From positions 4,647-68,646 of the forward strand of contig CAZNBY010000001.1 in NCBI GenBank assembly GCA_964571525.1: a stretch of DNA of 64,000 bases, in the 5' to 3' direction. Source of the DNA: an uncultured Planctomycetota bacterium. GTDB lineage: Bacteria; Planctomycetota; B143-G9. Shown one piece after another: positions 1-64,000 of the stretch. Below the pieces are notes generated by a model, which saw nothing but the letters and a program-made list of their open reading frames with translations, did not search any database and had not been told where the DNA came from. Both the position numbers and the translations under genes were made by a program. Positions within the stretch are counted from its first letter, which is position 1, and each line of letters opens with the position of its first letter.

Positions 1-10
1 GCAAAAAAAG

Positions 11-37
11 TTGACAACGAGCATCTTCGGCTATAAT
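11..37 (+). promoter_or_regulatory. sigma70-like promoter of tRNA-Phe
   Basis: Perfect TTGACA (11-16) and TATAAT (32-37) with a 15-bp spacer, upstream A-tract, 14 nt before the tRNA. Confidence 0.6.
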
Positions 38-51
38 CTCGCAACAACTAC

Positions 52-127
<76 letters not shown>

Positions 128-134
128 GAAGCCC

Positions 135-160
135 AAAGCCCCGCAATGCGGGGCTTTTTT
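135..160 (+). terminator. intrinsic terminator after tRNA-Phe
   Basis: AAAGCCCCGC-AAT-GCGGGGCTTT followed by T run. Confidence 0.85.
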
Positions 161-194
161 GTTGATTTTGATATTTTCTGTATATAATATTCAC

Positions 195-488
195 ATGGCG
201 ACAATGCAAGCTTTCAAAGATGGCTACTTTTCAATCTACCTGCATTCGCAGTCTAAAGCTAATTTTCTGAAGAAGAAGCTCAAGACATTTCGAAAGCAGA
301 CATTTACGGATCCATTTGGGAGAGACAAAGCTAATGTTAGACGCGACTCATGTGAAGTGATCGCTAATTGGCTATCCTCGAAGGGCTATGTGGGCGAAGC
401 ATTGAGGTTAAGACACTGTACTGAAGGTATCGTAGACTCTCAAAAGGATAACGCACCGCTATGTCCACAAGAAAACGAGACGATATAG
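195..488 (+). CDS. hypothetical protein (97 aa), probably leaderless
   Basis: Second Met of track ORF 93..488 (the first start lies inside the tRNA); ATG is 6 nt after TATAAT (183-188) with TTGATT at 162-167; overlaps next ORF. Confidence 0.5.
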   Translation: MATMQAFKDGYFSIYLHSQSKANFLKKKLKTFRKQTFTDPFGRDKANVRRDSCEVIANWLSSKGYVGEALRLRHCTEGIVDSQKDNAPLCPQENETI

Positions 489-901
489 AACGCCAGAAGG
501 TAATTGGACCGTCCAATTCTGGCCAGTTCACAATACAAGGCCAGATTACAAGCCCTCTCCCCCCACCAGACTGGATGAGTAAGTATCAAGCGATCAATCC
601 AAAATTCTCGGAAGTAATCGTTGAGATGTTGCTGAAAGAGCAACAACACCGTCATACTATCGACACTATCACTTCCTCAGCTCTTGCCGATGACATCAAG
701 AACGAGCGAAAAGCACAAAAGTGTGCTCAGTGGTTATCTTGGTCAATCGCTATTGGATGCTTAATCGGTGTTGTTATCTGTGCTCTGAATGGCATGGAAT
801 ACGCAGCGATTGTTGTCGCTGCCACACCATTAACAACCGCAATTGCTGCGATAATCGGCAAGAAGAAAGAAACGACTAAGGAAAACCTAAGTGATATCTA
901 A
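461..901 (+). CDS. DUF2335-like membrane protein
   Basis: SPLPPPDWMSKYQAINPKFSEVIVEMLLKEQQHRH resembles the DUF2335 core (GPLPPP..L..Y..I.P..A..I..M...EQ.HRH), followed by two hydrophobic helices. Confidence 0.7.
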   Translation: MSTRKRDDIERQKVIGPSNSGQFTIQGQITSPLPPPDWMSKYQAINPKFSEVIVEMLLKEQQHRHTIDTITSSALADDIKNERKAQKCAQWLSWSIAIGCLIGVVICALNGMEYAAIVVAATPLTTAIAAIIGKKKETTKENLSDI

Positions 902-905
902 CTGA

Positions 906-924
906 CTGGCCCTCGGCACCAGAA
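906..924 (+). repeat. attR-like copy of 19-bp direct repeat
   Basis: Exact copy of 112-130. Confidence 0.9.
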
Positions 925-930
925 ACAATC

Positions 931-960
931 AGGGCTTCCAGCACGGAAGCCCTTTCTTTT
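931..960 (+). terminator. intrinsic terminator, probably the displaced original tRNA terminator
   Basis: AGGGCTTCC-AGCAC-GGAAGCCCT then TTCTTTT, 6 nt after the att copy. Confidence 0.75.
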
Positions 961-1021
961 TCCGCATATGTGTAACAGCTTTGTGTAACTAACCGATTTT
1001 CTTGATGAGTTGGGGAGATAC

Positions 1022-1047
1022 GAAAATCCCCGGGGGTTACCGGGGAT
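1022..1047 (-). terminator. putative terminator of the MTase gene
   Basis: ATCCCCGG/CCGGGGAT 8-bp stem followed by TTT on the minus strand. Confidence 0.5.
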
Positions 1048-1079
1048 CTCTGGCATATCACACTAAATAGAGAACGAAT

Positions 1080-2714
1080 TCACTCCTCATTCCCCTTCTG
1101 ACCCAACAAAGCTAAATCATTCTCCTTCTTCGGCTTCTTCCACATCTCAGGATCGGTAGCTGGAATATCGGGTTTCTTGCCGTTGAGCAATTCCTCAATG
1201 GTGAAAATCTGAAGTCTCGGATATTTCTTGTTGTGGCGTTCAAAGAATCCTGTGGCTATTGCTTCAGTTCGCATTGGAGTTGTCGGCTCTGTAAGTGTTA
1301 TAAAAAGACCGATCGCGGCCTTCTCGCGATCAAGAACTCCCTTAAGGTCGCGGATCATACCCACATTAACATTTTCTCCTCCTTTTACAGAGACAATGAC
1401 GCGAAAGGTCTCACCCCTGACCGGCGTAACATAAAGCACCCCATCAATGCCTCTGTCTGCACCTTTCTTGATTCCGGCTTGCGGAAAGGCATCAACAAGA
1501 GACAACGCCCAGTATTGAAACTGGTATTTGTCTCGAGAGGCCAGATCGCGAGCTCCATCTAAATCCTTTGGAATCCCATGCACCTGATATGCAATGTCTG
1601 GAAACGCATCTTTCAACCTGCGCTCAATGAGCGATATCGCAAGGTGCGTTATGTCAATACCAATCCAGTTTCTATTTAGCTTCTGCGCTGCATGCAAAGC
1701 GGTACCACAACCACAGAATGGATCGAGGACAACATCACCCTCGTTACTGGAAGCAGAGATAATTCGCTCAAGCAGTGCAAGCGGTTTCTGGGTTGGGTAG
1801 CCTAAGCGCTCAGGAGTTGTCGCATGAAGAGGATTTATGTCGGTCCACACATTCGTAACAATCGAGCCTTTTTGCTCATTCAAGAATCTCTTCAGTCGTG
1901 GTCGTCGCGAAAAATCGAAGGAACCATCTTCATTCTTAGGATACCAGATGCATCCCTTATCATGGAGAACCTGCATTGTGATTCGTTGATACCTCCAACC
2001 CTTTTCTGGGCAAGGAAATCCCATCCATTCGTACATCATTCTTGGCCGTGGATTTGGACTTGCCATGTTGTCGAGTTGATACAGCCCCCTGCCATCGTTG
2101 TCATCAAAGCGGTAGAATTTCTCAATGTATGAAGTCTTGTGCCCCCCGTATTGCGGAAAGAAATTGTGTTTCATTGTCTTGCTATAGAAAAGCAGCACAT
2201 CCGACACATCTGCATACTTTCGCTTTGCGTCGCTGTGGGCAGTCTGTCGCTTCCAAATGATCTCATTTCTGAAGTTGTCTGGTCCGAACACACCGTCTAA
2301 TACGACTTTCAGATAATGCGATGCTGTGGGATCACAATGCAAATATAGGCTGCCAGTAGGCTTCAGAATTCGGTGAAGCTCGACCAACCGGGCTGCCATA
2401 TTTACAAGATATGCCATCATATCATTCTCGCCAAGATATACACGCATTGCCACAATCATCTGTGCAACTCTGGCGTTCTTATGCTTGCCTTGTGTTACAT
2501 CATGGTAGGCTTTCTCTGCTTCATTTCCCCAGTGCCATGTATCGTCGAATGCCTCTATCTGAGCCTGTGAGTCCGTACCTCTTCTCGACTTAAAGAGTAT
2601 GTTGTATGTGGATTGCGAGTTGAATGGCGGATCGAGGTAGATAAGGTCCACCGACTCGTTACCAAGATGGTCTCGCATCACGAGCAGATTGTCACCGAAG
2701 TACAAGTGGTTCAT
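1080..2714 (-). CDS. beta-class N6-adenine/N4-cytosine DNA methyltransferase fused to a C-terminal Mrr-like restriction endonuclease domain
   Basis: Motif IV DPPF precedes motif I DPFCGCGT (beta order); C-terminal GADRGIDG...IVSVKGG...IRDLKGVLDREKAAIGLFITL is Mrr_cat-like; RBS GGAGG. Confidence 0.88.
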   Translation of the reverse strand: MNHLYFGDNLLVMRDHLGNESVDLIYLDPPFNSQSTYNILFKSRRGTDSQAQIEAFDDTWHWGNEAEKAYHDVTQGKHKNARVAQMIVAMRVYLGENDMMAYLVNMAARLVELHRILKPTGSLYLHCDPTASHYLKVVLDGVFGPDNFRNEIIWKRQTAHSDAKRKYADVSDVLLFYSKTMKHNFFPQYGGHKTSYIEKFYRFDDNDGRGLYQLDNMASPNPRPRMMYEWMGFPCPEKGWRYQRITMQVLHDKGCIWYPKNEDGSFDFSRRPRLKRFLNEQKGSIVTNVWTDINPLHATTPERLGYPTQKPLALLERIISASSNEGDVVLDPFCGCGTALHAAQKLNRNWIGIDITHLAISLIERRLKDAFPDIAYQVHGIPKDLDGARDLASRDKYQFQYWALSLVDAFPQAGIKKGADRGIDGVLYVTPVRGETFRVIVSVKGGENVNVGMIRDLKGVLDREKAAIGLFITLTEPTTPMRTEAIATGFFERHNKKYPRLQIFTIEELLNGKKPDIPATDPEMWKKPKKENDLALLGQKGNEE

Positions 2715-2881
2715 GCAACCCTCCCTTTACTATTCTCCACTCTTTTGCATGGAAGCCAACCATACACATTCACTTTGCGCAGAAAGGCGCCGGTTCATTC
2801 CAACAGGTAAGCCGAGAAATTCGGCGCAAATCATTCCGTGCAAAGCCTCTCCCCAACACAGAATACGCGAACACGCATTTC

Positions 2882-2981
2882 GTGAAAAATTTCTTTATTA
2901 CTCCAATGCCCATCTTAATTAGGTTCCATAACATTCCGTGATATTTTTCACATTATATTTTTATATCGTGAATTTTTTACC
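2882..2981. promoter_or_regulatory. putative Rex/CRP-type operator boxes
   Basis: cGTGA-TATTTT-TCACA at 2938-2952 plus partial boxes at 2882 and 2968 in the AT-rich divergent intergenic region. Confidence 0.45.
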
Positions 2982-3024
2982 AATTGAGAATTTTTGGAAA
3001 TTTTGCCACTTTATAAGAATTTTC

Positions 3025-3052
3025 TTGCATAACCTGATTTCGGTGATATGAT
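3025..3052 (+). promoter_or_regulatory. sigma70-like promoter of the redox operon
   Basis: TTGCAT-N16-TATGAT with extended -10 TG; RBS GGAGG at 3075-3079. Confidence 0.5.
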
Positions 3053-3083
3053 ACAAATGTCACGATTAACTTGCGGAGGTAAC

Positions 3084-3614
3084 ATGCCCCACAACGACTG
3101 CAAGCACGACTGGGCGATGTGCAATGTGAAAAACGGGTATCTGGTTGTGGAAGGCTGCTTCCATTGCGGACAGAGGATTTCCTTCTTCTCGCAAGAACCC
3201 GTCCCTCCTATTGATGACTATCGCGAAGGCGAACATTTCTGGAGCTTTCGCGCAGGTTATCAGGCGACAATGTTTGATTTAAAGTGCGATAAATGCATGA
3301 AGCTTGTCGCTCTGAACGATGTCGCTGCGCTTATGCTCTGCATGAGATGCGATCCCGAATGCGGAGTGAACAAGCTCTACGCCAAGCAGAAGGGGCGTGC
3401 CCCTTGGGTGTATGTCGCCCTGTGCACAAATACATCTCATCCTGATGGGGCTTGCGTAACGGATGCTGGTATCAGGGCTCTTGAGGAGTACTTCAACGCG
3501 GGCATCCGTGAACAGGGCAAGGAGATAATTGTTGCTCCATGCAGCCTTCGCGTCTCGCCCGATATGTGCCAAGGGATTGTGCTTGCCGATGTCGGACTTA
3601 CTGAACTCTATTGA
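3084..3614 (+). CDS. Cys-rich hypothetical protein (176 aa), possible metal/Fe-S binding
   Basis: Start moved to ATG 3084 (RBS GGAGG); motifs CFHC, CDKC, CMRCDPEC and further Cys; first gene of the operon. Confidence 0.8.
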   Translation: MPHNDCKHDWAMCNVKNGYLVVEGCFHCGQRISFFSQEPVPPIDDYREGEHFWSFRAGYQATMFDLKCDKCMKLVALNDVAALMLCMRCDPECGVNKLYAKQKGRAPWVYVALCTNTSHPDGACVTDAGIRALEEYFNAGIREQGKEIIVAPCSLRVSPDMCQGIVLADVGLTELY

Positions 3615-3654
3615 TAGCTATCAAATCAGCGGTCAACGCCGAAAGGAAGTAGAG

Positions 3655-3981
3655 ATGAATATCTCGCAAGTAGCAGAAAAAGCGGGTCTTAAGGTCTTTA
3701 ATAAGCTCAACGATAAGCCGGTTGATGGTGTCTATATCTCCGACATGGTTAGCGACATCATCGGCAGCAAAGAGGGCAACCTGTTGGTTACTCTGCAAAC
3801 CCATAAGAACCTCATTGCGGCGGCAAATCTCGTTGATGTATCTGCTATAGTCTTCACCCGCGGTAAGAAGCCAGCAGAGGATGTTGTCGAACTTGCCAAT
3901 AAGGCTGGCATAAGCCTGTTGGGAACAGACGACGACACTTGGACCTTCGCCAAGAAACTCTACGAAATCGGGCTTCGCTGA
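3655..3981 (+). CDS. DRTGG-domain protein
   Basis: VYISDMVSD...LLVTLQTHKNLIAAANLVDVSAIVFTRGKKP...LAN..GISLL pattern typical of hydrogenase-cluster DRTGG proteins; start at ATG 3655. Confidence 0.85.
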   Translation: MNISQVAEKAGLKVFNKLNDKPVDGVYISDMVSDIIGSKEGNLLVTLQTHKNLIAAANLVDVSAIVFTRGKKPAEDVVELANKAGISLLGTDDDTWTFAKKLYEIGLR

Positions 3982-4156
3982 TCAATTAAATGAGGTGAAG
4001 ACCGCGCTGCAAATCGCAGTGCAATAAGCGTTTCGTCAGACGAGCCTAATCCACATTCCGCGCTGAGCGGCTTTGTGGTGCGCATAAACAACCGGCGCAT
4101 GCACCATGTTTTATGGCATAGCGCCATTTATCGCGAAGAACAGCAAGGCAGGTGCT

Positions 4157-4624
4157 ATGTCTGGCGATGCGTTATCATTAGTGCTCGCGTCGTTTGCGGG
4201 AAACCGTAGCGATTTGATCCCACTCCTCCAAAAGACCCAAGAGACACTCGGTTACATTTCACAAGATGCAGTACACGCCATCGCGCGCAAGCTGAAGATA
4301 TCAGAAAACGAGATCTTCGGCGTTGCATCCTTCTACGCCCAATTCCGCTTTCACCCTCCCGGCAAGCATCACATCAAAGTCTGCACGGGCACCGCTTGCC
4401 ATGTAAAAGGCGGTGAGCAGATACTTGAGACCGTGAAACGCAAACTCGAAGTAAACCCAGGCGAGACGACCGCCGATGGCGAATACGATCTCGAACGCGT
4501 CGCCTGCCTTGGGTGCTGTGCGCTCGCGCCTGTCGTAACTTTCGACTCGAAAACCTTCAGCCAAATGTCAGTTCTCAAACTCCAGGGGTTATTGAATGAG
4601 TATTCAGACAATGAAGACGCGTAG
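4157..4624 (+). CDS. nuoE: NuoE/HydC-like [2Fe-2S] subunit
   Basis: LIPLLQKTQE, GVASFY, VCTGTACH, VACLGCCALAP; start at ATG 4157. Confidence 0.92.
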   Translation: MSGDALSLVLASFAGNRSDLIPLLQKTQETLGYISQDAVHAIARKLKISENEIFGVASFYAQFRFHPPGKHHIKVCTGTACHVKGGEQILETVKRKLEVNPGETTADGEYDLERVACLGCCALAPVVTFDSKTFSQMSVLKLQGLLNEYSDNEDA

Positions 4625-6464
4625 AGACGCAGCAAAGGGCAAGTGGGATTCGATAATCTCAAACAGCGAGCCGATAATATACTTCGGCGCTGGCTCCTGC
4701 GGTCTGGCTGCAGGAGCATCGGAGACCCAGAAAGAGGTCGAAAGGTATCTATCTGAAAAGGGCGAAAACCTTCGCATAATTCAGGTGGGGTGTATCGGCC
4801 CCTGCTATCTCGAACCCCTTATGGACATTCAAGTGCCCGGTAAGCCGCGCGTCAGCTTTGGCAATGTGATGCCCGAACATGTCACAAAAATACTTGATTC
4901 GGCACTTAGCGGCGACTTCAAGCGGTATCACCTTGCAGGCCATCTCGGCGACGGGGATATTCCCAATGTGCCTAAGTTCTTCGAACTGCCGATGCTGAAG
5001 CCTCAGGTTCGCAATGTGCTTCGCAACTGCGGCATTATTGACCCAGACGAGATTGACCACTATATTGCTCGCGACGGATACTTGGCGATAGAGAAGTGCT
5101 TGACACTGAATTGGCAAGATGTGATGGATACAGTCAAGCGCTCAGGGCTTAGAGGACGAGGCGGCGCGGGTTTTCCCACATGGCGCAAGTGGACTTTCTG
5201 CCGCGAGGCTCCCGGTGATAAGAAATATCTTATATGCAATGCTGACGAGGGCGACCCGGGCGCATTTATGAACCGTTCGGTTATTGAGGGCGATCCACAT
5301 GCCGTTTTAGAGGGCATGCTTATAGCTGCATACGCGATCGGCGCAAGCGAAGGTTATGTCTATATTCGCGCTGAATACCCGCTTGCAATTAAACGGTTGA
5401 AAAGAGCGATTGGGCAGATGCGCGAATATGGTCTTCTTGGCGAGAACATATTGAACTCGGGCTTCAGCTTCGATATCAAGATAAAGGAGGGCGCGGGCGC
5501 GTTCGTATGCGGTGAGGAGACCGCGCTGATCGCCTCAATTGAGGGCAAACGGGGCATGCCCCGCACCAGACCACCGTTTCCAGCTATTGAGGGGCTTTGG
5601 GGCAAGCCGACCATAATCAACAATGTCGAAACGCTTGCCAACCTGCCGAATATTCTACGCAACGGAGCCGAATGGTTTTCAGCTTGGGGTACAGCGACAA
5701 GCAAGGGCACAAAGACCTTTTCGCTTGTCGGTAAGGTGCGAAGAACGGGCTTGATTGAAGTGCCGCTCGGAATAACGCTTCGAGAGGTCATCTTCGATAT
5801 CGGCGGCGGGACAGTGAAACCATTCAAAGCGGTACAGAGCGGAGGCCCTTCAGGAGGCTGCCTTTCCGACGAGTTTCTCGATATACCGATTGATTACGAA
5901 AACCTCGCCGCGGCTGGCTCTATAATGGGGTCAGGCGGGCTTATTGTCGTTGATTCCGACACCTGCATTGTTGACATGGCGAAGTACTTTCTCAATTTCA
6001 CGCAGCAGGAATCATGCGGCAAATGCGTTCCTTGCCGAGTAGGCACTCGCCATCTGGTTGATATTCTCGATTTGATTTGCAAGGGCAAGGCCGAAGTCGG
6101 CGATATAGATAAGCTGCATAACCTCGCCACAACAATTCAGGCAGGCGCTCTTTGCGCACTGGGTGGAACTGCGCCAAATCCTGTGCTTTCCACTCTGAAG
6201 TACTTCCGCGCAGAATACCTGCAGCATATACGCGAAAAACGATGTTCTGCAGCCGTTTGCCGCGACCTTGTGATATACCGCATCATACCCAACCGTTGCA
6301 CCGGATGCCAAAGATGTGTGTCGGTCTGCCCTACTGGAGCAATAACCGGCCCCCGTTCAGAGGTGCATAATCTTAACCAAGAGCTTTGCATAAAGTGCCG
6401 TTCGTGTTACGAAATTTGCAGGTTCGACGCAATAGCCGGCGACGCTATCGTTATCGAATCTTAG
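4596..6464 (+). CDS. nuoF: NuoF/HydB-like flavin NAD(H)-binding subunit, long bifurcating type
   Basis: N-terminal Trx-like [2Fe-2S], GLRGRGGAGF, NADEGDPGAFM, CGEETAL, GGPSGG, ESCGKCVPCR, H..EKRC.AAVC, two C-terminal [4Fe-4S] motifs; alternative start 4611. Confidence 0.93.
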   Translation: MSIQTMKTRRDAAKGKWDSIISNSEPIIYFGAGSCGLAAGASETQKEVERYLSEKGENLRIIQVGCIGPCYLEPLMDIQVPGKPRVSFGNVMPEHVTKILDSALSGDFKRYHLAGHLGDGDIPNVPKFFELPMLKPQVRNVLRNCGIIDPDEIDHYIARDGYLAIEKCLTLNWQDVMDTVKRSGLRGRGGAGFPTWRKWTFCREAPGDKKYLICNADEGDPGAFMNRSVIEGDPHAVLEGMLIAAYAIGASEGYVYIRAEYPLAIKRLKRAIGQMREYGLLGENILNSGFSFDIKIKEGAGAFVCGEETALIASIEGKRGMPRTRPPFPAIEGLWGKPTIINNVETLANLPNILRNGAEWFSAWGTATSKGTKTFSLVGKVRRTGLIEVPLGITLREVIFDIGGGTVKPFKAVQSGGPSGGCLSDEFLDIPIDYENLAAAGSIMGSGGLIVVDSDTCIVDMAKYFLNFTQQESCGKCVPCRVGTRHLVDILDLICKGKAEVGDIDKLHNLATTIQAGALCALGGTAPNPVLSTLKYFRAEYLQHIREKRCSAAVCRDLVIYRIIPNRCTGCQRCVSVCPTGAITGPRSEVHNLNQELCIKCRSCYEICRFDAIAGDAIVIES

Positions 6465-6488
6465 CATAAACAATCAGCGGAGTCTATC

Positions 6489-8999
6489 GTGGCGCTTACA
6501 CAACCAAAAATGTTAAAGATGCTGATCAACCACCATCCGGTTGATTTTCCCGAAGGAGTAACCGTGCTTCGAGCAGCGGAGTTGAACGGAATCTACATCC
6601 CCTCGCTGTGCTCCCATAAAGACTTATCCCCCTTCGGCTCATGCAGAATGTGCATGGTCGAGATAGAGGGCATGAGGGGATACCCACTCGCCTGCGATAC
6701 GCGTGCGCAGGAGGGTATGAAGGTGCTGACGGATACGGTAAGGCTTCGCGAATTGCGAAAGCAGATACTCCAACTCATTCTAAGCGAGCACCCATCAAGC
6801 TGCCTAATATGCGACGAGAAAGATGAATGCAAGGACTATCAGGGGACGATTAGAAAGACAGGCATCTCGACTGGTTGCAGATATTGCCCTAACGACATGC
6901 AATGTGAACTCCAAGACCTTGTTGAGCATGTCGGCGTTACACAAATGGACTACCCCGTTTACTATCACGGCTACGAACCTGAGATCGAGGACCCCTTCTA
7001 CGATCGCGATTACAACATTTGCATACTTTGCGGGCGCTGTGTGCGAATGTGTCAGGAGGTTCGCGGCGCGTCTGTCTTGGCGTTCACCTACCGCGGCAGA
7101 AAGGCTAAGATCGGCCCAGCTTTTGGCCGCAATCATGTAGAGGCGGGTTGCGAATTCTGCGGAGCCTGTGTTGATATATGTCCAACTGGTGCATTGGCAG
7201 ACAAAGTTTCGAAATGGGACGGAAAGCCCGACAGTTATGAGATATCAACCTGCCCATTCTGCGCCATCGGATGCAATCTCGAAGTAATGCGCAAGAACGG
7301 CAGACTCTCAAGCGTGAAAGCCAATCTCGATCCGATAGTGAACGATGGGCAGTTGTGCGTAAAGGGGCGCTTCTGCTTACCCGAGATAACGCACCACTTC
7401 ACTCGCGCGCGAAAGCCAATGATGAAGAAAGGCGCATATTTCCGAGAGGTTGATTGGGAAGAGGCGCTTAATGCAGCGGTGGAGCATTTGAAAGATGTGG
7501 ATGTATCTAAGTTCCTCCTGTCTGTCTCACCCGATCTCACTAATGAGAGCCTTTTCGCTGCGCAGAAATTTGTGCGCGAAGCAATGCGCTCGAATTCTAT
7601 TGACTCGACCGGCAGATTTTCTCTTACGGGCGGGCTTGATCTTTGGCGCAAGCTGTTCTCACTTCCTATTTCCATACATGGAATCGGCAACAGCGATACT
7701 ATAATCGCGCTATCGCTCGACACGCGTTTCGCTTACTCCACCGTTGGCGTTGAGATACGCCATGCACTTAAGCGAGGGGCGCGTTTGATCACAATAGACC
7801 CGCGCGACAGCAATCTTGCAAGCTATACGAATTGCAGTCTTAGACCATCTGCCGGAACCGAGGGCGCTGTAATTGCAGCTCTTGCAGATGCCATCTCCGG
7901 AAAAGAACTCGACATTACAGGCCTTTGCAAGCTATCCGGCATCGAAGCTACGATGTTAAAATCGGCAATCGCCATCGCACAAGGCGCAGACGATCTTGCC
8001 GTTATACTCGGCACACAGATATTCCATTACACGCATACATCACATCTTGGTCGCGCTATTGCCATGCTCGCGGATAGACCTAAGACCCTCTTCGTTCCTC
8101 TGTACACCGGCACAAACACGCGAGGAGCTTTCGAATTGGGTGTCTTTTCAGAATTCCTTCCAGGTCCAACAGCCTCGAATGGCGGGGGAAACCACATTCA
8201 CGACCTTTATAAGGCCGTAAACGGGCTTGATCTTCTGTATCTTGTCGGAGAAGCTCCATTTAACAGAAGGCCTAATGCGAAGTACATAATATCGCAAGAT
8301 ATCTACCCCCCGCCATTCGAGGTTGATCTGTTTCTGCCTGCAGCGAGCTTTGCCGAGGCGAAAGGCACGCTGACAAATATCGAGGGACGATTACAGCGCA
8401 ACATACAGATAGAGAATCTTCCCGACGGTGCACGCACAGGTTTTTCACGCCCCGACTGGTGGATCCTTGCAAAACTTGCGCAAAGACTTGGTAGCAATGC
8501 ACTTCGTTATGAAAGCACTGACGATGTTCACGCTGATATATCGTCAACAATTCCCGGATATCCGATGCATCCTGATCGTGAGGCAAGGCGCTTAAAACCA
8601 TCCTCCTACACCCCTCCCTCTCATTCCCAACCGGTGCCCGTAACTACATACAAACTTGTAATACAGCCCGGCTATTTCAGCCACAGAAGCGTTGATATGT
8701 CGGCAAAGGTGGAAGGTCTTGGCGTTCTGGCGCTCGAAGAAGGTCTGCAGATGAACTCCGAAGACCTGAAGAAGCTCGGCGGCTCTTCAGGTTCAAAGGT
8801 GAAGATTAGCACAGCAAGTGGTATCTGCGCGACTGTGATTGCCAAATCCGACCCGTCAATTCCAAGGGGATGCGTCTATTTCACCAGACCCTCGGCGTTT
8901 GGAGGGCTTGAGCATAGAGCTGACATCGCGCCCCTTTACGCAATCCACGAAAATCCATCGCCGATAGAAGTCTCGCTTGCCCCAAACAACGGTAAATAG
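6489..8999 (+). CDS. NuoG/FdhA-like Fe-S subunit with a non-catalytic molybdopterin-oxidoreductase fold
   Basis: [2Fe-2S], His-ligated [4Fe-4S], 2x[4Fe-4S], CPFCAIGC...C cluster; the Fdh DCCARV(U/C)H position reads DSTGRFSL; no H-cluster motifs. Confidence 0.85.
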   Translation: MALTQPKMLKMLINHHPVDFPEGVTVLRAAELNGIYIPSLCSHKDLSPFGSCRMCMVEIEGMRGYPLACDTRAQEGMKVLTDTVRLRELRKQILQLILSEHPSSCLICDEKDECKDYQGTIRKTGISTGCRYCPNDMQCELQDLVEHVGVTQMDYPVYYHGYEPEIEDPFYDRDYNICILCGRCVRMCQEVRGASVLAFTYRGRKAKIGPAFGRNHVEAGCEFCGACVDICPTGALADKVSKWDGKPDSYEISTCPFCAIGCNLEVMRKNGRLSSVKANLDPIVNDGQLCVKGRFCLPEITHHFTRARKPMMKKGAYFREVDWEEALNAAVEHLKDVDVSKFLLSVSPDLTNESLFAAQKFVREAMRSNSIDSTGRFSLTGGLDLWRKLFSLPISIHGIGNSDTIIALSLDTRFAYSTVGVEIRHALKRGARLITIDPRDSNLASYTNCSLRPSAGTEGAVIAALADAISGKELDITGLCKLSGIEATMLKSAIAIAQGADDLAVILGTQIFHYTHTSHLGRAIAMLADRPKTLFVPLYTGTNTRGAFELGVFSEFLPGPTASNGGGNHIHDLYKAVNGLDLLYLVGEAPFNRRPNAKYIISQDIYPPPFEVDLFLPAASFAEAKGTLTNIEGRLQRNIQIENLPDGARTGFSRPDWWILAKLAQRLGSNALRYESTDDVHADISSTIPGYPMHPDREARRLKPSSYTPPSHSQPVPVTTYKLVIQPGYFSHRSVDMSAKVEGLGVLALEEGLQMNSEDLKKLGGSSGSKVKISTASGICATVIAKSDPSIPRGCVYFTRPSAFGGLEHRADIAPLYAIHENPSPIEVSLAPNNGK

Positions 9000-9012
9000 A
9001 CGGGGAGGGAAA

Positions 9013-9840
9013 ATGTACAAGGTTATTGAACGAAAAATGATTGTCCCCAACCTGCACGAGCTTACTATCGAGGCTCCCGATGTTGCTTCTTCTGTAAAAC
9101 CCGGCAACTTCGTGATCGTTCGACCTGATGAACATGGCGAGCGTGTGCCGTTGTCTGTCGCAGACTGGAATAGCGATGCTGGCACTGTTACCTCTATCTT
9201 CATGCAGGTCGGCGCGTCAACCGCAAAGTTGGCACGATTGAAGGCCGGTGGCTTCATCCCCACCTATGCGGGACCGCTTGGCAAGGAGACCAAGATTGAC
9301 AGCTACGGCACGGTCGTATGTGTCGGTGGGTGCTACGGTATCGGCAGCATCTACCCTGTCGCCCGTGCGTTGAAGGATGCCGGCAACAAAGTCATCACTG
9401 TGATAGAGGCAAGAAGCAAGTTTCTGTTGTATTGGCAGGACAAATTCAAGGCGGTCTCAGACGATCTGATTCTGATCACGCGCGACGGCACCGCGGGGCG
9501 AAAAGGCCATGTCAAAGCGCTTCCCGAGTTGCTGAACAGCCGCAGCATCGTTCCAGACCTTATTATCGTCAACGGCTGCACTTTTCAGATGATGTCGGTT
9601 TCGCAGATTACAAAGCCGTTCGGTTGGAAGACTATCGTCAATATGAACCCGATTATGATTGATGGCACCGGCATGTGCGGAGTTTGCAGATTATCGGTCG
9701 CCGGTCAGACGAAGTTCGCTTGCGTTGACGGACCAGATTTCGACGGCCACGCGGTTGACTGGGATGAGTTCCTCGCGCGCAGAAAAAGCTATGTACCCGA
9801 GGAGGTTGAGCCTCTTCGCCGAAGCGGTTGTAGGTGCTGA
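9013..9840 (+). CDS. nfnA: NfnA/SudB-type ferredoxin-NADP reductase small subunit
   Basis: PGNFVIVR...GERVPLSVAD, GPLG, GGCYG, NPIMIDGTGMCGVCR...FACVDGPDFDG; RBS GGGAGG before ATG 9013. Confidence 0.92.
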   Translation: MYKVIERKMIVPNLHELTIEAPDVASSVKPGNFVIVRPDEHGERVPLSVADWNSDAGTVTSIFMQVGASTAKLARLKAGGFIPTYAGPLGKETKIDSYGTVVCVGGCYGIGSIYPVARALKDAGNKVITVIEARSKFLLYWQDKFKAVSDDLILITRDGTAGRKGHVKALPELLNSRSIVPDLIIVNGCTFQMMSVSQITKPFGWKTIVNMNPIMIDGTGMCGVCRLSVAGQTKFACVDGPDFDGHAVDWDEFLARRKSYVPEEVEPLRRSGCRC

Positions 9841-9882
9841 AGAGCATGATGAAGGTAACACCCAGACCACAGGAGTTCGTTT

Positions 9883-11292
9883 GTGAGCAATGAAGGTAAG
9901 AATGAAAAAGGCCGTCGGCCTATGCCGAAACAGCTCGAGCACGAGCGAATAAAGAACTTCGACGAGGTGGCTCTTGGCTACACCGAGGAGCTTGCGCGGC
10001 AGGAAGCGGCGCGCTGTCTAAGCTGTAAGAAGGCATTCTGCTCCGAGGGCTGCCCAGTGGGCATTGACATACCGGCATTCATCAAGTGCATCAAGGAGGG
10101 GCGCTTTGGTGACGGAGTCCGCACCATAAAGGCAACCAACGCCCTGCCTGCGATCTGCGGCCGCGTGTGCCCCCAAGAGGAACAGTGTGAAAAGACATGC
10201 ATTTTGGGCAAAAAGGGCGAACCAGTCGCCATTGGGCGCCTCGAACGCTTTCTTGCCGATAGAGAGGCTGCAGAGGGCAAGATAGAAAAACCACCCATTG
10301 CATTCCCAACAGGCCATAAGGTGGCAGTTGTTGGCGCAGGTCCCGCCGGAATCACTGTTGCGAACGATCTCTGCTTGCTTGGACACGATGTCACGATATT
10401 CGAAGCACTGCACGAACCCGGTGGCGTATTGACCTACGGCATACCCGAATTCCGCTTGCCAAAGGCAATTGTTAAGCGTGAGGTAGATTATATCAGATCG
10501 CTTGGAGCAACGCTGAAGCTCGATTACATAGTTGGAAAGACACGAACCGTTGACTCTTTGCTTGCAGAATACGATGCCATGTTCATCGCCTCCGGCGCGG
10601 GTCTCCCATGGTTTCTTGGTGTGGATGGCGAGAACTACAACGGCGTTTACAGTGCGAATGAGTATCTTACACGCGTGAATCTTATGAAGGGCTTTCTTTT
10701 CCCCGATTACGATACACCCATCAAACGGCCATCTGTGGTCTGCGTGGTGGGCGGCGGCAATGTCGCGATGGACAGCGCACGGACAGCGATAAGGCTTGGC
10801 GCGGACGAGGTTCATATAGTCTATCGCCGAAGCAAGAACGAGCTGCCCGCCCGCCTTGAGGAGGTTGAGAACGCTGAGGAGGAGGGAGTCATCTTCGACC
10901 TGCTGACACTTCCCACAAGGGTTGTTGGCGACAAACTGGGTTGGGTTACAGGGCTTGAGTGCCTAAAGATGGAGTTGGGTGAACCCGATGAATCGGGAAG
11001 GCGCAAGCCTATTCCTGTTGAAGGCTCTGACTTTGTGATGAAGGCAGATGCGGTGGTCGTGGCGATTGGCAACAGCCCGAACCCATTGATACCACTCACC
11101 ACACCCGGCCTTGAGATTGGGCGCAAGGGCAACATTGTTACTAACGAACTCGGACGCACATCGCGGCACAATGTGTGGGCTGCGGGCGATGTTGTCACAG
11201 GCGCGGCAACAGTGATAAGCGCGATGGGCGCGGCTCGCATCGCCGCAAAATCAATGCACGATTATCTTATGAACCTACCAACGAACAAGTGA
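9883..11292 (+). CDS. nfnB: NfnB/SudA (GltD-like) large subunit
   Basis: EAARCLSCKKAFCSEGCPV, CGRVCPQEEQCE, GAGPAG, YGIPEFRLP, GGGNVAMD, YRRS, AGDVVTG. Confidence 0.93.
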   Translation: MSNEGKNEKGRRPMPKQLEHERIKNFDEVALGYTEELARQEAARCLSCKKAFCSEGCPVGIDIPAFIKCIKEGRFGDGVRTIKATNALPAICGRVCPQEEQCEKTCILGKKGEPVAIGRLERFLADREAAEGKIEKPPIAFPTGHKVAVVGAGPAGITVANDLCLLGHDVTIFEALHEPGGVLTYGIPEFRLPKAIVKREVDYIRSLGATLKLDYIVGKTRTVDSLLAEYDAMFIASGAGLPWFLGVDGENYNGVYSANEYLTRVNLMKGFLFPDYDTPIKRPSVVCVVGGGNVAMDSARTAIRLGADEVHIVYRRSKNELPARLEEVENAEEEGVIFDLLTLPTRVVGDKLGWVTGLECLKMELGEPDESGRRKPIPVEGSDFVMKADAVVVAIGNSPNPLIPLTTPGLEIGRKGNIVTNELGRTSRHNVWAAGDVVTGAATVISAMGAARIAAKSMHDYLMNLPTNK

Positions 11293-11303
11293 GCAAAGAT
11301 AAG

Positions 11304-11648
11304 ATGCATCTGAGCGAAATTGTCGTATTGCTTGACTGCGAAGTGCTTTGCGGGACAGAAAAACTCGACATTGAAATTACCGCCGTAGTCGCATCTGATG
11401 GAATGAGCGAGATATTGGCCTTTGCTCGTTGCGGAGAGCTTATGATTACAGGTCTGACGAATATACAGTCAATTCGAACAGCCGATATTGCCGGAGTCAG
11501 CGCAGTCCTTTATTGCCGTGGAAAAGTGCCCGCAGAAAATGTTGTGGAGCACGCAAAGCTGAAGGGAATACCAGTTCTGATATCTAAGCTGGGAATGTTC
11601 GAAATCTGCGGCAAGCTCTATGTTGCGGGTCTGAAGGGGGTGTCCTGA
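11304..11648 (+). CDS. DRTGG-domain protein
   Basis: ASDGMSEIL...MITGLTNIQSIRTADIAGVSAVLYCRGK; start at ATG 11304. Confidence 0.85.
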   Translation: MHLSEIVVLLDCEVLCGTEKLDIEITAVVASDGMSEILAFARCGELMITGLTNIQSIRTADIAGVSAVLYCRGKVPAENVVEHAKLKGIPVLISKLGMFEICGKLYVAGLKGVS

Positions 11649-12085
11649 TGCCGGTCGAGCTTCTCCGCCAAGAATTCACTGTGCAGGGACGCAACTTCGA
11701 CAAGGCGGGCGAGGTATCGAGCGAGATAAAGGTCATACTCAAAGGGCTTGGCATAGACGGCGAAATAATCAGGCGGGTCGTTGTCGTCTCTTTCGAAGCC
11801 GAGATGAATGTCACGATGTATGCTACGCGTGGCATAATATCTTTTGTGCTAACTGATGAAAGCATCGAGTTGACGATCAAAGATGAGGGACCGGGCATAC
11901 CGGATATCGAGCTTGCGATGCAGGAGGGCTATTCGACCGCTTCTGATGAAATGCGCGAAATGGGTTTCGGCTTCGGTATGGGGCTTCCCAATATGAAGAA
12001 GAACTCGGACATTTTTCGCATCGAGTCAACTGTCAATCAAGGCACAACCGTTTACTCCATAATAGGGCATAACGCAAGTGCTTAG
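11648..12085 (+). CDS. RsbT/anti-sigma-like HATPase_c Ser/Thr kinase
   Basis: N-box EAEMNV, G1 DEGPGI, G2 GFGFGMGLPN; coupled to the preceding stop. Confidence 0.88.
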   Translation: MPVELLRQEFTVQGRNFDKAGEVSSEIKVILKGLGIDGEIIRRVVVVSFEAEMNVTMYATRGIISFVLTDESIELTIKDEGPGIPDIELAMQEGYSTASDEMREMGFGFGMGLPNMKKNSDIFRIESTVNQGTTVYSIIGHNASA

Positions 12086-13388
12086 CCTAAAACACGGTTT
12101 TAAGATAAACACTACACTATGCAACGGATGCATGTCATGTATGAGGGCATGCCTGACCGAAGCACTGAGAATACGAAAAGGGAAGGCCGTTTTGATTCCC
12201 GAAAAGTGCATAGACTGCGGTATGTGCCTTCGCGTCTGCCCTGTCGGTGCGATCGTCGCAGCAACGCTCGATACTGCATATCTGAGCGGATTCAAGCTGA
12301 AGGTTGCTCTGCCCTCTGCTGTCCTTTACTCGCAATTTCCACAGTGTGACACGCCAGCAAGCATAAATCGTGCTTTAAAGCTCTGCGGATTCGATGAGGT
12401 GTGGGATCTTTCAACTGAAATAGAGCTTGTCAATCGTGCAATTCGCGATTGCCTGCAGAACTGGAAGGGGACATATCCACTTATCTCAAGCTCTTGCCCG
12501 GTGATAGTCCGCTTGCTTCAGGTCGCCTATCCCACAATGGTCGGGCAGATATTGCCGATCGAAGTCCCACGCGAACTTGCGGGGCGCGCCCTGAAAAAAC
12601 ACTATTCAGAAAAGTATGGCATTTCAGAGGACGACATCGCTGCAATCTACATCACCCCCTGCCAAGCCAAGACAATCTCAATATTTAAACCCGCCGAGCA
12701 AGTTAAGAGCATCCTTGACGGAGCTATTGGAATTTCTGAGTTGTATAACAGGCTCTTGTACACGATGAGGGAAATGGAGGAGATGAATCCAGACGATAAA
12801 TGCGATATCGGATCGGATCTGCTGCTAAGTTGGGCTACACCAGAGGGACAGGCGTCGAATCTATCACGCCATCGCTATCTTCAGATAACCGGTCTGCCAA
12901 ATGTGATACGAGTTTTCGACGATATCGAAAAGGGCAAGCTGAGGAACATTGACTTTCTTGAATGCTACGCCTGTCGCGGCGGTTGCATTGGTGGTAACCT
13001 GACAGTTGATAATGTCTATGTCGCCCGAGGAAAGCTGCTTCATTTGATGTCGCAGCGACGCGAGCCCTCACAGAAGTTTAAGGACGAGGTTGAAAGGCGC
13101 TATCAGACCGAAGATTTTTCGCTAAAAGCACCAGTCAAGCCGCGTGCGCAGACGCCTGACGGCGCCGGCCTTCTTGAGCGGGTAAAACGCCGCAAAAAGG
13201 CTGAAGAGGTATTCAGCATTCTTCCCGGCCTCAACTGCGGGCTGTGTGGCGCGCCCAACTGCCGTGCACACGCTGAGGATGTCTCAGCGGGCGAATCCTC
13301 TGCCGATCACTGCGTAATACTCTCAAAAGACCGCATTGACTACCTTCGCAGCATATATCTAAAGAGGAAAAACGCCGATACGGAGTGA
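12078..13388 (+). CDS. group D-like (putatively sensory) [FeFe]-hydrogenase, HydS-like
   Basis: N-terminal 2x[4Fe-4S]; H-domain motifs SSSCPV, ITPCQAK, ECYACRGGCIGG; C-terminal PGLNCGLCGAPNC Fe-S domain. Confidence 0.85.
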   Translation: MLSLKHGFKINTTLCNGCMSCMRACLTEALRIRKGKAVLIPEKCIDCGMCLRVCPVGAIVAATLDTAYLSGFKLKVALPSAVLYSQFPQCDTPASINRALKLCGFDEVWDLSTEIELVNRAIRDCLQNWKGTYPLISSSCPVIVRLLQVAYPTMVGQILPIEVPRELAGRALKKHYSEKYGISEDDIAAIYITPCQAKTISIFKPAEQVKSILDGAIGISELYNRLLYTMREMEEMNPDDKCDIGSDLLLSWATPEGQASNLSRHRYLQITGLPNVIRVFDDIEKGKLRNIDFLECYACRGGCIGGNLTVDNVYVARGKLLHLMSQRREPSQKFKDEVERRYQTEDFSLKAPVKPRAQTPDGAGLLERVKRRKKAEEVFSILPGLNCGLCGAPNCRAHAEDVSAGESSADHCVILSKDRIDYLRSIYLKRKNADTE

Positions 13389-13393
13389 CGGGG

Positions 13394-14917
13394 TTATTTT
13401 CCCCCCGCACACCATTTCGACCATGCTGGGATGAGGGCTCGGAGACTCGTGTCTTTCGAGCTTTCAGGATGCGGCGAGCATAACACCACACGCCCCTTTC
13501 CAAACGGTGCCCGTATCATCGCGTCTGTTCCCGGCATCACTCCGGCAGGCGCCCCATTTTCGGCAAATTCACCCCGATAAATGCCCAACACCTCGTATTT
13601 CGGCAAATCGCCTTCCTTGCGCGGCACAAGTAACGGCCCCTGACCGTAATATACATTAACCAACCCCGCAGCCCTTCCGATTAGTGATGCACCTGCCTTT
13701 GAAAGCTCAATCTCAACTGTTCCACTGCCACGCGCCCAATGCGCCGAGTCCTTCACATCAGCCCGTATTATCCCAAGTGACCATGAATAATAGGCCGTTC
13801 CAAGATACGCGCCAGCGCAGATGCCTATGTAACCACCCCCGTTCTTGACGAACTCGACAACCCGCTCACGACCCTCTTTGGTAAGAGCCGTCGCAATCGA
13901 AGAACCACTGCCCCCGGGGAATACAACCACATCGAACTGCGCAAGACCGCCATAATATACGGTTGCTGCCGCGATGCGCCTTATTTGCGCCCCTGTTACG
14001 CCCTCATAGCACCTTTCTACTGGAAATGCGCTGCCTGCTCCTGCGCCTGTATCATCATAAATCGCAACCCGATGTTCGTTGGCTTTCTTTTGTTCAAAGA
14101 AGAAAGTATCAACTGGGCACGGTACCATGCCCAGTTCAACAAGCAGCAGATTGGCCAGCATAGCGCACCGTCTTTGCGCCGCGCCCGCATGTTCAGGCGC
14201 ACTGGTTACCCTCAGAGCCTTACACTTAAGCACCTTTCGCGCAGCCCCCGCAGGCGACCCGTTCAAAGCATCGTTCAACTGTACAAATCCATGCCTTTCT
14301 ATACCAGAGGGCATATCGGCATTAGTTTGTGCGATAAGTTGCGGGAGCAGTTTCTCTTCATCGCCTCCCGGCCAATATGAGACCGTGTTGCCAAAACTCG
14401 GACGCAAGTCTGTTGAGTTCTGAAGATAGTCGCGCGATGATCTAAACTCGATAACCCAGTTTGGCTTGGCATCGCAGATAGTATGCCAGATTGCAGCCAC
14501 AATGGGATGAGGTTCTTTGGCAGATTCGATGCCCGAAAAAGCTGTTGCCAGAGAAAAGGCGCTTTTACCATCCACACCTGCTACGGTGCGCACACCGCTA
14601 ATGCATCCCGCCTCATTTGCGCGCGGTATCACGGTCAGCTTGCCCTTCTCTACGCGCCATTGACTTATCTGCTGCGCGACAGCCCGTGTTACAGGTTCAT
14701 CCCCATTCAACCCACCGATCAACACGATGGAAGGACCCTCTTTACCGCTATTGTATGTGTATGCGACCGTCGAAAATGGTGTATCCGGTGCAATTGTGGT
14801 GCTTACCCAAACCGGAACAACATCCGCAGGAGCAGTCTTCTGCTCTGCAAAGCAAAGCCCAAAGACACTTATAAGCGACATGCAAAGAGCTATGTGTACG
14901 ATAATGCGAATCTTCAT
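13394..14917 (-). CDS. secreted protein: M14/AstE-like domain plus BPL_N (class I GATase-like) domain
   Basis: Signal peptide from ATG 14917; GGLNGDEP and VIPRAN (M14-like); FPGGSG, GICAGAY, SPHPE (GATase-like). Confidence 0.75.
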   Translation of the reverse strand: MKIRIIVHIALCMSLISVFGLCFAEQKTAPADVVPVWVSTTIAPDTPFSTVAYTYNSGKEGPSIVLIGGLNGDEPVTRAVAQQISQWRVEKGKLTVIPRANEAGCISGVRTVAGVDGKSAFSLATAFSGIESAKEPHPIVAAIWHTICDAKPNWVIEFRSSRDYLQNSTDLRPSFGNTVSYWPGGDEEKLLPQLIAQTNADMPSGIERHGFVQLNDALNGSPAGAARKVLKCKALRVTSAPEHAGAAQRRCAMLANLLLVELGMVPCPVDTFFFEQKKANEHRVAIYDDTGAGAGSAFPVERCYEGVTGAQIRRIAAATVYYGGLAQFDVVVFPGGSGSSIATALTKEGRERVVEFVKNGGGYIGICAGAYLGTAYYSWSLGIIRADVKDSAHWARGSGTVEIELSKAGASLIGRAAGLVNVYYGQGPLLVPRKEGDLPKYEVLGIYRGEFAENGAPAGVMPGTDAMIRAPFGKGRVVLCSPHPESSKDTSLRALIPAWSKWCAGGK

Positions 14918-15534
14918 TATCGTCGTGGCTTTCTCGTTGGCACGGCTTGCGTCGCCTTGCACGCTTCGATCTTACCGAGCACTTTAGGGATATCTGTGTG
15001 GCAACTATCCAACCAATCCTTGTCGTTTTCAGCATTCCACTTTTCAAGAATCATTGCCCGTTTCTTTGCATCTTCCAGGTGATTTCTCAGCATGCCCCAT
15101 ATGTTCTTATCATTTTTATCATAATCAGGCAATTTATCTTTTAGTTTCTGACGCATTTTCCAGCGATCATTTTTTATCTCTTTATCGCTGAAGTGCAGAT
15201 AGAACCATAATTCCATACACGGATTAGACACGCAAAGCATTATCTTCTTTTCCTTCCTGCATGCCTCATATACACGAATAATTGAATCATGCTCGATACC
15301 ATCACATACAATAATTGCCTTATCTATCCTCTGATCCTTACTTTTTATTTCATCCTGCGCTTTTTGGTACAGGGTTTTTGGGTCAGGTCCTGCAGTTACA
15401 ATCGACACAGTTTGCCTTGAAATGTGAAGTTCTTTCCTATATCCCTCAAGATAGTTACATTCCGATGCCCCTTCACAAAGAATCAAAAGAGATAGCTCAG
15501 ATGGAATCCGTGCGTTTTTCCCTTTTCGCGTCAC
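14917..15534 (-). CDS. rloB: RloB family protein (TOPRIM-like)
   Basis: LILCEGASECNYL, IIVCDG, SNPCMELWFYLHF, A.KRA..L. Confidence 0.88.
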   Translation of the reverse strand: MTRKGKNARIPSELSLLILCEGASECNYLEGYRKELHISRQTVSIVTAGPDPKTLYQKAQDEIKSKDQRIDKAIIVCDGIEHDSIIRVYEACRKEKKIMLCVSNPCMELWFYLHFSDKEIKNDRWKMRQKLKDKLPDYDKNDKNIWGMLRNHLEDAKKRAMILEKWNAENDKDWLDSCHTDIPKVLGKIEACKATQAVPTRKPRR

Positions 15535-16853
15535 TTTCCCTCCTCCGTGTCGCCAGTAAGAACGCTCTCATCTGGGAGATCAATGACGGGGATGCCCCCG
15601 TACTTGCCGACGAAGTACCGGTCGCGTATGTTGTGCCTTTGGGGGTCAATGCCATCAACATCCCATAGTGAGTATATGCTCGATGCTCCGTTCACCTTTT
15701 GTACGATATTTATCTGGTCCCGCCTCAGCAGGTCCATGTCGAGCAGTTCAAGATCGTGGGTTGTGAATATAAGCTGCGCTCCCTTCTTGTTGAGCTTTTC
15801 GCTTCTAAAACACTCGATTATCATCGCGGTCAGATGTGTGTGAAAGCTCGTATCAATCTCATCAACAACAAGGCATCGCCCGTTATTAACTACATCAATC
15901 AAAGGACCAACAAGAGATAAGAAAGCCCGAGTCCCCTCCGATTCATCTTCATAATTTATCGTTCTTGAGCATTGATTATTGGCTTTGTCAATCGCCTTAT
16001 GGCTCATCTTTGCCATTACTCGCTCAGTATTTCGCAGCTTTTCCGACAATTCGTTCGGTATTCTCTCTTTACCTCTCACCGAACTTAAATACTCGTAATA
16101 GTTTCCTTCATATGTCGAGATATCTTCAATGTCAATATCTGCAGCTTTTAAGAAGGAAATTACAGCGTTCTTAAAATTGTTGTTCCTATGAATATTATAT
16201 AGAGTGTAATGCTCCAATACTGAAAGCTCGCTAGGAAACTTGAAACTGTCACGGAACCATGACAAAGCTTTTTTTGAACTCTCCATGTTAAAGCTACTCG
16301 TTACAGCAAGAAAGGATGAGTTTGGTCGCGTCATTGCCTCCAATGCTTTTAACGCTTTTTCATGATTTTTCCCGTATTGATATACATATTTATTGCTTTC
16401 TTCGAGGCTCCGCCTATAAATTAGATCACTTACTCTACCTCTTTTACATTTTAAACATTCGTACGATATATACCTGGTGGTTGCATGCACTTCATAGTCA
16501 AACAGCATGTCATCAACTACATATTTTACCGAAAATTTCGATGGCCTCTCCATCATTGCATCATCCCACCTAAAAGGCTGTATGCTCTCGGGGAGCAAAT
16601 TCTCGTCTGTTAATGAGAAAATAGCAATCTTCCAGATCGCTTTGAGTGCTCGCATCATATTCGACTTGCCAGCGGCATTTGGGCCGATTATGCCCGCGTA
16701 TTTAAGCAAACCTGCCTTGCCAGCAGCGGGGTTGCCTTTATACACATTGTGAGGATGCATCTTCGCACCAGCCCTATCCTTGGCTGGCACCATCGAAAGC
16801 ACTGCCTCGTCGCGAAACGACCGAAAGTTAGAGACCTTGAACTCTACAAGCAT
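15531..16853 (-). CDS. RloA-like ABC-type (AAA_21) ATPase
   Basis: FKVSNFRSF, Walker A GPNAAGKSN, signature ESEGT, Walker B DEIDTSFH, QLIFTTHD; start at 16853 after GGAGG. Confidence 0.9.
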   Translation of the reverse strand: MLVEFKVSNFRSFRDEAVLSMVPAKDRAGAKMHPHNVYKGNPAAGKAGLLKYAGIIGPNAAGKSNMMRALKAIWKIAIFSLTDENLLPESIQPFRWDDAMMERPSKFSVKYVVDDMLFDYEVHATTRYISYECLKCKRGRVSDLIYRRSLEESNKYVYQYGKNHEKALKALEAMTRPNSSFLAVTSSFNMESSKKALSWFRDSFKFPSELSVLEHYTLYNIHRNNNFKNAVISFLKAADIDIEDISTYEGNYYEYLSSVRGKERIPNELSEKLRNTERVMAKMSHKAIDKANNQCSRTINYEDESEGTRAFLSLVGPLIDVVNNGRCLVVDEIDTSFHTHLTAMIIECFRSEKLNKKGAQLIFTTHDLELLDMDLLRRDQINIVQKVNGASSIYSLWDVDGIDPQRHNIRDRYFVGKYGGIPVIDLPDESVLTGDTEEGK

Positions 16854-16880
16854 AATGCCCTCCACATGCGTGTAAATGGC

Positions 16881-16908
16881 ATTTTACGCATAATATGCGT
16901 ATTGTCAA
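16881..16908 (-). promoter_or_regulatory. rloA promoter with palindromic operator
   Basis: TTGACA-N16-TAAAAT; perfect palindrome TACGCATA-A-TATGCGTA at 16885-16901. Confidence 0.6.
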
Positions 16909-16969
16909 GCATATTATTGGCACATTCTGATTTGTTATGCCTTTTTTTCGAGTTATTATCGCTTTCCCC

Positions 16970-17593
16970 TCACTCCACCTCTTCGAATATCTCGCTTAAC
17001 GGCTTTTTGGGTGCTTGGGTGATCGCGCCGTCGGGTCTGCCCATTGCAATCAGCGCTTCGAGCCGCCACGGTTTTACCACATCAAGTGCAAACTCAAGCT
17101 CTGGGCGGGCGATTACAGGGCCTGATAGCCAGCAGGTTCCATATCCAAGCGCGGTTGCCGCAAGCAGAAAGTTTTCAACCGCAGCGCCCACCGAGGTGTA
17201 ATCTGGCATACCACGCATCTCGTTCAACTCCTGCGCGCTGAGACCGAGTTTGTCGAGCACTGGGGTCATAACGCTTTCATAAGGGCGCATCAGCACCGCG
17301 ACGACAACCGGAGCATCTGCAAAAAAGGTTGAATACCACTTCACCTTGCGCGCGATCTCGGCGTCAACCGGCGCGGCAGAGAACAACCGGTCGAGTTTCA
17401 CACCAACCACTTTGCCCATCTCATTAAGCTTGGCACTGTTAAACACGGCGACAAATTTCCACGGTTGCTCATTGTGCGGACTTGGTGCGCGACCAGCGGC
17501 TTCAACGCACTTCTTGACTATATCGCGTGGTACAGGCTCGTTTGTGAATTTACGCTTGCTGCCGCGAGCGGCGATGGTTTCGAACAATTCCAT
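16970..17593 (-). CDS. nitroreductase family protein
   Basis: IAARGSKRKF, APSPHNEQPWKF, ENFLLAATALGYGTCW. Confidence 0.9.
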   Translation of the reverse strand: MELFETIAARGSKRKFTNEPVPRDIVKKCVEAAGRAPSPHNEQPWKFVAVFNSAKLNEMGKVVGVKLDRLFSAAPVDAEIARKVKWYSTFFADAPVVVAVLMRPYESVMTPVLDKLGLSAQELNEMRGMPDYTSVGAAVENFLLAATALGYGTCWLSGPVIARPELEFALDVVKPWRLEALIAMGRPDGAITQAPKKPLSEIFEEVE

Positions 17594-17680
17594 GCTTTCC
17601 CCTTTGTTGTGTTTATGCTAATATACCACAACGCGCCCCGAAGGGCGCGAAGTGGAGTTCAAATTCATACTGCGCGAAAG

Positions 17681-19015
17681 TTAGGCTTTGACTATCTTGC
17701 CAGAACCTTCGTCAAGGTGCGCGAAGGCATTGCGGGTGTCAACTATCAAAGGAAGCGAGTCATAAAGCCTCTTGTAGTCAAAGCAAGAATGTGCCGTAAC
17801 CAACACGCCAGCGTCGAAGCTATGCGCGGCGATTTCTTCAATTTTCAGCGATTCGCCGGGTTTCTTGATGCCTGTCTCGTGCGGCATTTTGGGAATAAGC
17901 GGGTCGAAATATTCGAATTTTGTGTGCGCTTTCTTCAATAGTCTCATAACGGCGATGCAGGGCGACTCGCGTATATCGGCGATGTCTGGCTTGTACGCAA
18001 GCCCCATCACAAGCACCTTTGCCGTTGAAAGCTCCTTTCCGCGCCTATTCAATTCCTCTTCGAGCCGCTTAAGAACATAATGCGGCATACGCCTGTTTAT
18101 TGTGCCCGCAAGCTCGATGAATTGCGAATTAACGCCATATTGTTTAGCGCGATAGGTCAGATAGAACGGGTCAACCGGGATGCAATGGCCGCCCATTCCC
18201 GGCCCAGGATAGAATGCGGTAAATCCGAAAGGCTTTGTCTTCGCAGCGTTAATGACCTCCCAAATATCAATGCCCATAGCATCGTAAACGGTCTTAAGCT
18301 CGTTGACGAGAGATATATTCACTGCACGGTATATGTTCTCAAGCACCTTCGCCGCCTCTGCGACCTTGCAAGACGACACAGGCACAACCTCGTCAACTAT
18401 AGCCGAATAAAGCGCCAAGGCTTTCTGGCGCGCTGAATCGCAATCAGCACCGACCACCTTGGGGATCTTCGCAGTGTGAAAATTCTTGTTGCCCGGATCC
18501 TCTCGCTCCGGCGAATATGCCACATCGAAATCCGTCTCGACCTTTAGCCCCGATTTCTCAAGCTCAGGCACCATTATCTCCTCGGTTGTTCCCGGGTATG
18601 TGGTGCTTTCAAGTGTAACAAGGTCTCCACGCTTGACATATTTGGAGATTAGTTTCGACGCGTTGATCACAAAGCTTAGGTCTGGCTTGTGGTGATGATC
18701 AAGAGGAGTGGGCACGCAGATTATGTACGCTTGTGCGGGTTTCAGGTCATCAGAGTCGCATGTCGGCAAAAACCTGCCTGTCGCAAGCGCGTCGCAGAGC
18801 CTCTGTCTCGGCACAGTGATAAGCCGAGGGTTGCCCTGCTTAAGCTCGAAGATAAGCGATTGAGAAAGATCATACCCTATGACGGTGAACCCCCGTTCGA
18901 CCATCGTAAGAGCTAATGGCAGACCCACATAACCAAGCCCGATCACTGCGGTCTTGATGGTGCGGTCTTTCACGGATGCTACAAATTCTTCAGTGCGCTT
19001 TTTGTTAGTTCCCAT
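17681..19015 (-). CDS. UDP-N-acetylhexosamine 6-dehydrogenase (WbpA/WecC/TviB family)
   Basis: IGLGYVGLP, ICVPTP, ESTTYPGTT, GPGMGGHCIPVDP, AYKPDIADIRESP; start at ATG 19015 (RBS AAGGAG). Confidence 0.92.
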   Translation of the reverse strand: MGTNKKRTEEFVASVKDRTIKTAVIGLGYVGLPLALTMVERGFTVIGYDLSQSLIFELKQGNPRLITVPRQRLCDALATGRFLPTCDSDDLKPAQAYIICVPTPLDHHHKPDLSFVINASKLISKYVKRGDLVTLESTTYPGTTEEIMVPELEKSGLKVETDFDVAYSPEREDPGNKNFHTAKIPKVVGADCDSARQKALALYSAIVDEVVPVSSCKVAEAAKVLENIYRAVNISLVNELKTVYDAMGIDIWEVINAAKTKPFGFTAFYPGPGMGGHCIPVDPFYLTYRAKQYGVNSQFIELAGTINRRMPHYVLKRLEEELNRRGKELSTAKVLVMGLAYKPDIADIRESPCIAVMRLLKKAHTKFEYFDPLIPKMPHETGIKKPGESLKIEEIAAHSFDAGVLVTAHSCFDYKRLYDSLPLIVDTRNAFAHLDEGSGKIVKA

Positions 19016-19209
19016 TCGTACTCCTTGTCTAATGAGAGATGCCGTGCATAACAGGCAAACCGCAGAATATCTGTAAAATCCTAACCGCTTCGGCGTTGTA
19101 TGCAAGCGAGCCACGGTGCGCCGATGTGGCCTTTTTATTGCATCTACCGTTAAGCTCGCGATAATTCGAGGCTTACTCTTATAATGCAATCCGCACTCCG
19201 GAGCCATTA

Positions 19210-21135
19210 ATGCCCTATTATCTAAAGCGCACCAAGCTACCCGACAACCTCGACTATCAAGAGGTTGGATTGATGAGTGGCGTGGAGATTCACCAGCAGC
19301 TCCACACCGAAAAGAAGATGTTCTGCCATTGCCCATCACGCATGTACCGTGAGGACTTCCACACCCAGGTGCTGCGCCACATGAGGCCGACCATGAGCGA
19401 AATGGGCGGTTACGACGGCACAGCTCTGATGGAATTTAAAAAGAAGAAAGAGATCATCTACCTCGTTAACAAAGCTTCGACCTGCACATACGAGCTTGAC
19501 GATACCCCGCCGTTCCTTGTGAACGAAAAAGGGCTTGATATCGCGATTGAGATCGCGCTAATGCTCAACTGCTCGATGGTTGACGAACTGCACATAACCC
19601 GCAAGCAGTACCTTGACGGCTCGATTCCGACGGGATTTCAGCGTACTGCCATTGTCGGTGTCGAAGGTCACATACCCGTTGACGGCAAAAAGATACGCAT
19701 AATACAACTTGGGTTCGAAGAGGATTCATGCCGCGAGGTTTCGGACATTCGCCACACTATCACCTTTCGCCCAGACAGGCTCGGAATGCCGCTGATTGAG
19801 GCTGTTACCTACCCAGATATGACGCACCCCGTTCAGGTTGCCCGTGTTGTCGAGGTTCTTGGCCGTATTTTCCGCACGACAGGCCATGTACGGCGTGGAT
19901 ATGGTAGCGTTCGCCAGGATGTCAATGTATCAGTTCGTGGTGGCACGCGCATTGAAATCAAGGGTGTCCCCCGCATTCCGTTCATCCCGATGCTTGTTCA
20001 TGTTGAAGCAATGCGTCAGGTGCGTCTGCTTGAGATCCGTTCGCAACTTCACTTGCGCGGTTTCACAGCTTTCGAGTCAATAGTCTCAGACGAGGCCGAT
20101 GTCACTGCACTGCTTGCCAACACAAACCAGCCGATTCTCGCCAATGCGTTGCGCCGTGGCGACAGACTCGTTGCGACATGCATCCGCGGCGTCGCTGGGC
20201 TTACAGAATACCAGACCCAGCCTGCCCGTATATTCCAAGACGAGATTAAAGGCCGTCTGCGCGTCGTTGCCTGTCTTGACGAAAAGCCGTATTGCATGTC
20301 AACAATTGACTTCAACGAACATGGTCTGACCCAAGACGAGATTGACACACTGCATCGCACCTTAAACGCGACAGACCGCGATGTTGTCTTTCTCGTTTGG
20401 GGTAACGAGCGCGATTCGAAACTTGGCGCATCCGAAATTCTTCTTCGCTGGCGCGAAGCGGTTCTCGGCATACCGAGCGAGACCCGTCAGCACTTCCCCG
20501 ACGGTCACACAGATTATGAGCGCACTCTTCCTGGACCCGAGCGCATGTATCCTGATACAGACTCGCCGCCTCTTCAGATCGGAAAGGCTCGCATTGAGAA
20601 GATACGCTCGGCTCTCCCCTCTCCTCCGTGGGAGCGTGAGGATCTACTGCGCGCATTTGGGCTGCCTGAGGATGTTGTATATCATCTTGCCATTTCAAAG
20701 CACTACAACCTGTTCTGCCGCGTAATAAACGAGCTGCATGTCAATCCGATCATTGTGGGTGTTGTGCTGTTCCGCGAGATGAAGGCTCTGTATCGCAGCG
20801 GCGTCCGCACCGAGACAGTGAGTGACGATACGCTGTTTGGCATCTTCAAGCTCTACGCCGATGGCAAGCTTGTGCGCGAGGCAATCTCAAAGGCAATTGC
20901 CGCCGCAACCGAGCATCCATCCTGTTCTGCGGATTGCATCGTAAAGACCGCAGAGCTTGAACCTCTTTCGGATGTTGAGGCGAAGGCAGAGCTTGATGCC
21001 GCAATTTCAAAGGCTGCAACGCTTGAGTTCGCTGCAGAAGACAAGAAATCACGCTTCATCATGGGCAATGCAATGCACAATCTGCGCGGCAGATTTGCTG
21101 GTGTAAAGCTCGCGATGATGCTTAAAAATTCATAG
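19210..21135 (+). CDS. gatE: Glu-tRNA(Gln) amidotransferase subunit E (GatE)
   Basis: GVEIHQQL..KKMFC.CP, RPTMSEMG..D..A..E, ELDDTPP, RKQYLDGS.PTGFQRT, EEDSCR, RQDVNVS, AspRS-like insert, LPGPERMYPDTD; 641 aa, GatE-sized rather than GatB-sized. Confidence 0.9.
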   Translation: MPYYLKRTKLPDNLDYQEVGLMSGVEIHQQLHTEKKMFCHCPSRMYREDFHTQVLRHMRPTMSEMGGYDGTALMEFKKKKEIIYLVNKASTCTYELDDTPPFLVNEKGLDIAIEIALMLNCSMVDELHITRKQYLDGSIPTGFQRTAIVGVEGHIPVDGKKIRIIQLGFEEDSCREVSDIRHTITFRPDRLGMPLIEAVTYPDMTHPVQVARVVEVLGRIFRTTGHVRRGYGSVRQDVNVSVRGGTRIEIKGVPRIPFIPMLVHVEAMRQVRLLEIRSQLHLRGFTAFESIVSDEADVTALLANTNQPILANALRRGDRLVATCIRGVAGLTEYQTQPARIFQDEIKGRLRVVACLDEKPYCMSTIDFNEHGLTQDEIDTLHRTLNATDRDVVFLVWGNERDSKLGASEILLRWREAVLGIPSETRQHFPDGHTDYERTLPGPERMYPDTDSPPLQIGKARIEKIRSALPSPPWEREDLLRAFGLPEDVVYHLAISKHYNLFCRVINELHVNPIIVGVVLFREMKALYRSGVRTETVSDDTLFGIFKLYADGKLVREAISKAIAAATEHPSCSADCIVKTAELEPLSDVEAKAELDAAISKAATLEFAAEDKKSRFIMGNAMHNLRGRFAGVKLAMMLKNS

Positions 21136-21158
21136 ACGCACCCGTTTGCGTCCCCCTC

Positions 21159-21199
21159 ACGCCCGCTGGTCGGATTTACCGCCCTGCGGGCGTTTTTTT
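21159..21199 (+). terminator. putative terminator of gatE
   Basis: ACGCCCGC/GCGGGCGT stem (long loop) followed by T run. Confidence 0.55.
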
Positions 21200-21208
21200 G
21201 TGCGTAAG

Positions 21209-22798
21209 TTATGAATGCGATAAACGCAGACATAAATACACAAGAGCAGTCTGTAATATGCTTAGACCGATAAAAAACCACAACCACAGTGGCAGGCCGA
21301 AAAGCAAACCACCCACCGTGCCCCAATTGTAGAAGTCAAGCGCGCCGGCAAATATGCAGCCGAACGCTAACACAAACAGCAAACCACGGCGCGTAACCCC
21401 TTTGAGGCTTAAACCACCGCAGAACACCTGTACAATCACATAGCTTAAGGTCGAGGCCAAGATAACTGCAACAGCAGGCATCATGCCTGTGCTGGGAAGC
21501 AACTTAAAATGCGCCAGTGCTGCAACTGTCTCGCCCACGAGTATGGAAGCAAACGCAGAACGAGCAGCGGGTTTGCGAAGATACAGGCCAAACAGCACTG
21601 TGGGAAAGAGCACCGCAAGGCCGGTGAACGCTGTTACGCCTAAATCAAGTATGCTGCTGTTGACCCACAAGGCCACCGCAAGGCCGACACCCGCAAGCAG
21701 GATCACGAGCATCCGCCCGTCAAGCGCTTTATTTGCTTTGCCTACCCCCAAATCACGCCGCAATATTGACGAAAGGGTTAATAACTGGCTGTCCATCGTT
21801 GACATAAGCGCCGCGATACCCGCAGTGATGATAAGTGCGCCCATTACATCCCCGCCAGACCACTCGAGCAACCTCGGCAGAATGGCGTCCGCCTCTTTTC
21901 CCTTCATTCCGCTAAACACGCTGTGCCCCAACACACCCATTAACACAGGTGGAGCAAAGGCCAAAAGGCAAACGGCAGGATACGCCAGCACCGTCAGCGA
22001 TATTGACCTATTGTCGCGCGCAGCATACAACCTTTGAAACAACTGAGGAAACATGGGGTCGCAGAAAAACCATAACAGAAGAAAACCAAACCACACTGCG
22101 GGCGTATAGCTGCCCGATGCTCCCGGTCGGCTGAACAATGCTGGTTCGTTAATGCGCACATGCTCAAGCGAATTGCTCCAACCCCCCAAGGCCACAACAA
22201 CCACAACCAAAGCTAACAACATCATCGCGGTCAAAACGGTACCCTGAAGCGCGTCAGTCCATGATACCGCCCGAAAGCCGCCGCGAAGTGTATATAGACA
22301 TATTGCGATAGTAATTGCAGCGGCTCCGATCCAGTGCGGTATTCCAAACAGCGACCCAATAGCCATCCCACCCGCGTACGGCTGCATTGCAAGATATGGA
22401 AGAGTGAAGAACACAAGCACACCCGCAAAAAGCAGCGAAAGCGCCTTTGAGTCATATATCTCAGCAACAAGCTCGGCGGGGGTTACAAGCCCTTTATCAG
22501 CACCGAGTTTCCGCACTCGCGGGCCTATCAGTAAAAAGGAAAGCGCCATAAATCCTGTGCCAAACGCCATAATCGGCAAAAAGGCAAGGCCATCACGGTA
22601 TCCAGCACCAGAAGCGCCGAACACAGTGAAAGCGCTGAAGTTCGTTGCTAACATTGTCGCAATGAGCACAAAAGGCGTAGTCAGCCTTCCTCCTAAGTAA
22701 TAACCGTTGTCATCTGATGTTGCGCGGGCGCGGGCAAAATACCCAATGGTGATAACTGCGGCAAAATAAGCGGCGATAACGGTAAGCTTGGCAAACAT
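21209..22798 (-). CDS. sodium:solute symporter family protein with C-terminal DUF3311-like extension
   Basis: YYLGGR, ATNFSAFTVFG..GAGY, GGFRAVSWTDALQG, AALMSTMDSQLL; about 14-15 hydrophobic segments. Confidence 0.9.
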   Translation of the reverse strand: MFAKLTVIAAYFAAVITIGYFARARATSDDNGYYLGGRLTTPFVLIATMLATNFSAFTVFGASGAGYRDGLAFLPIMAFGTGFMALSFLLIGPRVRKLGADKGLVTPAELVAEIYDSKALSLLFAGVLVFFTLPYLAMQPYAGGMAIGSLFGIPHWIGAAAITIAICLYTLRGGFRAVSWTDALQGTVLTAMMLLALVVVVVALGGWSNSLEHVRINEPALFSRPGASGSYTPAVWFGFLLLWFFCDPMFPQLFQRLYAARDNRSISLTVLAYPAVCLLAFAPPVLMGVLGHSVFSGMKGKEADAILPRLLEWSGGDVMGALIITAGIAALMSTMDSQLLTLSSILRRDLGVGKANKALDGRMLVILLAGVGLAVALWVNSSILDLGVTAFTGLAVLFPTVLFGLYLRKPAARSAFASILVGETVAALAHFKLLPSTGMMPAVAVILASTLSYVIVQVFCGGLSLKGVTRRGLLFVLAFGCIFAGALDFYNWGTVGGLLFGLPLWLWFFIGLSILQTALVYLCLRLSHS

Positions 22799-23026
22799 GG
22801 TCAGGCCCTTTACGAATAGAGTGGTTCTATTGCGCAGACCGGGATGGCCAATGGCCTGACATAATCTGCAAGGTCAGGATTCTATGCTGTTTTCAGCATA
22901 CGCAAGAAATGGCAAGCAGATTGCCGATTTTCGTTCGCTAAACTGTCCATCTGCTTATTGATTCATGTTGCAGATATGGGCTGTCGGGCACAGGGCATCC
23001 CCATGCCCGACAGCATCGAATAACGA

Positions 23027-24619
23027 TTATGATACGCTCGACATAAAGTCGTTCATATCATCAATGGGCTTTTCTTTAACCTCTGCAAGCTGTGCTTCAC
23101 TCGGTTTTGGAGTGATAAGACTTACAACAACAATTGCGATAAGCGACAATACAACTCCAAACGCGATGTAGTTATAGCAGTATGATCCCTGCAGCCACTG
23201 CGGCAGATCGTTGATGTAGTAATGAGGTGCTTCGGCGTCGGTCATCTGCAGGAACTTATATTCATAGAAGTAACCGCCGACAACCCCGATGAATCCAAGT
23301 ACAGAGGCTGTCCATACGGCTTGAACGGTGGTGCGCTTCCAGAAGATGAAGAAAGCAGGTATCGCGATAGAAGCCGATAGCACACCTGACGATATGTAAT
23401 AGACATCGTTAAGCGATGTGCTGATCAATGCGCACAAAAGACTTACGCCGAGTACTCCCATCGAGACCCACTTCGCAGAGGCGAGCCTTTGCTTTGCAGT
23501 CGCCCTTTTCTTTGCAAGAACGGGATCAATCAGGTCATGCCCCAGTGCCATTGCTGACACATTCGCAAAGGTATCAATAGTTGACATCTGGCATGCAACA
23601 AGCCCGACCAGCATGAAGACAGAAATGGCAAGCGGCATGCTGGTTATGAAGGCTGAGATAATCTCATACGCGCTTTCGCCGATCGCTGCGGCAGGGGCAC
23701 CATCAACAGGAGGATAGACGATCAGTGCGCAGAACGCCGTTATTGCGGGCAGGGCAATTACAAAAATAGAGATCAGCACAAGCCCGATTATCGCGCCTTT
23801 GTACGCCTCTCTTGTTGTCGGTACGGCCTGTATGCGCAGAATAAGGTCCTGCTCGATCATCCATCCCGGAAGATAGCCGATCAGCAGCACGATGGGGAAC
23901 AACCATCCTAAGAACGACAGGTTGAACACCTCGCCCTCGCCCGACCAAGGGGGTGATGCTTTCTGCAGCGCGCCAACAATGTCACCACCTGACGCTGCAT
24001 TTGCCCCGATAATCGCTGTCGCTGCAAGGATAATCATAAATACCGCCATAAAGCCGAACTGAACAACATCCGTCGCGGTTATAGCACGGAAACCACCCAT
24101 GTAGGTGTAGAAGAGAATAGGCAAGATGAACAGCGTCATGCACAGCCACGCAGGTATACCTAAAAAGCTGCTTGTCAGTGTACCCGCCATAAAAAGCTCT
24201 GCCTGAGTCCACGCAATAAAGACAAAGAGCGAGAACAAGGCCAACAAAACGCGTGCGCTCTTGCCAAAACGCTTTTCTATGGCCTGCGGAAGGCTCACTG
24301 CACCGATTCGCCGCACATAGGGTACCATGAAGATTATAATGAAGCAGAGTATGAACCACGGTATGGGAAGTATCCACAGACCAGTAGCACCGTACATATA
24401 TATCTGCGACATGCCGAAGCCAATCCACCCAAGCATAAGCCAGCCGGAGGTCAATGAGACAGCGAGCCGCCAGCCCGGGAGCTGTCGCTTTGCCATCCAG
24501 AATTCGAGGCTAAGCATGTTTTCGGGATCCTGCCCCTCTTTCGGCCTTAGCCGATAGCCGATGTATATGACGATCAGCGAGTATGCGATGAACGCAAGCC
24601 AGTAAAGAAGAGTTTGCAT
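23027..24619 (-). CDS. sodium:solute symporter family protein
   Basis: FWMAKRQLP, SLPQAIEKRFG, GGFRAITATDVVQ, CQMSTIDT; RBS AGGAG. Confidence 0.9.
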   Translation of the reverse strand: MQTLLYWLAFIAYSLIVIYIGYRLRPKEGQDPENMLSLEFWMAKRQLPGWRLAVSLTSGWLMLGWIGFGMSQIYMYGATGLWILPIPWFILCFIIIFMVPYVRRIGAVSLPQAIEKRFGKSARVLLALFSLFVFIAWTQAELFMAGTLTSSFLGIPAWLCMTLFILPILFYTYMGGFRAITATDVVQFGFMAVFMIILAATAIIGANAASGGDIVGALQKASPPWSGEGEVFNLSFLGWLFPIVLLIGYLPGWMIEQDLILRIQAVPTTREAYKGAIIGLVLISIFVIALPAITAFCALIVYPPVDGAPAAAIGESAYEIISAFITSMPLAISVFMLVGLVACQMSTIDTFANVSAMALGHDLIDPVLAKKRATAKQRLASAKWVSMGVLGVSLLCALISTSLNDVYYISSGVLSASIAIPAFFIFWKRTTVQAVWTASVLGFIGVVGGYFYEYKFLQMTDAEAPHYYINDLPQWLQGSYCYNYIAFGVVLSLIAIVVVSLITPKPSEAQLAEVKEKPIDDMNDFMSSVS

Positions 24620-24651
24620 AAAAGCTCCTGTTTAAGGTTGTGTTTCATCGC

Positions 24652-25431
24652 TCAGAAGGTCGCTGTAAGTGAAATGGTTGTCCAGAAGTTGTCGTCTTTC
24701 TCCATTATCTTTCTGTGATCAGAATCCAATAGCGTGGAATAGTGGAAGGCAACTGTCAGAGCCCAGTTGTCGCTTATCTGAAAGGGAAGCGTTGCATGAA
24801 GCGTGAAATCTGTTAGCGCGGATTCTTTAAGGCCGAAGTAATATTCGTTGTCCTTGGCAGTGCCGTACCCAATGCTTGCGGATAGCCCAAGACTCACATT
24901 CATGCCGTTATCAAATGTATAAAGGTCGAATGAGTGGCTTGCCGCGAGGGAAATCCAGGTGCCTTTGGCCTCGTCAAGATCTTGATATACAAGAATTTTA
25001 GGCGACAGAAGTGTGTCATAACCAGCTACTGCATATAGCTCAATCGTGTTGTTAAGGCCGGTCGTCGGGTATTCGTAGAGCGCAAGGCCAACCGAGAAGC
25101 TGAACTTCTCTATTGCAAAAGAGTAGTCGAGCGTGTAGTCAATTTCAGTAATATCGCCTGAAGGCTTGTCGTTGTCAGGATACGAGTTGTAATCGCTGGT
25201 TTCGATGCTTGCCCAGACGATAAGCGAAAGCCCTTTCCATGATCCAGTTACTGACGGCCATATAACAGGGTCATCATTGAAATTCAGGCCGCGCCAGATG
25301 TATTTGCTCGAATAGGTAAGGTCAACCGTTACGCTCCATTCCTTATCGTCGGCGACAGCCACGCGCGGCGCGATGAACGATAAAAGCACTAAGGCAAACA
25401 GAAATACTGATACAAAAAGCGGATTCCTCAT
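24652..25431 (-). CDS. outer-membrane beta-barrel, TorF/TIGR02001-like putative porin
   Basis: Signal peptide from ATG 25431 (RBS GGAGG), SKYIWRG, amphipathic strands, terminal Phe. Confidence 0.75.
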   Translation of the reverse strand: MRNPLFVSVFLFALVLLSFIAPRVAVADDKEWSVTVDLTYSSKYIWRGLNFNDDPVIWPSVTGSWKGLSLIVWASIETSDYNSYPDNDKPSGDITEIDYTLDYSFAIEKFSFSVGLALYEYPTTGLNNTIELYAVAGYDTLLSPKILVYQDLDEAKGTWISLAASHSFDLYTFDNGMNVSLGLSASIGYGTAKDNEYYFGLKESALTDFTLHATLPFQISDNWALTVAFHYSTLLDSDHRKIMEKDDNFWTTISLTATF

Positions 25432-25925
25432 TTTAACCTCCGAAAAGTTAGTGTTCAGCCGGTGTTGGGCGAAGGTGTTCGCGCACCGGAGGGGTTTGCC
25501 CAATTGCCCTAATACGCAGTTGAGCCATCTTTCGACGGCGAAGTTTTGCGCATTAGAATCGTATCTGAACGGCAAAATGAAGAGTTCAGCGGGAGTATCC
25601 GCTGATTTCCGCAGTCCATTTTTGTTGAGGAGCAACCGCTTAGAAAGCGCCGGTAGGTTCGATAAGAGGGAGGTCAACCGAAACATGAGACCGACGCGAG
25701 GCGACTTTGCCCCAACCGACGGCCTGTGCGCGCAGCCTGCACGCACCGCCGTCATGGACGGTGGATACTCATGTTTTGCCGGTTTTCCTATAGATGAATG
25801 CGTTGCCTTTGCGAAGCATCATATACCCGAATTGTAGATGTTTTGCCCGTTGTGCAAGAAAATACGCAAATGAATTTGTTGTTCGCAAGGAACCGCGCGA
25901 AGTAGTTGGTCTTCCCTTGCCTTGC

Positions 25926-27089
25926 TTACTTCCCTTCCGCTCCATCAGATAGTGCATCAAGATACTCACCGTAAATATACACGCGATTGCGTTCTTTACC
26001 GGTTATCTCTCGCACAATGCCAAGCTTCTCTATTGCTTGAATCGCCTTGTTGACGGCAGGAAAGGACAGACCTGTTCGCTTGCTCAACCTTGCTATGGAA
26101 CCAACAGGCCGCTCGCGAAGGGATTCGTACACCCGCAATGCCGTTGAAGATAGCCTGCCCAAAGATTGCACTCGTTTAGAGTCTCTCTGAAAAATTGCAA
26201 CGAGCTTTCGGGCTGTCTCAACCGCCTCTGTCGCTGTTTGAGATACACCCATCAGAAAAAAGTCAATCCACGACTCGAAATCGCCATCGAATCGCACTGC
26301 ATCAAGCAAGTTGTAGTATTCGGTGCGTCTGCGCTTGAAATACAAACTTAAATACAGAACCGGTTGTGCAAGCATTGCCGACTCGTGCAGGATCAAAGCA
26401 ATCAAAAGCCTGCCAACCCGTCCGTTACCATCAAGAAACGGGTGTATCGTCTCGAATTGCGCATGAGCAAGCCCCGCCTTTACGAGCACGGTGTATTGAG
26501 AGTTATCTGCATGCAAATACTGCTCGAATTCGCCCATGCATTGCTCGACAAGATGAGGAGGAGTCGGTACAAAATGGGCTTTCGCTGGACGCGCTCCACC
26601 GATCCAGTTCTGTGTGCGGCGAAACTCTCCCGGCATCTTTTCGCTGCCTCGCCCCCTTGAAAGTAATACCTCATGAACCTCGCGTATAAGACGATTGCAC
26701 AAAGGAAAACCCTCTTGCATGCGCTTTACTCCATGATCAAGCGCGGCAACATAATTCGATACCTCTATCACATCGTCAAGAGGAACACCGGGGGCTTCAT
26801 TCATTTCGAACAACATCAGATCAGAGATCGAAGATTGCGTTCCCTCGATTTGCGACGACAAGACAGCCTCGCGCAACATAAACGCATATTGAAGAAGGTC
26901 TGCATATGGCACAGTAACGAATAATCCATCTAATCTTCCGAGTGCGAGAGTAGCCTTCTCAAGCAGAAGTCTTCGCTCTTCAGTGAATTCGATCGGAGGC
27001 ACCGGCGGCAGCGGCTTTGGCACGAAGGCCTTTACCGTCTCACCTCCAGAGGTGGAAACATCATAACTTCCCGTCAGACCCCTTCGCAT
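25926..27089 (-). CDS. Fic family protein with C-terminal HTH
   Basis: Complete Fic motif HPFLDGNGRVGR, EAVLSSQIEGT, C-terminal wHTH; start at ATG 27089 (RBS AGGTGAG). Confidence 0.93.
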   Translation of the reverse strand: MRRGLTGSYDVSTSGGETVKAFVPKPLPPVPPIEFTEERRLLLEKATLALGRLDGLFVTVPYADLLQYAFMLREAVLSSQIEGTQSSISDLMLFEMNEAPGVPLDDVIEVSNYVAALDHGVKRMQEGFPLCNRLIREVHEVLLSRGRGSEKMPGEFRRTQNWIGGARPAKAHFVPTPPHLVEQCMGEFEQYLHADNSQYTVLVKAGLAHAQFETIHPFLDGNGRVGRLLIALILHESAMLAQPVLYLSLYFKRRRTEYYNLLDAVRFDGDFESWIDFFLMGVSQTATEAVETARKLVAIFQRDSKRVQSLGRLSSTALRVYESLRERPVGSIARLSKRTGLSFPAVNKAIQAIEKLGIVREITGKERNRVYIYGEYLDALSDGAEGK

Positions 27090-27107
27090 ACTCACCTGCC
27101 TGTTAAA

Positions 27108-27307
27108 CGATCGCTTAATAGCAGTCAACGCTATTAAACGATAGCGCCTTTTCGTTTAATTACAAGAGGAATTACGAGTTGTGATTGGTGAGACACAAGA
27201 TAAGAATGCGGATATTCAATCAGTTAGGAAAGAAGGTGTGTCTTTATACAGCGATCGATTAATAGTGCGGAGCGTAATTAAACGATAACGCCTTATCGTT
27301 TAATTAC
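27108..27307. repeat. two 56-bp direct repeats containing palindromes, upstream of fic
   Basis: 27108-27163 and 27252-27307 match at 45/56 positions; copy 2 holds a perfect 15-bp-arm inverted repeat (27274-27307). Confidence 0.85.
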
Positions 27308-28617
27308 GGTGCTGTTTTCGGCTCTTTTTCTGCCTGACCAGTCTGCCATTCGGCGCGAATACGGCGGATTATCACCTCTTGCGCAGCCTCCTCCATGTTT
27401 GGCAAAAGCCCAAAGTCGCGCTCCCACAGCTTTTGAACTGCAAGCGCAGCCTCAAGCCTTACCTTAAAATCTCGCGTATAAAGCATCTCTGCTATCTTTG
27501 CAAGATGAACCTTATCGCCTAAATCGGATAGGCACCGCAAAACCTCGACAAGCACATCGGGATTCTCATCGGGCGTAAGAAGCTCGCTTACACGCTGGTG
27601 GAAACGCTCGACCTTTAAGAGCCGCACAACACGCACCGCCGCCCTTTTAAGCTCTTTATCAGGAGAAGCGAAAAACCGTGACAAAAGCGGTACTATCTCT
27701 GTAACATTCCATTCTGCAAGCTGTTCGAGCACCATCAGCAAAAGCTTGCTTTCGGCTGCCTCGGTTGCGACTATCTTAACAAGATATGGTGTCGCGACCT
27801 CCCTTCCGAGCGCAACAAGCGCCTCAAGCGCGCGAAGTCGAAATGGCAGCCCGGCTCCCGGTGAACAAAGCACATCGCCCAACAGCTCTCTGCACTGCAC
27901 GCCACAACGCTCGGCTGCAAGCGCGTATTCAATTTTAAGCTCAAGCGGCGAGTTCTTATCGAATGCGCCCTTTGCAAATCTCTCGCCCCATAACTTGCTC
28001 TTTGTATATCCTAAAACATATACCGCCCCCATCTGAAGTGCGATATTGCGAAGTTTGAGCCACGCCTCGGCGATTGAAAAAGCGGCCGAACTGTCAGATA
28101 TAAACAGAATCCTTAGAGCGGATAGTCTGACGGACTCAGAGAACATTTCGAACGATATTGCCCGCGTAGCGAGCCATACACAGGCAGCGTCGCCCATAAC
28201 CGATTCAACTAATTCGGCGTTTTCAAACACGCCTTCGAAAAGCATCCGTTCGCAAAACGCAAGATACCGTAAAGCGTCGTTTTTGGCAATTGTGGATGCG
28301 TTTGGCTCGATCTGATCAAGCACTGCTATCCGGTCTGCGACAATCTGCTCGAAATCTTTCGGATGAAAAACTGGTGATACATTCTGTTGAATCAGGAGCA
28401 AATACGACAGTGCGCGCGTCGCGCCCGCAGCGTCGTTTGCTATTTGCGCTTTGTCGAATTCCGCAATCGCATCTGTTACAGTGCTACTTGCCGGAATATC
28501 AGCCTTAGGCTCTTTAGTTTTTTCAGGCGGTTTCAACGATGTCTCTGCCTCACCAAGGCAGGTGAGAAACGCCAATGCAAAGGCCAATAGTATCAGTTGT
28601 ACCCAATGTTTAGCCAT
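27304..28617 (-). CDS. exported HEAT-repeat protein
   Basis: Signal peptide; repeated LRLRALEAL / LKRAAVRVV / VRLEAALAV helices. Confidence 0.75.
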   Translation of the reverse strand: MAKHWVQLILLAFALAFLTCLGEAETSLKPPEKTKEPKADIPASSTVTDAIAEFDKAQIANDAAGATRALSYLLLIQQNVSPVFHPKDFEQIVADRIAVLDQIEPNASTIAKNDALRYLAFCERMLFEGVFENAELVESVMGDAACVWLATRAISFEMFSESVRLSALRILFISDSSAAFSIAEAWLKLRNIALQMGAVYVLGYTKSKLWGERFAKGAFDKNSPLELKIEYALAAERCGVQCRELLGDVLCSPGAGLPFRLRALEALVALGREVATPYLVKIVATEAAESKLLLMVLEQLAEWNVTEIVPLLSRFFASPDKELKRAAVRVVRLLKVERFHQRVSELLTPDENPDVLVEVLRCLSDLGDKVHLAKIAEMLYTRDFKVRLEAALAVQKLWERDFGLLPNMEEAAQEVIIRRIRAEWQTGQAEKEPKTAP

Positions 28618-29373
28618 CTATTTACCCAATAACAGACGCTGGGCGAGAAAGTTGTCAAGGTCGGCTATTGCAAGAATCTTCTTCACAGACGCCTCGACAT
28701 CATAGGGAATGCGAAAGTACCTGAATCCAGTCTTCTCAAGCACCACATAACAACTGCGCCGGTCGCGGTCACGCGGCTGGCCAATCGAACCGACATTTAC
28801 TATCATCTTCTGGTCGAACGGATAGAAACGCCCCGGGTTGGGAATAATTATGTCGTCGCCAAGGAATATGCGCGGCAGGTGCGAATGTCCGATAAAAAAC
28901 ACATCGCACGCCGGGTACTTTTTGAAAACCTTCTGCGCATCGTTCACGCTGCGAACATACTTCGAACTGCCGGGCTCAAGGGGTGTATCGTGGAAGAACA
29001 ACATGCCATCGTGCTCGAACATGCGAGGCAGTCTCATAAACCGCTCCCAAAGCTCGCGCTTCGCTTTGACGGTCTTAAAAGCCATCAACTGCTTGTGCAT
29101 AGCTGGATCGAGCATCTTTCGGGTCCATTCTGATGCCCTTCTGGCAATGGGATTGAAGCTCGGCGGTATCTCGTAAAGTACAGCCTCGTCGTGGTTGCCG
29201 ATTATGCTGCGTTCAAATGTGGGCAGATATTGAGCGACTTCAAGTGGATCGGGGCCGTAGCCAACAAGGTCACCCAAGAAGAAAATTCGCGTGATGCCGC
29301 GCGCCTTGATATCGTCGAGAACGGCGCTTAGTGCGGCAATGTTTGAATGAATATCAGAGATAAGTGCAATCAT
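28618..29373 (-). CDS. metallophosphoesterase (calcineurin-like)
   Basis: DIHSN, GDLVGYG, GNHD, GHSH, NVGSIGQPRD. Confidence 0.92.
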   Translation of the reverse strand: MIALISDIHSNIAALSAVLDDIKARGITRIFFLGDLVGYGPDPLEVAQYLPTFERSIIGNHDEAVLYEIPPSFNPIARRASEWTRKMLDPAMHKQLMAFKTVKAKRELWERFMRLPRMFEHDGMLFFHDTPLEPGSSKYVRSVNDAQKVFKKYPACDVFFIGHSHLPRIFLGDDIIIPNPGRFYPFDQKMIVNVGSIGQPRDRDRRSCYVVLEKTGFRYFRIPYDVEASVKKILAIADLDNFLAQRLLLGK

Positions 29374-31739
29374 TAAGACGGGGTCTCCGCCGATGTAAGC
29401 GAGAGCATAGTCAGTTTTCGGCGTATCAGCAAATCAACTCTCGCTCTAAGCCTCGGCGGGGAAAACGGCTTTGTAAGATAATCGTCTGCGCCAACATCAA
29501 GTCCCTCTTTGCGTCCTTCCTCCTCTGAGATAGCGGTCAGCAACATAATGGGTATCTGGGAAGTTTCAAGGCTTGCGCGTAGCTGTGCGCACACCTCAAA
29601 GCCTGTCATGCCGGGCATCATCACATCCAACAACATCATGTCTGGCAGGTGCTTGCGTGCAAACATAAGGCCATCAGCACCGTTTTCGGCTTCTATAATA
29701 GTCGCGAACTTATCCTTCAGTGTCGTCCGCGTGACCTTGCGTATCATCTTGTCGTCGTCAACTATTAGCAGCAGTGGGCGCTCAATCTTTTCAGGTTCAC
29801 CAAGTGCCTTCTTGTCGCATTCATTGGTAGGTGGCTCGGCGACCTGCGTAACCTTGCGGGGCAGCTCATTACCGCATTGTTTACAAAAATGCCATTGCCG
29901 TTTTATTGGTGTTGCGCATTTGCAGCAGTGAAAGCCCAACTTGTAACCACAAGCCGGACAGTTGAAGAACTCGTATTCAACGCTTGTGTTACAGTTTGGA
30001 CAGAGCAACACCTCAACCTCACTCACCTCGATAACACGAGAAAGCTCGGCAAGTGATGTGAAGCCCGAATACACTCTGCGCAGACCGGCCATGTAAAGAG
30101 TATCCATGCCATTCTTTACCGCACGGTGCAGCAGTGCGCGGTCGTTTCTGCCCTCTAATATCATCTCGCGCAGATCTTGGTCAATCATCAATATCTCGAA
30201 CACCGCCATACGACCGCGATAGCCTGAAAAACCACACTTCTCGCATCCTACAGGCTCATAAAAAGCTTGCCCGGGCTTATACGGTAGAATGTCCATTATC
30301 CGCGACAATATCTTATCATCTGGCTTGTGAACTCGTTTGCAGTCGGGGCACAGCTTGCGCACAAGCCTTTGCGCAATGACGCCCAATAGCGAGCTTGCAA
30401 TAAGAAAACGGTCAACGCCAATATCAATCAGGCGGGTTACCGCGGATGGCGCATCGTTTGTATGGAGTGTTGACATAACAAGGTGACCGGTGATGGATGC
30501 CTTTATAGCAATTTCTGCCGTCTCACCGTCTCTTATCTCGCCTATCATTATTACATCTGGGTCCTGGCGAAGAATTGACCGCAACGCCTTGGGAAAGGTC
30601 AATCCTGCCTTTACATTCACCTGAACCTGATTTATCCCCGCCAAGTTATATTCAACAGGATCCTCAACCGTTATGGTGTTGTTGTCTTCTGTGTTAATCT
30701 TCTGAAGCACCGAGTACAGCGTGGTTGATTTGCCAGAGCCGGTTGGGCCGACGACAAGAAACACACCATACGGACGCGAGATTATTGACTCCAAACGCTC
30801 CCGTTCGACAGGCAGAAGATTAAGATTGTCGAGGCCGATTATGTTCGATGTCTTGTCAAGAAGACGGATGACTACCTTTTCGCCGTATATCATCGGAAGA
30901 GTGGAGACGCGAAGATCAAATTTCTTTCCCCGCGTGGCTATAAAGGCTCTGCCGTCCTGCGGTATCCGTTTCTCGGCAATATCAAGGCCAGACATAATCT
31001 TTAATCGCGCGACAACCCGCGTGGAAAGCGCCATTGGAAGCCGCATTATTGTGCGAAGCATACCGTCAACACGGAACTTCACATATAGGATTCGCTCTGT
31101 GGGTTCGATATGTACATCCGACGACTTCATCCGCACCGATTCAGACAATATAAGATTCACGAGCCTAATAATTGGATTGGATGAAGAGCCTGCCTCAAGG
31201 CCACCACCGTACTCATCTGTCTCAGCGTCATCAGAATCAACGAACGAAATCTCGTCCTCATCAACCATGATGTTTTTCAGGACATCGTATATCGAGTCAT
31301 CTACCTCGTTGACCTTTTCTATGGCGCCTTTTATGTCGCTTGCGCGTGCAAGATGTGTTCGGACGGCCATTCCTGTCTGGCGTGTTACTTCGTCAATTAT
31401 GCTCACATCGAGCGGGTTGCTCATCGCGACGAACAACTCTCCGTTGTCCTTCTTATATGGCAAAACACCGTTCGATATGGTGAATTTGTAGTTGAGCAGT
31501 TTGGCGGCGTCAGGGTCAACACCTGCATTGGCAAGATTTACAACAGGAATCCGCGTGAAAACCTGCATCCATTTGAAAATATCGTCCTCAGTAACAAATC
31601 CCATTTCGACAAGCACATCCTGAAGCGGACGCTTTGCGCCCTTCTGATGCTCCTTTGCCTCACTTAGCTGCTCGAGCGTTATCTTGCCCGACTGTATAAG
31701 GTACGCGTCGAGCTTGACGCGCATCGTGTTGCTTGCCAT
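29373..31739 (-). CDS. pilB: PilB/GspE-type secretion ATPase with double zinc ribbon and C-terminal receiver domain
   Basis: SDVHIEP, GPTGSGKST, TVEDPVE, LRQDPDVIMIGEIRD, TLHTND; four CxxC pairs after the ATPase; REC motifs VDDD, LLDVMMP, LTA, KPF. Confidence 0.92.
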   Translation of the reverse strand: MASNTMRVKLDAYLIQSGKITLEQLSEAKEHQKGAKRPLQDVLVEMGFVTEDDIFKWMQVFTRIPVVNLANAGVDPDAAKLLNYKFTISNGVLPYKKDNGELFVAMSNPLDVSIIDEVTRQTGMAVRTHLARASDIKGAIEKVNEVDDSIYDVLKNIMVDEDEISFVDSDDAETDEYGGGLEAGSSSNPIIRLVNLILSESVRMKSSDVHIEPTERILYVKFRVDGMLRTIMRLPMALSTRVVARLKIMSGLDIAEKRIPQDGRAFIATRGKKFDLRVSTLPMIYGEKVVIRLLDKTSNIIGLDNLNLLPVERERLESIISRPYGVFLVVGPTGSGKSTTLYSVLQKINTEDNNTITVEDPVEYNLAGINQVQVNVKAGLTFPKALRSILRQDPDVIMIGEIRDGETAEIAIKASITGHLVMSTLHTNDAPSAVTRLIDIGVDRFLIASSLLGVIAQRLVRKLCPDCKRVHKPDDKILSRIMDILPYKPGQAFYEPVGCEKCGFSGYRGRMAVFEILMIDQDLREMILEGRNDRALLHRAVKNGMDTLYMAGLRRVYSGFTSLAELSRVIEVSEVEVLLCPNCNTSVEYEFFNCPACGYKLGFHCCKCATPIKRQWHFCKQCGNELPRKVTQVAEPPTNECDKKALGEPEKIERPLLLIVDDDKMIRKVTRTTLKDKFATIIEAENGADGLMFARKHLPDMMLLDVMMPGMTGFEVCAQLRASLETSQIPIMLLTAISEEEGRKEGLDVGADDYLTKPFSPPRLRARVDLLIRRKLTMLSLTSAETPS

Positions 31740-32320
31740 TACGGAGAGACCTTTGGTACAGATGATTTAGAGGATATCATCATGCTGTCAACTCCGGCAG
31801 CCTTTGGATCTGGCGCAGCAAGTGTCCAACCGCCGTCAGGAAGCACAGTGAACACAAATGGCTTGCCTGATATTGGGCAGGTCTTGGGAAGCTCGGGCTT
31901 CATCTCATAAAAGTCATCAATCTTTGTGGGCTGTTTGCCCTCTTTCGCAGCGGCAAACTTGTTGGCGGCATCCTTGAACTGCCATAATGCATCAAGAGCC
32001 TTTGTATATGCCGCTGAGTATTGCTTTGGCGCACCATCGGAATACGGTGCTCCGATTCTGGGATAAAGAGGTGGATTGATGAAGTAATACAGCACTGCAC
32101 AAGCCAGAAGCGCGATGAGAATAATCAGCCGGTATGGAATCTTGCGCTTCGGCTTTGCCCGTTCTTGTTCAAGCTGCTCAGTCTTCTTTTTGTCATCTGA
32201 CAAAAAATTGCCGAGGTCCTTTGCAAGGCTCTCTGCCTCTTTGCGAAGCGACTCATCGCCAGCGGCACCCTGTTTAGAGTCATCCGCGCGATGCAATTGT
32301 AGCAACAGCATTATGTTCAT
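31739..32320 (-). CDS. single-pass membrane hypothetical protein
   Basis: One TM helix, TAATG coupling to pilB; start at 32320 (RBS GGAGG). Confidence 0.7.
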   Translation of the reverse strand: MNIMLLLQLHRADDSKQGAAGDESLRKEAESLAKDLGNFLSDDKKKTEQLEQERAKPKRKIPYRLIILIALLACAVLYYFINPPLYPRIGAPYSDGAPKQYSAAYTKALDALWQFKDAANKFAAAKEGKQPTKIDDFYEMKPELPKTCPISGKPFVFTVLPDGGWTLAAPDPKAAGVDSMMISSKSSVPKVSP

Positions 32321-32373
32321 AATACCCTCCCGCCCAGTATTATACATCCACGAATGTGAAATACAACAAACTA

Positions 32374-33099
32374 CTATTGCGCGCTTTTCCGTGCGAGCCG
32401 CGCAGTTACTGCTTCGCTTTCAAGCTCGCGCAATGCGTTCTTCGCTATCCAAGTCGCACTTCGATTTTCAAGGGTAAGCAATGATCGCGCAACTTCGCAA
32501 GCCCTTTTGTTCAAAAAATTGTTGCGCTTGCCAATCTGCCTTAACGCCCAGTTGACGGCCTTCTTTACGAAGTTTCGCCCATCGTGCGAATACGATACAA
32601 TCAAATCGAAGAAATGCTCGAACTCATCGTCTTTCATCTTCTTATCATGAACAGCAAGAGCGGCGATAGAGGCGAAGGCAGATCTGCGAACAAATTCCTC
32701 TTCGCGGGTTGCCCATTCGTCAATCTTTGCGCGGATAAAAGGTGTATGAATGAAAAGGCAATAGCAGCACTGATCAACGATGCCCCACGAATCGAAGTCC
32801 GCCGCAAGAGCATCCATCCGTTCTGAAGTAAGATTCTTGGGGTTCATTAACAAAACGGCGACAGTTCGGGCCTCGCTTATGCCTGTTGCCCAAAGTCCTT
32901 GCGCTATTTCATCGCTCTTGCTCGTCTGTCGGGCGATAGCGCGAATCTTATCGGTTGAGACTCCGAGCGCGTTTTCAACAGGCAGTGCGAAATATGCCAT
33001 CTTCGCCTTGAACTCAGCCGTGCCCTGCGCACGAAGCGCGTTAAGCACATCATCCGCCGTTTTAAAACACACTTCAGCCTTGCGTGCTGTTTTGCTCAT
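32374..33099 (-). CDS. alkD: DNA alkylation repair protein (AlkD family)
   Basis: LWATGISEAR, FDSWGIVD, EFVRR, FVKKAVNWALRQIGKRN. Confidence 0.88.
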   Translation of the reverse strand: MSKTARKAEVCFKTADDVLNALRAQGTAEFKAKMAYFALPVENALGVSTDKIRAIARQTSKSDEIAQGLWATGISEARTVAVLLMNPKNLTSERMDALAADFDSWGIVDQCCYCLFIHTPFIRAKIDEWATREEEFVRRSAFASIAALAVHDKKMKDDEFEHFFDLIVSYSHDGRNFVKKAVNWALRQIGKRNNFLNKRACEVARSLLTLENRSATWIAKNALRELESEAVTARLARKSAQ

Positions 33100-35105
33100 T
33101 TATCGCCCTTATTCTCCGCCTGTTCGCTCATCTTTCTGTACATCTCCAACTCCTCGGGAGTCGGTTTGTATTCAAATACTGTCCGCTTCGCTTTTTTCTT
33201 TCGGCCAAAGTCCATCGGTGGAAGCTCAGGCAATGGTTGCTGAATCGGTTCAGGTTGCGGTAAAACTGGCTCGACACTCACAGGTGGAACAGGAGCAGTA
33301 TAATCTTTTAACTCGATAACTGGTATTGGTTCAGCCAACTCGGGTTGCGATACAGCAGTTTCAGCCACCTCTGGCGCGGGAGCTGGCGTTTCTTCAACCG
33401 CTTCTACCACCGCCTCTGTCACAACAGGCTCGGTTTGAACTGCAATTGGTTCAATCTGCGTCTGTTCGGGGGCAGATTCTATCATTACAGGAGGAGCAGC
33501 CTCAATTTGCACAGGTTCACCGATAGAATCGTCGAGCAGTGGCGTTTCCTCTTGAGTCTGAACTCCTGCAGCTTCAATCTGCTCCTCTGTTTCAACCGTG
33601 ACTTGCTCGTCTTGTACAATGGATTGTGATTCAGCCTCAAGAACAAGCTCGGGGCGTTCCTCATCACGCTGTTCTTGGCCTTCAGACTTGTCTTCAGGCT
33701 GCATAGAGTCTGACTTTCCAGATTCCTGCTGTTCTTCTGCCTTTTTCGCATCCTCCTTCGGGCCGAATTTGAGTTTCCAGAACTCCTCAGCGCGGCGAAT
33801 ATAATCTGGCTTGTAGTTTGGATCTCTTTGAGTCGGTTCCTTTGGTTTAGGAAGCTCTACATCCTTCCATTCTGGGAACACCTTTCCAAACACCTCGTCG
33901 AATGACGGCCTGAAGCGGTTTCGAAATTTAAGATCACACAGATACTCACGCCACCTTTGCGGTTCGCGCAGAACATCCAATAACAGCCGCCGCACTCCTA
34001 AAGAAGCCGATGCGATCGCGATATAGAATATCCTTGCAGCGGTGTTGGCCTTCCTTATGGCTCTAAGGTAAAATTCGAGTATCTCTTTAGGGAACAGGTC
34101 TTCCAGCTGTTGCGCGACGCTCATCTTGAATGGATCAACGATCGGCGTCGCCACAGTATAGTCTTCGAGAGTCGCTATGACATCCCTGTATTCCTTTCTG
34201 TACATGCGTATCTTGATCTTCTCATCCTCCTTAGCGTGCACAATGTAGTCGCGAAAACGAAGGAAATATGCGTTTCTCTCCTCCTCTGTGCACAACTTCT
34301 CGAATTCAAGATAACGGTCAAGGGTTAAGTTTGCCACTGTTGATTTAAACTTGTAATCAATATACTTTGCATGATTTTTATCATGCTTTGCCGTCATGGC
34401 AAGGAATTCGTAAATATTCATCTTGCTTTCCGTACCGCGTTCTATTCCTTCTTCTGCCACATTAATTGCGCGGTACTTTTCGCCATTCTCCCACAGGAAA
34501 ATCGCGTAGTCACAATAGTCATCGCAGGAAAACAACAGACTCTTGCGCAATTTTAGATATTTTTCATTTTCGCCGATGCTTTTATATATCTTGCATGCGA
34601 AGTTCTGCGTAATATCTCTATTTATTTGCTCAAGTTCCTCAGCAAAATATAGAGTTTCAGTATGATTATAGCATGCAGCAAAACCAATATTGCACTGCTC
34701 ATTTGGAAACGGACATAATGAACGCTTCAAATTTGAGCAAATGTACGACACAATTTTCTGCCTAAGCTCGACGCTTGTTTCGCCTAACACGAGCTTCTGC
34801 ACAATACGACGGGATAAGTCTTGAATAATTGCTGTCTTGTCATCGCGCATGATGTAATACTCTTTAACTTTTGCGATTAACGGCAGCATTTCAAGCCAAA
34901 GAAATTCAACTTCCTTATCCTCAACTTCTTGCAAAGCATTTTTGCTAAGCTGCACATTTGCTCTAAGATAATCATACGCAGACAAGTATGATTCCTCGTT
35001 TTCGTTTAGCAGCCTAACAACTAATTCTTTTAGCTTTGGTGCGGCAGCATCGTCCATCATGATGCGCATAATTCTGTCTTTAAATTCTCTTTCTTCTGGT
35101 TTCAT
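33096..35105 (-). CDS. hypothetical alpha-helical protein with acidic/Pro-rich C-terminal tail
   Basis: 669-aa ORF from ATG 35105; E/P/A/V-rich last third; ATGA overlap with alkD. Confidence 0.7.
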   Translation of the reverse strand: MKPEEREFKDRIMRIMMDDAAAPKLKELVVRLLNENEESYLSAYDYLRANVQLSKNALQEVEDKEVEFLWLEMLPLIAKVKEYYIMRDDKTAIIQDLSRRIVQKLVLGETSVELRQKIVSYICSNLKRSLCPFPNEQCNIGFAACYNHTETLYFAEELEQINRDITQNFACKIYKSIGENEKYLKLRKSLLFSCDDYCDYAIFLWENGEKYRAINVAEEGIERGTESKMNIYEFLAMTAKHDKNHAKYIDYKFKSTVANLTLDRYLEFEKLCTEEERNAYFLRFRDYIVHAKEDEKIKIRMYRKEYRDVIATLEDYTVATPIVDPFKMSVAQQLEDLFPKEILEFYLRAIRKANTAARIFYIAIASASLGVRRLLLDVLREPQRWREYLCDLKFRNRFRPSFDEVFGKVFPEWKDVELPKPKEPTQRDPNYKPDYIRRAEEFWKLKFGPKEDAKKAEEQQESGKSDSMQPEDKSEGQEQRDEERPELVLEAESQSIVQDEQVTVETEEQIEAAGVQTQEETPLLDDSIGEPVQIEAAPPVMIESAPEQTQIEPIAVQTEPVVTEAVVEAVEETPAPAPEVAETAVSQPELAEPIPVIELKDYTAPVPPVSVEPVLPQPEPIQQPLPELPPMDFGRKKKAKRTVFEYKPTPEELEMYRKMSEQAENKGDK

Positions 35106-35823
35106 ATTTAATTCCTGTCGCTGATTGGCGTTTGACTGTGATTTGTATCGGACAATTGCGTGCACGATGCACGCTCGGATGAACTCTGTGTCTGGCCTGG
35201 TGCCCTTGTGCAGACCGATTCGCTTCCGCGTTGCATATCGGCAGATTTATCGTCACATGACGCAGATCCGCAGCAGATACGCCCCAAACGAGCAAATCGG
35301 CCTCGTCGAAGCGTGGTATTGGCATGAAATCTGTTGCGTATTGTGCTTGATATGGCGCGAATTGGAAGGCTGGCATGCGGCAAGGCAAGCCCATTGCCTT
35401 TGTATCTCAGGATTTGCGAAATGAGGTTGAAAAGGCTTTCTTGCGGGTTTTGAAGGCTTTTGTTAAGGGGATATTGTGAGGACTTGAGCGTACCCCTTAA
35501 TAGAGGGGTCTCACGGCCGTCTTCGTTAGGCGAAGATGTGCGGCGGCAGTTATTTGTAAGTTCGTTGTTGAAGTCCATAGTTGCTCGTTTTCGTTTCAAC
35601 GCTTGAACTTGGCAACGCGGCGACCCGATGCGGATCACCTGCGCGCTGTACTGCGATTTGGGTCCATCCGCACTCGCAGCGCTTTGGTGAAAGCATGTGT
35701 ATTTTAGTACTCTGCAAACCCTGTGTCAAGGCAAAACTGCATGTTTCAAGTGCATTATGCGTATCAGTCTTCGCCCCGTTTTTTCATCCCTTGCCTTATG
35801 CGGCATTTGTGTACAATTGCATT

Positions 35824-37353
35824 ATGCCTTGGCTTGCGCTCAACATTGCCGGAGAGTATTCCCGCAGAGAGATCAAGCGCGCAATTATTGCCGGAAGCGG
35901 AGAATCCGACGCGATTCGTCTGTCTGGCAAAAGCGCGTTGCGCCACCATTTCAAATTAGACTGCGATACTGGTGGCTGGTACATTCAAGACCTTCTTGGC
36001 ACTGAATTGGTAACCGTCAACAATTCGCCCATGCTGCGAAGATATCTGACAGACGGCGACGAGATTTGCCTTAACGATGATTCCATTGTCTTTCACACAG
36101 ACGACCCAGTGCCCTTTCTTATTCTCAATGAGTCTGACGGTTGCCGCCCCGCCGCACCAGATGAGCTTCCTTCCATCGGCCCCTATTTAGAGCGAATTCT
36201 AATCGCAGAGGCTTTCTCATATCACCGCAGCAAGCGAGCGTGGCTCAAGGTCACACTCGTTGTCGTGGGTATTGCACTTATCATGGGGGTTCACGCCTTC
36301 TTTACAAGCACACCCCCCGAAGATGTTGTTGAGGATCCACAACAGAACGCTATCGAGTACATGAATTCAGCAAGTCAGCTTGCCGCTTCAGGCGACCTTG
36401 CCACAGCCCTGATTAATGCGAATTTAGCGCTTCATCTTGGCCTGAACAAACAAGATGAAAACCTGTTGACCAAGCAGATGGAATCTTGGATCGAAGAGAA
36501 ATCGAAATTGGATGAGGCGGCTGCATCGAAAATCAGCGATGCCTATGCTCGCATTAAGGCGCACCCCAGCGCAGCGATCGCGCATAAAGGGCTTTTTGCT
36601 GAGATTGAGGTTCGCGCGTTGAGGGGTTACGCGCAAATCTTCAACCGCATAAATGAATGGCAGATTGCATTAGACAAATCCGCAGAGCTTGTCGCCCGGG
36701 GAGAACACAAAAATGCCGCGGCTATATTAGAGGCATTTGCGCAGTCAGACCCTGCCTCTCCATACGCGCCTGCAGCGCTTCTTCGAGCCGATGAATTGAC
36801 CAGACGCTCTTCGATGGTCGCTGACTTCTACGCCCGTATCCGCCCTCCAAGGCTTCTTGCATTCGATTTCGCCACACCCCGCGCACTGCTTGATTGGCGC
36901 GTTGAAAGTGGCGAATGGCAGCGTTCCACCGCCGGCATCACGGTAGTTTCAGTCGCACAAAATCCTGCCATGATTTTATGTGAGAAAGCAGAATACTCGG
37001 CAAGCTCTCTTTGGCTGCGGTTGTGCTGTGCAAGACCAAAACAGGGTTCGTTGGGCACCCTCAGCGCGGGGATTTCTAACGAGGACGGCTCGGGTCTGCG
37101 AATCGAGGTTACCGCAACCAAGGCGACTATTTCAATGGTCAAAGGTGACTTTAGTATGAGCAAATCGCTGGATCTTCCGAAGAGCGATATTGTTCAAATT
37201 GAGCTTGCGATCTACGATGGCGCGGTGCTTTTCGTCTGCGGTGAAGATGAACTGTCTTTTAAGGCTGAGGGCAGCCGCACGATAACAGGCAATCCGGTTT
37301 TATCTGCTACTTCGACGGGCACAGAGTTCTTCTACTTTGCAATAGGCTATTAA
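35824..37353 (+). CDS. FHA-domain membrane protein
   Basis: N-terminal FHA-like fold (HHF.L...GGWYIQDL...VTVN...LTDGDEI), TM helix, helical and beta domains; start placed 6 nt after TACAAT. Confidence 0.7.
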   Translation: MPWLALNIAGEYSRREIKRAIIAGSGESDAIRLSGKSALRHHFKLDCDTGGWYIQDLLGTELVTVNNSPMLRRYLTDGDEICLNDDSIVFHTDDPVPFLILNESDGCRPAAPDELPSIGPYLERILIAEAFSYHRSKRAWLKVTLVVVGIALIMGVHAFFTSTPPEDVVEDPQQNAIEYMNSASQLAASGDLATALINANLALHLGLNKQDENLLTKQMESWIEEKSKLDEAAASKISDAYARIKAHPSAAIAHKGLFAEIEVRALRGYAQIFNRINEWQIALDKSAELVARGEHKNAAAILEAFAQSDPASPYAPAALLRADELTRRSSMVADFYARIRPPRLLAFDFATPRALLDWRVESGEWQRSTAGITVVSVAQNPAMILCEKAEYSASSLWLRLCCARPKQGSLGTLSAGISNEDGSGLRIEVTATKATISMVKGDFSMSKSLDLPKSDIVQIELAIYDGAVLFVCGEDELSFKAEGSRTITGNPVLSATSTGTEFFYFAIGY

Positions 37354-38123
37354 TCGTAAAATATTGGCACTACCGCTGGACGCGATGACCCCGTCGGCTT
37401 CAAGATCTCACATTCCACACCAAACACTTTTAGCAGCGATTCCTTTGTAACAGCGGTTTCTGGTGCCCCATCTGATACGATATCGCCCCCTGCAATCATT
37501 ACAATTCTTGAAGCATATGCGAGCGCAAGGTTAATATCATGCGTCGCCGCGATGACCGTCGAGCCATTTGCCGAGAGCCTTGTCAATAGCGCAAACATCG
37601 CCGCACCTGAACGAAGGTCAAGCGAGGCCGCTGGTTCGTCAAGAATCATAATCGGTGCGTTTTGCGCGATAGCGCGTGCAAACGCAACGCGCCTGAACTC
37701 GCCACCCGACAGAGTCGTTAAGTCGCGGGACGCAAGATGAAGACAATCTGCCATTTCAAGCGCCGTCTTTGCGGTATTGACAGCTTGCGAAGAATCGAAG
37801 AAAGACCCCAAACCGCTTGATGCCTGCATAACCGCGGCGATCACCGTGTAACCCGGCGGAAAGGTCGGAAACTGCGGTAGATACGCGACCTTTTGCGAAA
37901 GCGCGAGCGGTGAAAGCGACTCTGCTGCCTGCCCCTCGATTTTCACGCAACCGCTGTTAGGTCTTACAAGCCCAGAAAGCACCCTCAGCAGCGTTGACTT
38001 TCCACAGCCATTCTGACCGGCGAGCGCAACAAACTCACCGCGCTGCACGGCCAAATTCAACCGCTCGAACACCTTTCGACCATTGTACGCAAAGGATATA
38101 GAATTCAGCTCGACTATGTTCAT
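37350..38123 (-). CDS. Fe-siderophore/cobalamin ABC transporter ATP-binding protein
   Basis: GQNGCGKST, LSGGE, ILDEP, ATHDINLA. Confidence 0.92.
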   Translation of the reverse strand: MNIVELNSISFAYNGRKVFERLNLAVQRGEFVALAGQNGCGKSTLLRVLSGLVRPNSGCVKIEGQAAESLSPLALSQKVAYLPQFPTFPPGYTVIAAVMQASSGLGSFFDSSQAVNTAKTALEMADCLHLASRDLTTLSGGEFRRVAFARAIAQNAPIMILDEPAASLDLRSGAAMFALLTRLSANGSTVIAATHDINLALAYASRIVMIAGGDIVSDGAPETAVTKESLLKVFGVECEILKPTGSSRPAVVPIFYD

Positions 38124-39142
38124 TCAGATATCACCCGTGACCGAGCTATCAGTATCAGTATGAAGACCGGCGCGCCGATAATTGCAGTTATAACCCCGAC
38201 CGGCATTTCGCTTGGTGACATAACTGTGCGCGCAACGGTATCGCATGCTATAAGCAAAGCACCCCCAAGTAGGGCTGAAGCCGGAATCAGCAACCTAAGG
38301 TCACCTCCCCACAGCTTTCTGGCTATGTGCGGCACAACAAGACCGACAAATCCAACCAATCCCGCCAAAGCCACGGCAACCGCAGACAATATTCCTGCCA
38401 TTGCAAGCGCGTATCGGCGCATTAAAGAGGCTCGAACTCCTAACGCAGTAGCCTCGTTAGTGGTGAGCATCAGAAGGTTAAGCCGCCTTGCGTCTATCAG
38501 AAGTGCAATTGTAAGCAGTATTGTAAGAAGTGCTGCGGGAACAAGATTCTGAGAGCCGTATGGAGAAATCGAAAATGACCCTAACAGCCACCGGTAGAAA
38601 GATATTAGCCCACCTTCCCCAAGGTACGAAGCGATGCAGATTATCAGCGAGCCGCACACTGCATTTATCATCACGCCTAACAGAATGACACCCTCCATGC
38701 CGATGCGGGGATACCGGTACTCGACAGACATCACCACGATCACAGCGCATAAGGCTCCAATGACAGCAAAACCCGCAACGCCGAACGACGACATACCGAT
38801 TAGTCCGCCCGTTGCCAGCACGAATAGCGCAGCGCCCACTCCCGCTCCTCCTGACACGCCTAATATGTAGGGCTCGGACAGCGGGTTGCACAAGACAGCC
38901 TGAAAAATTACGCCAGCAACCGACAAAGCCGCACCGGTGATAAGAGCCGCAATACTGCGCGAAAGCCTTTCATAGACTATTGCCCGGGCAACTTGCGAAC
39001 TATCACCCCCCGTTAATACACTTATCACCTCACCAATTGGCAATGACGAAGGACCTATAAGAAGCGCAAGCACCCCCACAACGCCGCATAAAACGACAAG
39101 CGATGAGACAAGCGCAATGAGGCGCGCAGGTGTTACCGTCAT
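38120..39142 (-). CDS. FecCD/BtuC-family permease
   Basis: NPLSEPYILGVSGGA, GLVGFVGLVVPHIAR, PVGVITAIIGAP. Confidence 0.92.
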   Translation of the reverse strand: MTVTPARLIALVSSLVVLCGVVGVLALLIGPSSLPIGEVISVLTGGDSSQVARAIVYERLSRSIAALITGAALSVAGVIFQAVLCNPLSEPYILGVSGGAGVGAALFVLATGGLIGMSSFGVAGFAVIGALCAVIVVMSVEYRYPRIGMEGVILLGVMINAVCGSLIICIASYLGEGGLISFYRWLLGSFSISPYGSQNLVPAALLTILLTIALLIDARRLNLLMLTTNEATALGVRASLMRRYALAMAGILSAVAVALAGLVGFVGLVVPHIARKLWGGDLRLLIPASALLGGALLIACDTVARTVMSPSEMPVGVITAIIGAPVFILILIARSRVISE

Positions 39143-40014
39143 CGTCTGGCCTTTTCGAGCGATGCGCGAATCTTATCATTAAGTTCGTGTATTGCAGCAG
39201 CAAGTCGTGGACCGGGGCGGGAGAACCTGTCTGGTTCAAGCTGGATTACAATCGTCGGCAAGTTTTCGCCCAAACGCTTTTTCAGCCACCCCTGTTCACC
39301 ACCTGACATATCGAATATGAACCCGGGCGGATTTGAAAGCAATATCTCCATCGAAATCTCGTTGTATCCCTTCAAGTTAACTGCGTTGGATAGCATTGAA
39401 CCCCGCAGAATATCGCTGTATAGAGTATCCGTTCCAGCGGCAAAAAGCGGGTCGCGCGCCACAATCCAAAGCACCTTATGCTCGCCCCAATAGTTGCTGT
39501 TAAGCCTAAATTCAGATGCTGCTGATTTAAGGTTTTGTGTTAGACTGTACGCTGCACGACGATGCCCGAGCAGATCACCTATTCGTTGCATTGAGTCACA
39601 AAGCTCGTCAATTGTCGCATCGGATATCGCAAGCAAGGGAATTTTGGCTTCCTCTAATTTCAAGGCTGTATCCAAGCGGTTGCCACCGGTTTTTGTGGCA
39701 ATTACCACATCGGGGCGAAGCGCGATAATCTTCTCAATGGAAGGCGAAGTCATCGAACCTACACTCTCAACGCCCGTTATATCCTCTGGATAATTGCATT
39801 GCTCGGTAATACCAACAAGGTTCTTCCTTCCACCGACAGCGCAGACAATCTCGGTGATGGAGGGAGCAAGCGAGACGATGCGTATCTTGTCGCCCATCTG
39901 CGCTGGAAGACCATCGGGAGCGATGTGATTGGGTGGCCCAGAAAACAACTGAAACACAGAAAACGACAGCAGCATTATGGCGACGATTATCACGCCAACG
40001 CGAAAGTACTTCAT
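39139..40014 (-). CDS. BtuF-like periplasmic binding protein
   Basis: RIVSLAPSITEIV, CNYPE, PSIEKIIALRPD, SRPGPRL; start at ATG 40014 (RBS GGAGG). Confidence 0.88.
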   Translation of the reverse strand: MKYFRVGVIIVAIMLLSFSVFQLFSGPPNHIAPDGLPAQMGDKIRIVSLAPSITEIVCAVGGRKNLVGITEQCNYPEDITGVESVGSMTSPSIEKIIALRPDVVIATKTGGNRLDTALKLEEAKIPLLAISDATIDELCDSMQRIGDLLGHRRAAYSLTQNLKSAASEFRLNSNYWGEHKVLWIVARDPLFAAGTDTLYSDILRGSMLSNAVNLKGYNEISMEILLSNPPGFIFDMSGGEQGWLKKRLGENLPTIVIQLEPDRFSRPGPRLAAAIHELNDKIRASLEKARR

Positions 40015-40151
40015 AAGCCTCCGATGATTGCGATCATTCACGGCCAATTTTACACATTTCGTCATCGTAAGCGACTGACCAAGACGAAGGGGTGGATGCA
40101 GCAGGATTTCATTTTCGTTGCACTGTTATCTCATACGATATAATGAGATAT

Positions 40152-40820
40152 ATGACAACTGAATACACCAAACCGTTTGTGTTGTCCAAATCTTCGGCTC
40201 AAGATGCTGTGGCGGTATGCGCTGGCGAGCTAAAGGATACCGTACACCTTGCCCGATTGTGCCGCAGCGCAAAGATTGTCGCGGCGGTTGATGCTGGTTA
40301 CGAGCGTCTGAAATCCGCGGGAATATCGCCCTCCCTCTGGCTGGGTGATGGCGATTCTTACTCCGGCGAGACACCTGAGTGCCAGCGGATTGAGTTTGAT
40401 CCCGATAAAGACCGCTCAGACACCGAGCTTATGGTGCTTGAACTTCTTGGGCGCGGGCACCAATCCGTTGCGCTTGCCTGCGCAACTGGTGGAAGGCTCG
40501 ACCACACCTTTGCGAATCTACAGCTTCTTGTTAAATATCCTCTTCGCACATTTCTTACCGAGCCTGATACGCTTGCTTTCGGTTTATCGCATAAAATGGC
40601 TGTCGAGCTTTTTTCGTTTGTCGGCCACGAAATCTCGGTTTTTGCGCTTGGCGAACCCGCGTGCGGCGTGGGAATATCGGGGACAAAATGGCCGATGGCG
40701 CGCCAAGACCTTTTGCTTGGCACACTTGGCCTCAGCAATGTGATAGTTCAAGAGACAGCAAGCATCTCGGTAGAAAGCGGTTGCCTGTTGGTATTCATAA
40801 ACCTTGGTGACGAGCGCTGA
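40152..40820 (+). CDS. thiN: thiamine diphosphokinase
   Basis: AVDAG, GDGDS, DKDRSDTEL, GGRLDHTFANL, LGLSN; ATG is 7 nt after TATAAT. Confidence 0.88.
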   Translation: MTTEYTKPFVLSKSSAQDAVAVCAGELKDTVHLARLCRSAKIVAAVDAGYERLKSAGISPSLWLGDGDSYSGETPECQRIEFDPDKDRSDTELMVLELLGRGHQSVALACATGGRLDHTFANLQLLVKYPLRTFLTEPDTLAFGLSHKMAVELFSFVGHEISVFALGEPACGVGISGTKWPMARQDLLLGTLGLSNVIVQETASISVESGCLLVFINLGDER

Positions 40821-41497
40821 TGGGCAGCACTTTCGATTTCGGCACGATTGCGGGCGAGTACGACCTATGGTACAACACCCAACTCGGACGCGAATACGAC
40901 CGCGAGGAAAAGGAAATGGTTCGCACCGCCCTGCGCAACTCAGGTGCGAGGGGATCGCTACTTGAAATTGGCTGCGGTACAGGTCATTGGTGCGAATTCT
41001 TCATCGCGCTTGGTTTTTCAGTAAGCGGAGTTGACATATCATCTGAAATGCTCGAACGGGCGAAGATTCGCGTTCCATCCGCCCGTCTTGTTCTATGCGA
41101 TGCCGAATCACTGCCCTTTGCTGACGGAGAGTTCGATGCAGTGGCTGCCATAACGGTGCTCGAATTCACCGCGGAACCTCATAAAGTACTAAAGGAAGCA
41201 GCGCGCTGCCTAAGGCCGGGCGGTGTGATTATAATAGGCGCGTTGCACCTTAACTCCCCACTTGGTAAACACCTCGTTGATAATCCATCGCCACCCTACA
41301 GCAGCGGTCGCCTGATGTCGAAGACCGAAATTTCCATCCTGCTTACTGACGCCGGATTTGCGTCGGTAAGAGTTACTGAAGGCTGCAGACTGTTTGGAGG
41401 ACAGGGCGCGATAGGCGCGACGGCGGTTCACGCCGCGCTTGCTCGACCAGTTTCCCAGCCCGGCGATTTTCTTGTCGCTGCTGCCGTTCGTATCTGA
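40820..41497 (+). CDS. class I SAM-dependent methyltransferase
   Basis: LLEIGCGTG, GVDISSEML, CDAESLPFADGEFD, LRPGG. Confidence 0.9.
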   Translation: MGSTFDFGTIAGEYDLWYNTQLGREYDREEKEMVRTALRNSGARGSLLEIGCGTGHWCEFFIALGFSVSGVDISSEMLERAKIRVPSARLVLCDAESLPFADGEFDAVAAITVLEFTAEPHKVLKEAARCLRPGGVIIIGALHLNSPLGKHLVDNPSPPYSSGRLMSKTEISILLTDAGFASVRVTEGCRLFGGQGAIGATAVHAALARPVSQPGDFLVAAAVRI

Positions 41498-41534
41498 TTC
41501 CCTTTCGTTTTCAACCTATCAAAGGAGGTGAGGT

Positions 41535-41786
41535 ATGGTGTCGTTTCAAGTGAGCATCTACCCTCTTGATGGAAACATTGCAAAGCGAATAGACCTTTTC
41601 ACCGGCGTTCTTGCCCGGCATGGCTTATCGTTTGATGTTGGCTCTATGTCAACCGTCGTTCGTGGTACTTTTGCGGAGGTTTGGCCTGCCCTGCAGGAGG
41701 CCTATGGTGCTGTTGCGGCCCGGCATCCAATTGTGATGACGCTCACGGTTTCGAACGCTTGCGGGACCGTAACTTCTGGTGAATAG
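41535..41786 (+). CDS. YkoF/MTH1187-type thiamine-binding protein
   Basis: QVSIYPL, VGSMSTVVRG, VMTLTVSNAC; RBS GGAGGTGAGGT. Confidence 0.8.
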   Translation: MVSFQVSIYPLDGNIAKRIDLFTGVLARHGLSFDVGSMSTVVRGTFAEVWPALQEAYGAVAARHPIVMTLTVSNACGTVTSGE

Positions 41787-41800
41787 CGGATTCCCTTCTG

Positions 41801-42373
41801 TTACCGGAACTGGCATTGCAGCTTGAACTTAACATTCTGAGTATCGCATCGTGATGGATTCTCGGCACCTGAGATGAGCTTGACCTGAAACCCCTTCAGG
41901 CTCTGTTCGTACAACTCTTTTATCTGCTGCTGCTCCAACCCATCGGCCAAAAAGTAATTCCCGTCTTCATCAACAAAATGTGCGGCGTTTCGCCCGACAC
42001 TGGGTATAGGAACCGCTATATACACATAACGGTTTGCCTCTCCCTCACTGTTACCGTTCGTATCGTCTGAAAAATAGTAGTAATGGTAACCGCCCATTAC
42101 CGGATTGTGGTCAAAATACGCGCCGAACTTCACTGTACCATTCTCCCAGTAGCCGAAGTTCTCCTTCTCCTTAGCGTACGACCGCGCGGCCTTGCCGAAA
42201 TTGCGCAGCGTCCGCTTCTGCAGGTTAGTCCATGGGCACAGGCATCCATAGAAAACCGAGTGTAATACACAACAGATCAACGCTATTATCGCGATGATTA
42301 GCAGCGGCAGCAGTATCCCCGACGGATGCTTCATCCACACCTCTCCATGTAACACCCAAGGCGAACTACTCAA
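41801..42373 (-). CDS. hypothetical membrane-anchored, pilin-like protein
   Basis: N-terminal hydrophobic helix; GYHYYY...YIAVP..GR..HFVDEDG tail; no canonical G/FxxxE cleavage motif. Confidence 0.55.
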   Translation of the reverse strand: MSSSPWVLHGEVWMKHPSGILLPLLIIAIIALICCVLHSVFYGCLCPWTNLQKRTLRNFGKAARSYAKEKENFGYWENGTVKFGAYFDHNPVMGGYHYYYFSDDTNGNSEGEANRYVYIAVPIPSVGRNAAHFVDEDGNYFLADGLEQQQIKELYEQSLKGFQVKLISGAENPSRCDTQNVKFKLQCQFR

Positions 42374-42399
42374 TACTTATATGTGTCAATCTCAATCAT

Positions 42400-43260
42400 T
42401 CAGCCTCGTGCCAACTTGACCACAAGGCTCTTAAGATCATCGTCAGATCTCGCTGAAAAGAAACCTATCTTGAGCGATGCGAACTTCGCTCTTAACTCTT
42501 CGACGCGTGCAGCGAACAGCTCTCGAAAGCGGTTTGCCGCCTCTTCACCCACAAATCCGACAAGAGACTCGCCTGTCTCGCTGTCCTCTAATCGAACGCT
42601 GCCAAGCGGTTCAGGATTGTGCTCGTGCGGGGTCGAAATGTGAACCGCGCACAGACTTGCGCCGCGCGCTGCAACGGGGCGTAAAACATCGAAAGGCTCA
42701 TTCTCGAACCACATATCAGATAACAACACTGCCTCGCTTTTTCGCGAAACATTTTCAAGCGCGATTGCTGAAGACCGGTCCAACTCAGTCTTCCCGCCAA
42801 ATTCGGCGCTCTCCAACCGCTGGGCAAGGTGATGCACAGAATGTTTGCCCTCCATCGGGCCTATTCGCTCTGCGTTACCGTCCTTCATCACCCAGACAGT
42901 CAATCGGTCGGCACCGCAAAGCGCAAGATACCCAAGCGATGCAGTTAATCTAAGCGCAAAGATGCGCTTTTCATCTGGTGTGGCCATTGACGCGCTGCAA
43001 TCAAGCAGAAGATGCACATCACCCGCGATCGAACGCGCAAAAACCTTCAATACAAGTTCGTCGAGCCTTAGATAGGGCTTCCAGTCAATGCGCCGAAGGT
43101 CATCACCTTGTTGATACTGGCGATAGTCCGCAAATTCCTCGTTGCCACCCCGCAATACGCCCTTGCGTCCGCCTGACGACATGCCACCGCCACCGCCGCG
43201 CCTTACAACCGCGGCGACCGCCTCAAGCAATGATATCAGTTCCGCATCAAGCAACTGCAT
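42400..43260 (-). CDS. DUF58 (vWA-like) protein
   Basis: EFADYRQYQQGDDLRRIDWK, LLDCSASM, LLSD. Confidence 0.9.
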   Translation of the reverse strand: MQLLDAELISLLEAVAAVVRRGGGGGMSSGGRKGVLRGGNEEFADYRQYQQGDDLRRIDWKPYLRLDELVLKVFARSIAGDVHLLLDCSASMATPDEKRIFALRLTASLGYLALCGADRLTVWVMKDGNAERIGPMEGKHSVHHLAQRLESAEFGGKTELDRSSAIALENVSRKSEAVLLSDMWFENEPFDVLRPVAARGASLCAVHISTPHEHNPEPLGSVRLEDSETGESLVGFVGEEAANRFRELFAARVEELRAKFASLKIGFFSARSDDDLKSLVVKLARG

Positions 43261-43262
43261 GT

Positions 43263-45314
43263 CTATCCCACCGTCGAGCGTGTCTCGCTCTTGCCGTACA
43301 GCCGTTCTATCTCTGCTTTAAAGACATCCCCCGGGCGATACCCCTTCTCAACCAATTCGAAGGCGTCCTCGTGCGCGAGCTTGAGAAGGTCGAAGTCGCT
43401 TTCGAGCGAACCCCACCGAAGAGCAGGTGCGCCGTGCTGCTTTGTCCCCAATATCTCGCCCGGGCCGCGCATCTTAAGGTCTTCTTCGGCAATCTTAAAA
43501 CCGTCGTTCGTCGAGCAAAACACATCCAATCGCTGCCGCGACTCATCAGATTTCAAATCAGCAACACAAAGGCAATACGAGAGCCTTGTGCCTCGCCCCA
43601 CCCTTCCGCGCAACTGGTGCAGCGTCGCAAGGCCGAACCGTTCAGCCCGCTCGATTATCATAACAGACGCGTTTGGCACATCAACGCCGACCTCAATAAT
43701 CACTGTTGAGACCAGCACATCTAACTTGCCCTCGCGAAACGCGTCCATCACCTGTTCTCGTTCGGCTGTTGACATACGACCGTGCGCAAGCCCCACTCGC
43801 CAGCCATTATACACATCCTCGCGCAGCCTGTCATACACCGAAATCGCCGAATGAAGATCGTCACCGTCCTCTGTGCTGTCTATCATCGGGCATACAACAA
43901 AGACCTGCCCGCCCGATTTAAGGCTCTCTAATGCAAGGGCGTGGGCGCGATATTCGGCATCAAGCGGATATCTTAGCGTGCGCACAGGTTTTCTTCCCGG
44001 CGGCAGTTCATCAATAATCGAAAGGTCGAGATCGCCGAACAAAGTCATCGAGAGCGTGCGCGGGATTGGCGTGGCTGTCATCACAAGGGTATCGAGCGCG
44101 ATGCCCTTCTTTCGCAACTGCGAGCGCTGGTCAACGCCGAAGCGGTGCTGCTCGTCAATTACCGCAAGGCCCAGATCGGCAAATGCAACATCCTCGGTCA
44201 GCAGCGAATGGGTGCCGACCACTATATTGACCTCACCCGCGGCAAGCGCTTTCTTCACACGCTCACGCTCTGAGGCCGCAAGCGAGCCTGTCAGTAATTC
44301 AATATGAACTCGCGAACCGTCAAGAAACTTCGACACAGTCGCAAAGTGCTGCTGTGCCAATACATCTGTGGGGGCAAGAAACGCGACCTGCTGTTTGTTT
44401 GCAACTGTCAGAAGTGCTGCATACAGCGCGACCGCCGTCTTGCCAGAGCCCACATCGCCCTGCAGCAGGCGGTTCATGGGAAACTCTGACTCCATGTCTG
44501 CGACTATCTCCTTCACGACTCGGTTCTGAGCGTCGGTGAATTCGAATGGAAATCGCGCCCGAATCCGCGATTCGATATGCGGCGTGTGGGTCTTAGTGCG
44601 CCGTTTTGTCACAGCGCGGTAGTACTTCCGCCAAAGCGCGCTGCGCACCTGTATGACAAAGAATTCTTCGTACACAAAGCGCTTGCGCGCACTGTTTAGC
44701 TTTTCGGGGTCTGAAGGAAAGTGCATTTCGTAAAGCGATTCGCGGCGTGAGAGGAATTTGTGCCGCGCAACCAGCTCTGCGGGTAATATTTCGCTTACTT
44801 CACACGCATACTTGGCAAGTGCCTCTTTAAGCACATTGATCCACAGTGTCTCACCAAAGCCCTCAATCTCGCTGTACACCGGCACAATGCGGTTTGCGCG
44901 TCTCGTCTCGTCTCGAACAGGCTCGATAATTGGGTGGGTAAATGTGAAGCCCGAACGGTAGATCACACGCCCGCATATATACACCTCTTCGCCCGGGCGA
45001 TATGCGTCAAGACCCTTCAGCGGTTGAAACCATATTGCGGTCACCGAGCTTGTGTTGTCTGCGACCACCATCTTGTGCCGAACGCGCCCAAATCGGCTTC
45101 CGTGCATGTTCTTCAATATGCGCCCGCGCACAACAACCTCCTCACCCTCCGACAAATGCACCATCTGCTTCACATTTGTGAAATCCCGGTATTTGCGCGG
45201 AAAGGTGAACAGCAGGTCATACACCGTCAGTATGCCCTTTTTGGCAAGCGCCTCTGCGCGCCGTTCGCCAACACCCTTCACATATTGAACTGGGGTCGTC
45301 ATAGACAATGCCAT
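43263..45314 (-). CDS. recG: ATP-dependent DNA helicase RecG
   Basis: VKGVG, RLLQGDVGSGKT, DEQHRFG, MTATPIPR, LHQLRGRVGRG, DLKMRGPGE. Confidence 0.97.
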   Translation of the reverse strand: MALSMTTPVQYVKGVGERRAEALAKKGILTVYDLLFTFPRKYRDFTNVKQMVHLSEGEEVVVRGRILKNMHGSRFGRVRHKMVVADNTSSVTAIWFQPLKGLDAYRPGEEVYICGRVIYRSGFTFTHPIIEPVRDETRRANRIVPVYSEIEGFGETLWINVLKEALAKYACEVSEILPAELVARHKFLSRRESLYEMHFPSDPEKLNSARKRFVYEEFFVIQVRSALWRKYYRAVTKRRTKTHTPHIESRIRARFPFEFTDAQNRVVKEIVADMESEFPMNRLLQGDVGSGKTAVALYAALLTVANKQQVAFLAPTDVLAQQHFATVSKFLDGSRVHIELLTGSLAASERERVKKALAAGEVNIVVGTHSLLTEDVAFADLGLAVIDEQHRFGVDQRSQLRKKGIALDTLVMTATPIPRTLSMTLFGDLDLSIIDELPPGRKPVRTLRYPLDAEYRAHALALESLKSGGQVFVVCPMIDSTEDGDDLHSAISVYDRLREDVYNGWRVGLAHGRMSTAEREQVMDAFREGKLDVLVSTVIIEVGVDVPNASVMIIERAERFGLATLHQLRGRVGRGTRLSYCLCVADLKSDESRQRLDVFCSTNDGFKIAEEDLKMRGPGEILGTKQHGAPALRWGSLESDFDLLKLAHEDAFELVEKGYRPGDVFKAEIERLYGKSETRSTVG

Positions 45315-45499
45315 GCGCTTATTATATAGCACAGATGTGTTTTCGCCACACATAAGCGGGGATAAGCGGGTGCAACCCTGACGGATAATGCAGAACAGCA
45401 CTTCGTCTGCATCAGCATAAAAGTGGAACAGATATCATCTCAATCCAATTCAGCATCAAGTATTGCTTCGCTGGCGGCACTACTCGCTGCGGCAAATTC

Positions 45500-45523
45500 A
45501 AAAAACCCCACCCGCCGGGTGGG
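45500..45523 (-). terminator. intrinsic terminator of the redoxin gene
   Basis: CCCACCC-GGC-GGGTGGG followed by G and T run. Confidence 0.75.
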
Positions 45524-45535
45524 ATGTTATTCGCG

Positions 45536-46516
45536 TCAACCACCTGCCGCGTCTATCTGCTTGCCTGATGTCTCCATACCGAGCATCGCGCGCGCACTGT
45601 CGAGTACCGCTTCAACTGCAAATGCCCCCGTCGCGCACACTACAAGGTCCGAATCAAGCATATAGAAAAACGGCACCGCGTCAACGCCGAACTGCGCCGA
45701 ATATGCGCCGTCGGCATCAACAAGTACAGGTATCCCCGGAGCCTTATCGTTATAGGGCTTTGCGATCTTCGCTGCGGGCTGGCGCATGTTCACAACGGCG
45801 AGCTTAACTCCCAACTCGGCAAGCTTTGCTGACAGCGATTTTAGGTTTTTCATCTCTTCGACAGAATACGGGCATGTAGTGGTGCCAAAGAAGACAACAA
45901 GGCCCTTTTCGCCTTTAAGGTCGTCGAGTGTCGCGGTCTTGCCGTCAAGCATCTGAAGCGATGCGATGGGTGCGTCTGCGCCTATTTCGATGTGCTTTAC
46001 CGAATAGTCGGTGGTGTCGGCGGGATTTGCAGCAATCTTATCCAATATCGCCGCAACATTGTCAGCGTCATAACCGCCGGCAAACCGTTTGTTGCCGTTC
46101 GGGTCGAAAATGTAGATCGTGGGATAATACACAAAGTCGAGTTCTGTGGCAACAGCGCGAATTGTGTCAATCCGCTGGGGAAAGGCGCCGCTCCAATTCT
46201 TCACGGGCTGAAACTTGCCATCTGTTGTCGGCACATCAAGCCTAAGCAGCGCGACATTCTGCGGGTTGTTGCTCGCGAGCTTTGTCATGTCGGCGGTTGC
46301 GCGACGCGTTCCCGGGCAGCCTTCTATACCGAGCAGCAGGATGAGCGAACGCCCCTTGCTCGCCGCAAGTATATCTGACAGCGCGTTTATATTTTTAGGA
46401 AAGCCGTCAATCTTACCCGGAGCAGGCGATTCGGGTTTCTTGCCGCAGCAGAAAAAGTAAAGCCCGCCACCCACCGCTATCAACACTAAGACCGCAATTA
46501 CGATTGCCTTCTTCAT
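45536..46516 (-). CDS. membrane-anchored protein with tandem thioredoxin-like (TlpA/AhpC) domains
   Basis: N-terminal anchor; EGCPGT and TTCPYS sites; YYPTIYIFD.NG and VPFFYMLD cis-Pro loops. Confidence 0.8.
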   Translation of the reverse strand: MKKAIVIAVLVLIAVGGGLYFFCCGKKPESPAPGKIDGFPKNINALSDILAASKGRSLILLLGIEGCPGTRRATADMTKLASNNPQNVALLRLDVPTTDGKFQPVKNWSGAFPQRIDTIRAVATELDFVYYPTIYIFDPNGNKRFAGGYDADNVAAILDKIAANPADTTDYSVKHIEIGADAPIASLQMLDGKTATLDDLKGEKGLVVFFGTTTCPYSVEEMKNLKSLSAKLAELGVKLAVVNMRQPAAKIAKPYNDKAPGIPVLVDADGAYSAQFGVDAVPFFYMLDSDLVVCATGAFAVEAVLDSARAMLGMETSGKQIDAAGG

Positions 46517-46588
46517 GGTGTACCCGCTTGTGTAAAAGTAGATGCTCAAGGACACAATATGCGAAACCTGCTTGCATCATGCCATTAC

Positions 46589-47152
46589 TCAGCACGATGC
46601 TTTGCATATTAACTGCTTGAATCGAATTGCACTTCCGCTTGATATCTTCAACATTCTATCAGGCGTATCGTTACACTCAGATTTGTTAACTGTCGGTCTC
46701 TTTCGACTTGAACCTGTCTTGACGCTGACATACCTGTGCTTCGCATCCTTCAGAAAGCCTCTGCTTTCCCAGAACTCACGGGCAATTGATGTGCAATAGT
46801 CAATCAGGCACCTTGCGCCCTTTAACTGGCAAACTCGCTTCCATTCCGTTTCACTGCCTCCCTTCATCTCGATATAGACGATATATGATTCATCGTCTTC
46901 AAATGCAATTAGGATAAAGTCAGCACGGCAACATTCGCCCTTTTCTCCCTTGAATACGCTGCTCGGATCAGGCCACATGTCGGCCCTGAATATAAACGAG
47001 TCCTCTGGGATTCCGTCAATGGTGACCTTTGACTTCTCGTTCTTCGGTTCCTCCAAGTCGGCAGAATACCTCTTCGATCCCCTTCTTGTCATAACCAACG
47101 CGCTGTCCTTTATCAACTCCTTTAGAATTTCAAGGTCAGTCATTGCTTTCAT
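46589..47152 (-). CDS. putative PD-(D/E)xK nuclease
   Basis: CRADFILI...YIEMKG motif; overlaps the ATPase stop; start at 47152 after GGGGAG. Confidence 0.6.
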   Translation of the reverse strand: MKAMTDLEILKELIKDSALVMTRRGSKRYSADLEEPKNEKSKVTIDGIPEDSFIFRADMWPDPSSVFKGEKGECCRADFILIAFEDDESYIVYIEMKGGSETEWKRVCQLKGARCLIDYCTSIAREFWESRGFLKDAKHRYVSVKTGSSRKRPTVNKSECNDTPDRMLKISSGSAIRFKQLICKASC

Positions 47153-48539
47153 CTCCCCACTCGATCTCATCCTGGATTCTGTTCATCTCATTGATTGTTG
47201 CATCAAATGTCTCGGCCTCAATTCCGTATCTTTCTGACACATTTGCTTTGACAATGGTGTTGCGCCTCTTCCTTTTGCCTCCATCATTCATGTCAACAAG
47301 GTCTTTCTTTGACATATAGACTCTAAGCTTATCTGGCGTTAATAACTCAGAACTATCGTATCTTTCCTTTTCTGCAATTCGTCTCATGCGCGCATCATCG
47401 CGACCAAGCAAGATGAGTGTATTCAGCTCTTTGATAATATAATCGCTGTGCGTTGTGATGAATACTCTGACTCCGACATTGGCAAGCCGCGCAAACAACC
47501 GAGCGACTCGCCTCTGGTTATTCGGATGAAGGTTTAACTCTGGCTCATCAATCATAAGCAAGTCGCCTGGTTTTGCGAGATGCTTAACATAGAACACAAT
47601 ATCGAGCAATGACCTTACACAGCTTGAGCTTTCCACTAACGACAGCTTTACCCTTTTACTTGCTTCAGGAAGATACTGTATCTCGCCCCCATCCTTTGAC
47701 ACCTTGAATTCACCACCTATTATCTCAGAAAGAGCATCAATTATGTCCGGATGCTTCTCAGATATACTACTCGAAGCACTAACAATATTCGGCAGCTCGC
47801 GGATAAAATCCACATTTCTTCTTACGGGAATCGGGTAGTCAGCCTTGAAGTTACCCAGCAGGTCCATCGGATTGATCTTCCCATGTTTATTACCAAGCAA
47901 TGAGACGATGCGGTTACGAGTGAAGTCTAACTCGCGTTGGAATATCGCAGATCCTGTTCGTTCCGCACTTGCTATATACGGCATAGGAATTGCTTCCGAA
48001 TACACGATCTCCTTGACTGCACGGGAAATTGCATCCTTAATAAGATGCTGGCTTGGCAGCACCTCTGAGGCGGACTCGATAAGCAGAGATACTATTAGCT
48101 CGTCTGAATTCTGCTCTTTGCTGATATGAAGTATCGCCTTTTCGGAAGTCTTATAGTCAAGCGAAAATGCACTACTTTTCTGAATAGGCTGTGAGTCTAA
48201 TGAAGCCGAAAAACGCGATTCGGAAAAAAGTGCATCGTTACCAGCAAACACATAGGGTAGGTACTTCGTGTACTCCTCGCTTGCCTTAGTAAGGTGCACA
48301 TTGTAATCAGACATGAGATTTTTCAGGTCAAGCTTTATCACACCCTTTTCGCGTAAAGTACTTAGTGTGGCTTCTGGCAGGTCTATATTGAATGCGGATC
48401 TCCAGAAATCAAGAAAGCCGTATGTTGCATAGGTGGCATAGGTCTTGCCAGTGTTGTTCTCACCACAGATTATGGTGATGTCGCCGAGATCAAACTCAGC
48501 ATAGTCTAAAGCACCTATGTTCTGCACTTTCACTTTCAT
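47136..48539 (-). CDS. ABC-type (AAA_15/AAA_21) ATPase
   Basis: VQNIG, GENNTGKT, SSSCVRSL signature region, IDEPELNLHP, ITTHSDY. Confidence 0.9.
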   Translation of the reverse strand: MKVKVQNIGALDYAEFDLGDITIICGENNTGKTYATYATYGFLDFWRSAFNIDLPEATLSTLREKGVIKLDLKNLMSDYNVHLTKASEEYTKYLPYVFAGNDALFSESRFSASLDSQPIQKSSAFSLDYKTSEKAILHISKEQNSDELIVSLLIESASEVLPSQHLIKDAISRAVKEIVYSEAIPMPYIASAERTGSAIFQRELDFTRNRIVSLLGNKHGKINPMDLLGNFKADYPIPVRRNVDFIRELPNIVSASSSISEKHPDIIDALSEIIGGEFKVSKDGGEIQYLPEASKRVKLSLVESSSCVRSLLDIVFYVKHLAKPGDLLMIDEPELNLHPNNQRRVARLFARLANVGVRVFITTHSDYIIKELNTLILLGRDDARMRRIAEKERYDSSELLTPDKLRVYMSKKDLVDMNDGGKRKRRNTIVKANVSERYGIEAETFDATINEMNRIQDEIEWGDESND

Positions 48540-48737
48540 GTTTCACCTGCTTACCTATCAGCCAATGTCAGGCAATATGTTGCACCAAACCATTTAAAGC
48601 GGAAACAAGTTGAGCCACTTGCTTCGCTGTTATGCAAACTAAGCTTCGATGCAAACGGGATCAACAACTTAAATTGTACCGTGTTGAGTTTCTGTGTCAA
48701 AGCGAAGATACGCGCAGCAAACCCAGCTTTCGAGCAA

Positions 48738-48773
48738 TAAAAACGGCGCCCGCGAATCGCTTCGGGGCGCCGT
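48738..48773 (-). terminator. terminator after ydbL
   Basis: ACGGCGCCC/GGGCGCCGT stem then TTTTATT on the minus strand. Confidence 0.7.
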
Positions 48774-48796
48774 GGTGTTGCTTGCTTACAACAAAC

Positions 48797-49384
48797 TTAC
48801 TTCTTTTCCTTCTGCTTCTTGTCAAAGTCGGCCTTTGTCATCCATGTGCCAGCATCGTCCTGCACATAGTGGGTTGCCTTAGCGCTGTCGCGCCACTTAA
48901 GCGCGTAGATCTTCGCGACCTTGTCAACCTCATTTGGAACCTTGTTGATCTCAGCAACAAGCTTGTAAAGGAGTTTGCGGTCGTCGTTTTCAGCGCTTAC
49001 GAGCTTCTTAACCTCGCCCTTGGCCTTTAGGTCAAGATCGCCGAAATCGCGTACGCCTATGTAACCGTCAATCTGCTCGCCAATTACGCCCTTGTCATAG
49101 TGCGCAAGAAGGCTGTTGTCATAGCGGTCTTTCATCCGCTTCTTGACCTCTTCGATCTCTTTGTTTGTCTTGTCAATATCGGGCTTCGATTCCTCATAAC
49201 GGGTTATACCGTCTTGGTCGGTGTCAGGCGCAACAACAGCCGGGCCTGAGCGCATCTCTTTAACATCCTGAGCCGCCTGCTGCTCGATCTGAGCGGCTGG
49301 GAAGTTGATTGTGATGTTAACATCTCCGCACCCGAGCGCGAAGACCAATGCAAGCACCGCAAAGGCTAAAAGTGTGCGTTTCAT
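48797..49384 (-). CDS. ydbL: YdbL/DUF1318 family lipoprotein
   Basis: Lipobox LGC; IGEQIDGY, AENDDRKLLY, W...A...HYVQ...G.W. Confidence 0.8.
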   Translation of the reverse strand: MKRTLLAFAVLALVFALGCGDVNITINFPAAQIEQQAAQDVKEMRSGPAVVAPDTDQDGITRYEESKPDIDKTNKEIEEVKKRMKDRYDNSLLAHYDKGVIGEQIDGYIGVRDFGDLDLKAKGEVKKLVSAENDDRKLLYKLVAEINKVPNEVDKVAKIYALKWRDSAKATHYVQDDAGTWMTKADFDKKQKEKK

Positions 49385-49461
49385 ACTTGCCTCCCTTTGT
49401 CATTTGACGCTTTACGATACAGAATTATAGCACATGTTCGAAAATAACCACCAGAATCGCA

Positions 49462-52400
49462 TCAGTACTTAACCTCAAGCTCGCCACCCTCGCCGATTGA
49501 CTTCACCGCGCTTTTTATAGAAGACCAGATTGAACGCCAGTCGCCCTCAACCTTGCCAGCCACGCGTAAAATCAAACGGAAAAAACCGCTCCGCTGGCCC
49601 ATTAGAAGAATTGATTCCTTTTCGCCCTCCACCGGCCTGCCATCAGGCGCGCTTGAGACCCTGAGCCTTCCCTCTCTTAACGACGCGCCAATGCGAATGT
49701 ACTTATACTTAAACTTCGTCAGGTTGAAGATCTTCATCGCCGTGCGAACCTCTGAGCTGTTCAGCGCAATGACATTTACAACCCCTGCGGTAATAAGTTG
49801 CTTGCGCCCTTTCTTCTTGTCAGTATGCAGCCAAAGCTCAAACTTGCTCGGCGAGCCATATGCATACGCAAAGTTCTTTATGTACCCCGATATGTTACCG
49901 CTTACCGATGCCGCATAACCCTCAAATGCGCTCGTCATTTCAAGGAGGTCAATGTTTTCGATAATCACCTCGCTGAAGCCAAATTGCGAATAACGCCCAG
50001 CAATGAAATACGGATCGGTTATTGAGACGGTGCCGCCAAAGGCCGACAAAACTGCGCTTCCTTTCAACGACATGCCGGTTCCATCAATAGTACCGTCAAA
50101 ACCACCTTCTATCACGCCTTCAAATGCATCAAGCCCCATCGAGTCAAGCAATATCTGTGTAGAAACATGCTGAAGAGCGATCTTGACGCCCCCCTTGCGG
50201 TTGTTTAATGTGAAGTCGTTGATAACAAAATCGCTTATCAGAATCTCGCTATCGCCCGAACGAAGGTGGATAGGCTCGGTGATGCGGAGCAGGTTATCCC
50301 ACACAGTCAAGGTCAGTATCACATCCTTTTCGACATATCCGGCGAACGAGAGCGATTTAGCAAGCAATATGCCTTCCTTCAGTTCGCTGCCGTGTAGCGC
50401 AGTGTTCGCAAACCTGAAGGGCAGTTCAAGCTCAAAATCATGCAGCGAAAGTATATCAACACCCTCGTTTGGACCATCAAGCTCTGCAAAGCCGGATGCT
50501 TTAAGAACTCCATCTGCAAGCAATCCGCCTTTCGACAAATCGAAAAGCGAGCCGAACGATAGCGTCTCAAGCTCGCCGATTACATCCCCGTATCCGAAAA
50601 AAAGCTTGCCTGCGTTGAGCTGCGCGTTTATTCTTGGGTCTTGCCCCTCTGCGTGAAAACCAGCACTTATCTGAAGCAATTCATCAGTCTGAAGGTCAAT
50701 CGGCGTCGCTCCGCGGTATGGTTTAAGGCTGCACGAGAAACCCATGCAGTCCAATACCACATTTGCATCCAGAGTCGCGCCAGCGCTGCGCAGGCTCATC
50801 TTGCCGTTCGCGGTGCCCCTTGCGCGATATAGAACCTCCTCACCCTTTGCGAGCTGTTCGGTGTAAAAGAACTTGATCGTACGGTCAATGTTCAAACCAC
50901 TTATCGCCAAGTCGGCTGTCACATCACCGTTAGGAGCGACAGAGGCCGAGTTGATCCTTATCTCATCAAATAAACGTGCAAATTTAAGCGATGCGGACGA
51001 TATCTCAAGCCCCTTCTCCTCTCCATAACTACCTTGCGCCGATGCGGTAAACTCTTCTGCAATCGAAAAATAGTAATTCCCCGCAAGCAGGTCGCCCACC
51101 GTTATCGCGGTCTGCACCTTGAAATCCTGAACAGCACCGTCCTTGAGCTGGATGCTTCCAGACAGCTTTGCCCCAAATCCCTCGCCCATAATCTCTGGTT
51201 CAGAAATCTCGTAACCGGCAATTGCGGTCGAAAGGGCAAATTCTGCGTTGACTACGCCAGATACAATATCAGCCTTAGCGCTCAGTTCTGCTTCACCATC
51301 AAATTCACCCGGCACCAGTTCGGCTATAGTCGGCATTGCATTCAGAGCGGCTTGAATATTCGATAATTTAGCTGAAATCGTCGCGCTTGATACTTCGCCC
51401 CCATAATTGAAAGAGGCATGGCCGGAAGCGAACGGTAGTGTGTAGTTCGCCTTTACCTCAAGGGCTTCGGTCTCGAACATATATTTGGCATCAAATGCAA
51501 ATTCCGATGCGCCGGTTTTTGCGTTGAAGCGCTCTAAGAGCACAGCGATGGAATCCATGCGAACTTTGCCAGCATAGCAGTACTGGCCTTCAGCAAACGA
51601 GAAGTGGCCGTCTGTGGTCAGGCTCTTCAACACGAAACTATCGTGTTCCACCTGCCCGAACGATGTTGTTAAAGCCACTTCGCCGGCTTGTGTGTCGTCG
51701 CCTGTGTGCAATTTGGCCGAAATGCCCGTCGCACGAAGAGTAGGGTAGATTATGCTCGTCGCCTCTATTTCGACATCAGATGAAGACAGGTTGAAGTTGT
51801 CACCAGTCAACGCGCCTTTGATTACACCCTTAAAGCTCGCGCCCGCAACAGTAAGGTTTTCGGGAAGCGCAAGCTGGCACACACCAGCGGATAAAGCGCC
51901 GGATAGCTCGATTGCAGTCGAAACATTCCCCTTCTTTAGCTCGAACACTAAATCTTTTGCTACGATCTCATGCGCCTTTATTACTTCGGCATATTGAATT
52001 GTGTTTGCAGTGAGTGTGTGTATTGCGACATTCTCGGGAAGCATTTGTTCGAAACGACCTGACACTGATAGCATACCGGTGCAATCGCGCAGAGCAATAT
52101 CGGGATAGGTCAGATTGAAGGCGGCAAGCTCGACGGAGACAGAATAACCGTGCGGAGAGAGTTTTACCGACCCAGCGCGGAAGTCGCCCGAAAGGTCAAG
52201 TTGCGTCGGTGGAGCAAGTTCGTGTTTTTCGGCAAATCCCTTTAATGCAGGCAGGTCGAGTGATTTCCACGATGCTTCGAGCTTCCATTCACTATCCTTG
52301 TATTCAAAATCTATCGCACCAGATTTCAATATCGTATCAATATCCCGCACCTTGACCGCAATAAGGCCGTCTGGTGCAATTCTAATTCCTGCCCGAGTCG

Positions 52401-54177
52401 CAACATCCCCAAGAGACGAAACGCCCTGAAGCACGCCTAAAACCGTTATACGAACATCCGGGTCTGAACCCATCATCACAGCCCCGTTCAGCTTGGCACC
52501 TGCAATCGAGTCTTTAAACCCCTCCATCTTGAACTCAGCAGGTGGCAGCACAGCATCGTAGTTTATGTTCATGTGCTCGTTTTGGGCGGTTATGTTGGCT
52601 TTTATAGAAATCGCACCGGCAGATGGTTGCACGATCTTGAGTATCTCTGCCGTCTGAGGATGATAAAAAACCGGCATAAGCGCGTTAACATCCTCTGACC
52701 GTAGCTGTATTGATGCTGTCATCGCCCCCCGCGTAGGAATCTTCAATGATGCTTCGGCGTCAAATACGCCATCGCAACCCAGCTTGAAATCACCAGATGT
52801 AACCGCAGGAGCGATATTGAGCTTGCCAGATATTTTCGTCGGGGCTTTAGAGACGAATGCGCCATATTTCGTGCAGAAGCCCTTGGTTACAAGCGTCGCA
52901 CTATCAACATTAAGATCGAATATGGCGGGATTATAATGGAATGAACCATGAAGCTCGAGTTCCGATGGGTCAAGCGTGAACGGCAGAAGTTCAGGGTCAT
53001 ACACCAAACGATTCGCTTGTACAACACCACCCCCCCGCACAGTGATACCCTCTGCGGGAAACGAAAGCGCTAAATCGCCGTCGTATTTAACCTCTCCCGC
53101 TAACCGTATGTCCATTGCGGCAAGCCCCCACTGCTCGACAAGGGTTCGCGCATCGCCGACCGCCAGCTTCAGATCCAAGAGGTTAAGCGCGCTGTCGCGC
53201 CATGTTCCGCTGCAGGATAGTGCAGTTGCAGACTGAGCAGATGTGAGTTTTATGTCAGTAAGCTGTATATTGCTGTTTTCGACCAAAAAGCCAGCGGATA
53301 ACGCGAAGCTCACCTTGCCCGCTCCCCATCTTGCGGCTGCGACAAGTGCGTCGCTGAATTCCACTTCCAACTCGCCCTCTATCTTGGGGAGATCCGCTTT
53401 TGCAGTGAGTTTCTTTATATCAACTGTACCTGCGGGAAACTGCACGAAGCCCATGCCAAGCTCTTTTAAAAGCTCTGAGATTGCATGAAGCTCTATCTTC
53501 GATGCGGAGAGGGAGATGCTGGGTTTACCGCCTAATCCCAAGGCTTCAAGTATCAGTCTGCCACCATTCGCCGTCTCAATTATGACAAACAGCGTTGAAT
53601 CAAGCGATGCAGAAATGCCCAATCCCTTCACGGTAAGCGATTTTGCAACTAACTCGAATGTTCCATAGCGAACGACTCCCTTTCCGTCGAGGCTTATTTC
53701 AGATAACTCCCATTGAACTGGTGCGCTACTTGTTTGTTCAGGCGGTGTAGTCGGTTGCGGTTGCGCTTCTACTGGCTGTTCCGTCTTCTCCGATTCTGCC
53801 TTCAGCAGGTCGTCGAGTTCAACAGAGAACTCCACACCATCCAGACTTGCGACACCTATCTTTCGCTTGCCAAGTTCACCAAGTGACCAGCCCACCGAAG
53901 CTCTTTTCGCGGTTACTTTAGCGACCTTATCAAGCTCGAACTTGATGCCGTCGGCAACTACTCCAGATATTGGCGACAAGCCGACCTTTTCAATTCGCAC
54001 AGTTCCCTTGTGGCCAAGAAGCATCACTTCGATGTTTTTGCCCGAGAACCTGTTCTCAACATACTTCGCGCCGCCGAATATCCCCGCCAACAGCAATAAT
54101 AACAAAACAGCGAACACAAGGCTCGTTATGTTTGTCGTGCGCGCAAGATTAAGTCGCTGTAACTCTGTTTTCGCCAT
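49462..54177 (-). CDS. ydbH: AsmA/YdbH-like intermembrane bridge protein (1571 aa)
   Basis: N-terminal anchor, long amphipathic beta-strand pattern, directly upstream of ydbL. Confidence 0.7.
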   Translation of the reverse strand: MAKTELQRLNLARTTNITSLVFAVLLLLLLAGIFGGAKYVENRFSGKNIEVMLLGHKGTVRIEKVGLSPISGVVADGIKFELDKVAKVTAKRASVGWSLGELGKRKIGVASLDGVEFSVELDDLLKAESEKTEQPVEAQPQPTTPPEQTSSAPVQWELSEISLDGKGVVRYGTFELVAKSLTVKGLGISASLDSTLFVIIETANGGRLILEALGLGGKPSISLSASKIELHAISELLKELGMGFVQFPAGTVDIKKLTAKADLPKIEGELEVEFSDALVAAARWGAGKVSFALSAGFLVENSNIQLTDIKLTSAQSATALSCSGTWRDSALNLLDLKLAVGDARTLVEQWGLAAMDIRLAGEVKYDGDLALSFPAEGITVRGGGVVQANRLVYDPELLPFTLDPSELELHGSFHYNPAIFDLNVDSATLVTKGFCTKYGAFVSKAPTKISGKLNIAPAVTSGDFKLGCDGVFDAEASLKIPTRGAMTASIQLRSEDVNALMPVFYHPQTAEILKIVQPSAGAISIKANITAQNEHMNINYDAVLPPAEFKMEGFKDSIAGAKLNGAVMMGSDPDVRITVLGVLQGVSSLGDVATRAGIRIAPDGLIAVKVRDIDTILKSGAIDFEYKDSEWKLEASWKSLDLPALKGFAEKHELAPPTQLDLSGDFRAGSVKLSPHGYSVSVELAAFNLTYPDIALRDCTGMLSVSGRFEQMLPENVAIHTLTANTIQYAEVIKAHEIVAKDLVFELKKGNVSTAIELSGALSAGVCQLALPENLTVAGASFKGVIKGALTGDNFNLSSSDVEIEATSIIYPTLRATGISAKLHTGDDTQAGEVALTTSFGQVEHDSFVLKSLTTDGHFSFAEGQYCYAGKVRMDSIAVLLERFNAKTGASEFAFDAKYMFETEALEVKANYTLPFASGHASFNYGGEVSSATISAKLSNIQAALNAMPTIAELVPGEFDGEAELSAKADIVSGVVNAEFALSTAIAGYEISEPEIMGEGFGAKLSGSIQLKDGAVQDFKVQTAITVGDLLAGNYYFSIAEEFTASAQGSYGEEKGLEISSASLKFARLFDEIRINSASVAPNGDVTADLAISGLNIDRTIKFFYTEQLAKGEEVLYRARGTANGKMSLRSAGATLDANVVLDCMGFSCSLKPYRGATPIDLQTDELLQISAGFHAEGQDPRINAQLNAGKLFFGYGDVIGELETLSFGSLFDLSKGGLLADGVLKASGFAELDGPNEGVDILSLHDFELELPFRFANTALHGSELKEGILLAKSLSFAGYVEKDVILTLTVWDNLLRITEPIHLRSGDSEILISDFVINDFTLNNRKGGVKIALQHVSTQILLDSMGLDAFEGVIEGGFDGTIDGTGMSLKGSAVLSAFGGTVSITDPYFIAGRYSQFGFSEVIIENIDLLEMTSAFEGYAASVSGNISGYIKNFAYAYGSPSKFELWLHTDKKKGRKQLITAGVVNVIALNSSEVRTAMKIFNLTKFKYKYIRIGASLREGRLRVSSAPDGRPVEGEKESILLMGQRSGFFRLILRVAGKVEGDWRSIWSSIKSAVKSIGEGGELEVKY

Positions 54178-54239
54178 CGCTTTGCCACATTAGACTCAAG
54201 ATAGTATATCCGTATCTGAACAACTGTCGAGAAGTATGT

Positions 54240-54266
54240 AAAAAGGGGAGGCGTTTGCCTCCCCTT
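54240..54266 (-). terminator. terminator of rpsA
   Basis: AAGGGGAGGC/GCCTCCCCTT stem then T run. Confidence 0.8.
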
Positions 54267-54291
54267 AATTGAACTGCAAGACGCAAAAGTG

Positions 54292-56178
54292 CTATTCAGC
54301 GGTTTCTTGAGCCTTAGGCTCTTCGGTTTTCTCAGCAGGTTCCTGAGCAGGTGCTTCTGCTGCCTTCTTTTCAGCGGCCTCGGCCTTTTCAGCCGGAGTC
54401 TTCTTTGCGCGCTGCTTTTTGGGCTGTTCGGCGGCCTTTTGCTCCGCTTCTGCGGCAGCCGCTTCTGCCTGTTCGGCATCGTTTTTATGAAGCTCGCGCT
54501 TTTGTGCGTGTCTTTCGGCTTCAGCTTCAGGCTCGACAACTTCGCGAAGCGACAGGCGGATCGAACGCTCGGGAGTGTTGACAGTCAGGATCTTAACCTG
54601 TATCTCATCGCCCGCATCGAGTAGTTCACGAGCGGGAATGCGCTTATGCGACACTTCAGAGTGGGGCATAAAGGCCTCGACCTCGCCGATGTCAACAAAA
54701 ACACCCTTATCGGTGATGTTTGTTACCTTTCCGCTGACAACCAAGCCTTCGGTGTAGCGGTAGGGAATCGTGGTATCCCAAGGATTTTCTTCCATCTGCT
54801 TGAGCGAGAGGCTGATGCGCTTGCGCTCTGAGTCAATCGCAGTAACGACGGCCTTGATTTCGTCGCCCTTCTTAACTACTGCAGACGGATTTGTAATCTT
54901 CTTAGTCCATGACATATCGCTGACATGCAACAATCCCTCGATGCCGTCTTCGATTTCGATGAAAGCGCCGTAGGTTACGATGTTGCGAACCGTACCCGAA
55001 ACGACTGTGCCGAGTGGGAAGCGGTCGTTGATTGTATCCCATGGATTGCGCTCAGTCTGCTTCATACCGAGCGAGATTTCCTTCTTCTCGTTATTGATAC
55101 CAAGGATCACGATATCAACCTTGTCGCCCATCGAAACGATCTCTGACGGGTGGTTGATCTGGCGTGTCCATGACATTTCGCTGACATGCACAAGCCCTTC
55201 GATTCCCTCTTCAAGCTGAACAAACGCACCGTAGGGCATGATGTTGACGACTTTGCCTGAGTGAATCGAGCCGATGGGGTAACGCTCTTCAATGTTCTCC
55301 CACGGGCTTGCGGTCTTGTGCTTAAGGCTGACCGAAATTCGCTCGCGTTCCATATCAATCTTAAGGATGATGACTTCGATCTTGTCGCCGATCTTGACGA
55401 CATCGCCCGGGTGATTGACGCGCTGCCACGACATATCAACTATGTGCAACAGACCATCAATACCGCCGAGATCAACAAATGCGCCGAAATCGGTGATGTT
55501 CTTGACTTCGCCCGTGACCAAGCTGCCTTCCTTAAGTTCTGTGAGCAGCTTCTCTTTCATCTTATCGCGGCGATCTTCGAGCATCTGACGGCGCGATAGC
55601 ACGATATTGCGACGGGCATAATCAATCTTTATGACCTTTGCGTCAATGTCGCGACCGACAAACTCGCCTATGTCGTTGATGCGCCGTACATCAACCTGCG
55701 ATGCAGGCAGAAATACCTGTACGCCGATATCAACAAGCAAGCCGCCCTTGATTTTGCGGACGACGCGGCCGGAGACACTGTCGCCGAGCTTGTACTTCTT
55801 GATAACTGTTTCCCATCCACGGATACGATCTGCCTTGCGCTTCGACAGGATCATATCGCCTGTATCCTCGTCGAACGACTCAAGCAGCACATCAATTGGG
55901 TCGCCGGGTTGAATCTCGTCAAGCGAGTCGAACTCGTCGCGCTTGATAAAGCCTTCGCCCTTGTAGCCGATATCCACTACAACTTCATTCTCGTTGCAAC
56001 GGACAACATGACCACTGTAGATGTCACCTTCGCGAAACTGGGTGATACGCTGTTCGAGCAGGCTTTCCATCATGTTTGTGTCGAAAGCGCGGACTTGCTT
56101 TTCGACTTCGTCCCTAACTTGATCGCTTTCGACTATCTCGCGAAGACGATCAACAGGCCGAATGTGTTCTACTGACAT
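54292..56178 (-). CDS. rpsA: 30S ribosomal protein S1
   Basis: Six S1 repeats (GGLLVD, DFGAFVDLGGIDGLLH, YGAFVQLEEGIEGLVH...); A/E/K-rich tail. Confidence 0.98.
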   Translation of the reverse strand: MSVEHIRPVDRLREIVESDQVRDEVEKQVRAFDTNMMESLLEQRITQFREGDIYSGHVVRCNENEVVVDIGYKGEGFIKRDEFDSLDEIQPGDPIDVLLESFDEDTGDMILSKRKADRIRGWETVIKKYKLGDSVSGRVVRKIKGGLLVDIGVQVFLPASQVDVRRINDIGEFVGRDIDAKVIKIDYARRNIVLSRRQMLEDRRDKMKEKLLTELKEGSLVTGEVKNITDFGAFVDLGGIDGLLHIVDMSWQRVNHPGDVVKIGDKIEVIILKIDMERERISVSLKHKTASPWENIEERYPIGSIHSGKVVNIMPYGAFVQLEEGIEGLVHVSEMSWTRQINHPSEIVSMGDKVDIVILGINNEKKEISLGMKQTERNPWDTINDRFPLGTVVSGTVRNIVTYGAFIEIEDGIEGLLHVSDMSWTKKITNPSAVVKKGDEIKAVVTAIDSERKRISLSLKQMEENPWDTTIPYRYTEGLVVSGKVTNITDKGVFVDIGEVEAFMPHSEVSHKRIPARELLDAGDEIQVKILTVNTPERSIRLSLREVVEPEAEAERHAQKRELHKNDAEQAEAAAAEAEQKAAEQPKKQRAKKTPAEKAEAAEKKAAEAPAQEPAEKTEEPKAQETAE

Positions 56179-56356
56179 AAAAGGTTACCTCCGAAAATTG
56201 GCCGGAAGCACGATGCTCCCCGTCGCCGGTGTTAGTAAACCGCCACTTTAGCGGTTTTACATATTCTAAACCGTTCTATTGCAGGGACAATTAAAAGAAA
56301 GGCGCAGAAACAGCCTCGATAGGCCGTTTCCACGCCTTTTTAAAACGATTGCACTA

Positions 56357-57439
56357 TTAGCGGTTGTAGTCTTTTGCCTTTTCTATGCCATCAATCACGC
56401 GCAACGCACCGTCGCGCAATGCGCCCATTTCGTCCTCTCCCGGATATATTGTCGCAATAAGTCCGGCAGAATCGAGATAGTAGAGGATAATATTCATAAG
56501 CGGTTTGAAACGCGCAAGCCCGCCAGTTAGAATGACCTGATCCACCTTTCGCCCTTCGAAGGCAGGCAACAGGCCGCATATCTCCTTTGCGATTGCGTAT
56601 CCCATGCTCTTTACAATAATCACGACCTTCTCTTCACCGGCAAGATAGCGATTTTCGACATCAAGCATGTCGTTTGTACCGAGCAAGCCCACAACACCGC
56701 CCGAACCCTTGTTGAATTTTAACAGCTCTTCCTTTGTGTATTTGCCGCTGAAGCACAGGCGGATAAGGTCTCCAACCGGAGCCGTACCGCTGCGTTCGGG
56801 CGAGAAAGGACCGTCGCCGTCGAGCGCGTTGTTCACATCAACCACCTTGCCTTCTCTGTGCGCACCAACCGAAATTCCTCCGCCTAAGTGGGCAACAATT
56901 AGGTTGAGCTTGTCGTATGGTTTATTTACCTCGGTCGCATATCTCTTTGCGACCGCCTTGTGATTCAACGCATGGAATATTGACCTGCGCACAAGTCCGG
57001 GGAAACCAGTTAGACGGGTTACATCCATTTTTTCGTCAACTATTACTGGATCAACAATATATGCTGGACAACCCGCCTTCACGGCGATTTCGTTGGCAAT
57101 AAGCGCGCCGAGATTTGATGCGTGCTCGCCCTGAACCGCATTGTAAAGGTCGTCAATCATCTTATCGTTCACATTGTATGTGCCACCCTCTGGCAATGGG
57201 TACAGAAGCCCACCACGACCGACAACAGCGGCAATAGACTCCAACTTTACCCGATGTTCGCCAAGACCGTTTAGTATTATCTCAGCACGCATCTTATACT
57301 GGTCAATTATGCGCGTGAAAGGCGCGAGTTCTTCGTTTGAGTGCTTAACGGTTACGCTGAATATCTCTGTCTTGCGTTTATATGCAGCAAATTTAGTTGA
57401 TGTCGAGCCAGGGTTGATTACTACAATCACATCGGCCAT
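56357..57439 (-). CDS. buk: butyrate kinase
   Basis: INPGSTSTK, VGRGG, HASNLG, HALNHKA, HLGGGISV, GPFSPERSG, PGEDEM. Confidence 0.96.
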   Translation of the reverse strand: MADVIVVINPGSTSTKFAAYKRKTEIFSVTVKHSNEELAPFTRIIDQYKMRAEIILNGLGEHRVKLESIAAVVGRGGLLYPLPEGGTYNVNDKMIDDLYNAVQGEHASNLGALIANEIAVKAGCPAYIVDPVIVDEKMDVTRLTGFPGLVRRSIFHALNHKAVAKRYATEVNKPYDKLNLIVAHLGGGISVGAHREGKVVDVNNALDGDGPFSPERSGTAPVGDLIRLCFSGKYTKEELLKFNKGSGGVVGLLGTNDMLDVENRYLAGEEKVVIIVKSMGYAIAKEICGLLPAFEGRKVDQVILTGGLARFKPLMNIILYYLDSAGLIATIYPGEDEMGALRDGALRVIDGIEKAKDYNR

Positions 57440-58623
57440 TGTGCCTCCCGCTTGTTTGTGTAAGATGCGTTTTCTTTATTTTCGAGCTTTTGAATTCTTA
57501 CGCAAGCGGCTGCAGCCGCGGTTACAATATCCTCAACCTTGCTTGAGCGCGAGAAATCAACCGCGCTATGACGCTTGAAACCACATGGCAGCAGGACATA
57601 CGACACACCCGGATAGTATGCGACATGCAAGTGGAAGAGCATATTGCCCGCGTCAAGATTAGGCGCGATGAGAACATTTGCGCGACCCGCAGCAGCGTTC
57701 GATTCGAGCGTTGTGTCCATCTTCTGCCTCGCTGCCTTCTCTAAAACCGCAGGTGCGAATTGCAATTCAGAGGTTATTCTTATCCGTTCGAACGCATTAT
57801 TATCTGAATCCGATATGCGCTTGCGGATAATATCATAAGCAGACCTGACATTTTCGACAGACGGCCCCTCTCCTGATCCACGAGTTGAGTAAGAAAGCAA
57901 GGCGGTATTTATATACTGCAATGGGTCGGGGCATAGCACATCATAGGCAAGCAATGACGACTCTATCGCAATATCAGCGAGCCTTGCAGGAGTCATATCA
58001 ACAACCACGGCAACATCCGCGAAAACTGCCACTCCGCCATTAAAGACAGGTGGCGCACACTCAGGGTTAAAGCTAAATAGTGCCGCTGTAAAAACTGTGT
58101 CATTTCTTGGATGTAGCCTTACACACGGCAGAAAGAACTCGCGCGATGTTGCTGCAAGACCGCCTAAAACGCAATGAGCCGCTTGCCCAACACCCTCGAC
58201 ATCTATCGCCGACATAACGCCGTATGCAAGGGGCGATCGCACCCATTCGAGAAAATGCTCATATCTCTGCTCAAGCTTAGTTCCCAACTTATTGAACGCA
58301 TACTTCGCGTATGCTTCTCGAACCTCGTGATTCGCATTCTCGCATGGATCGGCAGTCTGCACTCTGTCAATTACGCTGTAGACATATTGCTCTGGCGACA
58401 TGCCCGCCTTCTCGGCATATCTACCGCATAAAGACGACTTTAGAGCTGCTGCGCGTATCTCGTCTCTACTTCCAAGCAAAAGGACATCAGCGAAATTTAG
58501 TATTCTCGCCGCCGCAAAAAAAGGGCGCGAATCTTTGTCATAAACGGCCTCGGGAAGACACAGAACTGGGCGAAATGATGATTCGATTCGCGCTTCGAGG
58601 TGCCTCAATATGTCGAACATCAA
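57427..58623 (-). CDS. pta: phosphate acyltransferase (Pta/Ptb family)
   Basis: LPEA, FADVAV, LLSYSTRGS, ELQF, NVLIAPNLDAGN, DFSRSSKVED (S-R...D catalytic motif). Confidence 0.82.
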   Translation of the reverse strand: MMFDILRHLEARIESSFRPVLCLPEAVYDKDSRPFFAAARILNFADVLLLGSRDEIRAAALKSSLCGRYAEKAGMSPEQYVYSVIDRVQTADPCENANHEVREAYAKYAFNKLGTKLEQRYEHFLEWVRSPLAYGVMSAIDVEGVGQAAHCVLGGLAATSREFFLPCVRLHPRNDTVFTAALFSFNPECAPPVFNGGVAVFADVAVVVDMTPARLADIAIESSLLAYDVLCPDPLQYINTALLSYSTRGSGEGPSVENVRSAYDIIRKRISDSDNNAFERIRITSELQFAPAVLEKAARQKMDTTLESNAAAGRANVLIAPNLDAGNMLFHLHVAYYPGVSYVLLPCGFKRHSAVDFSRSSKVEDIVTAAAAACVRIQKLENKENASYTNKREAQWPM

Positions 58624-58823
58624 AATTCCTCCTCAACTCGATAGTGTACTGTGCTTTCGCAGATATAAAGCCTTGTGTGCAAAAATTCACAACTGGGCCG
58701 CGTACATCGCTCTAAAGCAGCCCGCAAGCTAAACTGCGAACAGAAACCGCCTTATGTGCCCACGGCAAGTGTTGATTAGATTTGGCGGATGCTGTTTGCT
58801 GTAAAACGCGCAAGCTGCAAAAG

Positions 58824-58856
58824 AAAAGGCCGTTCGCTTGCGCGAACGGCCTTTTT
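58824..58856. terminator. bidirectional-type intrinsic terminator
   Basis: AAAAGGCCGTTCGC-TTGC-GCGAACGGCCTTTT. Confidence 0.85.
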
Positions 58857-58874
58857 CGGAATGCGTAAGGAGGC

Positions 58875-61800
58875 TTACCTGTCGAGCAGGCTGCGGAAGA
58901 TGGCGCGGAGCGCGTCGCTCTCGGTCATCGTCTCGGCGATTGACGGCGAAGCGACATAGTACAGGCCGACAAGGCTGTCGCTCGTGCGGGAGAGAGCGAG
59001 GGCTGAATCGCGGATACCGGTCAGAGACTTCACGCTGTCAGCAGACATTGTGCCGAATGCAGCCGTTGCGACGAAGCAGCCGCCGCCACCGCCACCGCCG
59101 CCCGGAAGCGGGGTGTCAGCAGTAACAACATGGATCGTGACATAGGCCGGCAGACTGCGGTGGTAGCCGTTGTAAGTGTAGAGAGCGAAGGTGTAAGAGC
59201 CAAGCGCAACCGGTGTGAAGCGCATTACCGGCAGGTAGTTGCTTTCGAACCGGATGAGGGTCGGACCGCTGACCTGTACCCAGGTGTAGCCGTCGCGCGC
59301 CCAGCCGCCTGAACCCTTGAGGAACGCGAGAGTATTGACATGGAACGCGCGCTCTGGCATTGTTACTGCCTTCGGGATCCTGCGCGTACCGCTGTTGACC
59401 GGCACAACGACCTCGGCGAACGAGACATTCGTGCCGTCTGAGACGATCAGGAGGAAGGAGTAGACGCCGGGCAGCACTGGCGTGAAGCTTGGGGTCGCCG
59501 TTCTCTGGTTGAACTCGACGATCGGGCCGCTTGTCTGTATCCAGTGATACTTAAGTGCGTCGTTGTTCATGTCGTACGAGCCGTTGGTGAGGTGGACAGT
59601 CGTCGGCAGGTAGATGCCAACCGCGCTGGGGTCACTGTATCCGGCGATTGCGACCGGTGGTACATTTGCACCCTTGACGACATTGATCGTCACGCGATCT
59701 GGCAAGCTCATGTTGACGCCGTCGCTCACTATCAACTCGAAGATGTAAGTGCCGGGCACGACCGGTGTGAAGATCGGCCTTGCCGTTGTGAGGCTGTCGA
59801 GAACCGCATAGCCGCGGACAACGCGCCACTGGAAGGTCAGCGTGTCGCCGTCAACATCAGATGAATCGGTTGCGTCAAGCATTACATTCTTGCCGTACTG
59901 AATCGTCTTGTCGAGGCCAGCGTTCGCAACAGGCGCGTTGTTGTTGCCATCGGAGACAGCAAGAACCTTGACGCGCGAGGGGATGCCGGGCAGCGTGCCG
60001 TCGTGTACTTCGAGGTTGAACTCGTACCAGCCCGGAATGACCGGTGTGAAGGTGGCAAGCGCGGTGTTCGCGTTCGCTATCGCTACCGGTGTGCCGGAGA
60101 CCTGAGTCCAAGCGAAGGTGATCGTGTCAGAATCGGCATCGGCTGAACCGCGGCCGTCAAGCTGCACGGTCTTGCCAACGATGGTGTGCTGTGTGTAACC
60201 TGCGTGACCGAATGGTACCGACTCATCCTCTGAGGATACGATAACTGTTACTGTGGATATGCCGACTGCGCCGTCGTCGTCAGTGACTGTCAAGGTCACC
60301 GTGTACACGCCGTCAACTGTCGGGGCTATGCCAGCGATCGCGCCATTGACATTCGTCAGATTGAGCGATGCTGCGCCTGTCCACAGGTAGGTGATCGTGT
60401 CGTTGTTCGGGTCGTAGGTCTCTGAACCATCAAGCGTTGTGGTCGGAGTGAGTGTGCGGTTGATGAACACGGTCGGACCGGCGTTCGCGACTGGCGCGAC
60501 ATTGACTATGCCGATTGTTACCGTGTCGGTCGTTGCGATGCCGAACACATCGGTTGCCGTGCATGCGAAGACATACGCGCCGTCGTCCATAAGGAGAACT
60601 TCAGCGTTAAGCATGTTTGCATTGACGATGTTCGCTGTGCCCGGGCCACCCACGAGCGTCCACAGAATCTTAAGCGTGTCGGTCGGCTGATTTGCATCGC
60701 TGGCCGTTGCGCTGAGGAACACGAGTGAAGGCAGCAGATCAAGCTGATCGGCGCCCGCATTGACAACAGGTGCAGGATTGTTGTTGACATTCGCTGCCTT
60801 GTTGCCAGAGAGGTCCTGAACATTGCCGTTCTCGTACATGTAGAACGGAGCGCCTGTTGTACCACTGTTGTTGCCAAGAGTGAACACCAAGCTGCTGCCG
60901 ACTACCGCGACATTTGAAGGCACAAGGCCAGCAAGCAGATTTGTAACGCCATCGCGGTCGTAAATCTGCCAGCCCATAAGGCTCGCTGATGCTGCGCCCA
61001 TCGGTTCGCTGTAGTTGAAGGTGACTGTGTTCAGGTAATTGTTGCCGTCTGTGTTGGCTTGAGTGTAGCTCATCAACACAGGCTCGGCCTTGTCAACTGC
61101 AACCATGATGTAAGATGCAAGGGCATTACCAGCGGTATCGGTGAGTCCACCAAGGTTGGTGTAGACAATAGTCTTAATCTCAGTGCCGGGTACCGCGAAG
61201 GTAAGGTTCAGCGTGAACGCATCAGTGAAGCTGAAGGCGGTCGCGCCGATGCCGTTGATCGTGAAGGCGGCGGGGTTGAATCCGACTTGCTGCACGATGA
61301 TTTCATCGAACACTATGATCGCCTTGTTGACATTGCCAAGGCCATCGCCGAAGGTCGTCGCGCCGGTTGATGTCGGCGGGACTGTGTCAACGATGCTGAT
61401 AAGGCCGGTGATGCCGTTGGTCGAACGGATGTTGTTGAGGTCTTTGGCAACGATGTAAATGTTCTGAGCCTCACTGTAAACGAGGTCAGAAATTACCGCA
61501 CGACCGCTGTCGAGGTTGATGATCAGCGACGGAGTGCTTGCCGAGGTGAGTGTGCCCATGAGAGTCATAGGAGCAACTGGCTCGGCGAAGACATTGACGC
61601 TGCTCGCGCCCGGACGCTCGTTGTACCAATTGTCAACTGCGACAATCGTCACGCCGAACGGTGAGTATTCCTCGACAATTGGCGGTACCGGGTGATAGAG
61701 GACATGGTAGAAGGCAAGCGCGTTAGGAACGATGGTTACATGGCTGCTGGTTCCTGTTACAGAGCCACGGGTTGCCGTGATAGCCACCGACTCAGCGCGA

Positions 61801-64000
61801 TAGAGCGTTACTGGAACATTTGCGATACCTGCCGCAAATGTCGTTGTCGCAGGATACACAGGCATTGTGCCGAGCACATACGCAGGCGCGGGGCCGCTGT
61901 AAACAACAGGCTCGGTCGCATTGTGTAGGTCATTGACATTGCCGAACACATCGTATGCGGTAACGGTGATGGTAAACGACACGCCAGCCATCTGATCAAC
62001 CGCTGGCACCGTCACTGTGTAGTGGTCGGTAACTGCGGGCAGGATGGTGAATGGGGTGCTTGTGCCGTTGACCGCGTTCCACGATGCAGTGATCGTGTAG
62101 TTGAGGTATGCGACAGTGTCTGGATGGAAGACGGCGGATGTTACGCCGTTGAGCGTTGAGGTAACGATTGAGGACGCGGTCGGATTGCCGAATCCTGCCG
62201 AGGTTGCTGTGCTTGTGAATGTCCATGTGATGAGTGTGCCGTCTGCAACGAGGTTGCCAGCGACACCGGCTGCATCGCGGACTGTAGCTGTCACATTCAC
62301 TGACTGACCGGCGGTGTATGTCGCGGCGAGTGCGCCGATGACGATCTCTGCCGGTACATTCGGCGAGAAGGCGGTATCCTGAGTGACCGAGTCGTTGGAG
62401 ATGTTGCCGGCTGCATCGCGGGCGTGAACATCAATCACATCAACGCGGTTGTAGATTACGCTTGCGGTTGCCGGACCGGCTGTAGTGTCAACCGTTGTGG
62501 CTCCGGTGAGGATGCCAGCAGGTGCGCCGACTGTGCCGTTGGGCAGGCGCGCATCAAGGATGACATCAACTGGACCGACTGTGATGTTGCCGTAGAAGTC
62601 GAACGGTGTTACAAGCACATTGAATGGAGCGTGGGCGATGCCTGTGGAAGGCGCGCCGACGGTGTAGTACTTGACAACATTCGGGCCTACATTTACATTC
62701 GCAAGTGTACCCTTGACATTTGCATCGCTTGTAAGGGCAACGGTGAGGTCAACTGTCTCGTCCTTGAACATGGTTATCTGGATGCCAGAGGTCTCGCCAC
62801 CAGCGAAGGTAACCGGGTTCGTCGGATAGATCGGGTTGAATGTGCCGTTGGGCGAAGTGATGCTTGACGCGCCTGAGAATGTGAGGTTGCGTGTATTCGC
62901 ATAGTCTGTCATCTTGTTGCCGAACTGGTCAAACGCTGTGACTGTGACTGTGAACGGCACGCCAGCCATCACATCAAGGCTCGCTGTCGTGAAGGTGAAC
63001 GATGCAATAACATCATCAGGTATGACGGTGATGTTCGGCGAATTGGCGGTTACGACATTGTTGGCCTTGACGACGAAGATATCGTTGACCGTCGTTGAAG
63101 GCTTGAAGTCAACCGTTAAGTAGCCGTTTGCATCTGATGTTGTTGTGTTCGAGAACGGTGAAGCGCCGATCGCTCCGTGAGCGCTATCGCCTGCTGTACG
63201 GGTATATGACCACTCTACCGTCTGGCCTGTCTTGACCGGGTTGTTGTTTGCGTCAAGCAGACGAGCACGGACAGAGATCATATCGCCAGCGCGGACATTC
63301 TTCGCAAGAGCGTCGTAGCCAACGCCGTTGAACAGGTCAACAGTGATCGAGCCGACTACCGTGGTCGCATCGAAGTACACATCTGCTGTCGCACCGCGGA
63401 CTGAACGCACTGCGATGGGCGTGCCATCATCAATGACATACAGGTCAACATAGCCGACATAGTGGTACTTCAAGTTGCTAAAGGTTGCCGGGCCGGTGAT
63501 CGGGCCGAGGTTTGAACCACCGAACAGAGGATCCATCACGGTGCCGACAGGTGTGCTGCCAGCTTCGGACGGGAGCTGCGCGGAGATTGTGAGCTTCTTG
63601 CCATCTGAGCCTGTCACATTGCCAAAGGCATCCTTCGGCGTAACTGTAACATTGAAGTACTCGTTTGTGATGTGGCTCGTTGGGAAGTTGGAGAGCACGT
63701 AGTCAGCAACTGCAGCCGGAACGACTGTTACGCTTGCCGGACCGTTGACCGTGAGGCCGTTGGATGTAACGACAAGAGCTGTAACAGCGGCGTTGTAGAG
63801 CGTGATGTTGGCAGTAGTTGTGCTCGAAGCGACGAACGAGAACGAGGTTGGAAGCACAGGTGTGGTACCCGCTGGAGCATTGTTTGCGCCCGTAACGGTG
63901 ATGTTCGCAACGCCTGTGTAGCCGATTATCTCGTTGTTATACATGTCGTATGCGGTTGCGCCTAAGGTGAACGGTACACCAGCTGCAACCGTCGTTGTTG
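58875..64000 (-). CDS. giant surface protein with Ig-like and PKD/K319-like repeats and CFI-box-CTERM domain (5'-truncated by window end)
   Basis: Frame stays open from 63944 to 64000 (TTTVAAGVPFTLGATAYD, itself a repeat unit); APVANAG repeats; poly-Gly then CFVATAAFG...LYYVASP.IAE. Confidence 0.9.
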   Translation of the reverse strand, partial: TTTVAAGVPFTLGATAYDMYNNEIIGYTGVANITVTGANNAPAGTTPVLPTSFSFVASSTTTANITLYNAAVTALVVTSNGLTVNGPASVTVVPAAVADYVLSNFPTSHITNEYFNVTVTPKDAFGNVTGSDGKKLTISAQLPSEAGSTPVGTVMDPLFGGSNLGPITGPATFSNLKYHYVGYVDLYVIDDGTPIAVRSVRGATADVYFDATTVVGSITVDLFNGVGYDALAKNVRAGDMISVRARLLDANNNPVKTGQTVEWSYTRTAGDSAHGAIGASPFSNTTTSDANGYLTVDFKPSTTVNDIFVVKANNVVTANSPNITVIPDDVIASFTFTTASLDVMAGVPFTVTVTAFDQFGNKMTDYANTRNLTFSGASSITSPNGTFNPIYPTNPVTFAGGETSGIQITMFKDETVDLTVALTSDANVKGTLANVNVGPNVVKYYTVGAPSTGIAHAPFNVLVTPFDFYGNITVGPVDVILDARLPNGTVGAPAGILTGATTVDTTAGPATASVIYNRVDVIDVHARDAAGNISNDSVTQDTAFSPNVPAEIVIGALAATYTAGQSVNVTATVRDAAGVAGNLVADGTLITWTFTSTATSAGFGNPTASSIVTSTLNGVTSAVFHPDTVAYLNYTITASWNAVNGTSTPFTILPAVTDHYTVTVPAVDQMAGVSFTITVTAYDVFGNVNDLHNATEPVVYSGPAPAYVLGTMPVYPATTTFAAGIANVPVTLYRAESVAITATRGSVTGTSSHVTIVPNALAFYHVLYHPVPPIVEEYSPFGVTIVAVDNWYNERPGASSVNVFAEPVAPMTLMGTLTSASTPSLIINLDSGRAVISDLVYSEAQNIYIVAKDLNNIRSTNGITGLISIVDTVPPTSTGATTFGDGLGNVNKAIIVFDEIIVQQVGFNPAAFTINGIGATAFSFTDAFTLNLTFAVPGTEIKTIVYTNLGGLTDTAGNALASYIMVAVDKAEPVLMSYTQANTDGNNYLNTVTFNYSEPMGAASASLMGWQIYDRDGVTNLLAGLVPSNVAVVGSSLVFTLGNNSGTTGAPFYMYENGNVQDLSGNKAANVNNNPAPVVNAGADQLDLLPSLVFLSATASDANQPTDTLKILWTLVGGPGTANIVNANMLNAEVLLMDDGAYVFACTATDVFGIATTDTVTIGIVNVAPVANAGPTVFINRTLTPTTTLDGSETYDPNNDTITYLWTGAASLNLTNVNGAIAGIAPTVDGVYTVTLTVTDDDGAVGISTVTVIVSSEDESVPFGHAGYTQHTIVGKTVQLDGRGSADADSDTITFAWTQVSGTPVAIANANTALATFTPVIPGWYEFNLEVHDGTLPGIPSRVKVLAVSDGNNNAPVANAGLDKTIQYGKNVMLDATDSSDVDGDTLTFQWRVVRGYAVLDSLTTARPIFTPVVPGTYIFELIVSDGVNMSLPDRVTINVVKGANVPPVAIAGYSDPSAVGIYLPTTVHLTNGSYDMNNDALKYHWIQTSGPIVEFNQRTATPSFTPVLPGVYSFLLIVSDGTNVSFAEVVVPVNSGTRRIPKAVTMPERAFHVNTLAFLKGSGGWARDGYTWVQVSGPTLIRFESNYLPVMRFTPVALGSYTFALYTYNGYHRSLPAYVTIHVVTADTPLPGGGGGGGGCFVATAAFGTMSADSVKSLTGIRDSALALSRTSDSLVGLYYVASPSIAETMTESDALRAIFRSLLDR

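Follow-up and report, generated by a model that had tools for sequence, protein, structure and literature searches.

To determine whether an operon that joins a NuoEFG-like, HydABC-type module to a complete NfnAB specifies two enzymes or a single electron-bifurcating complex, we analyzed a window of 64,000 nucleotides from an uncultured Planctomycetota bacterium. A sequence-only reading of this DNA had noted nuoE-, nuoF- and nuoG-like genes followed by nfnA and nfnB; all five, here bfuC, bfuB, bfuA, nfnA and nfnB, were located tightly packed on the plus strand between positions 4106 and 11292 (Table 1). The interval it proposed does hold these core genes, but its first position, 4157, is an internal methionine of BfuC, whose true start is 4106, and the operon extends beyond the core, with five accessory genes flanking it (3048-3981 and 11304-13388). 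A gap of 13 nt separates bfuA from nfnA, which has a GGGAGG ribosome-binding site 5 nt upstream, and promoter and terminator matches inside the operon were not more numerous than shuffled expectation. We see an even chance that the five core proteins form one soluble complex, with an intact NfnAB as third module of a Bfu core and two bifurcating centres in series, acting as a ferredoxin-dependent NADH/NADPH transhydrogenase; complex formation is inferred from gene content, motifs, synteny and fusions.

Table 1. Features of the operon, with window coordinates, strand and the basis of each assignment.
Feature	Position	Strand	Basis
Conserved Cys/His-rich protein, 188 aa, first cluster gene	3048..3614	+	no Pfam/NCBIfam match
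DRTGG-domain protein 1, accessory, probably regulatory	3589..3981	+	PF07085 E 1.6e-8
BfuC, NuoE/HydC-like thioredoxin-like [2Fe-2S] subunit	4106..4624	+	PF01257 162 bits, NF005722 148 bits
BfuB, NuoF/HydB-like FMN/NAD(H) subunit, bifurcating type, 622 aa	4596..6464	+	Pfam domains, motifs
BfuA, headless FdsA/NuoG-like Fe-S wire, 836 aa	6489..8999	+	Pfam, PDB relatives, Cys conservation, Foldseek
Duplicated cluster motif in BfuA, H101-x3-C-x2-C-x5-C114 ... C130-x2-C-x5-C139-EL	6789..6911	+	Cys conservation, alignment
Degenerate formate-dehydrogenase active site in BfuA, R376-F-S378-L379 replacing R-V-C-H	7614..7625	+	alignment to R. capsulatus FdsA
NfnA (NfnS), FAD/NAD(H) subunit	9013..9840	+	PRK06222 341 bits
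NfnB (NfnL), NADP(H)/FAD subunit, two [4Fe-4S] clusters	9883..11292	+	TIGR01316 576 bits, above cut-off
DRTGG-domain protein 2, accessory	11304..11648	+	PF07085; gene call in L012; position conserved
Histidine-kinase-like ATPase, SpoIIAB-like, accessory, probably regulatory	11648..12085	+	PF02518, PF13581, TIGR01925 E 3e-14
HydS-like group D (M2e)-like putative sensory [FeFe]-hydrogenase	12078..13388	+	PF02906, PF04060

Judged by sequence, BfuB has the complete set of Bfu signatures and is nearest to the NfnABC-type BfuBs. An N-terminal extension precedes Complex1_51K, SLBB and NADH_4Fe-4S domains and two C-terminal 4Fe-4S motifs (Pfam), and the protein carries GDPGAFM (aa 219-225), GAGAFVCGEE (299-308), GGPSG (416-420) and H544-x5-C550-x4-C555, including every motif on which the sequence-only reading had based its assignment to the bifurcating type. 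These are markers of bifurcating BfuB (Schut 2022, Suppl. Figs 9, 10; PMC12018979). The best solved relatives are the NfnB subunits of NfnABC from Caldicellulosiruptor saccharolyticus (Csac; 754 bits) and Thermococcus sibiricus (746 bits), followed by NiFe-BfuB (732 bits), StnB (713) and HydB (696), as against 399 bits for the non-bifurcating Nqo1.

BfuA is predicted to hold a [2Fe-2S] cluster, a His-ligated [4Fe-4S] cluster, an extra Cys triad, two further [4Fe-4S] clusters and a MopB-type [4Fe-4S] cluster, together with a cofactor-less molybdopterin-like domain in which the Pfam Molydop_binding match falls under the cut-off. Its top Foldseek matches are FdsA-type formate dehydrogenase alpha subunits, then NuoG, and it scores 182-251 bits against soluble FdsA and Bfu A-subunits versus 121-169 against complex I NuoG. 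That this subunit has neither an H-cluster nor a Mo/W ligand had been proposed from the sequence and holds: the Pfam scan shows no Fe_hyd_lg_C domain, and the Cys386-His387 pair of FdsA aligns to Ser378-Leu379. Among 127 BfuA relatives, the Cys386 column is mostly Glu or Ser, with Cys not among the five commonest residues, and the His387 column is Leu in 118. Conservation is lowest in the fast-evolving MopB-like part, which the short fusions described below have in truncated form. With these features, BfuA by itself cannot provide a substrate site. The second Cys triad of its duplicated motif (C130, C133, C139) is family-specific and invariant in 127/127 relatives, and the duplication recurs in the fusion proteins, in 120/120 close relatives and in 122/150 representatives at 50% identity. 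Acetomicrobium mobile BfuA has only one copy of the motif, to which each half can be aligned, and the extra triad lies at the exact insertion point of the GltD-like (NfnB-like) domain in StnC and Csac NfnA. The AF2 monomer of BfuA is unreliable in this Fe-S region.

The NfnAB pair looks fully functional and of the bifurcating NfnB type rather than the StnC type. NfnA has the Asp/Cys3 [2Fe-2S] motif (DGTGMCGVCR...FAC) and scores 271 bits against Pyrococcus furiosus NfnS and 227 bits against Thermotoga maritima NfnA. NfnB keeps the R of EFRLP and scores 554 bits against T. maritima NfnB versus 260 against the StnC GltD domain, and the cluster-ligand Glu (IGRLE121RF), in place of which StnC has a strictly conserved Lys, is present in 60/60 cluster NfnBs matched by motif pattern.

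To the survey of the five-gene synteny that the sequence-only reading had suggested, the related loci give a uniform answer: nfnA directly follows bfuA in 76/76, and nfnB follows nfnA in 60/60. The bfuA-nfnA-nfnB adjacency occurs in two archaeal groups and in no fewer than 10 bacterial phyla, with conserved order in Planctomycetota, Zixibacteria, Ignavibacteria, Desulfomonilaceae, Myxococcales and others and identical order in Thermoplasmatales and Desulfobacteraceae loci; close BfuA relatives also occur in MAGs named WOR-3, Krumholzibacteria and Aminicenantes. The block is unbroken even where bfuCB has been relocated to the far end of the cluster. No other conserved oxidoreductase or catalytic or membrane partner was found near the cluster across 92 loci. 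Apart from the putative sensory protein in Table 1, a Pfam scan of larger ORFs in the 64 kb window, covering some but not all of those of ≥120 aa, detected no hydrogenase, no Fdh and no membrane genes of the nuo type, which agrees with the absence of membrane nuo genes reported earlier.

Natural BfuA::NfnA single polypeptides make up 82 protein clusters among the 121 listed relatives of P0363, mostly from Asgard archaea. The six loci read, which represent four distinct contexts, all have the gene order bfuC-bfuB-fusion-nfnB, with stops and starts overlapping those of the flanking bfuC-bfuB and nfnB, and the independent origins of the 82 clusters make a read-through or assembly artefact unlikely. 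Operon linkage and fusion are proof of functional coupling but do not single out one electron path. Since the arrangement is conserved in all related loci examined and is reinforced by the Asgard fusions, the operon most likely encodes one undescribed NADH/NADPH/ferredoxin complex. Invariant adjacency, fusion and the lack of another conserved partner in the 92 loci support the single assembly that had been proposed; it had also been called a candidate for an undescribed system, and we found no description of a Bfu-core plus NfnAB complex in the searchable literature, where genome papers list Nfn separately from an 'FdhA-HydBC' or from a putative FDH accompanied by nuoE/nuoF-like genes.

How electrons would move through such a complex, and in what stoichiometry, is speculative. 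BfuBC would provide an FMN/Fe-S bifurcation site binding NAD(H) and ferredoxin, and BfuA would be a catalytically dead Fe-S wire, its extra Cys3 site and/or MopB-type cluster taking electrons from the [4Fe-4S] pair of NfnB, which is the ferredoxin-reducing port of free NfnAB. NADP(H) would bind to NfnB at the bifurcating-type FAD, with the high-potential electron passing to NfnA and a second NAD(H) site. Since the fusion partner is NfnA, contact may instead be made via the NfnA side rather than the distal cluster of NfnB. If both centres work, the reaction would be 4 NADPH + 3 NAD+ + 2 Fdox <-> 4 NADP+ + 3 NADH + 2 Fdred in place of the 2:1:2 stoichiometry of NfnAB or Stn, halving the ferredoxin per NADPH in the NADPH-making direction and giving a much lower-potential electron when NADPH is oxidised. 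At the pool potentials in Schut 2022 (NADH about -280 mV, NADPH about -380 mV, Fd about -500 mV), a 3:2:4 stoichiometry is unfavourable toward NADPH, and the physiological direction or stoichiometry may therefore differ. That a single complex can couple two different bifurcation modules was demonstrated very recently with class II benzoyl-CoA reductase, BamBCDEFGHI of Geobacter metallireducens (10.64898/2026.04.10.717634), in which a HydBC-type module likewise acts in series with a second, unrelated flavin-based module; there, however, that module is HdrA-type and the product a reduced aromatic ring, whereas here it would be Nfn-type, with only pyridine nucleotides and ferredoxin involved.

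The complex might also form but be wired as a split Stn, in which NfnB is a non-bifurcating NADPH input to BfuA, as is the GltD domain in StnC/NfnABC, NfnA is structural, auxiliary or an alternative partner, and the net reaction is the ordinary 2 NADPH + NAD+ + 2 Fdox; we regard this as possible, though unlikely. StnABC (Sporomusa ovata) and NfnABC, or Nfn-Bfu (C. saccharolyticus, T. sibiricus; PDB 8OH5, 9BOV, 9N5U), share with our locus the BfuBC-type core (BfuB 713-754 bits), a BfuA-like Fe-S wire whose FdhF-like domain is dead, an NfnB/GltD-type NADP(H)-FAD module with two [4Fe-4S] clusters and presumably the same three substrates. They demonstrate that a Bfu core can receive electrons from a GltD/NfnB-like module whose FAD need not bifurcate, and both the affinity of BfuB and the position of the extra Cys triad point in their direction. 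However, the NADPH module is inserted in their BfuA, whereas here that triad stands in its place and a separate, canonical NfnB has the Glu ligand and more than twice the score to true NfnB. Moreover, 'there is no NfnA homologue in Stn' (PMC10482914), as the sequence-only reading had correctly stated for Stn and NfnABC, and in the 2025 NfnABC papers NfnSL and NfnABC figure as unrelated systems that exclude one another. Here, by contrast, every locus has a full NfnA, and it is this subunit that is fused to BfuA, so that it is unlikely to be dispensable. Given this constant presence of NfnA, even as a fusion, and the retention of the NfnB-type Glu, we lean toward the doubly bifurcating supercomplex among the two wirings originally considered.

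Somewhat less probable again is that the operon encodes two independent enzymes, a free NfnAB and an orphan BfuABC whose docking partner is encoded outside the operon, such as an 11-subunit Nuo, an Ehr complex (membrane-bound hydrogenase-related), a [NiFe] hydrogenase or another oxidoreductase. NfnA and NfnB are of canonical length and residues, with no obvious docking extension, and so could work as free NfnAB; they are close homologues of NfnAB/NfnSL (T. maritima 4YLF, P. furiosus 5JCA), equal in length, with all cofactor motifs and the same gene order. Similarly, Type 3 Bfu enzymes such as A. mobile NiFe-BfuABCSL (7T2R) have a headless BfuA wire with a MopB-like remnant (208 bits) and place the third substrate site on separate, docking catalytic subunits, although these are a hydrogenase, whereas NfnAB is itself bifurcating. 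Nuo-Bfu complexes also exist, and an apparently identical cluster has been read as FDH(-Ehr) with Nfn 'in close proximity' (Matheus Carnevali 2019). Yet independence is hard to square with the BfuA::NfnA fusions and with an adjacency that outlasts bfuCB relocation, and a hydrogenase, Fdh or Nuo partner elsewhere, the outcome the sequence-only reading had set against its own proposal, gains no support from gene context in the 92 loci. Free NfnAB has 'no HydBC homologue in Nfn' (PMC10482914), and none of the four Nfn gene patterns of Liang 2019 includes a BfuA, whereas in our family bfuA invariably precedes nfnAB. The three-subunit ancestry is shared with FdsABG (Rhodobacter capsulatus 6TG9) and complex I NuoEFG, but their B subunits are without the extra clusters and motifs of Bfu, FdsA retains the Cys-His active site, and no membrane nuo genes lie near our cluster; the BfuA scores also favor soluble relatives over NuoG.

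It is very unlikely that the HydA-like protein downstream is the catalytic head of BfuABC, forming a split [FeFe] hydrogenase and H2-dependent NAD(P)/Fd enzyme. The protein has two N-terminal [4Fe-4S] motifs and an H-domain with all four conserved H-cluster ligands (C140, C195, C299, C303), its gene is co-conserved in most clusters, and separate H-cluster subunits exist in FdhFeFe-Bfu. However, it matches the putative sensory group D/M2e type: it has no proton-relay Cys (SSSCP) or PAS domain and carries a C-terminal Cx2Cx4Cx16C (C387/390/395/412), in agreement with what is described for TamHydS, a sensory hydrogenase of Thermoanaerobacter mathranii, and it neighbors a kinase-like ATPase; group D/M2e proteins adjoin complete HydABC operons and turn over slowly (PMC8163306). 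CBA-SL-only loci also lack the gene, as do the versions of the cluster in Asgard archaea, Thermoplasmatales and Desulfobacteraceae. The least credible reading is a formate dehydrogenase, NAD(P)-linked or confurcating, as in automatic annotation (the JGI name is 'formate dehydrogenase alpha subunit') and some genome papers (an 'FdhA-HydBC' is given for Asgard archaea in the Imachi preprint), since BfuA, despite having FdsA-type subunits as its best sequence and fold matches, has lost the Mo-ligand Cys/Sec and catalytic His and is least conserved in its MopB-like part.

The HydS-like sensor, the kinase-like ATPase and the DRTGG proteins probably serve to adjust the complex in response to H2 or redox state. 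The first DRTGG gene always follows the Cys/His-rich gene, whose homologues head the cluster wherever the upstream flank reaches that far, with C37, C40, C80, C83, C105, C174 and H20 conserved in 50 copies.

The window, a metagenomic contig, carries ten closely spaced genes, all in one direction (3048-13388), after which the next gene lies on the opposite strand. Among them are the NuoE-, NuoF- and NuoG(FdsA)-like core subunits BfuC, BfuB and BfuA and, directly downstream, the transhydrogenase subunits NfnA (NfnS) and NfnB (NfnL). Gene content and positions found in the window show that the five genes, and the coordinates a sequence-only reading had assigned to them, were correct; the interval it drew holds for this five-gene core but not for the unit as a whole, which is larger. 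The gap between bfuA and nfnA is 13 nt with a strong ribosome-binding site. Promoter and terminator scans of the window gave results no better than shuffles and are thus uninformative on operon structure, and the sole Rfam match is a tRNA at 52-124. Ribosomal protein S1 of the window is closest to homologues in Planctomycetota MAGs (73-77% identity). An independent assembly of the same sequence (locus L012, a Logan contig of SRR36073416) differs by single-base offsets in two intergenic spacers (~3981-4106 and ~6464-6489), with coding sequences unaffected.

Genes of the Bfu-NfnAB cluster in the window
Feature	Position	Strand	Remarks
Cys/His-rich protein, 188 aa	3048-3614	+	First gene of cluster; no Pfam/NCBIfam match
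DRTGG protein	3589-3981	+	Second gene of cluster
BfuC/NuoE-like	4106-4624	+	Gene call and family match
BfuB/NuoF-like	4596-6464	+	Gene call and family match
BfuA, NuoG/FdsA-like, 836 aa	6489-8999	+	Gene call and family match
NfnA	9013-9840	+	Gene call and family match
NfnB	9883-11292	+	Gene call and family match
Second DRTGG protein, SpoIIAB-like ATPase, HydA-like protein	11304-13388	+	Accessory genes

BfuB contains the Pfam domains Complex1_51K/FMN, SLBB, NADH_4Fe-4S and a C-terminal 2x[4Fe-4S] domain, plus an extra N-terminal domain, and aligns full-length to the NfnB subunit of Caldicellulosiruptor saccharolyticus (Csac) NfnABC (residues 29-613). This is its best solved relative (754 bits), followed by Thermococcus NfnABC (746), the A. 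mobile NiFe-Bfu (732), StnB (713) and HydB (696); the non-bifurcating Thermus Nqo1 scores 399. The protein carries DEGDPGAFM, GAGAFVCGEE, the GGPSG loop and a B2 site of the form His544-x5-Cys-x4-Cys; the published set of DEGDPGAFM, GAGAFVCGE, GGPSG and a B2 His-x5-Cys-x4-Cys distinguishes bifurcating BfuB from non-bifurcating enzymes (PMC9304861, Suppl. Figs 9, 10; PMC12018979), with NuoF, FdsB and HoxF as the non-bifurcating comparison proteins. The same cluster encodes BfuC, with a NuoE-like [2Fe-2S] cluster, and a BfuA homologue with [2Fe-2S] and ferredoxin-type clusters. At the sequence level the three belong to the HydABC-type Bfu family (Schut 2022), with coupled NAD+/ferredoxin reduction by a third substrate as the predicted function.

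BfuA lacks the catalytic or nucleotide-binding modules that define the related enzymes. The H-cluster domain (Fe_hyd_lg_C), carried by BfuA in HydABC (FeFe-Bfu), is absent by Pfam, and the only H-domain protein here is of the sensory group D type. Pyr_redox and Fer4_20 domains are also absent, with NfnB encoded as a separate gene, whereas in Stn/NfnABC (Type 1 Bfu) the NADPH domain is inserted in a BfuA-like polypeptide of ~960-1180 aa. Fdh-Bfu and NAD-dependent formate dehydrogenases have a Sec/Cys ligand to Mo or W followed by a catalytic His, and a pterin-binding domain IV; in the molybdopterin-like domain of BfuA, the catalytic Cys386-His387 of R. capsulatus FdsA aligns with Ser378-Leu379, and domain IV scores below the Molydop_binding cut-off (22.8 vs 26.8 bits). 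Across 127 BfuA relatives the first of these positions is mostly Glu or Ser, with Cys outside the five commonest residues, and the second is Leu in 118. The two BfuA clades share 56-60% identity in the Fe-S half and only 31-33% in the MopB-like half, which is shortened in some forms fused to NfnA. In the AF2 monomer only the MopB-like part is modelled with confidence (pLDDT < 50 across the Fe-S region), and the fold matches, to FdsA-type Fdh alpha subunits first and then NuoG, are generic only. An inactive FdhF-like remnant has been described in StnC (PMC10482914), and the MopB-like domain of BfuA is, as judged from its residues, a remnant of the same kind.

The ligands for the [2Fe-2S], the His-ligated [4Fe-4S], two ferredoxin-type [4Fe-4S] and the MopB-type [4Fe-4S] clusters are kept in all 127 relatives. 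Equally invariant (127/127) is an extra triad, C130-x2-C133-x5-C139, a tandem repeat of the Cx2Cx5C part of the His-cluster motif; A. mobile BfuA has a single motif, to which both copies of the window protein align, and the loop between the two copies is nearly invariant. The triad occupies exactly the insertion point of the GltD/NfnB-like domain of StnC (residues 102-565; PMC10482914) and of Csac NfnA, and we read it as a predicted additional site for a metal or Fe-S cluster, located where the NADPH module joins in Stn-type enzymes.

NfnB matches T. maritima NfnB with 554 bits over its whole length (roughly 60% identity by eye), and the GltD domains of StnC and NfnABC with only 260-307 bits. 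It has two [4Fe-4S] clusters, one with a Glu ligand, as well as FAD and NADPH Rossmann folds, and retains both the Arg of EFRLP, located next to FAD N5, and the CPQEEQCE...IGRLERF region. The window protein has the Glu of IGxLERF, as do 60 of 60 cluster NfnBs matched by motif pattern, and by position Glu121 is the predicted non-Cys ligand of the FAD-proximal cluster. Stn/NfnABC, in contrast, have no NfnA homologue and use a Lys ligand, strictly conserved in StnC as K170; the equivalence of Glu121 and StnC Lys170 comes from the alignment offset and the IGxLxxF motif rather than a printed StnC alignment. NfnA matches P. furiosus NfnS and T. maritima NfnA, keeps DGTGMCGxCR...FAC, and combines an FAD/NAD domain with an Asp+3Cys [2Fe-2S] site, and the gene order is nfnA-nfnB. 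At the sequence level the pair belongs to NfnAB (NfnSL), but it departs from the free-standing heterodimer of that family, which lacks a HydBC-type partner: nfnAB here always follows bfuCBA, and NfnA is fused to BfuA in 82 clusters.

The gene neighborhood was surveyed in 11 genome loci, 80 metagenome loci and a few more chosen by target; the window proteins served as annotation queries, and neighbors were counted by gene order. A genome-contig scan with BfuA as the single protein query yielded 11 loci, nine of them forming a clade at ~40% identity, and an alignment-based metagenome scan was far richer, with more than 560 metagenome loci matched, which marks the family as abundant. Where at least 700 bp of downstream sequence is available, the gene following bfuA is always nfnA (76 of 76 loci), and nfnA-nfnB follow in all 60 loci that extend at least 2.4 kb downstream. 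Represented among these loci are Phycisphaerales (with a complete genome), Zixibacteria, Ignavibacteria, Desulfomonilaceae and Myxococcales; the MAGs behind the close BfuA relatives listed bear the names WOR-3, Krumholzibacteria and Aminicenantes, and more distant relatives in a Thermoplasmatales genome and in Desulfobacteraceae are accompanied by the same five genes. Four arrangements occur, YD-CBA-SL-dKH (the window), YDKH-CBA-SL, YD-A-SL-dKH-CB and CBA-SL alone (Y, Cys-rich; D/d, DRTGG genes; C/B/A, bfuC/bfuB/bfuA; S/L, nfnA/nfnB; K, kinase-like ATPase; H, HydA-like), and the A-S-L block is whole in all four, even where bfuCB is relocated. All-vs-all clustering of the remaining ORFs in 92 loci recovered no further gene in more than eight loci; no hydrogenase, Fdh, Nuo or Ehr partner accompanies the cluster in these loci, and the scanned larger ORFs of the 64 kb stretch include none either. 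In the Thermoplasmatales genome (CP070798.1; locus L103) the space expected for bfuB, 4129-6004, holds only a 65-aa Fer4 gene call, which may be due to a frameshift or a missed gene. In one delta-proteobacterial MAG (locus L011, 8114-14769) each of the five core genes is split into two or three ORFs, reflecting either pseudogenes or assembly/sequencing frameshifts.

Among 1.8 billion representatives, a profile search picked out three relatives of ~1020-1080 aa which, by Pfam and inspection of the sequences, consist of a complete BfuA, duplicated motif included, a short linker and a complete NfnA. Among the 121 listed relatives of one such fusion, 82 have the NfnA [2Fe-2S] motif at the C-terminus, in three length classes. 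Most of the named sources are Lokiarchaeota, Promethearchaeota, Helarchaeota and Thorarchaeota, and some are Dehalococcoidia. In four of four distinct contexts examined (six loci), the genes run bfuC-bfuB-[bfuA::nfnA]-nfnB, their stops and starts overlapping. Together with the known fusion of BfuA to an NfnB-like domain (Stn, NfnABC), this Rosetta-stone fusion is the strongest available sequence-level support for a BfuA/NfnA/NfnB complex. In a bacterial short-fusion lineage (loci L099 and L100, 2730-5852), BfuB is itself fused to a second GltD/NfnB-like module (1040 aa; Complex1_51K + NADH_4Fe-4S + Fer4_20 + Pyr_redox_2), adjoining BfuA::NfnA and a separate NfnB.

The sequence-only reading had observed headless HydABC-type genes and NfnAB in one operon, which gene content, motifs and synteny bear out, and had proposed a single undescribed assembly, a view supported by synteny, the fusions and the lack of a description in the literature covered. 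We consider it probable that the five proteins form one complex. NfnAB would then stand where other Bfu enzymes have a hydrogenase, Fdh or GltD module, giving, in Schut's terms, a Type 3-like 'NfnAB-Bfu', apparently both widespread and uncharacterised. In the likeliest wiring, NADP(H) would bind at NfnB, the high-potential electron would pass from NfnB through NfnA to NAD(H), and the low-potential branch would run from the two [4Fe-4S] clusters of NfnB into BfuA instead of free ferredoxin, and on to a BfuBC site handling a second NAD(H) and ferredoxin. If both centers bifurcate, the reaction would be 4 NADPH + 3 NAD+ + 2 Fdox <-> 4 NADP+ + 3 NADH + 2 Fdred, that is, a 'geared' transhydrogenase with 4:3:2 NADPH:NADH:Fd. 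By our own arithmetic with the pool potentials of Schut 2022, NADPH oxidation would be the downhill direction and the ferredoxin electron could reach ~-680 mV; by the same arithmetic, the NADPH-forming direction would halve the ferredoxin cost, but only with a less reduced NADPH pool. The mechanism as a whole seems to us evenly balanced between right and wrong, and true tandem bifurcation, with the NfnB FAD and the BfuBC FMN/Fe-S 'flavobicluster' acting as mechanistically different sites in series within one soluble enzyme, is a tentative and rather doubtful proposition.

Other wirings of these proteins are possible. NfnB may be non-bifurcating, as in Stn-like wiring, or the contact may be made through NfnA instead, to which the BfuA::NfnA fusion might point. 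It is also possible that the core docks, in the manner of complex I, on a membrane module encoded elsewhere; complex I N-modules and Nuo-Bfu are encoded with or dock on a membrane arm, but nuoA-D and nuoH-N genes are absent from the scanned ORFs of the window and none is conserved in the 92 loci. Compared with the known systems, the residues and gene content place the assembly outside Stn/NfnABC, Fdh-Bfu, FeFe-Bfu and the complex I N-module. Three readings were rejected: a formate dehydrogenase, since its active site is dead here; a split [FeFe] hydrogenase, since the HydA-like protein is of the sensory type and many versions of the cluster lack it; and a complex I N-module, since BfuB is of the bifurcating type and nuo genes are not present.

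Schut 2022 (PMC9304861) gives no NfnAB-containing Bfu type, the Stn and NfnABC structure papers treat Nfn and Bfu/Stn as unrelated, mutually exclusive alternatives (PMC10482914, PMC12018979), and none of the four Nfn gene patterns of Liang 2019 includes BfuA. A putative fdhA with nuoE-/nuoF-like genes was reported near Nfn in Margulisbacteria and Saganbacteria and interpreted as FDH(-Ehr) plus a separate Nfn (Matheus Carnevali 2019), and 'FdhA-HydBC' and 'NfnAB' are separate entries for Asgard archaea in the Imachi preprint. The CC-licensed PMC and bioRxiv literature, which covers the field incompletely, yielded no description of the five-gene complex or the BfuA::NfnA fusion. There is precedent for coupled bifurcation modules in class II benzoyl-CoA reductase (BCRII preprint, 10.64898/2026.04.10.717634). 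If both modules do share one complex, the either/or view of Nfn versus Bfu/Stn would be overturned, hierarchical coupling of bifurcation modules would gain its second example, BCRII being the first, and redox-balance models would change for many uncultured anaerobes, including Asgard archaea. Tandem operation would further mean NADPH at half the ferredoxin cost of Nfn or Stn, or NADPH-driven electrons far below the usual ferredoxin potential, in an enzyme widespread in sediment bacteria and present in a four-gene fused form in Asgard archaea, simpler than the five-gene core. The Asgard listing as 'FdhA-HydBC' plus 'NfnAB' implies formate metabolism for a subunit that, in the window family and one fusion judged by eye, is without catalytic residues.

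The accessory genes may be regulatory. The Cys/His-rich protein heads the cluster wherever the upstream flank extends that far, keeps C37, C40, C80, C83, C105, C174 and H20 in 50 copies, and may be a metal-binding regulator or assembly factor. In the HydA-like protein, two N-terminal [4Fe-4S] motifs, four H-cluster Cys ligands and a C-terminal Cx2Cx4Cx16C are present, and both the proton-relay Cys (SSSCP) and a PAS domain are lacking. These features agree with what has been published on group D (M2e) putative sensory [FeFe]-hydrogenases; the example described there has a kinase-like ATPase beside it and is located upstream of a bifurcating HydABC (PMC8163306). Several arrangement types and the archaeal versions do without this module, which is therefore regulatory or accessory rather than the missing head. 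Here the putative sensory hydrogenase, the SpoIIAB-like ATPase and the two DRTGG proteins accompany a non-hydrogenase Bfu enzyme, which suggests H2-responsive control of pyridine-nucleotide balance; the gene cluster (3048-13388) encodes no DNA-binding protein, so control of the Bfu enzyme may be post-translational.

A glutamate dehydrogenase (ELFV_dehydrog) adjoins the cluster in three distinct archaeal contexts (L098, 13111-14370; L101/L102, 10293-11543; L103, 1-361), with isocitrate dehydrogenase and a Glu_synthase-like gene also nearby in L098, and an ORF family that by eye is glutamate-dehydrogenase-like occurs in five surveyed loci (e.g., L020, 8472-9881). These neighbors are a weak hint that the cluster may be tied to nitrogen or amino-acid metabolism dependent on NADP(H). 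Elsewhere in the window, all on the minus strand, an RloB-like protein and an AAA_15/AAA_21 ATPase (14917-16865) look like an OLD/abortive-infection-type defence pair, and a second such ATPase stands alone (47136-48539). For three large ORFs, 49462-54177, 33096-35165 and 24652-25755 (1571, 689 and 367 aa), Pfam gave no match at E <= 1e-5. An N6/N4 DNA methylase fused to an Mrr-like or NA-iREase1 nuclease domain (544 aa; 1080-2714) adjoins the tRNA gene, and a type II/IV secretion ATPase (T2SSE with MshEN; 29373-31739) contains a double zinc ribbon and, at its C-terminus, a response-regulator receiver domain.

Follow-up and report, generated by a model that had tools for sequence, protein, structure and literature searches.

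Ten genes on the forward strand of the window (the whole 64,000-nucleotide stretch that was analysed, C1:4647-68646) join a five-gene cassette to a five-gene NuoEFG-like and NfnAB-like enzyme module. The cassette consists of a Cys-rich protein, two DRTGG proteins (DRTGGb and DRTGGa), a small GHKL kinase-like protein and a HydS-like protein, the latter being a homologue of group D [FeFe]-hydrogenases. Conserved copies of the ten-gene cluster were found in over 80 loci, which represent at least eight phyla. Judging from the genomes that carry it, the HydS-like protein probably senses redox state and not H2. The window cassette is a variant of an already known, uncharacterised cassette; the variant itself is new.

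Gene content of the cluster

Domain searches confirmed the genes that the first-pass annotation had placed at 11304 to 13388, namely a DRTGG gene, a kinase gene and a gene for a group-D-like [FeFe] protein. The second DRTGG gene, described there as opening the operon, is real as well. The features of the region are the following.

2938 to 2951, no strand: GTGA-N6-TCAC palindrome, lineage-specific, a weak candidate for a Rex/CRP-type operator
3084 to 3614, forward strand: Cys/His-rich protein ('Cys188'), 176 aa, first cassette gene; the reading frame is open from 3048
3655 to 3981, forward strand: DRTGG protein 1, the DRTGGb orthologue (PF07085, 1.6e-08)
4106 to 4624, forward strand: NuoE-like protein, by Pfam/NCBIfam matches; first gene of the enzyme module (4106 to 11292)
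4596 to 6464, forward strand: NuoF-like protein of the enzyme module, by Pfam/NCBIfam matches
6489 to 8999, forward strand: NuoG-like protein of the enzyme module, without pterin ligand, by Pfam/NCBIfam matches
8977 to 9840 (likely start 9013), forward strand: NfnA-like protein of the enzyme module, by Pfam/NCBIfam matches
9883 to 11292, forward strand: NfnB/GltD-like protein of the enzyme module, by Pfam/NCBIfam matches
11304 to 11648, forward strand: DRTGG protein 2, the DRTGGa orthologue, 114 aa (PF07085, 1.7e-06, 28.2 bits against a cut-off of 25.2)
11648 to 12085, forward strand: SpoIIAB/RsbW-like GHKL ATPase/Ser-kinase-like protein, 145 aa (HATPase_c, 6.3e-09; HATPase_c_2)
12078 to 13388, forward strand: HydS-like protein, an M2e/group-D-type [FeFe]-hydrogenase homologue, 436 aa (Fe_hyd_lg_C, PF02906, 8.8e-27)

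The ATG of DRTGGa follows the NfnB stop after 11 nt, the DRTGGa stop and the kinase start overlap in TGATG, and the kinase stop overlaps the GTG start of the HydS-like gene by 8 nt. The DRTGGa, kinase and HydS-like genes are thus predicted to be translationally coupled.

The enzyme module

The five enzyme genes, NuoE-NuoF-NuoG-like-NfnA-NfnB, stay together when their position with respect to the cassette changes between loci. In the NuoG-like subunit of 836 aa, alignment with a TGA-containing FdhA from genome G057 revealed a gap at the Sec-His position. The Molybdopterin domain was matched with just 8.8e-27, and the best NCBIfam match was NuoG. A formate dehydrogenase was therefore rejected for this subunit, as Sec-His is deleted at the Mo/W site. 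An H-domain was not found in it, and the pterin ligand is missing as well. The module is read as a Bfu-type, transhydrogenase-like enzyme that is not a hydrogenase. A fused Nfn-Bfu-like version is encoded at C7:15547-21586 of the window genome.

The StnABC/NfnABC (Nfn-Bfu) transhydrogenases (PMC9304861, PMC11829005, PMC12018979) likewise combine a bifurcating-type NuoE/NuoF core with an NfnB/GltD-like NADP(H) module. In contrast to these, the window enzyme has NfnA and NfnB as separate subunits, carries a NuoG-like subunit with a dead formate-dehydrogenase-like domain and has a sensor cassette attached. It is not among the types described in the consulted sections of the Bfu classification (PMC9304861), and literature searches gave no description of the ten-gene cluster.

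The HydS-like protein belongs to group D

The H-domain motifs given by the first-pass annotation, P1 SSSCP (137-141), P2 ITPCQAK (192-198) and P3 ECYAC (in ECYACRGGC, 295-303), were all recovered. This domain is preceded by an N-terminal 2x[4Fe-4S] domain with two Fer4 motifs and followed by a PF04060 FeS domain (7.2e-11) with the C-terminal motif C387-x2-C390-x4-C395-x16-C412. The Cx2Cx4Cx16C motif was defined for group D in PMC8163306. No PAS domain was detected in the domain search. The public gene call of the protein (P0001, 415 aa) begins 21 aa late and loses the first Cys motif.

The H-cluster cysteines C140, C195, C299 and C303 (CpI C300, C355, C499 and C503) are invariant in 73 orthologues, and the P3 glutamate E295 is conserved among them. 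The position of the proton-transfer Cys299 is occupied by Ser139 in the window protein and by Ser or Thr across the clade; in the literature it is mostly Ala in groups C and D. For TamHydS, the group D protein of Thermoanaerobacter mathranii, a proton pathway of E252, E289, D265 and S249 has been described. Its E252 probably corresponds to E256, an equivalence by spacing alone, and this position is Glu in 44 of the 73 orthologues.

A quick maximum-likelihood tree of 131 sequences, TamHydS itself being left out, placed the window clade as a monophyletic group (100 SH-aLRT) inside the M2e radiation. This radiation also contains the HydABC-linked protein of locus L101, and the group A (outgroup) and group C1 sequences fall outside it. 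Features of group D (M2e) seen in the protein are the H-domain cysteines, the N- and C-terminal clusters, the lack of a PAS domain, a replaced Cys299 and the M2e placement. The closest relative, with 63% identity, is found in locus L035.

TamHydS (M2e; PMC8163306, PMC10407848, PMC13104023) has the same domain architecture without PAS, belongs to the same broad phylogenetic radiation, likewise does not conserve Cys299, and also has an adjoining gene for a GHKL kinase-like protein. The window protein is only about 35-37% identical to representatives of the TamHydS type. At the pocket positions the window clade departs from TamHydS: it has Ser for Ala at C299, Thr for Ser at M353 and Tyr/His for Leu at M497, and the residue that follows its P2 Cys is invariably Gln. 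Unlike TamHydS, it is never found beside a group A hydrogenase and occurs mostly in genomes without HydF/HydG. Group C HydS proteins (TmHydS, R. albus HydS and T. saccharolyticum HfsB; PMC5707799) are kinase-coupled hydrogenase-like sensors that share the C-terminal Cx2Cx4Cx16C motif. They carry a PAS domain together with a Ser/Thr kinase/phosphatase (PMC5707799), whereas the window protein has neither a PAS nor a histidine-kinase domain, lies outside group C in the tree and has other partners.

Maturases follow group A hydrogenases and not the cassette

As the first-pass annotation had stated, the window itself contains no PHP, HydA or HydEFG gene, and the HydS-like protein is the sole PF02906 match on C1. 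That annotation had also named the absence of hydEFG from the genome as fatal to its proposal of H2 sensing. All three maturases are present above curated cut-offs, HydF on C11, HydG on C7 and HydE on C44. The group A HydA that it suggested looking for is represented by two HydABC (C16 and C2), and a group C1 HydS is encoded on C16. The PHP gene was a different matter. The PHP matches in the window genome (C3, C10 and C27) are DnaE and two unrelated small PHPs, the latter sharing with the cassette PHP the N-terminal motif alone (E 2e-5 over 74 aa, against 6e-39 for a pair of cassette PHPs). A cassette PHP encoded elsewhere was thus ruled out; homologues of the cassette PHP and of the second GHKL protein of related cassettes are absent from the window, the genome and 86 related loci.

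The presence of the maturases fits an alternative in which a HydEFG-matured H-cluster lets the HydS-like protein of the window organism sense H2 pressure and tune the NADH/NADPH/ferredoxin enzyme via kinase and DRTGG proteins. The two HydABC and the group C1 HydS are in line with it, as are the four H-cluster cysteines together with K198, the equivalent of the CN-binding K358. So is the group D (M2e) architecture and phylogeny, as TamHydS binds an H-cluster and reacts with H2, and the closest relative, L035, also belongs to a HydFG+ genome.

The wider set of carriers speaks against this alternative. HydG was searched in 72 genomes with an orthologous HydS-like gene and is missing from 52 of them. 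In the first 25 of these, which were also searched for HydF and PF02906, the 19 genomes without HydG lack HydF and a group A hydrogenase as well. HydF and HydG occur in exactly six of the 25, those with a group A HydA (PF02906, E <= 1e-63). Most carrier genomes are MAGs, and five closed chromosomes without HydG and HydF (OY970261, OY969762, CP070718, CP070744 and CP113000) agree with them. Maturases of the carriers therefore track group A hydrogenases and not the ten-gene cluster, and most carriers are predicted to be unable to make the H-cluster cofactor.

The degree of conservation of the pocket residues does not differ between orthologues from genomes with maturases and those from genomes lacking them. 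Orthologues from HydG+ (n=21) and HydG- (n=52) genomes alike retain the four H-site cysteines and those of the C-terminal cluster without exception, and K198 is present in 52 of 52 HydG- orthologues. The proposed proton-relay glutamate, by contrast, is Glu in only 6 of the 21 orthologues from HydG+ genomes, if the spacing-based equivalence of E256 holds. Since 52 of 72 carriers lack HydG and conserve the pocket equally well, the conserved job of the clade cannot depend on the [2Fe]H subcluster. On this comparison of genomes, direct H2 sensing cannot be the conserved function of the clade, and the first-pass proposal found no support as a general mechanism. For the window organism itself we consider H2 sensing unlikely, though it deserves to be taken seriously: acquisition of [2Fe]H and a response to H2 would be an optional property there.

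The eukaryotic Nar1/NARFL proteins offer a parallel: they too are [FeFe]-hydrogenase homologues, they retain the cluster cysteines, and they work without HydEFG or a 2Fe subcluster. The likeness to the 52 HydG-less carriers is one of analogy only; Nar1/NARFL form a different lineage with a role in cytosolic Fe-S assembly and have no kinase or DRTGG partners.

Kinase, DRTGG and Cys-rich proteins

The kinase had been called RsbT-like. A small Ser-kinase-like GHKL protein it is, but the resemblance is to SpoIIAB/RsbW and not specifically to RsbT. Its best solved relative is SpoIIAB (PDB 1th8, 1.9e-10), the match to TIGR01925 spIIAB (3e-14) lies below the cut-off, and the N-box (E..N), G1 (DEGPGIPD) and G2 (GFGFGMGLPN) of the GHKL fold are kept in 79 orthologues. 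The SpoIIAB-SpoIIAA-SpoIIE and RsbW-RsbV-RsbU modules likewise consist of a small single-domain GHKL kinase with these boxes and small single-domain partners encoded beside it. In contrast to these modules, the window partners have the DRTGG fold (2ioj, HPrK/P N-domain) instead of STAS, and an Fe-S protein would provide the sensor input. Domain searches of the cluster detected no STAS antagonist, PP2C phosphatase, sigma factor or output domain.

Sequence searches of both DRTGG proteins against the PDB gave no match or just a weak one to 3l2b, while the fold search recovered the DRTGG fold for DRTGGa. The AF2 model of DRTGGa (pLDDT 90.9) matched the DRTGG protein AF1212 (2ioj, TM 0.82) and the HPrK/P N-domain, and no STAS structure was among its fold matches. 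The invariant residues D32, M34 and S35 sit in the sole low-confidence loop of the model.

The Cys-rich protein has no Pfam or NCBIfam match. Across the 56 related loci that encode it, 10 Cys and 3 His are almost unchanged, its gene lies beside DRTGGb in every gene arrangement, and all 155 matches of the family are annotated 'hypothetical'. The AF2 model is confident (pLDDT 83.6), and a PDB fold search with it gave no match (best E 0.098, TM <= 0.30).

Conservation and gene order

Of 86 related loci, 56 contain the complete set of ten genes; most of the others are truncated by contig ends. The carriers belong to Planctomycetota, Aminicenantes/Acidobacteriota, Krumholzibacteriota, Thermodesulfobacteriota, Actinomycetota and others. 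Among 301 sampled genomes of the phylum, three have a HydS orthologue, and the same three contain the NuoG-like orthologue. An enzyme module without cassette was not seen in this sample; the loci of other phyla were reached through HydS. HydS-like orthologues in turn were seen only beside NuoEFG-like/NfnAB-like genes. HydA, cassette-type PHP and the second GHKL protein occur in none of the 86 loci, and neither a group A HydA nor a NiFe subunit is among the ten cluster genes of any locus. In some Aminicenantes loci the cluster is followed downstream by NiFe hydrogenase operons.

Four gene orders were observed. Acidobacteria have an uninterrupted run of the five cassette genes, followed by the five enzyme genes, and in Actinomycetes cassette block and enzyme block are transcribed away from each other; cassette and enzyme thus form two functional modules. 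Aminicenantes show the order NuoG-like-NfnA-NfnB-DRTGG-kinase-HydS-NuoE-NuoF. On this distribution the attachment of cassette and enzyme is a stable, widely conserved architecture and not an accident. The first-pass annotation was therefore right that the cassette is joined to an operon with a transhydrogenase-like partner and no catalytic hydrogenase.

It had also stated that such regulatory sets normally accompany bifurcating hydrogenases and usually include a PHP phosphatase. Locus L101 bears this out, with the order NuoE-DRTGG-kinase-HydS-DRTGG-PHP-GHKL-Fdx-NuoF-HydA, HydFGE alongside. The DRTGGa-kinase-HydS trio lies inside this HydABC operon and, in L102, inside a NiFe-Bfu operon; in L099 it stands by itself with no redox enzyme nearby. 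In phmmer searches of the window genome, the cassette proteins of L099, L101 and L102 found their best matches in the corresponding window genes. DRTGGa corresponds to the copy that precedes the kinase gene in every cassette, and DRTGGb to the copy after HydS and before PHP in the classical ones; the L102 DRTGGb finds its best match in the 3655 to 3981 gene (1.1e-15; the second DRTGG gene gave 6e-07). The classical cassettes (L101, L102) therefore share orthologous DRTGGa, kinase, HydS and DRTGGb as well as NuoE/NuoF-type neighbours with the window. The window cassette differs in lacking PHP and the second GHKL protein, in having DRTGGb at the operon head, in its non-hydrogenase partner enzyme and in the added Cys-rich protein, which is absent from the classical cassettes and specific to the window-type variant. 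A hydrogenase-type cassette has indeed been re-wired to a Bfu/Nfn-type enzyme.

Natural fusions among the cluster representatives join kinase and HydS (P0185), DRTGGa and HydS with DRTGGa N-terminal (P0127, P0188), and HydS and DRTGGb with DRTGGb C-terminal (nine representatives). Such fusions indicate that the cassette proteins are tied together. Its occurrence in L099, L101 and L102 marks the trio as a portable unit that accompanies NuoE/NuoF enzymes and is not a catalytic part of one enzyme.

These arrangements bear on a second alternative, in which the HydS-like protein would be a structural electron-transfer subunit, a four-cluster module for ferredoxin docking or wiring, with kinase and DRTGG proteins as accessory, regulatory or assembly factors. 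Four predicted [4Fe-4S] sites with no need for a 2Fe subcluster, strict co-occurrence with the enzyme and the cassette genes lying between enzyme genes in Aminicenantes agree with such a role; Schut et al. apply the same 'sandwich' argument to extra Bfu subunits (PMC9304861). The trio, however, stands alone in L099 and beside complete hydrogenases in L101 and L102, the fusions join HydS to kinase and DRTGG and not to enzyme subunits, and the divergent transcription in Actinomycetes fits a regulator better. We therefore regard a wiring subunit as distinctly unlikely.

The cassette could also, instead of signalling, help to assemble or mature the Bfu core, with the GHKL ATPase as chaperone and the Fe-S protein as cluster donor. 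GHKL ATPases include chaperones, the cassette is always beside NuoE/NuoF-type genes, and no output domain is recognisable. Against this, both the sequence and the size of the GHKL protein point specifically to SpoIIAB, and the HydABC on C16 and C2 and the Nfn-Bfu-like enzyme on C7 presumably assemble without a cassette, which makes an assembly device improbable. That the HydS-like protein is the missing catalytic subunit of an NAD(P)/ferredoxin-linked [FeFe] hydrogenase was rejected as most carriers lack HydF/HydG and could not make an H-cluster, the proton-transfer Cys is replaced by Ser and the fusions tie HydS to kinase and DRTGG, which leaves hardly any chance for it even though the BfuA-like subunit has no H-domain, the H-cluster subunit of C. 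autoethanogenum Hyt is a separate protein (PMC9304861) and H2 turnover by TamHydS is low but real.

A proposed model for redox signalling

We favour a redox-signalling cassette dedicated to the NuoEFG-like and NfnAB-like enzyme, and give this explanation about an even chance. The cassette would have descended from the DRTGG-kinase-HydS-DRTGG-PHP-GHKL cassette of bifurcating hydrogenase operons by loss of PHP and the second GHKL protein and gain of the Cys-rich protein. The HydS-like protein would sense redox state through four [4Fe-4S] sites, including the [4Fe-4S]H site, and would read ferredoxin or NAD(P)H poise or the clusters of the enzyme itself instead of acting as an H-cluster H2 sensor. 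It would then bind the kinase and set its activity. The kinase, in turn, may phosphorylate one DRTGG protein or both, or engage them in partner switching, with the loop that holds the invariant Ser35 of DRTGGa as the candidate site. Finally, the DRTGG proteins would modulate the Bfu core (NuoE/NuoF). We infer a post-translational target because the cassette has no DNA-binding output. In a genome with HydEFG such as that of the window, the HydS-like protein might additionally gain [2Fe]H and respond to H2, as an option and not as the conserved function.

Some points count against this model. Retention of the four H-cluster cysteines and K198 would also be expected of a true H-cluster site, the window genome has HydE, HydF and HydG, and no output domain, sigma factor or STAS partner was identified in the cluster. 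A more specific version describes the clade as [FeFe]-hydrogenase descendants without 2Fe subcluster, pure Fe-S redox sensors in non-canonical partner switching with the kinase, two DRTGG proteins and a new-fold Cys-rich protein, gating post-translationally a composite Bfu and NfnAB enzyme with two potential bifurcation sites. We put this forward tentatively; taken as a whole it is possible but doubtful.

Group D [FeFe]-hydrogenases have been called sensory by inference alone, and their partners and signalling route are described as unknown in a 2026 paper on TamHydS (PMC13104023). Because of the conserved gene order and the natural fusions, the SpoIIAB-like kinase, the two DRTGG proteins and the Cys-rich protein are concrete candidate partners. 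If redox partner switching proves true, it would name the long-sought signalling partners of these 'sensory hydrogenases', and this annotation in HydEFG-less genomes would not indicate H2 sensing. The cassette is able to work with a Bfu enzyme that is transhydrogenase-like and not a hydrogenase, and a large subclade resides in genomes without H-cluster maturases. In Aminicenantes, Phycisphaerae, Krumholzibacteriota and other groups, a metagenomic match to '[FeFe] hydrogenase, group C/D' is thus no ground for assuming H2 production or sensing. In addition, the cassette offers a compact test system for the regulation of bifurcating NuoE/NuoF enzymes.

Upstream region

A promoter and terminator scan of 2700 to 13700 gave counts equal to those of shuffled sequence and did not inform the operon limits. 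The GTGA-N6-TCAC palindrome has no second copy within the first 14 kb of the window. A similar site lies upstream of the closest relative L035, and none of the 55 other loci has one. As it is confined to these two, it was ruled out as part of the conserved system. A Rex gene adjoins HydABC on contig C16 of the window genome.

Genes of the operon

Ten tightly packed genes on the + strand were identified in the window between 3048 and 13388.

Genes of the operon (window coordinates, strand, product)
3084-3614, +, Cys-rich protein without a family match
3655-3981, +, DRTGG protein (DRTGGb)
4106-4624, +, NuoE-like protein
4596-6464, +, NuoF-like protein with extra N- and C-terminal cluster domains
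6489-8999, +, NuoG-like protein, 836 aa
8977-9840, +, NfnA-like protein
9883-11292, +, NfnB/GltD-like protein
11304-11648, +, second DRTGG protein (DRTGGa)
11648-12085, +, HATPase_c protein (the kinase), 145 aa
12078-13388, +, HydS-like protein, 436 aa, a homologue of M2e/group-D-type [FeFe]-hydrogenases carrying Fe_hyd_lg_C, a pair of ferredoxin motifs and, at the C-terminus, a PF04060 Fe-S domain

The first-pass annotation had described an operon closed by a DRTGG protein, a kinase and a group-D-like protein, with another DRTGG protein at its head. These genes were found at 11304-13388 and 3655-3981, and the motif strings it quoted are present in the HydS-like protein (P1, SSSCP, residues 137-141; P2, ITPCQAK, 192-198; P3, ECYAC, 295-299). 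It had also noted that the window lacks HydA, HydE/F/G and a PHP phosphatase. Indeed, no second Fe_hyd_lg_C match and none of the other proteins were detected on contig C1:4647-68646. The HydS-like protein ends in the motif C387-x2-C390-x4-C395-x16-C412. The pattern C-x2-C-x4-C-x16-C defines the C-terminal cluster of [FeFe] groups C and D (PMC8163306).

The last three genes overlap as TGATG (stop/start) and by 8 nt, respectively, which indicates translational coupling. The kinase was nearest to SpoIIAB (1th8, 1.9e-10), and its N, G1 and G2 boxes are kept in 79 orthologues. In the public annotation, the gene for the HydS-like protein (P0001, 415 aa) begins 21 codons 3' of the GTG at 12078 (window 12078-12140). 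This start drops three cysteines of the first [4Fe-4S] motif; the orthologues align from the upstream start. A palindrome with Rex/CRP-like spacing, GTGATATTTTTCAC, lies at 2938-2951, roughly 130 bp ahead of the operon. The closest relative, locus L035, is preceded by a similar site, and none was found in the 55 other related loci.

The cassette and its partner enzyme form a conserved ten-gene cluster

The nearest HydS-like homologues (53-63% identity) came from uncultured Planctomycetota, Aminicenantes, Krumholzibacteria and others, on contigs with the same genes. A scan with one genome per species yielded 80 loci at 48-63% identity. The ten proteins of the window were searched against the ORFs of all 86 loci. 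All ten genes were present in 56 of the 86, and most others were interrupted by contig ends. Four main gene orders were observed, with the order of the window in 32 loci. In the Aminicenantes order NuoE-NuoF is relocated behind HydS. In Acidobacteria, Cys-rich-DRTGG-DRTGG-kinase-HydS is contiguous and precedes the five enzyme genes, and in Actinomycetes the two five-gene blocks, enzyme genes and small genes, are transcribed divergently. Therefore, the unit is not three genes, but a five-gene cassette, to which the Cys-rich protein and the DRTGG protein at 3655 also belong, paired with a five-gene enzyme module (NuoE, NuoF, NuoG-like, NfnA and NfnB). The cluster is patchy over phyla and behaves as a single transferable block. 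Among 301 sampled genomes of the window's phylum, HydS orthologues were found in three, and the same three hold a NuoG-like orthologue.

Two Actinomycetes MAGs carry orphan second HydS-like copies (L096 and L097) with no kinase, DRTGG or enzyme genes nearby. Both genomes are HydG-positive, and that of L096 also contains a full cluster (L092). On two Aminicenantes-type contigs (L014, L015), NiFe hydrogenase operons lie directly downstream of the ten-gene cluster; these are a group 3-like set with Hyp genes and a Mbh/complex-I-like membrane set.

Regarding the enzyme, a hydrogenase and a formate dehydrogenase were both considered and rejected. No locus among the 86 has a group A HydA within its ten genes. 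The NuoG-like subunit scored best against NuoG and weakly against the molybdopterin family, and alignment to a TGA-containing FdhA encoded by a different genome in the phylum placed a gap exactly at the Sec-His position. Considering the NfnAB-like subunits as well, the reasonable interpretation of these sequences is an NADH/NADPH/ferredoxin oxidoreductase of the Bfu type. The same genome encodes a three-gene relative of the Bfu/Nfn type without a cassette (C7:15547-21586), consisting of NuoE, NuoF and a 1236-aa protein with 2Fe-2S, GltD/NfnB-like, Nqo3 ferredoxin and molybdopterin-like domains. This protein is a natural fusion of NfnB-like and NuoG-like parts, which are separate genes in the window.

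Relation to the classical cassette

The M2e-type radiation comprised 281 representatives at E <= 1e-30 in a search of 50%-identity cluster representatives. The clade of the window makes up one or two of these clusters, and all remaining representatives have <= 40% identity. In a maximum-likelihood tree this clade was monophyletic (100 SH-aLRT) and nested inside the M2e radiation; the group A and group C proteins of the same genome fell outside.

As known background, the first-pass annotation had stated that the regulatory set normally flanks bifurcating hydrogenases and usually includes a PHP phosphatase, which the gene contexts in three other subclades confirm. Locus L101 shows the textbook arrangement of Firmicutes (NuoE-DRTGG-kinase-HydS-DRTGG-PHP-GHKL-ferredoxin-NuoF-HydA), and HydF, HydG and HydE lie alongside. 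L102 reads DRTGG-kinase-HydS-DRTGG-PHP-GHKL-NuoE-NuoF-BfuA, followed by a NiFe hydrogenase, and L099, from a Clostridia MAG, has the DRTGG-kinase-HydS trio alone. Searching the genome of the window with these cassette proteins (phmmer) identified the DRTGG protein at 11304 as the "a" copy, which precedes the kinase, and that at 3655 as the "b" copy, which in classical cassettes lies downstream of HydS beside PHP. Neither this genome nor any of the 86 loci encodes a counterpart of the PHP or of the second GHKL protein, and the Cys-rich protein is confined to the present variant. Thus, three changes set the variant apart from the classical cassette: PHP and GHKL2 are lost, the Cys-rich protein is added, and the partner enzyme is a new one.

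Fusions and predicted structures

Natural fusions, with domains in gene order, were found among the cluster representatives: one kinase-HydS protein (P0185), two DRTGGa-HydS proteins (P0127, P0188) and nine HydS-DRTGGb proteins. As Rosetta-stone evidence, these suggest that the HydS-like protein functions in contact with the kinase and with each of the DRTGG proteins. The five-gene cassette is strictly coupled to the Bfu/Nfn-type enzyme, and its proteins are linked by fusions.

The model of DRTGGa was confident (pLDDT 90.9). Its fold matched those of the free-standing DRTGG protein AF1212, of the DRTGG domain in the regulatory region of the CBS-pyrophosphatase and of the HPr kinase/phosphorylase N-domain, and the search returned no STAS match. 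If phosphorylated by the SpoIIAB-like kinase, DRTGGa would be a non-canonical partner. The invariant residues D32, M34 and S35 lie in the sole low-confidence loop of the model, which we propose as a candidate phosphorylation site. The Cys-rich protein (176 aa), annotated 'hypothetical' everywhere, has 10 Cys and 3 His near-invariant and always adjoins DRTGGb. Its AF2 model was confident (pLDDT 83.6, pTM 0.79) and gave no fold match in the PDB.

Most carriers lack the H-cluster maturase HydG

The genome of the window (3.35 Mb, 76 contigs, 99% complete) contains HydF, HydG and HydE, all above curated cut-offs, so an H-cluster could be made in the host cell. The first-pass annotation had named a genome lacking hydEFG as a refutation of H2 sensing, and this check does not refute it. 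Downstream of a Rex-HydC-HydB-HydA operon lie a histidine-kinase-linked group C HydS of 699 aa and two genes for response regulators (C16:47059-55394), and a second NuoE-NuoF-HydA set has a response regulator ahead of it (C2:77481-81512). No NiFe hydrogenase was found in this genome.

Maturases were then scored in genomes with a HydS-like orthologue (carriers), HydG in all 72 and HydF in the first 25; the genome of the window and those that scored positive served as internal controls. The carriers are mostly MAGs, and some taxon labels ('Eubacteriales') are probably loose. HydG and HydF were above cut-off in exactly 6 of the first 25, the same 6 that have strong group-A-type Fe_hyd_lg_C matches (E <= 1e-63). 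The remaining 19 lack both maturases and a group A hydrogenase, and their Fe_hyd_lg_C matches are weak (1e-17 to 1e-39) and of the HydS-like (group C/D) type. Five of them are closed chromosomes, OY970261 and CP113000 among them, and belong to two Aminicenantes, two Phycisphaerales and the Thermodesulfobacteriota genome ORM2a. HydG was present in 14 of 47 further carriers and is thus absent from 52 of 72 (72%). In the maturase-less carriers the HydS-like protein cannot bind H2 through a [2Fe]H site, and a rival explanation in which it is a catalytic hydrogenase meets the same obstacle there. H2 is nevertheless part of their physiology, since 18 of the 19 have NiFe hydrogenase genes. In most hosts, the sensor protein is independent of H-cluster maturases.

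We compared the pocket of HydS-like orthologues from HydG-positive (n=21) and HydG-negative (n=52) genomes. Invariance was equal in the two sets for the four H-site cysteines, for Gln196 and, apart from one position of the first motif, for the eight cysteines of the remaining clusters. Selection on the site is therefore the same with or without a possible 2Fe subcluster. The CN-binding Lys is better kept in the HydG-negative set (52/52) than in the HydG-positive set (11 Lys, 10 Arg), and in the latter, conservation is poor for the probable equivalent of the group-D proton-relay Glu (6/21). The simplest reading of these alignments is that the conserved function of the clade uses [4Fe-4S] clusters only. 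Eukaryotic Nar1-type proteins likewise function on [4Fe-4S] clusters only.

Proposed mechanism

We propose that the HydS-like protein signals redox poise to the SpoIIAB-like kinase via its Fe-S clusters, and that the kinase then would act on the DRTGG proteins. The output may be control of the NuoE/NuoF core at the post-translational level, since no DNA-binding domain occurs in the cassette and every cassette version adjoins NuoE/NuoF genes, whatever the third substrate. The earlier proposal of an H2-sensing set re-wired to a transhydrogenase is retained for the cassette's place on a NuoEFG-like/NfnAB-like enzyme, but not for H2 sensing as a conserved function, given the carriers without HydG. 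A facultative H2 response through HydEFG maturation in the window's genome seems rather unlikely to us. Two further rivals to redox signalling are that the HydS-like protein is an integral electron-transfer subunit, and that the cassette is an assembly factor.

The classical cassette beside HydABC is already visible in public annotations, without functional characterisation. Papers on TamHydS, the group D (M2e) protein of Thermoanaerobacter mathranii, mention just an adjacent kinase-like ATPase and continue to ask for partner identification (PMC8163306, PMC13104023). In the open-access literature, as far as its text was available, we found neither a description of such a cassette on a NuoEFG-like/NfnAB-like operon nor a report of maturase absence in carriers of a group-D-like clade. 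The findings should be of fair interest to specialists in hydrogenases and electron bifurcation, since they supply testable partners and question the 'H2 sensor' label.

Four carriers without HydF and HydG (G302, G307, G311 and G323) hold extra, longer Fe_hyd_lg_C proteins (576-720 aa, E 1e-20 to 1e-39), which are probably of a group C-like type. Since these genomes also hold such proteins without maturases, 'sensory hydrogenase' homologues lacking maturases may be a wider phenomenon.

Follow-up and report, generated by a model that had tools for sequence, protein, structure and literature searches.

The gatE locus

The window, as we call the whole 64-kb stretch of DNA analysed here, contains a 641-aa ATG-to-stop open reading frame that occupies exactly 19210-21135 of the forward strand and encodes subunit E of a Glu-tRNA(Gln) amidotransferase (GatE). 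This gene and the features considered with it are the following.

16970..17593, minus strand: nitroreductase-family gene, second of two conserved synteny anchors upstream of gatE; its identity to the L183 copy is 51%
17681..19015, minus strand: nucleotide-sugar (UDP-sugar) dehydrogenase gene, divergent neighbour of gatE; 444 aa, TIGR03026 403 bits
19016..19209, no strand: intergenic region from which the UDP-sugar dehydrogenase gene and gatE diverge; sequence read directly
19210..21135, plus strand: gatE coding sequence, 641 aa plus stop; identified by ORF, HMMs, PDB alignment and fold
19276..20595, plus strand: GatB/GatE catalytic 'cradle' domain, residues 23-462, split by the insertion; PF02934 E 2.4e-51
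20143..20409, plus strand: AspRS-like (GAD-type) insertion domain, residues ~312-400; weak PF02938 match
20767..21129, plus strand: C-terminal YqeY-like tail domain, residues 520-640; PF02637 28.1 bits, cutoff 27
21180..21202, plus strand: GC hairpin resembling a terminator, CGCCC-TGC-GGGCG with a T-run after it, 45 nt past the gatE stop codon
24652..25755, minus strand: MipA-like outer-membrane protein
27304..31739, minus strand: HEAT-repeat, metallophosphoesterase and PilB/GspE-receiver genes; 37%, 63% and 66% identical to the L183 copies
29373..31739, minus strand: PilB/GspE-receiver fusion
43263..45401, minus strand: RecG
54292..56178, minus strand: RpsA

Upstream of gatE, a TATAAT is located at 19180-19185 and a GGAG at 19200-19203, 6 nt before the ATG. 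Because the promoter scan gave no full sigma-70 consensus upstream of gatE, a promoter is assigned there only putatively. The gene had been described as monocistronic, and the divergent gene upstream, the convergent sodium/solute symporter gene downstream and the hairpin with its T-run all agree with this. Its composition is also native to the window, as had been noted: GC is 0.532 and GC3 0.586 (z about +0.7 relative to 31 window genes) and its codon-usage distance ranks 12 among these 31.

The window protein is a full-length GatE

The open reading frame scores 541.1 bits with the NCBIfam GatE equivalog NF003107 (cutoff 456) and 481.1 bits over residues 13-640 with TIGR00134 gatE_arch (cutoff 319.55). 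All GatB HMMs stay below their cutoffs (69-146 bits vs 315-680), the best of them giving 145.6 bits vs a cutoff of 338 and matching only residues ~100-277. The two solved GatE chains 1zq1_C and 2d6f_C align end to end with the protein (E 1.5e-107 and 1.3e-100, respectively). When its AlphaFold model (pLDDT 87) was used for a fold search, GatE ranked first (1zq1_C, 2d6f), followed by GatB and then AspRS, with TM-scores of 0.79-0.83, normalised to the target, against solved archaeal GatE. The protein is a true full-length GatE, as the preliminary description had proposed, and both the NCBIfam and the fold results separate it from GatB, a grouping that would have undone that proposal.

The AspRS-like insertion is the feature separating GatE from GatB. 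Here the GatB_N Pfam match extends over residues 23-462 for 277 profile positions only, leaving ~165 extra residues inside. Residues 312-400 match PF02938 GAD weakly (E 0.052, below cutoff), from position 3 to 88 of the 95-position profile, and several close homologues have a precomputed PF02938 annotation. Against the PDB GatE chains, this region aligns with short gaps only. Together with the AspRS hits of the fold search, these data confirm that the insertion is present. The YqeY-like tail, modelled as a helical bundle with pLDDT >90, corresponds to the domain that binds the tRNA D-loop in solved GatE and GatB (PMC2330236). In the 2d6f_C alignment, H28, E170 and E197 of the window GatE align to His15, Glu157 and Glu184 of Methanothermobacter thermautotrophicus GatE, which are its Mg2+ ligands (PMC2330236), and all three are invariant across 51 homologues. 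Residues 56-80 are near-invariant across the same 51 homologues, window clade included, yet are modelled with low confidence; an invariant segment of this kind may suit a partner-dependent element.

The motif RKQYLDGSIPTGFQRT had been singled out as differing from the archaeal type. This holds with respect to Pyrococcus and Methanothermobacter GatE, which differ at this place, but not as a peculiarity of the gene: all 120 nearest homologues carry the motif (110 of them identically, the other 10 with A instead of T), Thermoplasmatota-labelled archaea included. RKQYLDGSIPTGFQRT marks the whole GatE subfamily and not the window gene alone.

Host and authenticity of the contig

The host is a bacterium, planctomycete-like. 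RecG, RpsA, the PilB/GspE-receiver fusion and the MipA-like outer-membrane protein confirm the bacterial gene setting described before, and the closest relatives of the window GatE are named Planctomycetota and Candidatus Brocadiia. The lineage inhabits sludge and anaerobic digesters. Since RecG, RpsA and PilB-REC lie in the same window, GatE is found here outside an archaeal host. To require an archaeal host of GatE is to generalise from taxonomy, not to apply a molecular criterion, and this generalisation is outdated given that the 80 best relatives are all bacterial.

As GatDE is called an archaeal signature protein in the literature, one may suspect a contaminated bin or an assembly error that fused archaeal DNA to a bacterial contig. 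We give this almost no chance, and the data already refute it. The gene order around gatE was rebuilt in two independent Logan assemblies, and ~20 runs from several studies contain sequence of the window. The synteny is shared by nine contigs from at least six other MAGs, the composition of gatE is native to the window, and bacterial gatE genes also occur on closed chromosomes of 3.8-5.5 Mb. Closed chromosomes from Kapabacteria and Phycisphaerae include OY761611.1, OY762428.1 and OY776568.1. The chimeric assembly evoked as a possible objection is thus contradicted by both the independent assemblies and the conserved synteny.

GatDE is widespread in uncultured bacteria

Among species-representative genomes, the best 80 GatE relatives are all from bacterial MAGs, closed chromosomes included. 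The gatD gene lies downstream of gatE in 73 of these 80, within 450 bp in 71, and likewise in 67 of 80 metagenome contigs. Members of the GatE clade belong to Planctomycetota, Phycisphaerae, Ignavibacteria/Kapabacteria, Acidobacteriota, Aminicenantes, Neomarinimicrobiota and others, and gatE-gatD operons are also named by NCBI annotation in MAGs of Omnitrophota and Zixibacteria. With gatD downstream of gatE in so many phyla, GatDE is an established bacterial system. The initial view of an isolated archaeal gene in one bacterium is therefore abandoned: the window gene is a member of an extensive GatE clade, mostly bacterial, in which a gatE-gatD operon is the norm. It is not a one-off, and the unusual part is an unlinked gatE at a fixed site.

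Unlinked gatE genes also occur sporadically within gatD-adjacent clades (L038, L067, L107, L123, L124, L168), and in Thermoplasmata-labelled relatives gatD forms a separate, divergent transcription unit. Physical separation of the two genes is therefore tolerated. In a neighbour-joining (NJ) tree, the window clade falls inside the bacterial GatE radiation; a Thermoplasmatota-labelled clade is sister to the bacterial clade, and Pyrococcus and Methanothermobacter lie outside. An archaeal origin of the whole bacterial GatE clade would fit this tree, which, being midpoint-rooted with thin archaeal sampling (two classical archaeal GatEs), does not give the direction of transfer.

A fixed site without linked gatD

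GatE proteins of the window clade are about 65-73% identical to the window protein, and the clade is rare, with five 90%-identity clusters among 5.8 billion. Its assemblies include GCA_053988915.1 with five sibling MAGs (GCA_053939605.1, GCA_053995315.1, GCA_053940725.1, GCA_053989655.1, GCA_053987155.1), JBAZOJ01 and QNBY01. The order nitroreductase / UDP-sugar dehydrogenase / gatE is common to nine contigs of related MAGs (at least six MAGs), and the dehydrogenase gene adjoins gatE in every clade member with upstream sequence; its copies in L003-L005 and L181-L186 are 57-60% identical to that of the window. In relatives, the HEAT/metallophosphoesterase/PilB-receiver block is situated directly upstream of nitroreductase/dehydrogenase/gatE, whereas in the window it is found 6-10 kb downstream of gatE, a displacement that marks a local rearrangement. 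The window gatE is inherited vertically at a conserved locus. The gene had been supposed to be old, which accords with its native composition and its inheritance at one locus across lineages ~68-73% identical.

No gatD had been seen beside gatE, and this observation extends well beyond the immediate neighbours. A tblastn search of the 64-kb window with five bacterial GatDs yielded no gatD, its best match being E 0.03 across 44 aa; all 14 clade contigs likewise lack gatD in the stretch of up to 10 kb examined around gatE. A scan of genome and metagenome collections with the window GatE returned, as clade members, two contigs already in the set; a cluster look-up added six further MAG contigs of the clade, none of which has gatD nearby. 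The locus is not a gatE-gatD operon, its downstream gene being the convergent symporter. In relatives, gatE is followed by a conserved 622-639-aa open reading frame that is absent from the window; it was rejected as a GatD substitute, with its lipoprotein-type signal peptide and no confident Pfam family. No tRNA-Gln gene was found in the window or in any of the relatives' loci examined.

We also searched for a GatD of the clade independently of linkage. With the GatD of the nearest lineage having an adjacent gatD, the best 120 matches were the bulk of bacterial GatDs, ~70% identical. No GatD attributable to the window clade was recognized among the best 120-150 matches of protein searches or in an exhaustive representative search. 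This is absence of evidence only, because the searches covered the top 120-150 hits, from any genome. Divergent GatD candidates were taken from the exhaustive search and three of them then used in a profile search. P0243 was rejected as Asgard, P0244 as a catalytically dead GatD-like protein, and P0397/P0245 because they lie in a gatE-gatD operon of their own, in a genome that is unrelated and has 34% GC.

Selection and expression

The window gatE is under purifying selection. All four clade members keep 148 of the 161 columns that are at least 95% conserved in 112 other GatEs, with mostly conservative changes at the others. Six of seven strain-level variants in gatE are synonymous, and no clade member that spans the full length has a broken reading frame. 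The gene is probably expressed: contigs from four RNA-Seq-labelled sludge runs, which may contain DNA, cover gatE at the depth of its neighbours, and these contigs break within 19016..19209, upstream of gatE. A locus without gatD could also harbour a decaying relic, left over from a former gatE-gatD operon and heading for loss. This is very improbable and already contradicted by the conservation data, namely frames kept intact at 65-73% identity to the window protein, the retained columns and the synonymous population variants; the coverage in RNA-labelled runs also speaks against it.

Proposed function and alternatives

The preliminary description imagined an alternative route to Gln-tRNA using a distant GatD, another ammonia donor, or a non-translational amidation. 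We think it rather likely that the window GatE is the E (kinase/transamidase) subunit of a bacterial-type GatDE whose gatD is unlinked, likely elsewhere on the chromosome. By analogy with the solved archaeal enzyme, GatE would bind Glu-tRNA(Gln) made by a non-discriminating GluRS and phosphorylate the glutamate side chain with ATP and Mg2+, the metal being liganded by H28, E170 and E197. GatD, an asparaginase-type subunit, would deliver ammonia through a tunnel to GatE, where it would displace the phosphate to yield Gln-tRNA(Gln) for translation. In the window lineage, gatD would not be co-transcribed with gatE and would probably lie elsewhere on the chromosome. The enzymatic activity, the unlinked gatD in the genome and the role in translation are each points that we infer.

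Could this GatE dispense with GatD? If gatD had been lost, phosphorylated Glu-tRNA(Gln) might be amidated with free ammonia or with ammonia from an unrelated amidohydrolase. Free ammonia is plentiful in anaerobic digesters and sediments, and sludge and digesters are the habitat of the lineage; examined clade members have no gatD within 10 kb despite the conserved gatE locus, and no clade GatD appeared among the best 120-150 search matches. Moreover, all four clade members depart from four columns that are at least 96% conserved elsewhere, with L65M, T78K, T188P and, in two members, L62M; these changes cluster around residues 62-78. However, these changes are few and mostly conservative, and neither the invariant 56-80 segment nor the rest of the conserved surface is relaxed as loss of a partner would predict; as for the missing gatD, the searches could not have revealed an unlinked one. 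We know of no GatE that works alone in vivo. In GatDE, a 40-Å tunnel joins the two active sites, whose activities are tightly coupled (PMC2330236). We therefore regard loss of GatD as unlikely.

A lower probability still goes to a GatE turned to another ATP-dependent phosphorylation or amidation, on a different aminoacyl-tRNA or a non-translational substrate, and redundant with GatCAB or GlnRS. It would account for gatE standing apart from gatD, for conserved neighbours that are a nucleotide-sugar dehydrogenase and a nitroreductase and not translation genes, and for the long stem branch of the window clade in the GatE tree. Yet the protein exceeds the GatE equivalog cutoffs and retains the tRNA-binding tail, the AspRS-like insertion and all catalytic residues, while an Acidobacteriota clade with a comparable stem, as judged by eye, keeps gatD adjacent. 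The dehydrogenase gene is transcribed divergently from gatE, so that a functional linkage is not implied. Judged from sequence conservation, the pattern favours a distant GatD over another ammonia donor or a non-translational role. Most likely, the window GatE works with a GatD encoded elsewhere.

Bacterial GatDE in the literature

In reviews as recent as 2022, GatDE still figures as an archaeal signature enzyme or as archaea-only (PMC2330236, PMC9499178), and this distribution has been used to argue about LUCA gene content and why archaea never acquired GlnRS (PMC2330236, PMC9499178). Among the papers covered, our literature search for bacterial GatDE found none describing it. The window is one of many sequences, closed chromosomes included, from which GatDE is evidently widespread among uncultured bacteria, although this evidence has gone unremarked. 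If bacterial GatDE is active, it becomes testable how the enzyme copes with bacterial tRNA-Gln (U1-A72 vs A1-U72), whether work is shared with GatCAB as in archaea, and whether the bacterial clade was inherited or transferred. Because gatE is maintained there without a linked gatD, the window clade is a natural experiment. Either the gene simply moved and its unlinked gatE is trivial, or the arrangement opens the way to an amidotransferase independent of a glutaminase. A one-subunit GatE independent of GatD, if real, would be the first known tRNA-dependent amidotransferase working in vivo without a dedicated glutaminase subunit.

Comparison with known systems

The E subunits of archaeal GatDE from Methanothermobacter thermautotrophicus (2D6F) and Pyrococcus abyssi (1ZQ1) have the same cradle, AspRS-like insertion, helical region and YqeY-like tail as the window GatE, with the same Mg2+ ligands and full-length alignments at E 1e-100 to 1e-107. 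They are nevertheless only 33-35% identical to it and carry RKxVIDGSNxxGFQRT in place of RKQYLDGSIPTGFQRT; the window host, in addition, is a bacterium and has no gatD nearby. Since bacterial tRNA-Gln has a U1-A72 pair and archaeal GatDE reads A1-U72 (PMC2330236), the tRNA identity rules may differ between the two.

Among the listed matches, the closest archaeal-labelled proteins are the Thermoplasmatota-labelled GatEs (P0022, P0083, P0099), ~46% identical and with the same motif. In their loci, a nearby gatD is encoded on the other strand, and a glutamine synthetase gene either flanks the pair or separates it. These labels are the submitters' own, and one such contig measures 5.16 Mb, which is large for the class. 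Bacterial gatE-gatD operons encode members of the same GatE subfamily as the window, 44-53% identical and sharing motif and conserved columns. They differ by their organisation, gatD being located downstream, mostly within 450 bp, whereas in the window clade gatE is followed by another gene, gatD being absent within 10 kb.

GatB of the bacterial GatCAB has a paralogous cradle and tail, with fold matches to the window GatE at E about 1e-20 and 15-20% identity in structural alignments. It performs the same phosphorylation/amidation chemistry as GatE (PMC2330236) and shares with the window protein the Tyr and [IL]-Pro of the RKxY...[IL]P.G[FY]Q motif. GatB pairs with GatA/GatC and has no AspRS-like insertion, whereas the window GatE possesses it.

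Identity of the gatE product

The gene discussed here is the following:

19210-21135, + strand: gatE, 641 codons, ATG start

Its product is GatE by every test run and is a new member of the known GatE family. The assignment as GatE and not GatB, already made in the preliminary description, is borne out by both NCBIfam GatE equivalog models, whose cutoffs it exceeds (NF003107, 541 bits against 456; TIGR00134, 481 bits against 320), and by the failure of all six GatB models, which score far under their cutoffs and match it at residues about 100-277 only. According to Pfam, the GatB/E catalytic domain occupies residues 23-462, about 165 residues beyond the 277-position profile, and a YqeY-like tail residues 520-640; within the extra segment, residues 312-400 weakly match GAD, the AspRS insertion domain. 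Two solved archaeal GatE chains align with it end to end (phmmer, E 1.5e-107 and 1.3e-100). The best fold matches of its AlphaFold2 model (51 homologues, pLDDT 87, pTM 0.85) are likewise GatE chains (TM 0.79-0.83 on target), followed by GatB and aspartyl-tRNA synthetases. The Mg2+ ligands His15, Glu157 and Glu184, essential in M. thermautotrophicus GatE (PMC2330236), have H28, E170 and E197 as counterparts, invariant in the family alignment.

In this model, residues 56-80 (window 19375-19449) have pLDDT below 50 and are nearly invariant across the 51 homologues (R56 H57 M58 R59 P60 T61 S63 E64 G66 Y68 D69 G70 A72 L73 M74 E75 K77 K80); the few clade-specific substitutions (L62M, L65M, E67G, T78K) also lie here. 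This segment may take on an ordered structure only in the presence of a partner.

Locus and assembly

The window DNA is bacterial, in agreement with the setting first described; among its products are RecG, ribosomal protein S1, a PilB/GspE ATPase-receiver fusion, butyrate kinase and those of a NuoF/NuoG-like hydrogenase cluster. On one side of gatE lies a nucleotide-sugar dehydrogenase gene, transcribed divergently, and on the other, transcribed convergently, a sodium/solute symporter gene. GGAG lies 6 nt upstream of the ATG, and the stop is followed after 45 nt by a hairpin with a T-run; gatE thus forms a transcription unit by itself, monocistronic as had been proposed. The likeness in composition to the flanks also holds, GC, GC3 and codon usage all being ordinary for the window, and the lack of an adjoining gatD extends to the whole 64 kb, where no GatD-like sequence was found.

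A chimeric assembly, named beforehand as one of two findings that would undo these observations, is extremely improbable, since the gene order comes out the same in two independent Logan assemblies, about 20 sludge or digester runs from several studies contain the window sequence, and the order nitroreductase, sugar dehydrogenase, gatE is retained on nine further contigs of relatives (GatE 68-73% identical). A HEAT/metallophosphoesterase/PilB-REC block precedes this unit in the relatives and lies 6-10 kb downstream of gatE in the window, so that a local rearrangement must have occurred. Directly 3' of gatE, all clade relatives carry a conserved protein of 622-639 aa (L003 8429-10348; L014 2035-3939; L181-L186, about 11983-13851); the copy in L003 bears a lipoprotein-type signal peptide, and the one family match, to Lactamase_B, is faint. 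The window lacks this gene, and the genes after gatE there encode two solute symporters, a MipA-like protein and a Fic protein.

Other features of the window deserve mention. An RloB-family gene and an AAA_15/AAA_21 ATPase gene (14917-16865, -; GC 0.41-0.44 against 0.51 for the window), missing from the syntenic region of L181-L186, look like an inserted defence-type pair. A 467-aa ORF (47136-48539, -; GC low, 0.44) has a weak match, far under the model cutoff, to the retron Eco8 effector endonuclease family. There are two giant ORFs (49462-54177, -, and 58875-63944, -), one of 1571 aa with no family match, the other of 1689 aa with an M36-like metallopeptidase region and a CFI-box-CTERM sorting signal; the GC of the latter, 0.57, is the window's highest. 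The cluster at 4596-13388 (+) combines NuoF-like, NuoG-like, NADPH-dependent glutamate-synthase-like and [FeFe]-hydrogenase-like genes with small genes for DRTGG and histidine-kinase-like ATPase proteins, and may be a regulated module for an electron-bifurcating hydrogenase.

GatDE in uncultured bacteria

A homologue search with the window GatE gave 8000 matches, the best 120 of which have as named sources MAGs of Candidatus Brocadiia, Planctomycetota, Phycisphaerae, Aminicenantales and Ignavibacteriae as well as Thermoplasmatota archaea. Scanning one genome per GTDB species with peptide patterns of this GatE retrieved 191 relatives; the best 80 of them are all bacterial MAGs, among which are closed chromosomes from Kapabacteria (3.8 and 5.5 Mb) and from Phycisphaerae (5.4 Mb). 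There, gatD lies downstream of gatE in 73 of 80 (within 450 bp in 71), and three of the seven others are too short for judgement. Among 80 JGI metagenome contigs, gatD is in the locus in 67 (directly downstream in 63), seven are too short, and six have none in the available flanks. Genes for LptD, FtsX, RecO and an outer-membrane β-barrel surround the bacterial operons, and GatD is annotated in MAGs of Omnitrophota, Acidobacteria, Zixibacteria, Edwardsbacteria, Zhuqueibacterota, Bipolaricaulota, KSB1, GN15 and Marinimicrobia. Taken together, these loci show that GatDE is common among bacteria of uncultured phyla. It was called an archaeal signature protein in a 2008 review (PMC2330236) and is archaea-only in one of 2022 (PMC9499178); we found no published account of it as a common bacterial system in the literature searched, where this radiation, the window protein included, is undiscussed, annotation pipelines having already labelled it. 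To specialists of tRNA-dependent amidotransferases, this broader pattern is moderately surprising.

P0244, a GatD homologue (4.5-kb contig; ncbi/jgi/lgn) 60-63% identical to the intact group P0401, P0403, P0412 and P0415, has GAGGALASR for GTGGTIASR, STGVATM for GHGTDTM and AASERPPDHPSADG for GSQRSSDRPSSDA, and may be a catalytically dead paralogue. In P0242 (943 aa), residues 481-935 make up a GatD with 53% identity to P0122; the protein may be a fusion. Locus L178 (2691-5991; Logan SRR14699991; 34% GC) carries an overlapping, very divergent gatE-gatD pair (34-39% and 44-47% identical to all others), in which Pfam records no GatD_N domain and the GatE motif RKQYLDGSIPTGFQRT is intact.

A gatE without linked gatD

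The window clade is rare (five clusters at 90% identity across the protein collection), and gatD is absent within up to 10 kb of gatE in every member with flanks (window, L001-L005, L014, L016/L017, L181-L186). Sporadic cases occur in other lineages (L038, L067, L107, L123, L124, L168). As candidate partners we rejected a divergent GatD lineage belonging to Asgard archaea, P0244, whose asparaginase catalytic motifs are destroyed, and the divergent GatD of a low-GC organism, an unrelated host with its own gatE-gatD operon; the best 120-150 matches of the GatD search are dominated by bulk bacterial GatDs, about 70% identical.

The best-supported reading, which we hold to be fairly probable, is an ordinary GatE that would pair with a GatD whose gene would lie at another site of the same genome, and with it convert Glu-tRNA(Gln) to Gln-tRNA(Gln) by phosphorylation and amidation as published for archaeal GatDE (PMC2330236). 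A GatE independent of GatD, with free ammonia as donor, seems unlikely, and recruitment to a new function more unlikely still. That gatE is a decaying relic is very improbable: all four clade members retain 148 of the 161 columns at which 112 other GatEs show at least 95% conservation, the changes at the remaining 13 are for the most part conservative (e.g. L to M), and six of seven strain-level variants in sludge contigs are synonymous. In contigs of four RNA-Seq-labelled runs, gatE depth equals that of its neighbours and breaks tend to fall in intergenic regions, a hint that it is transcribed. That gatE is retained with no linked gatD may be trivial, or it may be of considerable interest. 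Of the preliminary description, the observation of a GatE in a bacterial locus without gatD stands, and its interpretation, an archaeal gene giving another route to Gln-tRNA, stands in part.

Relationship to archaeal GatE and to GatB

In NJ trees, the window GatE falls within the bacterial radiation, in a small clade on a long stem together with P0002, P0003 and P0004; a Thermoplasmatota-labelled clade (about 46% identity) is sister to all bacterial GatEs together, and Pyrococcus and Methanothermobacter GatE (33-35%) fall outside. This fits an archaeal origin of the bacterial clade, in a distance-based, midpoint-rooted tree with thin archaeal sampling that does not fix the direction of transfer. 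In Thermoplasmata-labelled genomes, gatD is a separate gene, divergent from gatE, with a glutamine synthetase gene between or beside them (L176 4732-9938; L177 6385-11246), an arrangement that we read as linking amide-donor supply to the amidotransferase. One such record, CP070751.1, is a 5.16-Mb contig, large for that class.

The motif RKQYLDGSIPTGFQRT (window 19600-19647, residues 131-146), noted at first as differing from the archaeal type, is present in 120 of the 120 nearest homologues, archaeal-labelled ones included, and is a mark of the subfamily and not of the window gene. It has Tyr and [IL]-Pro in common with GatB (RK[NH]YFYPDLPKGYQ), at positions occupied by Val and Asn-x in the GatE of Pyrococcus and Methanothermobacter; in this loop, therefore, the subfamily looks more GatB-like.
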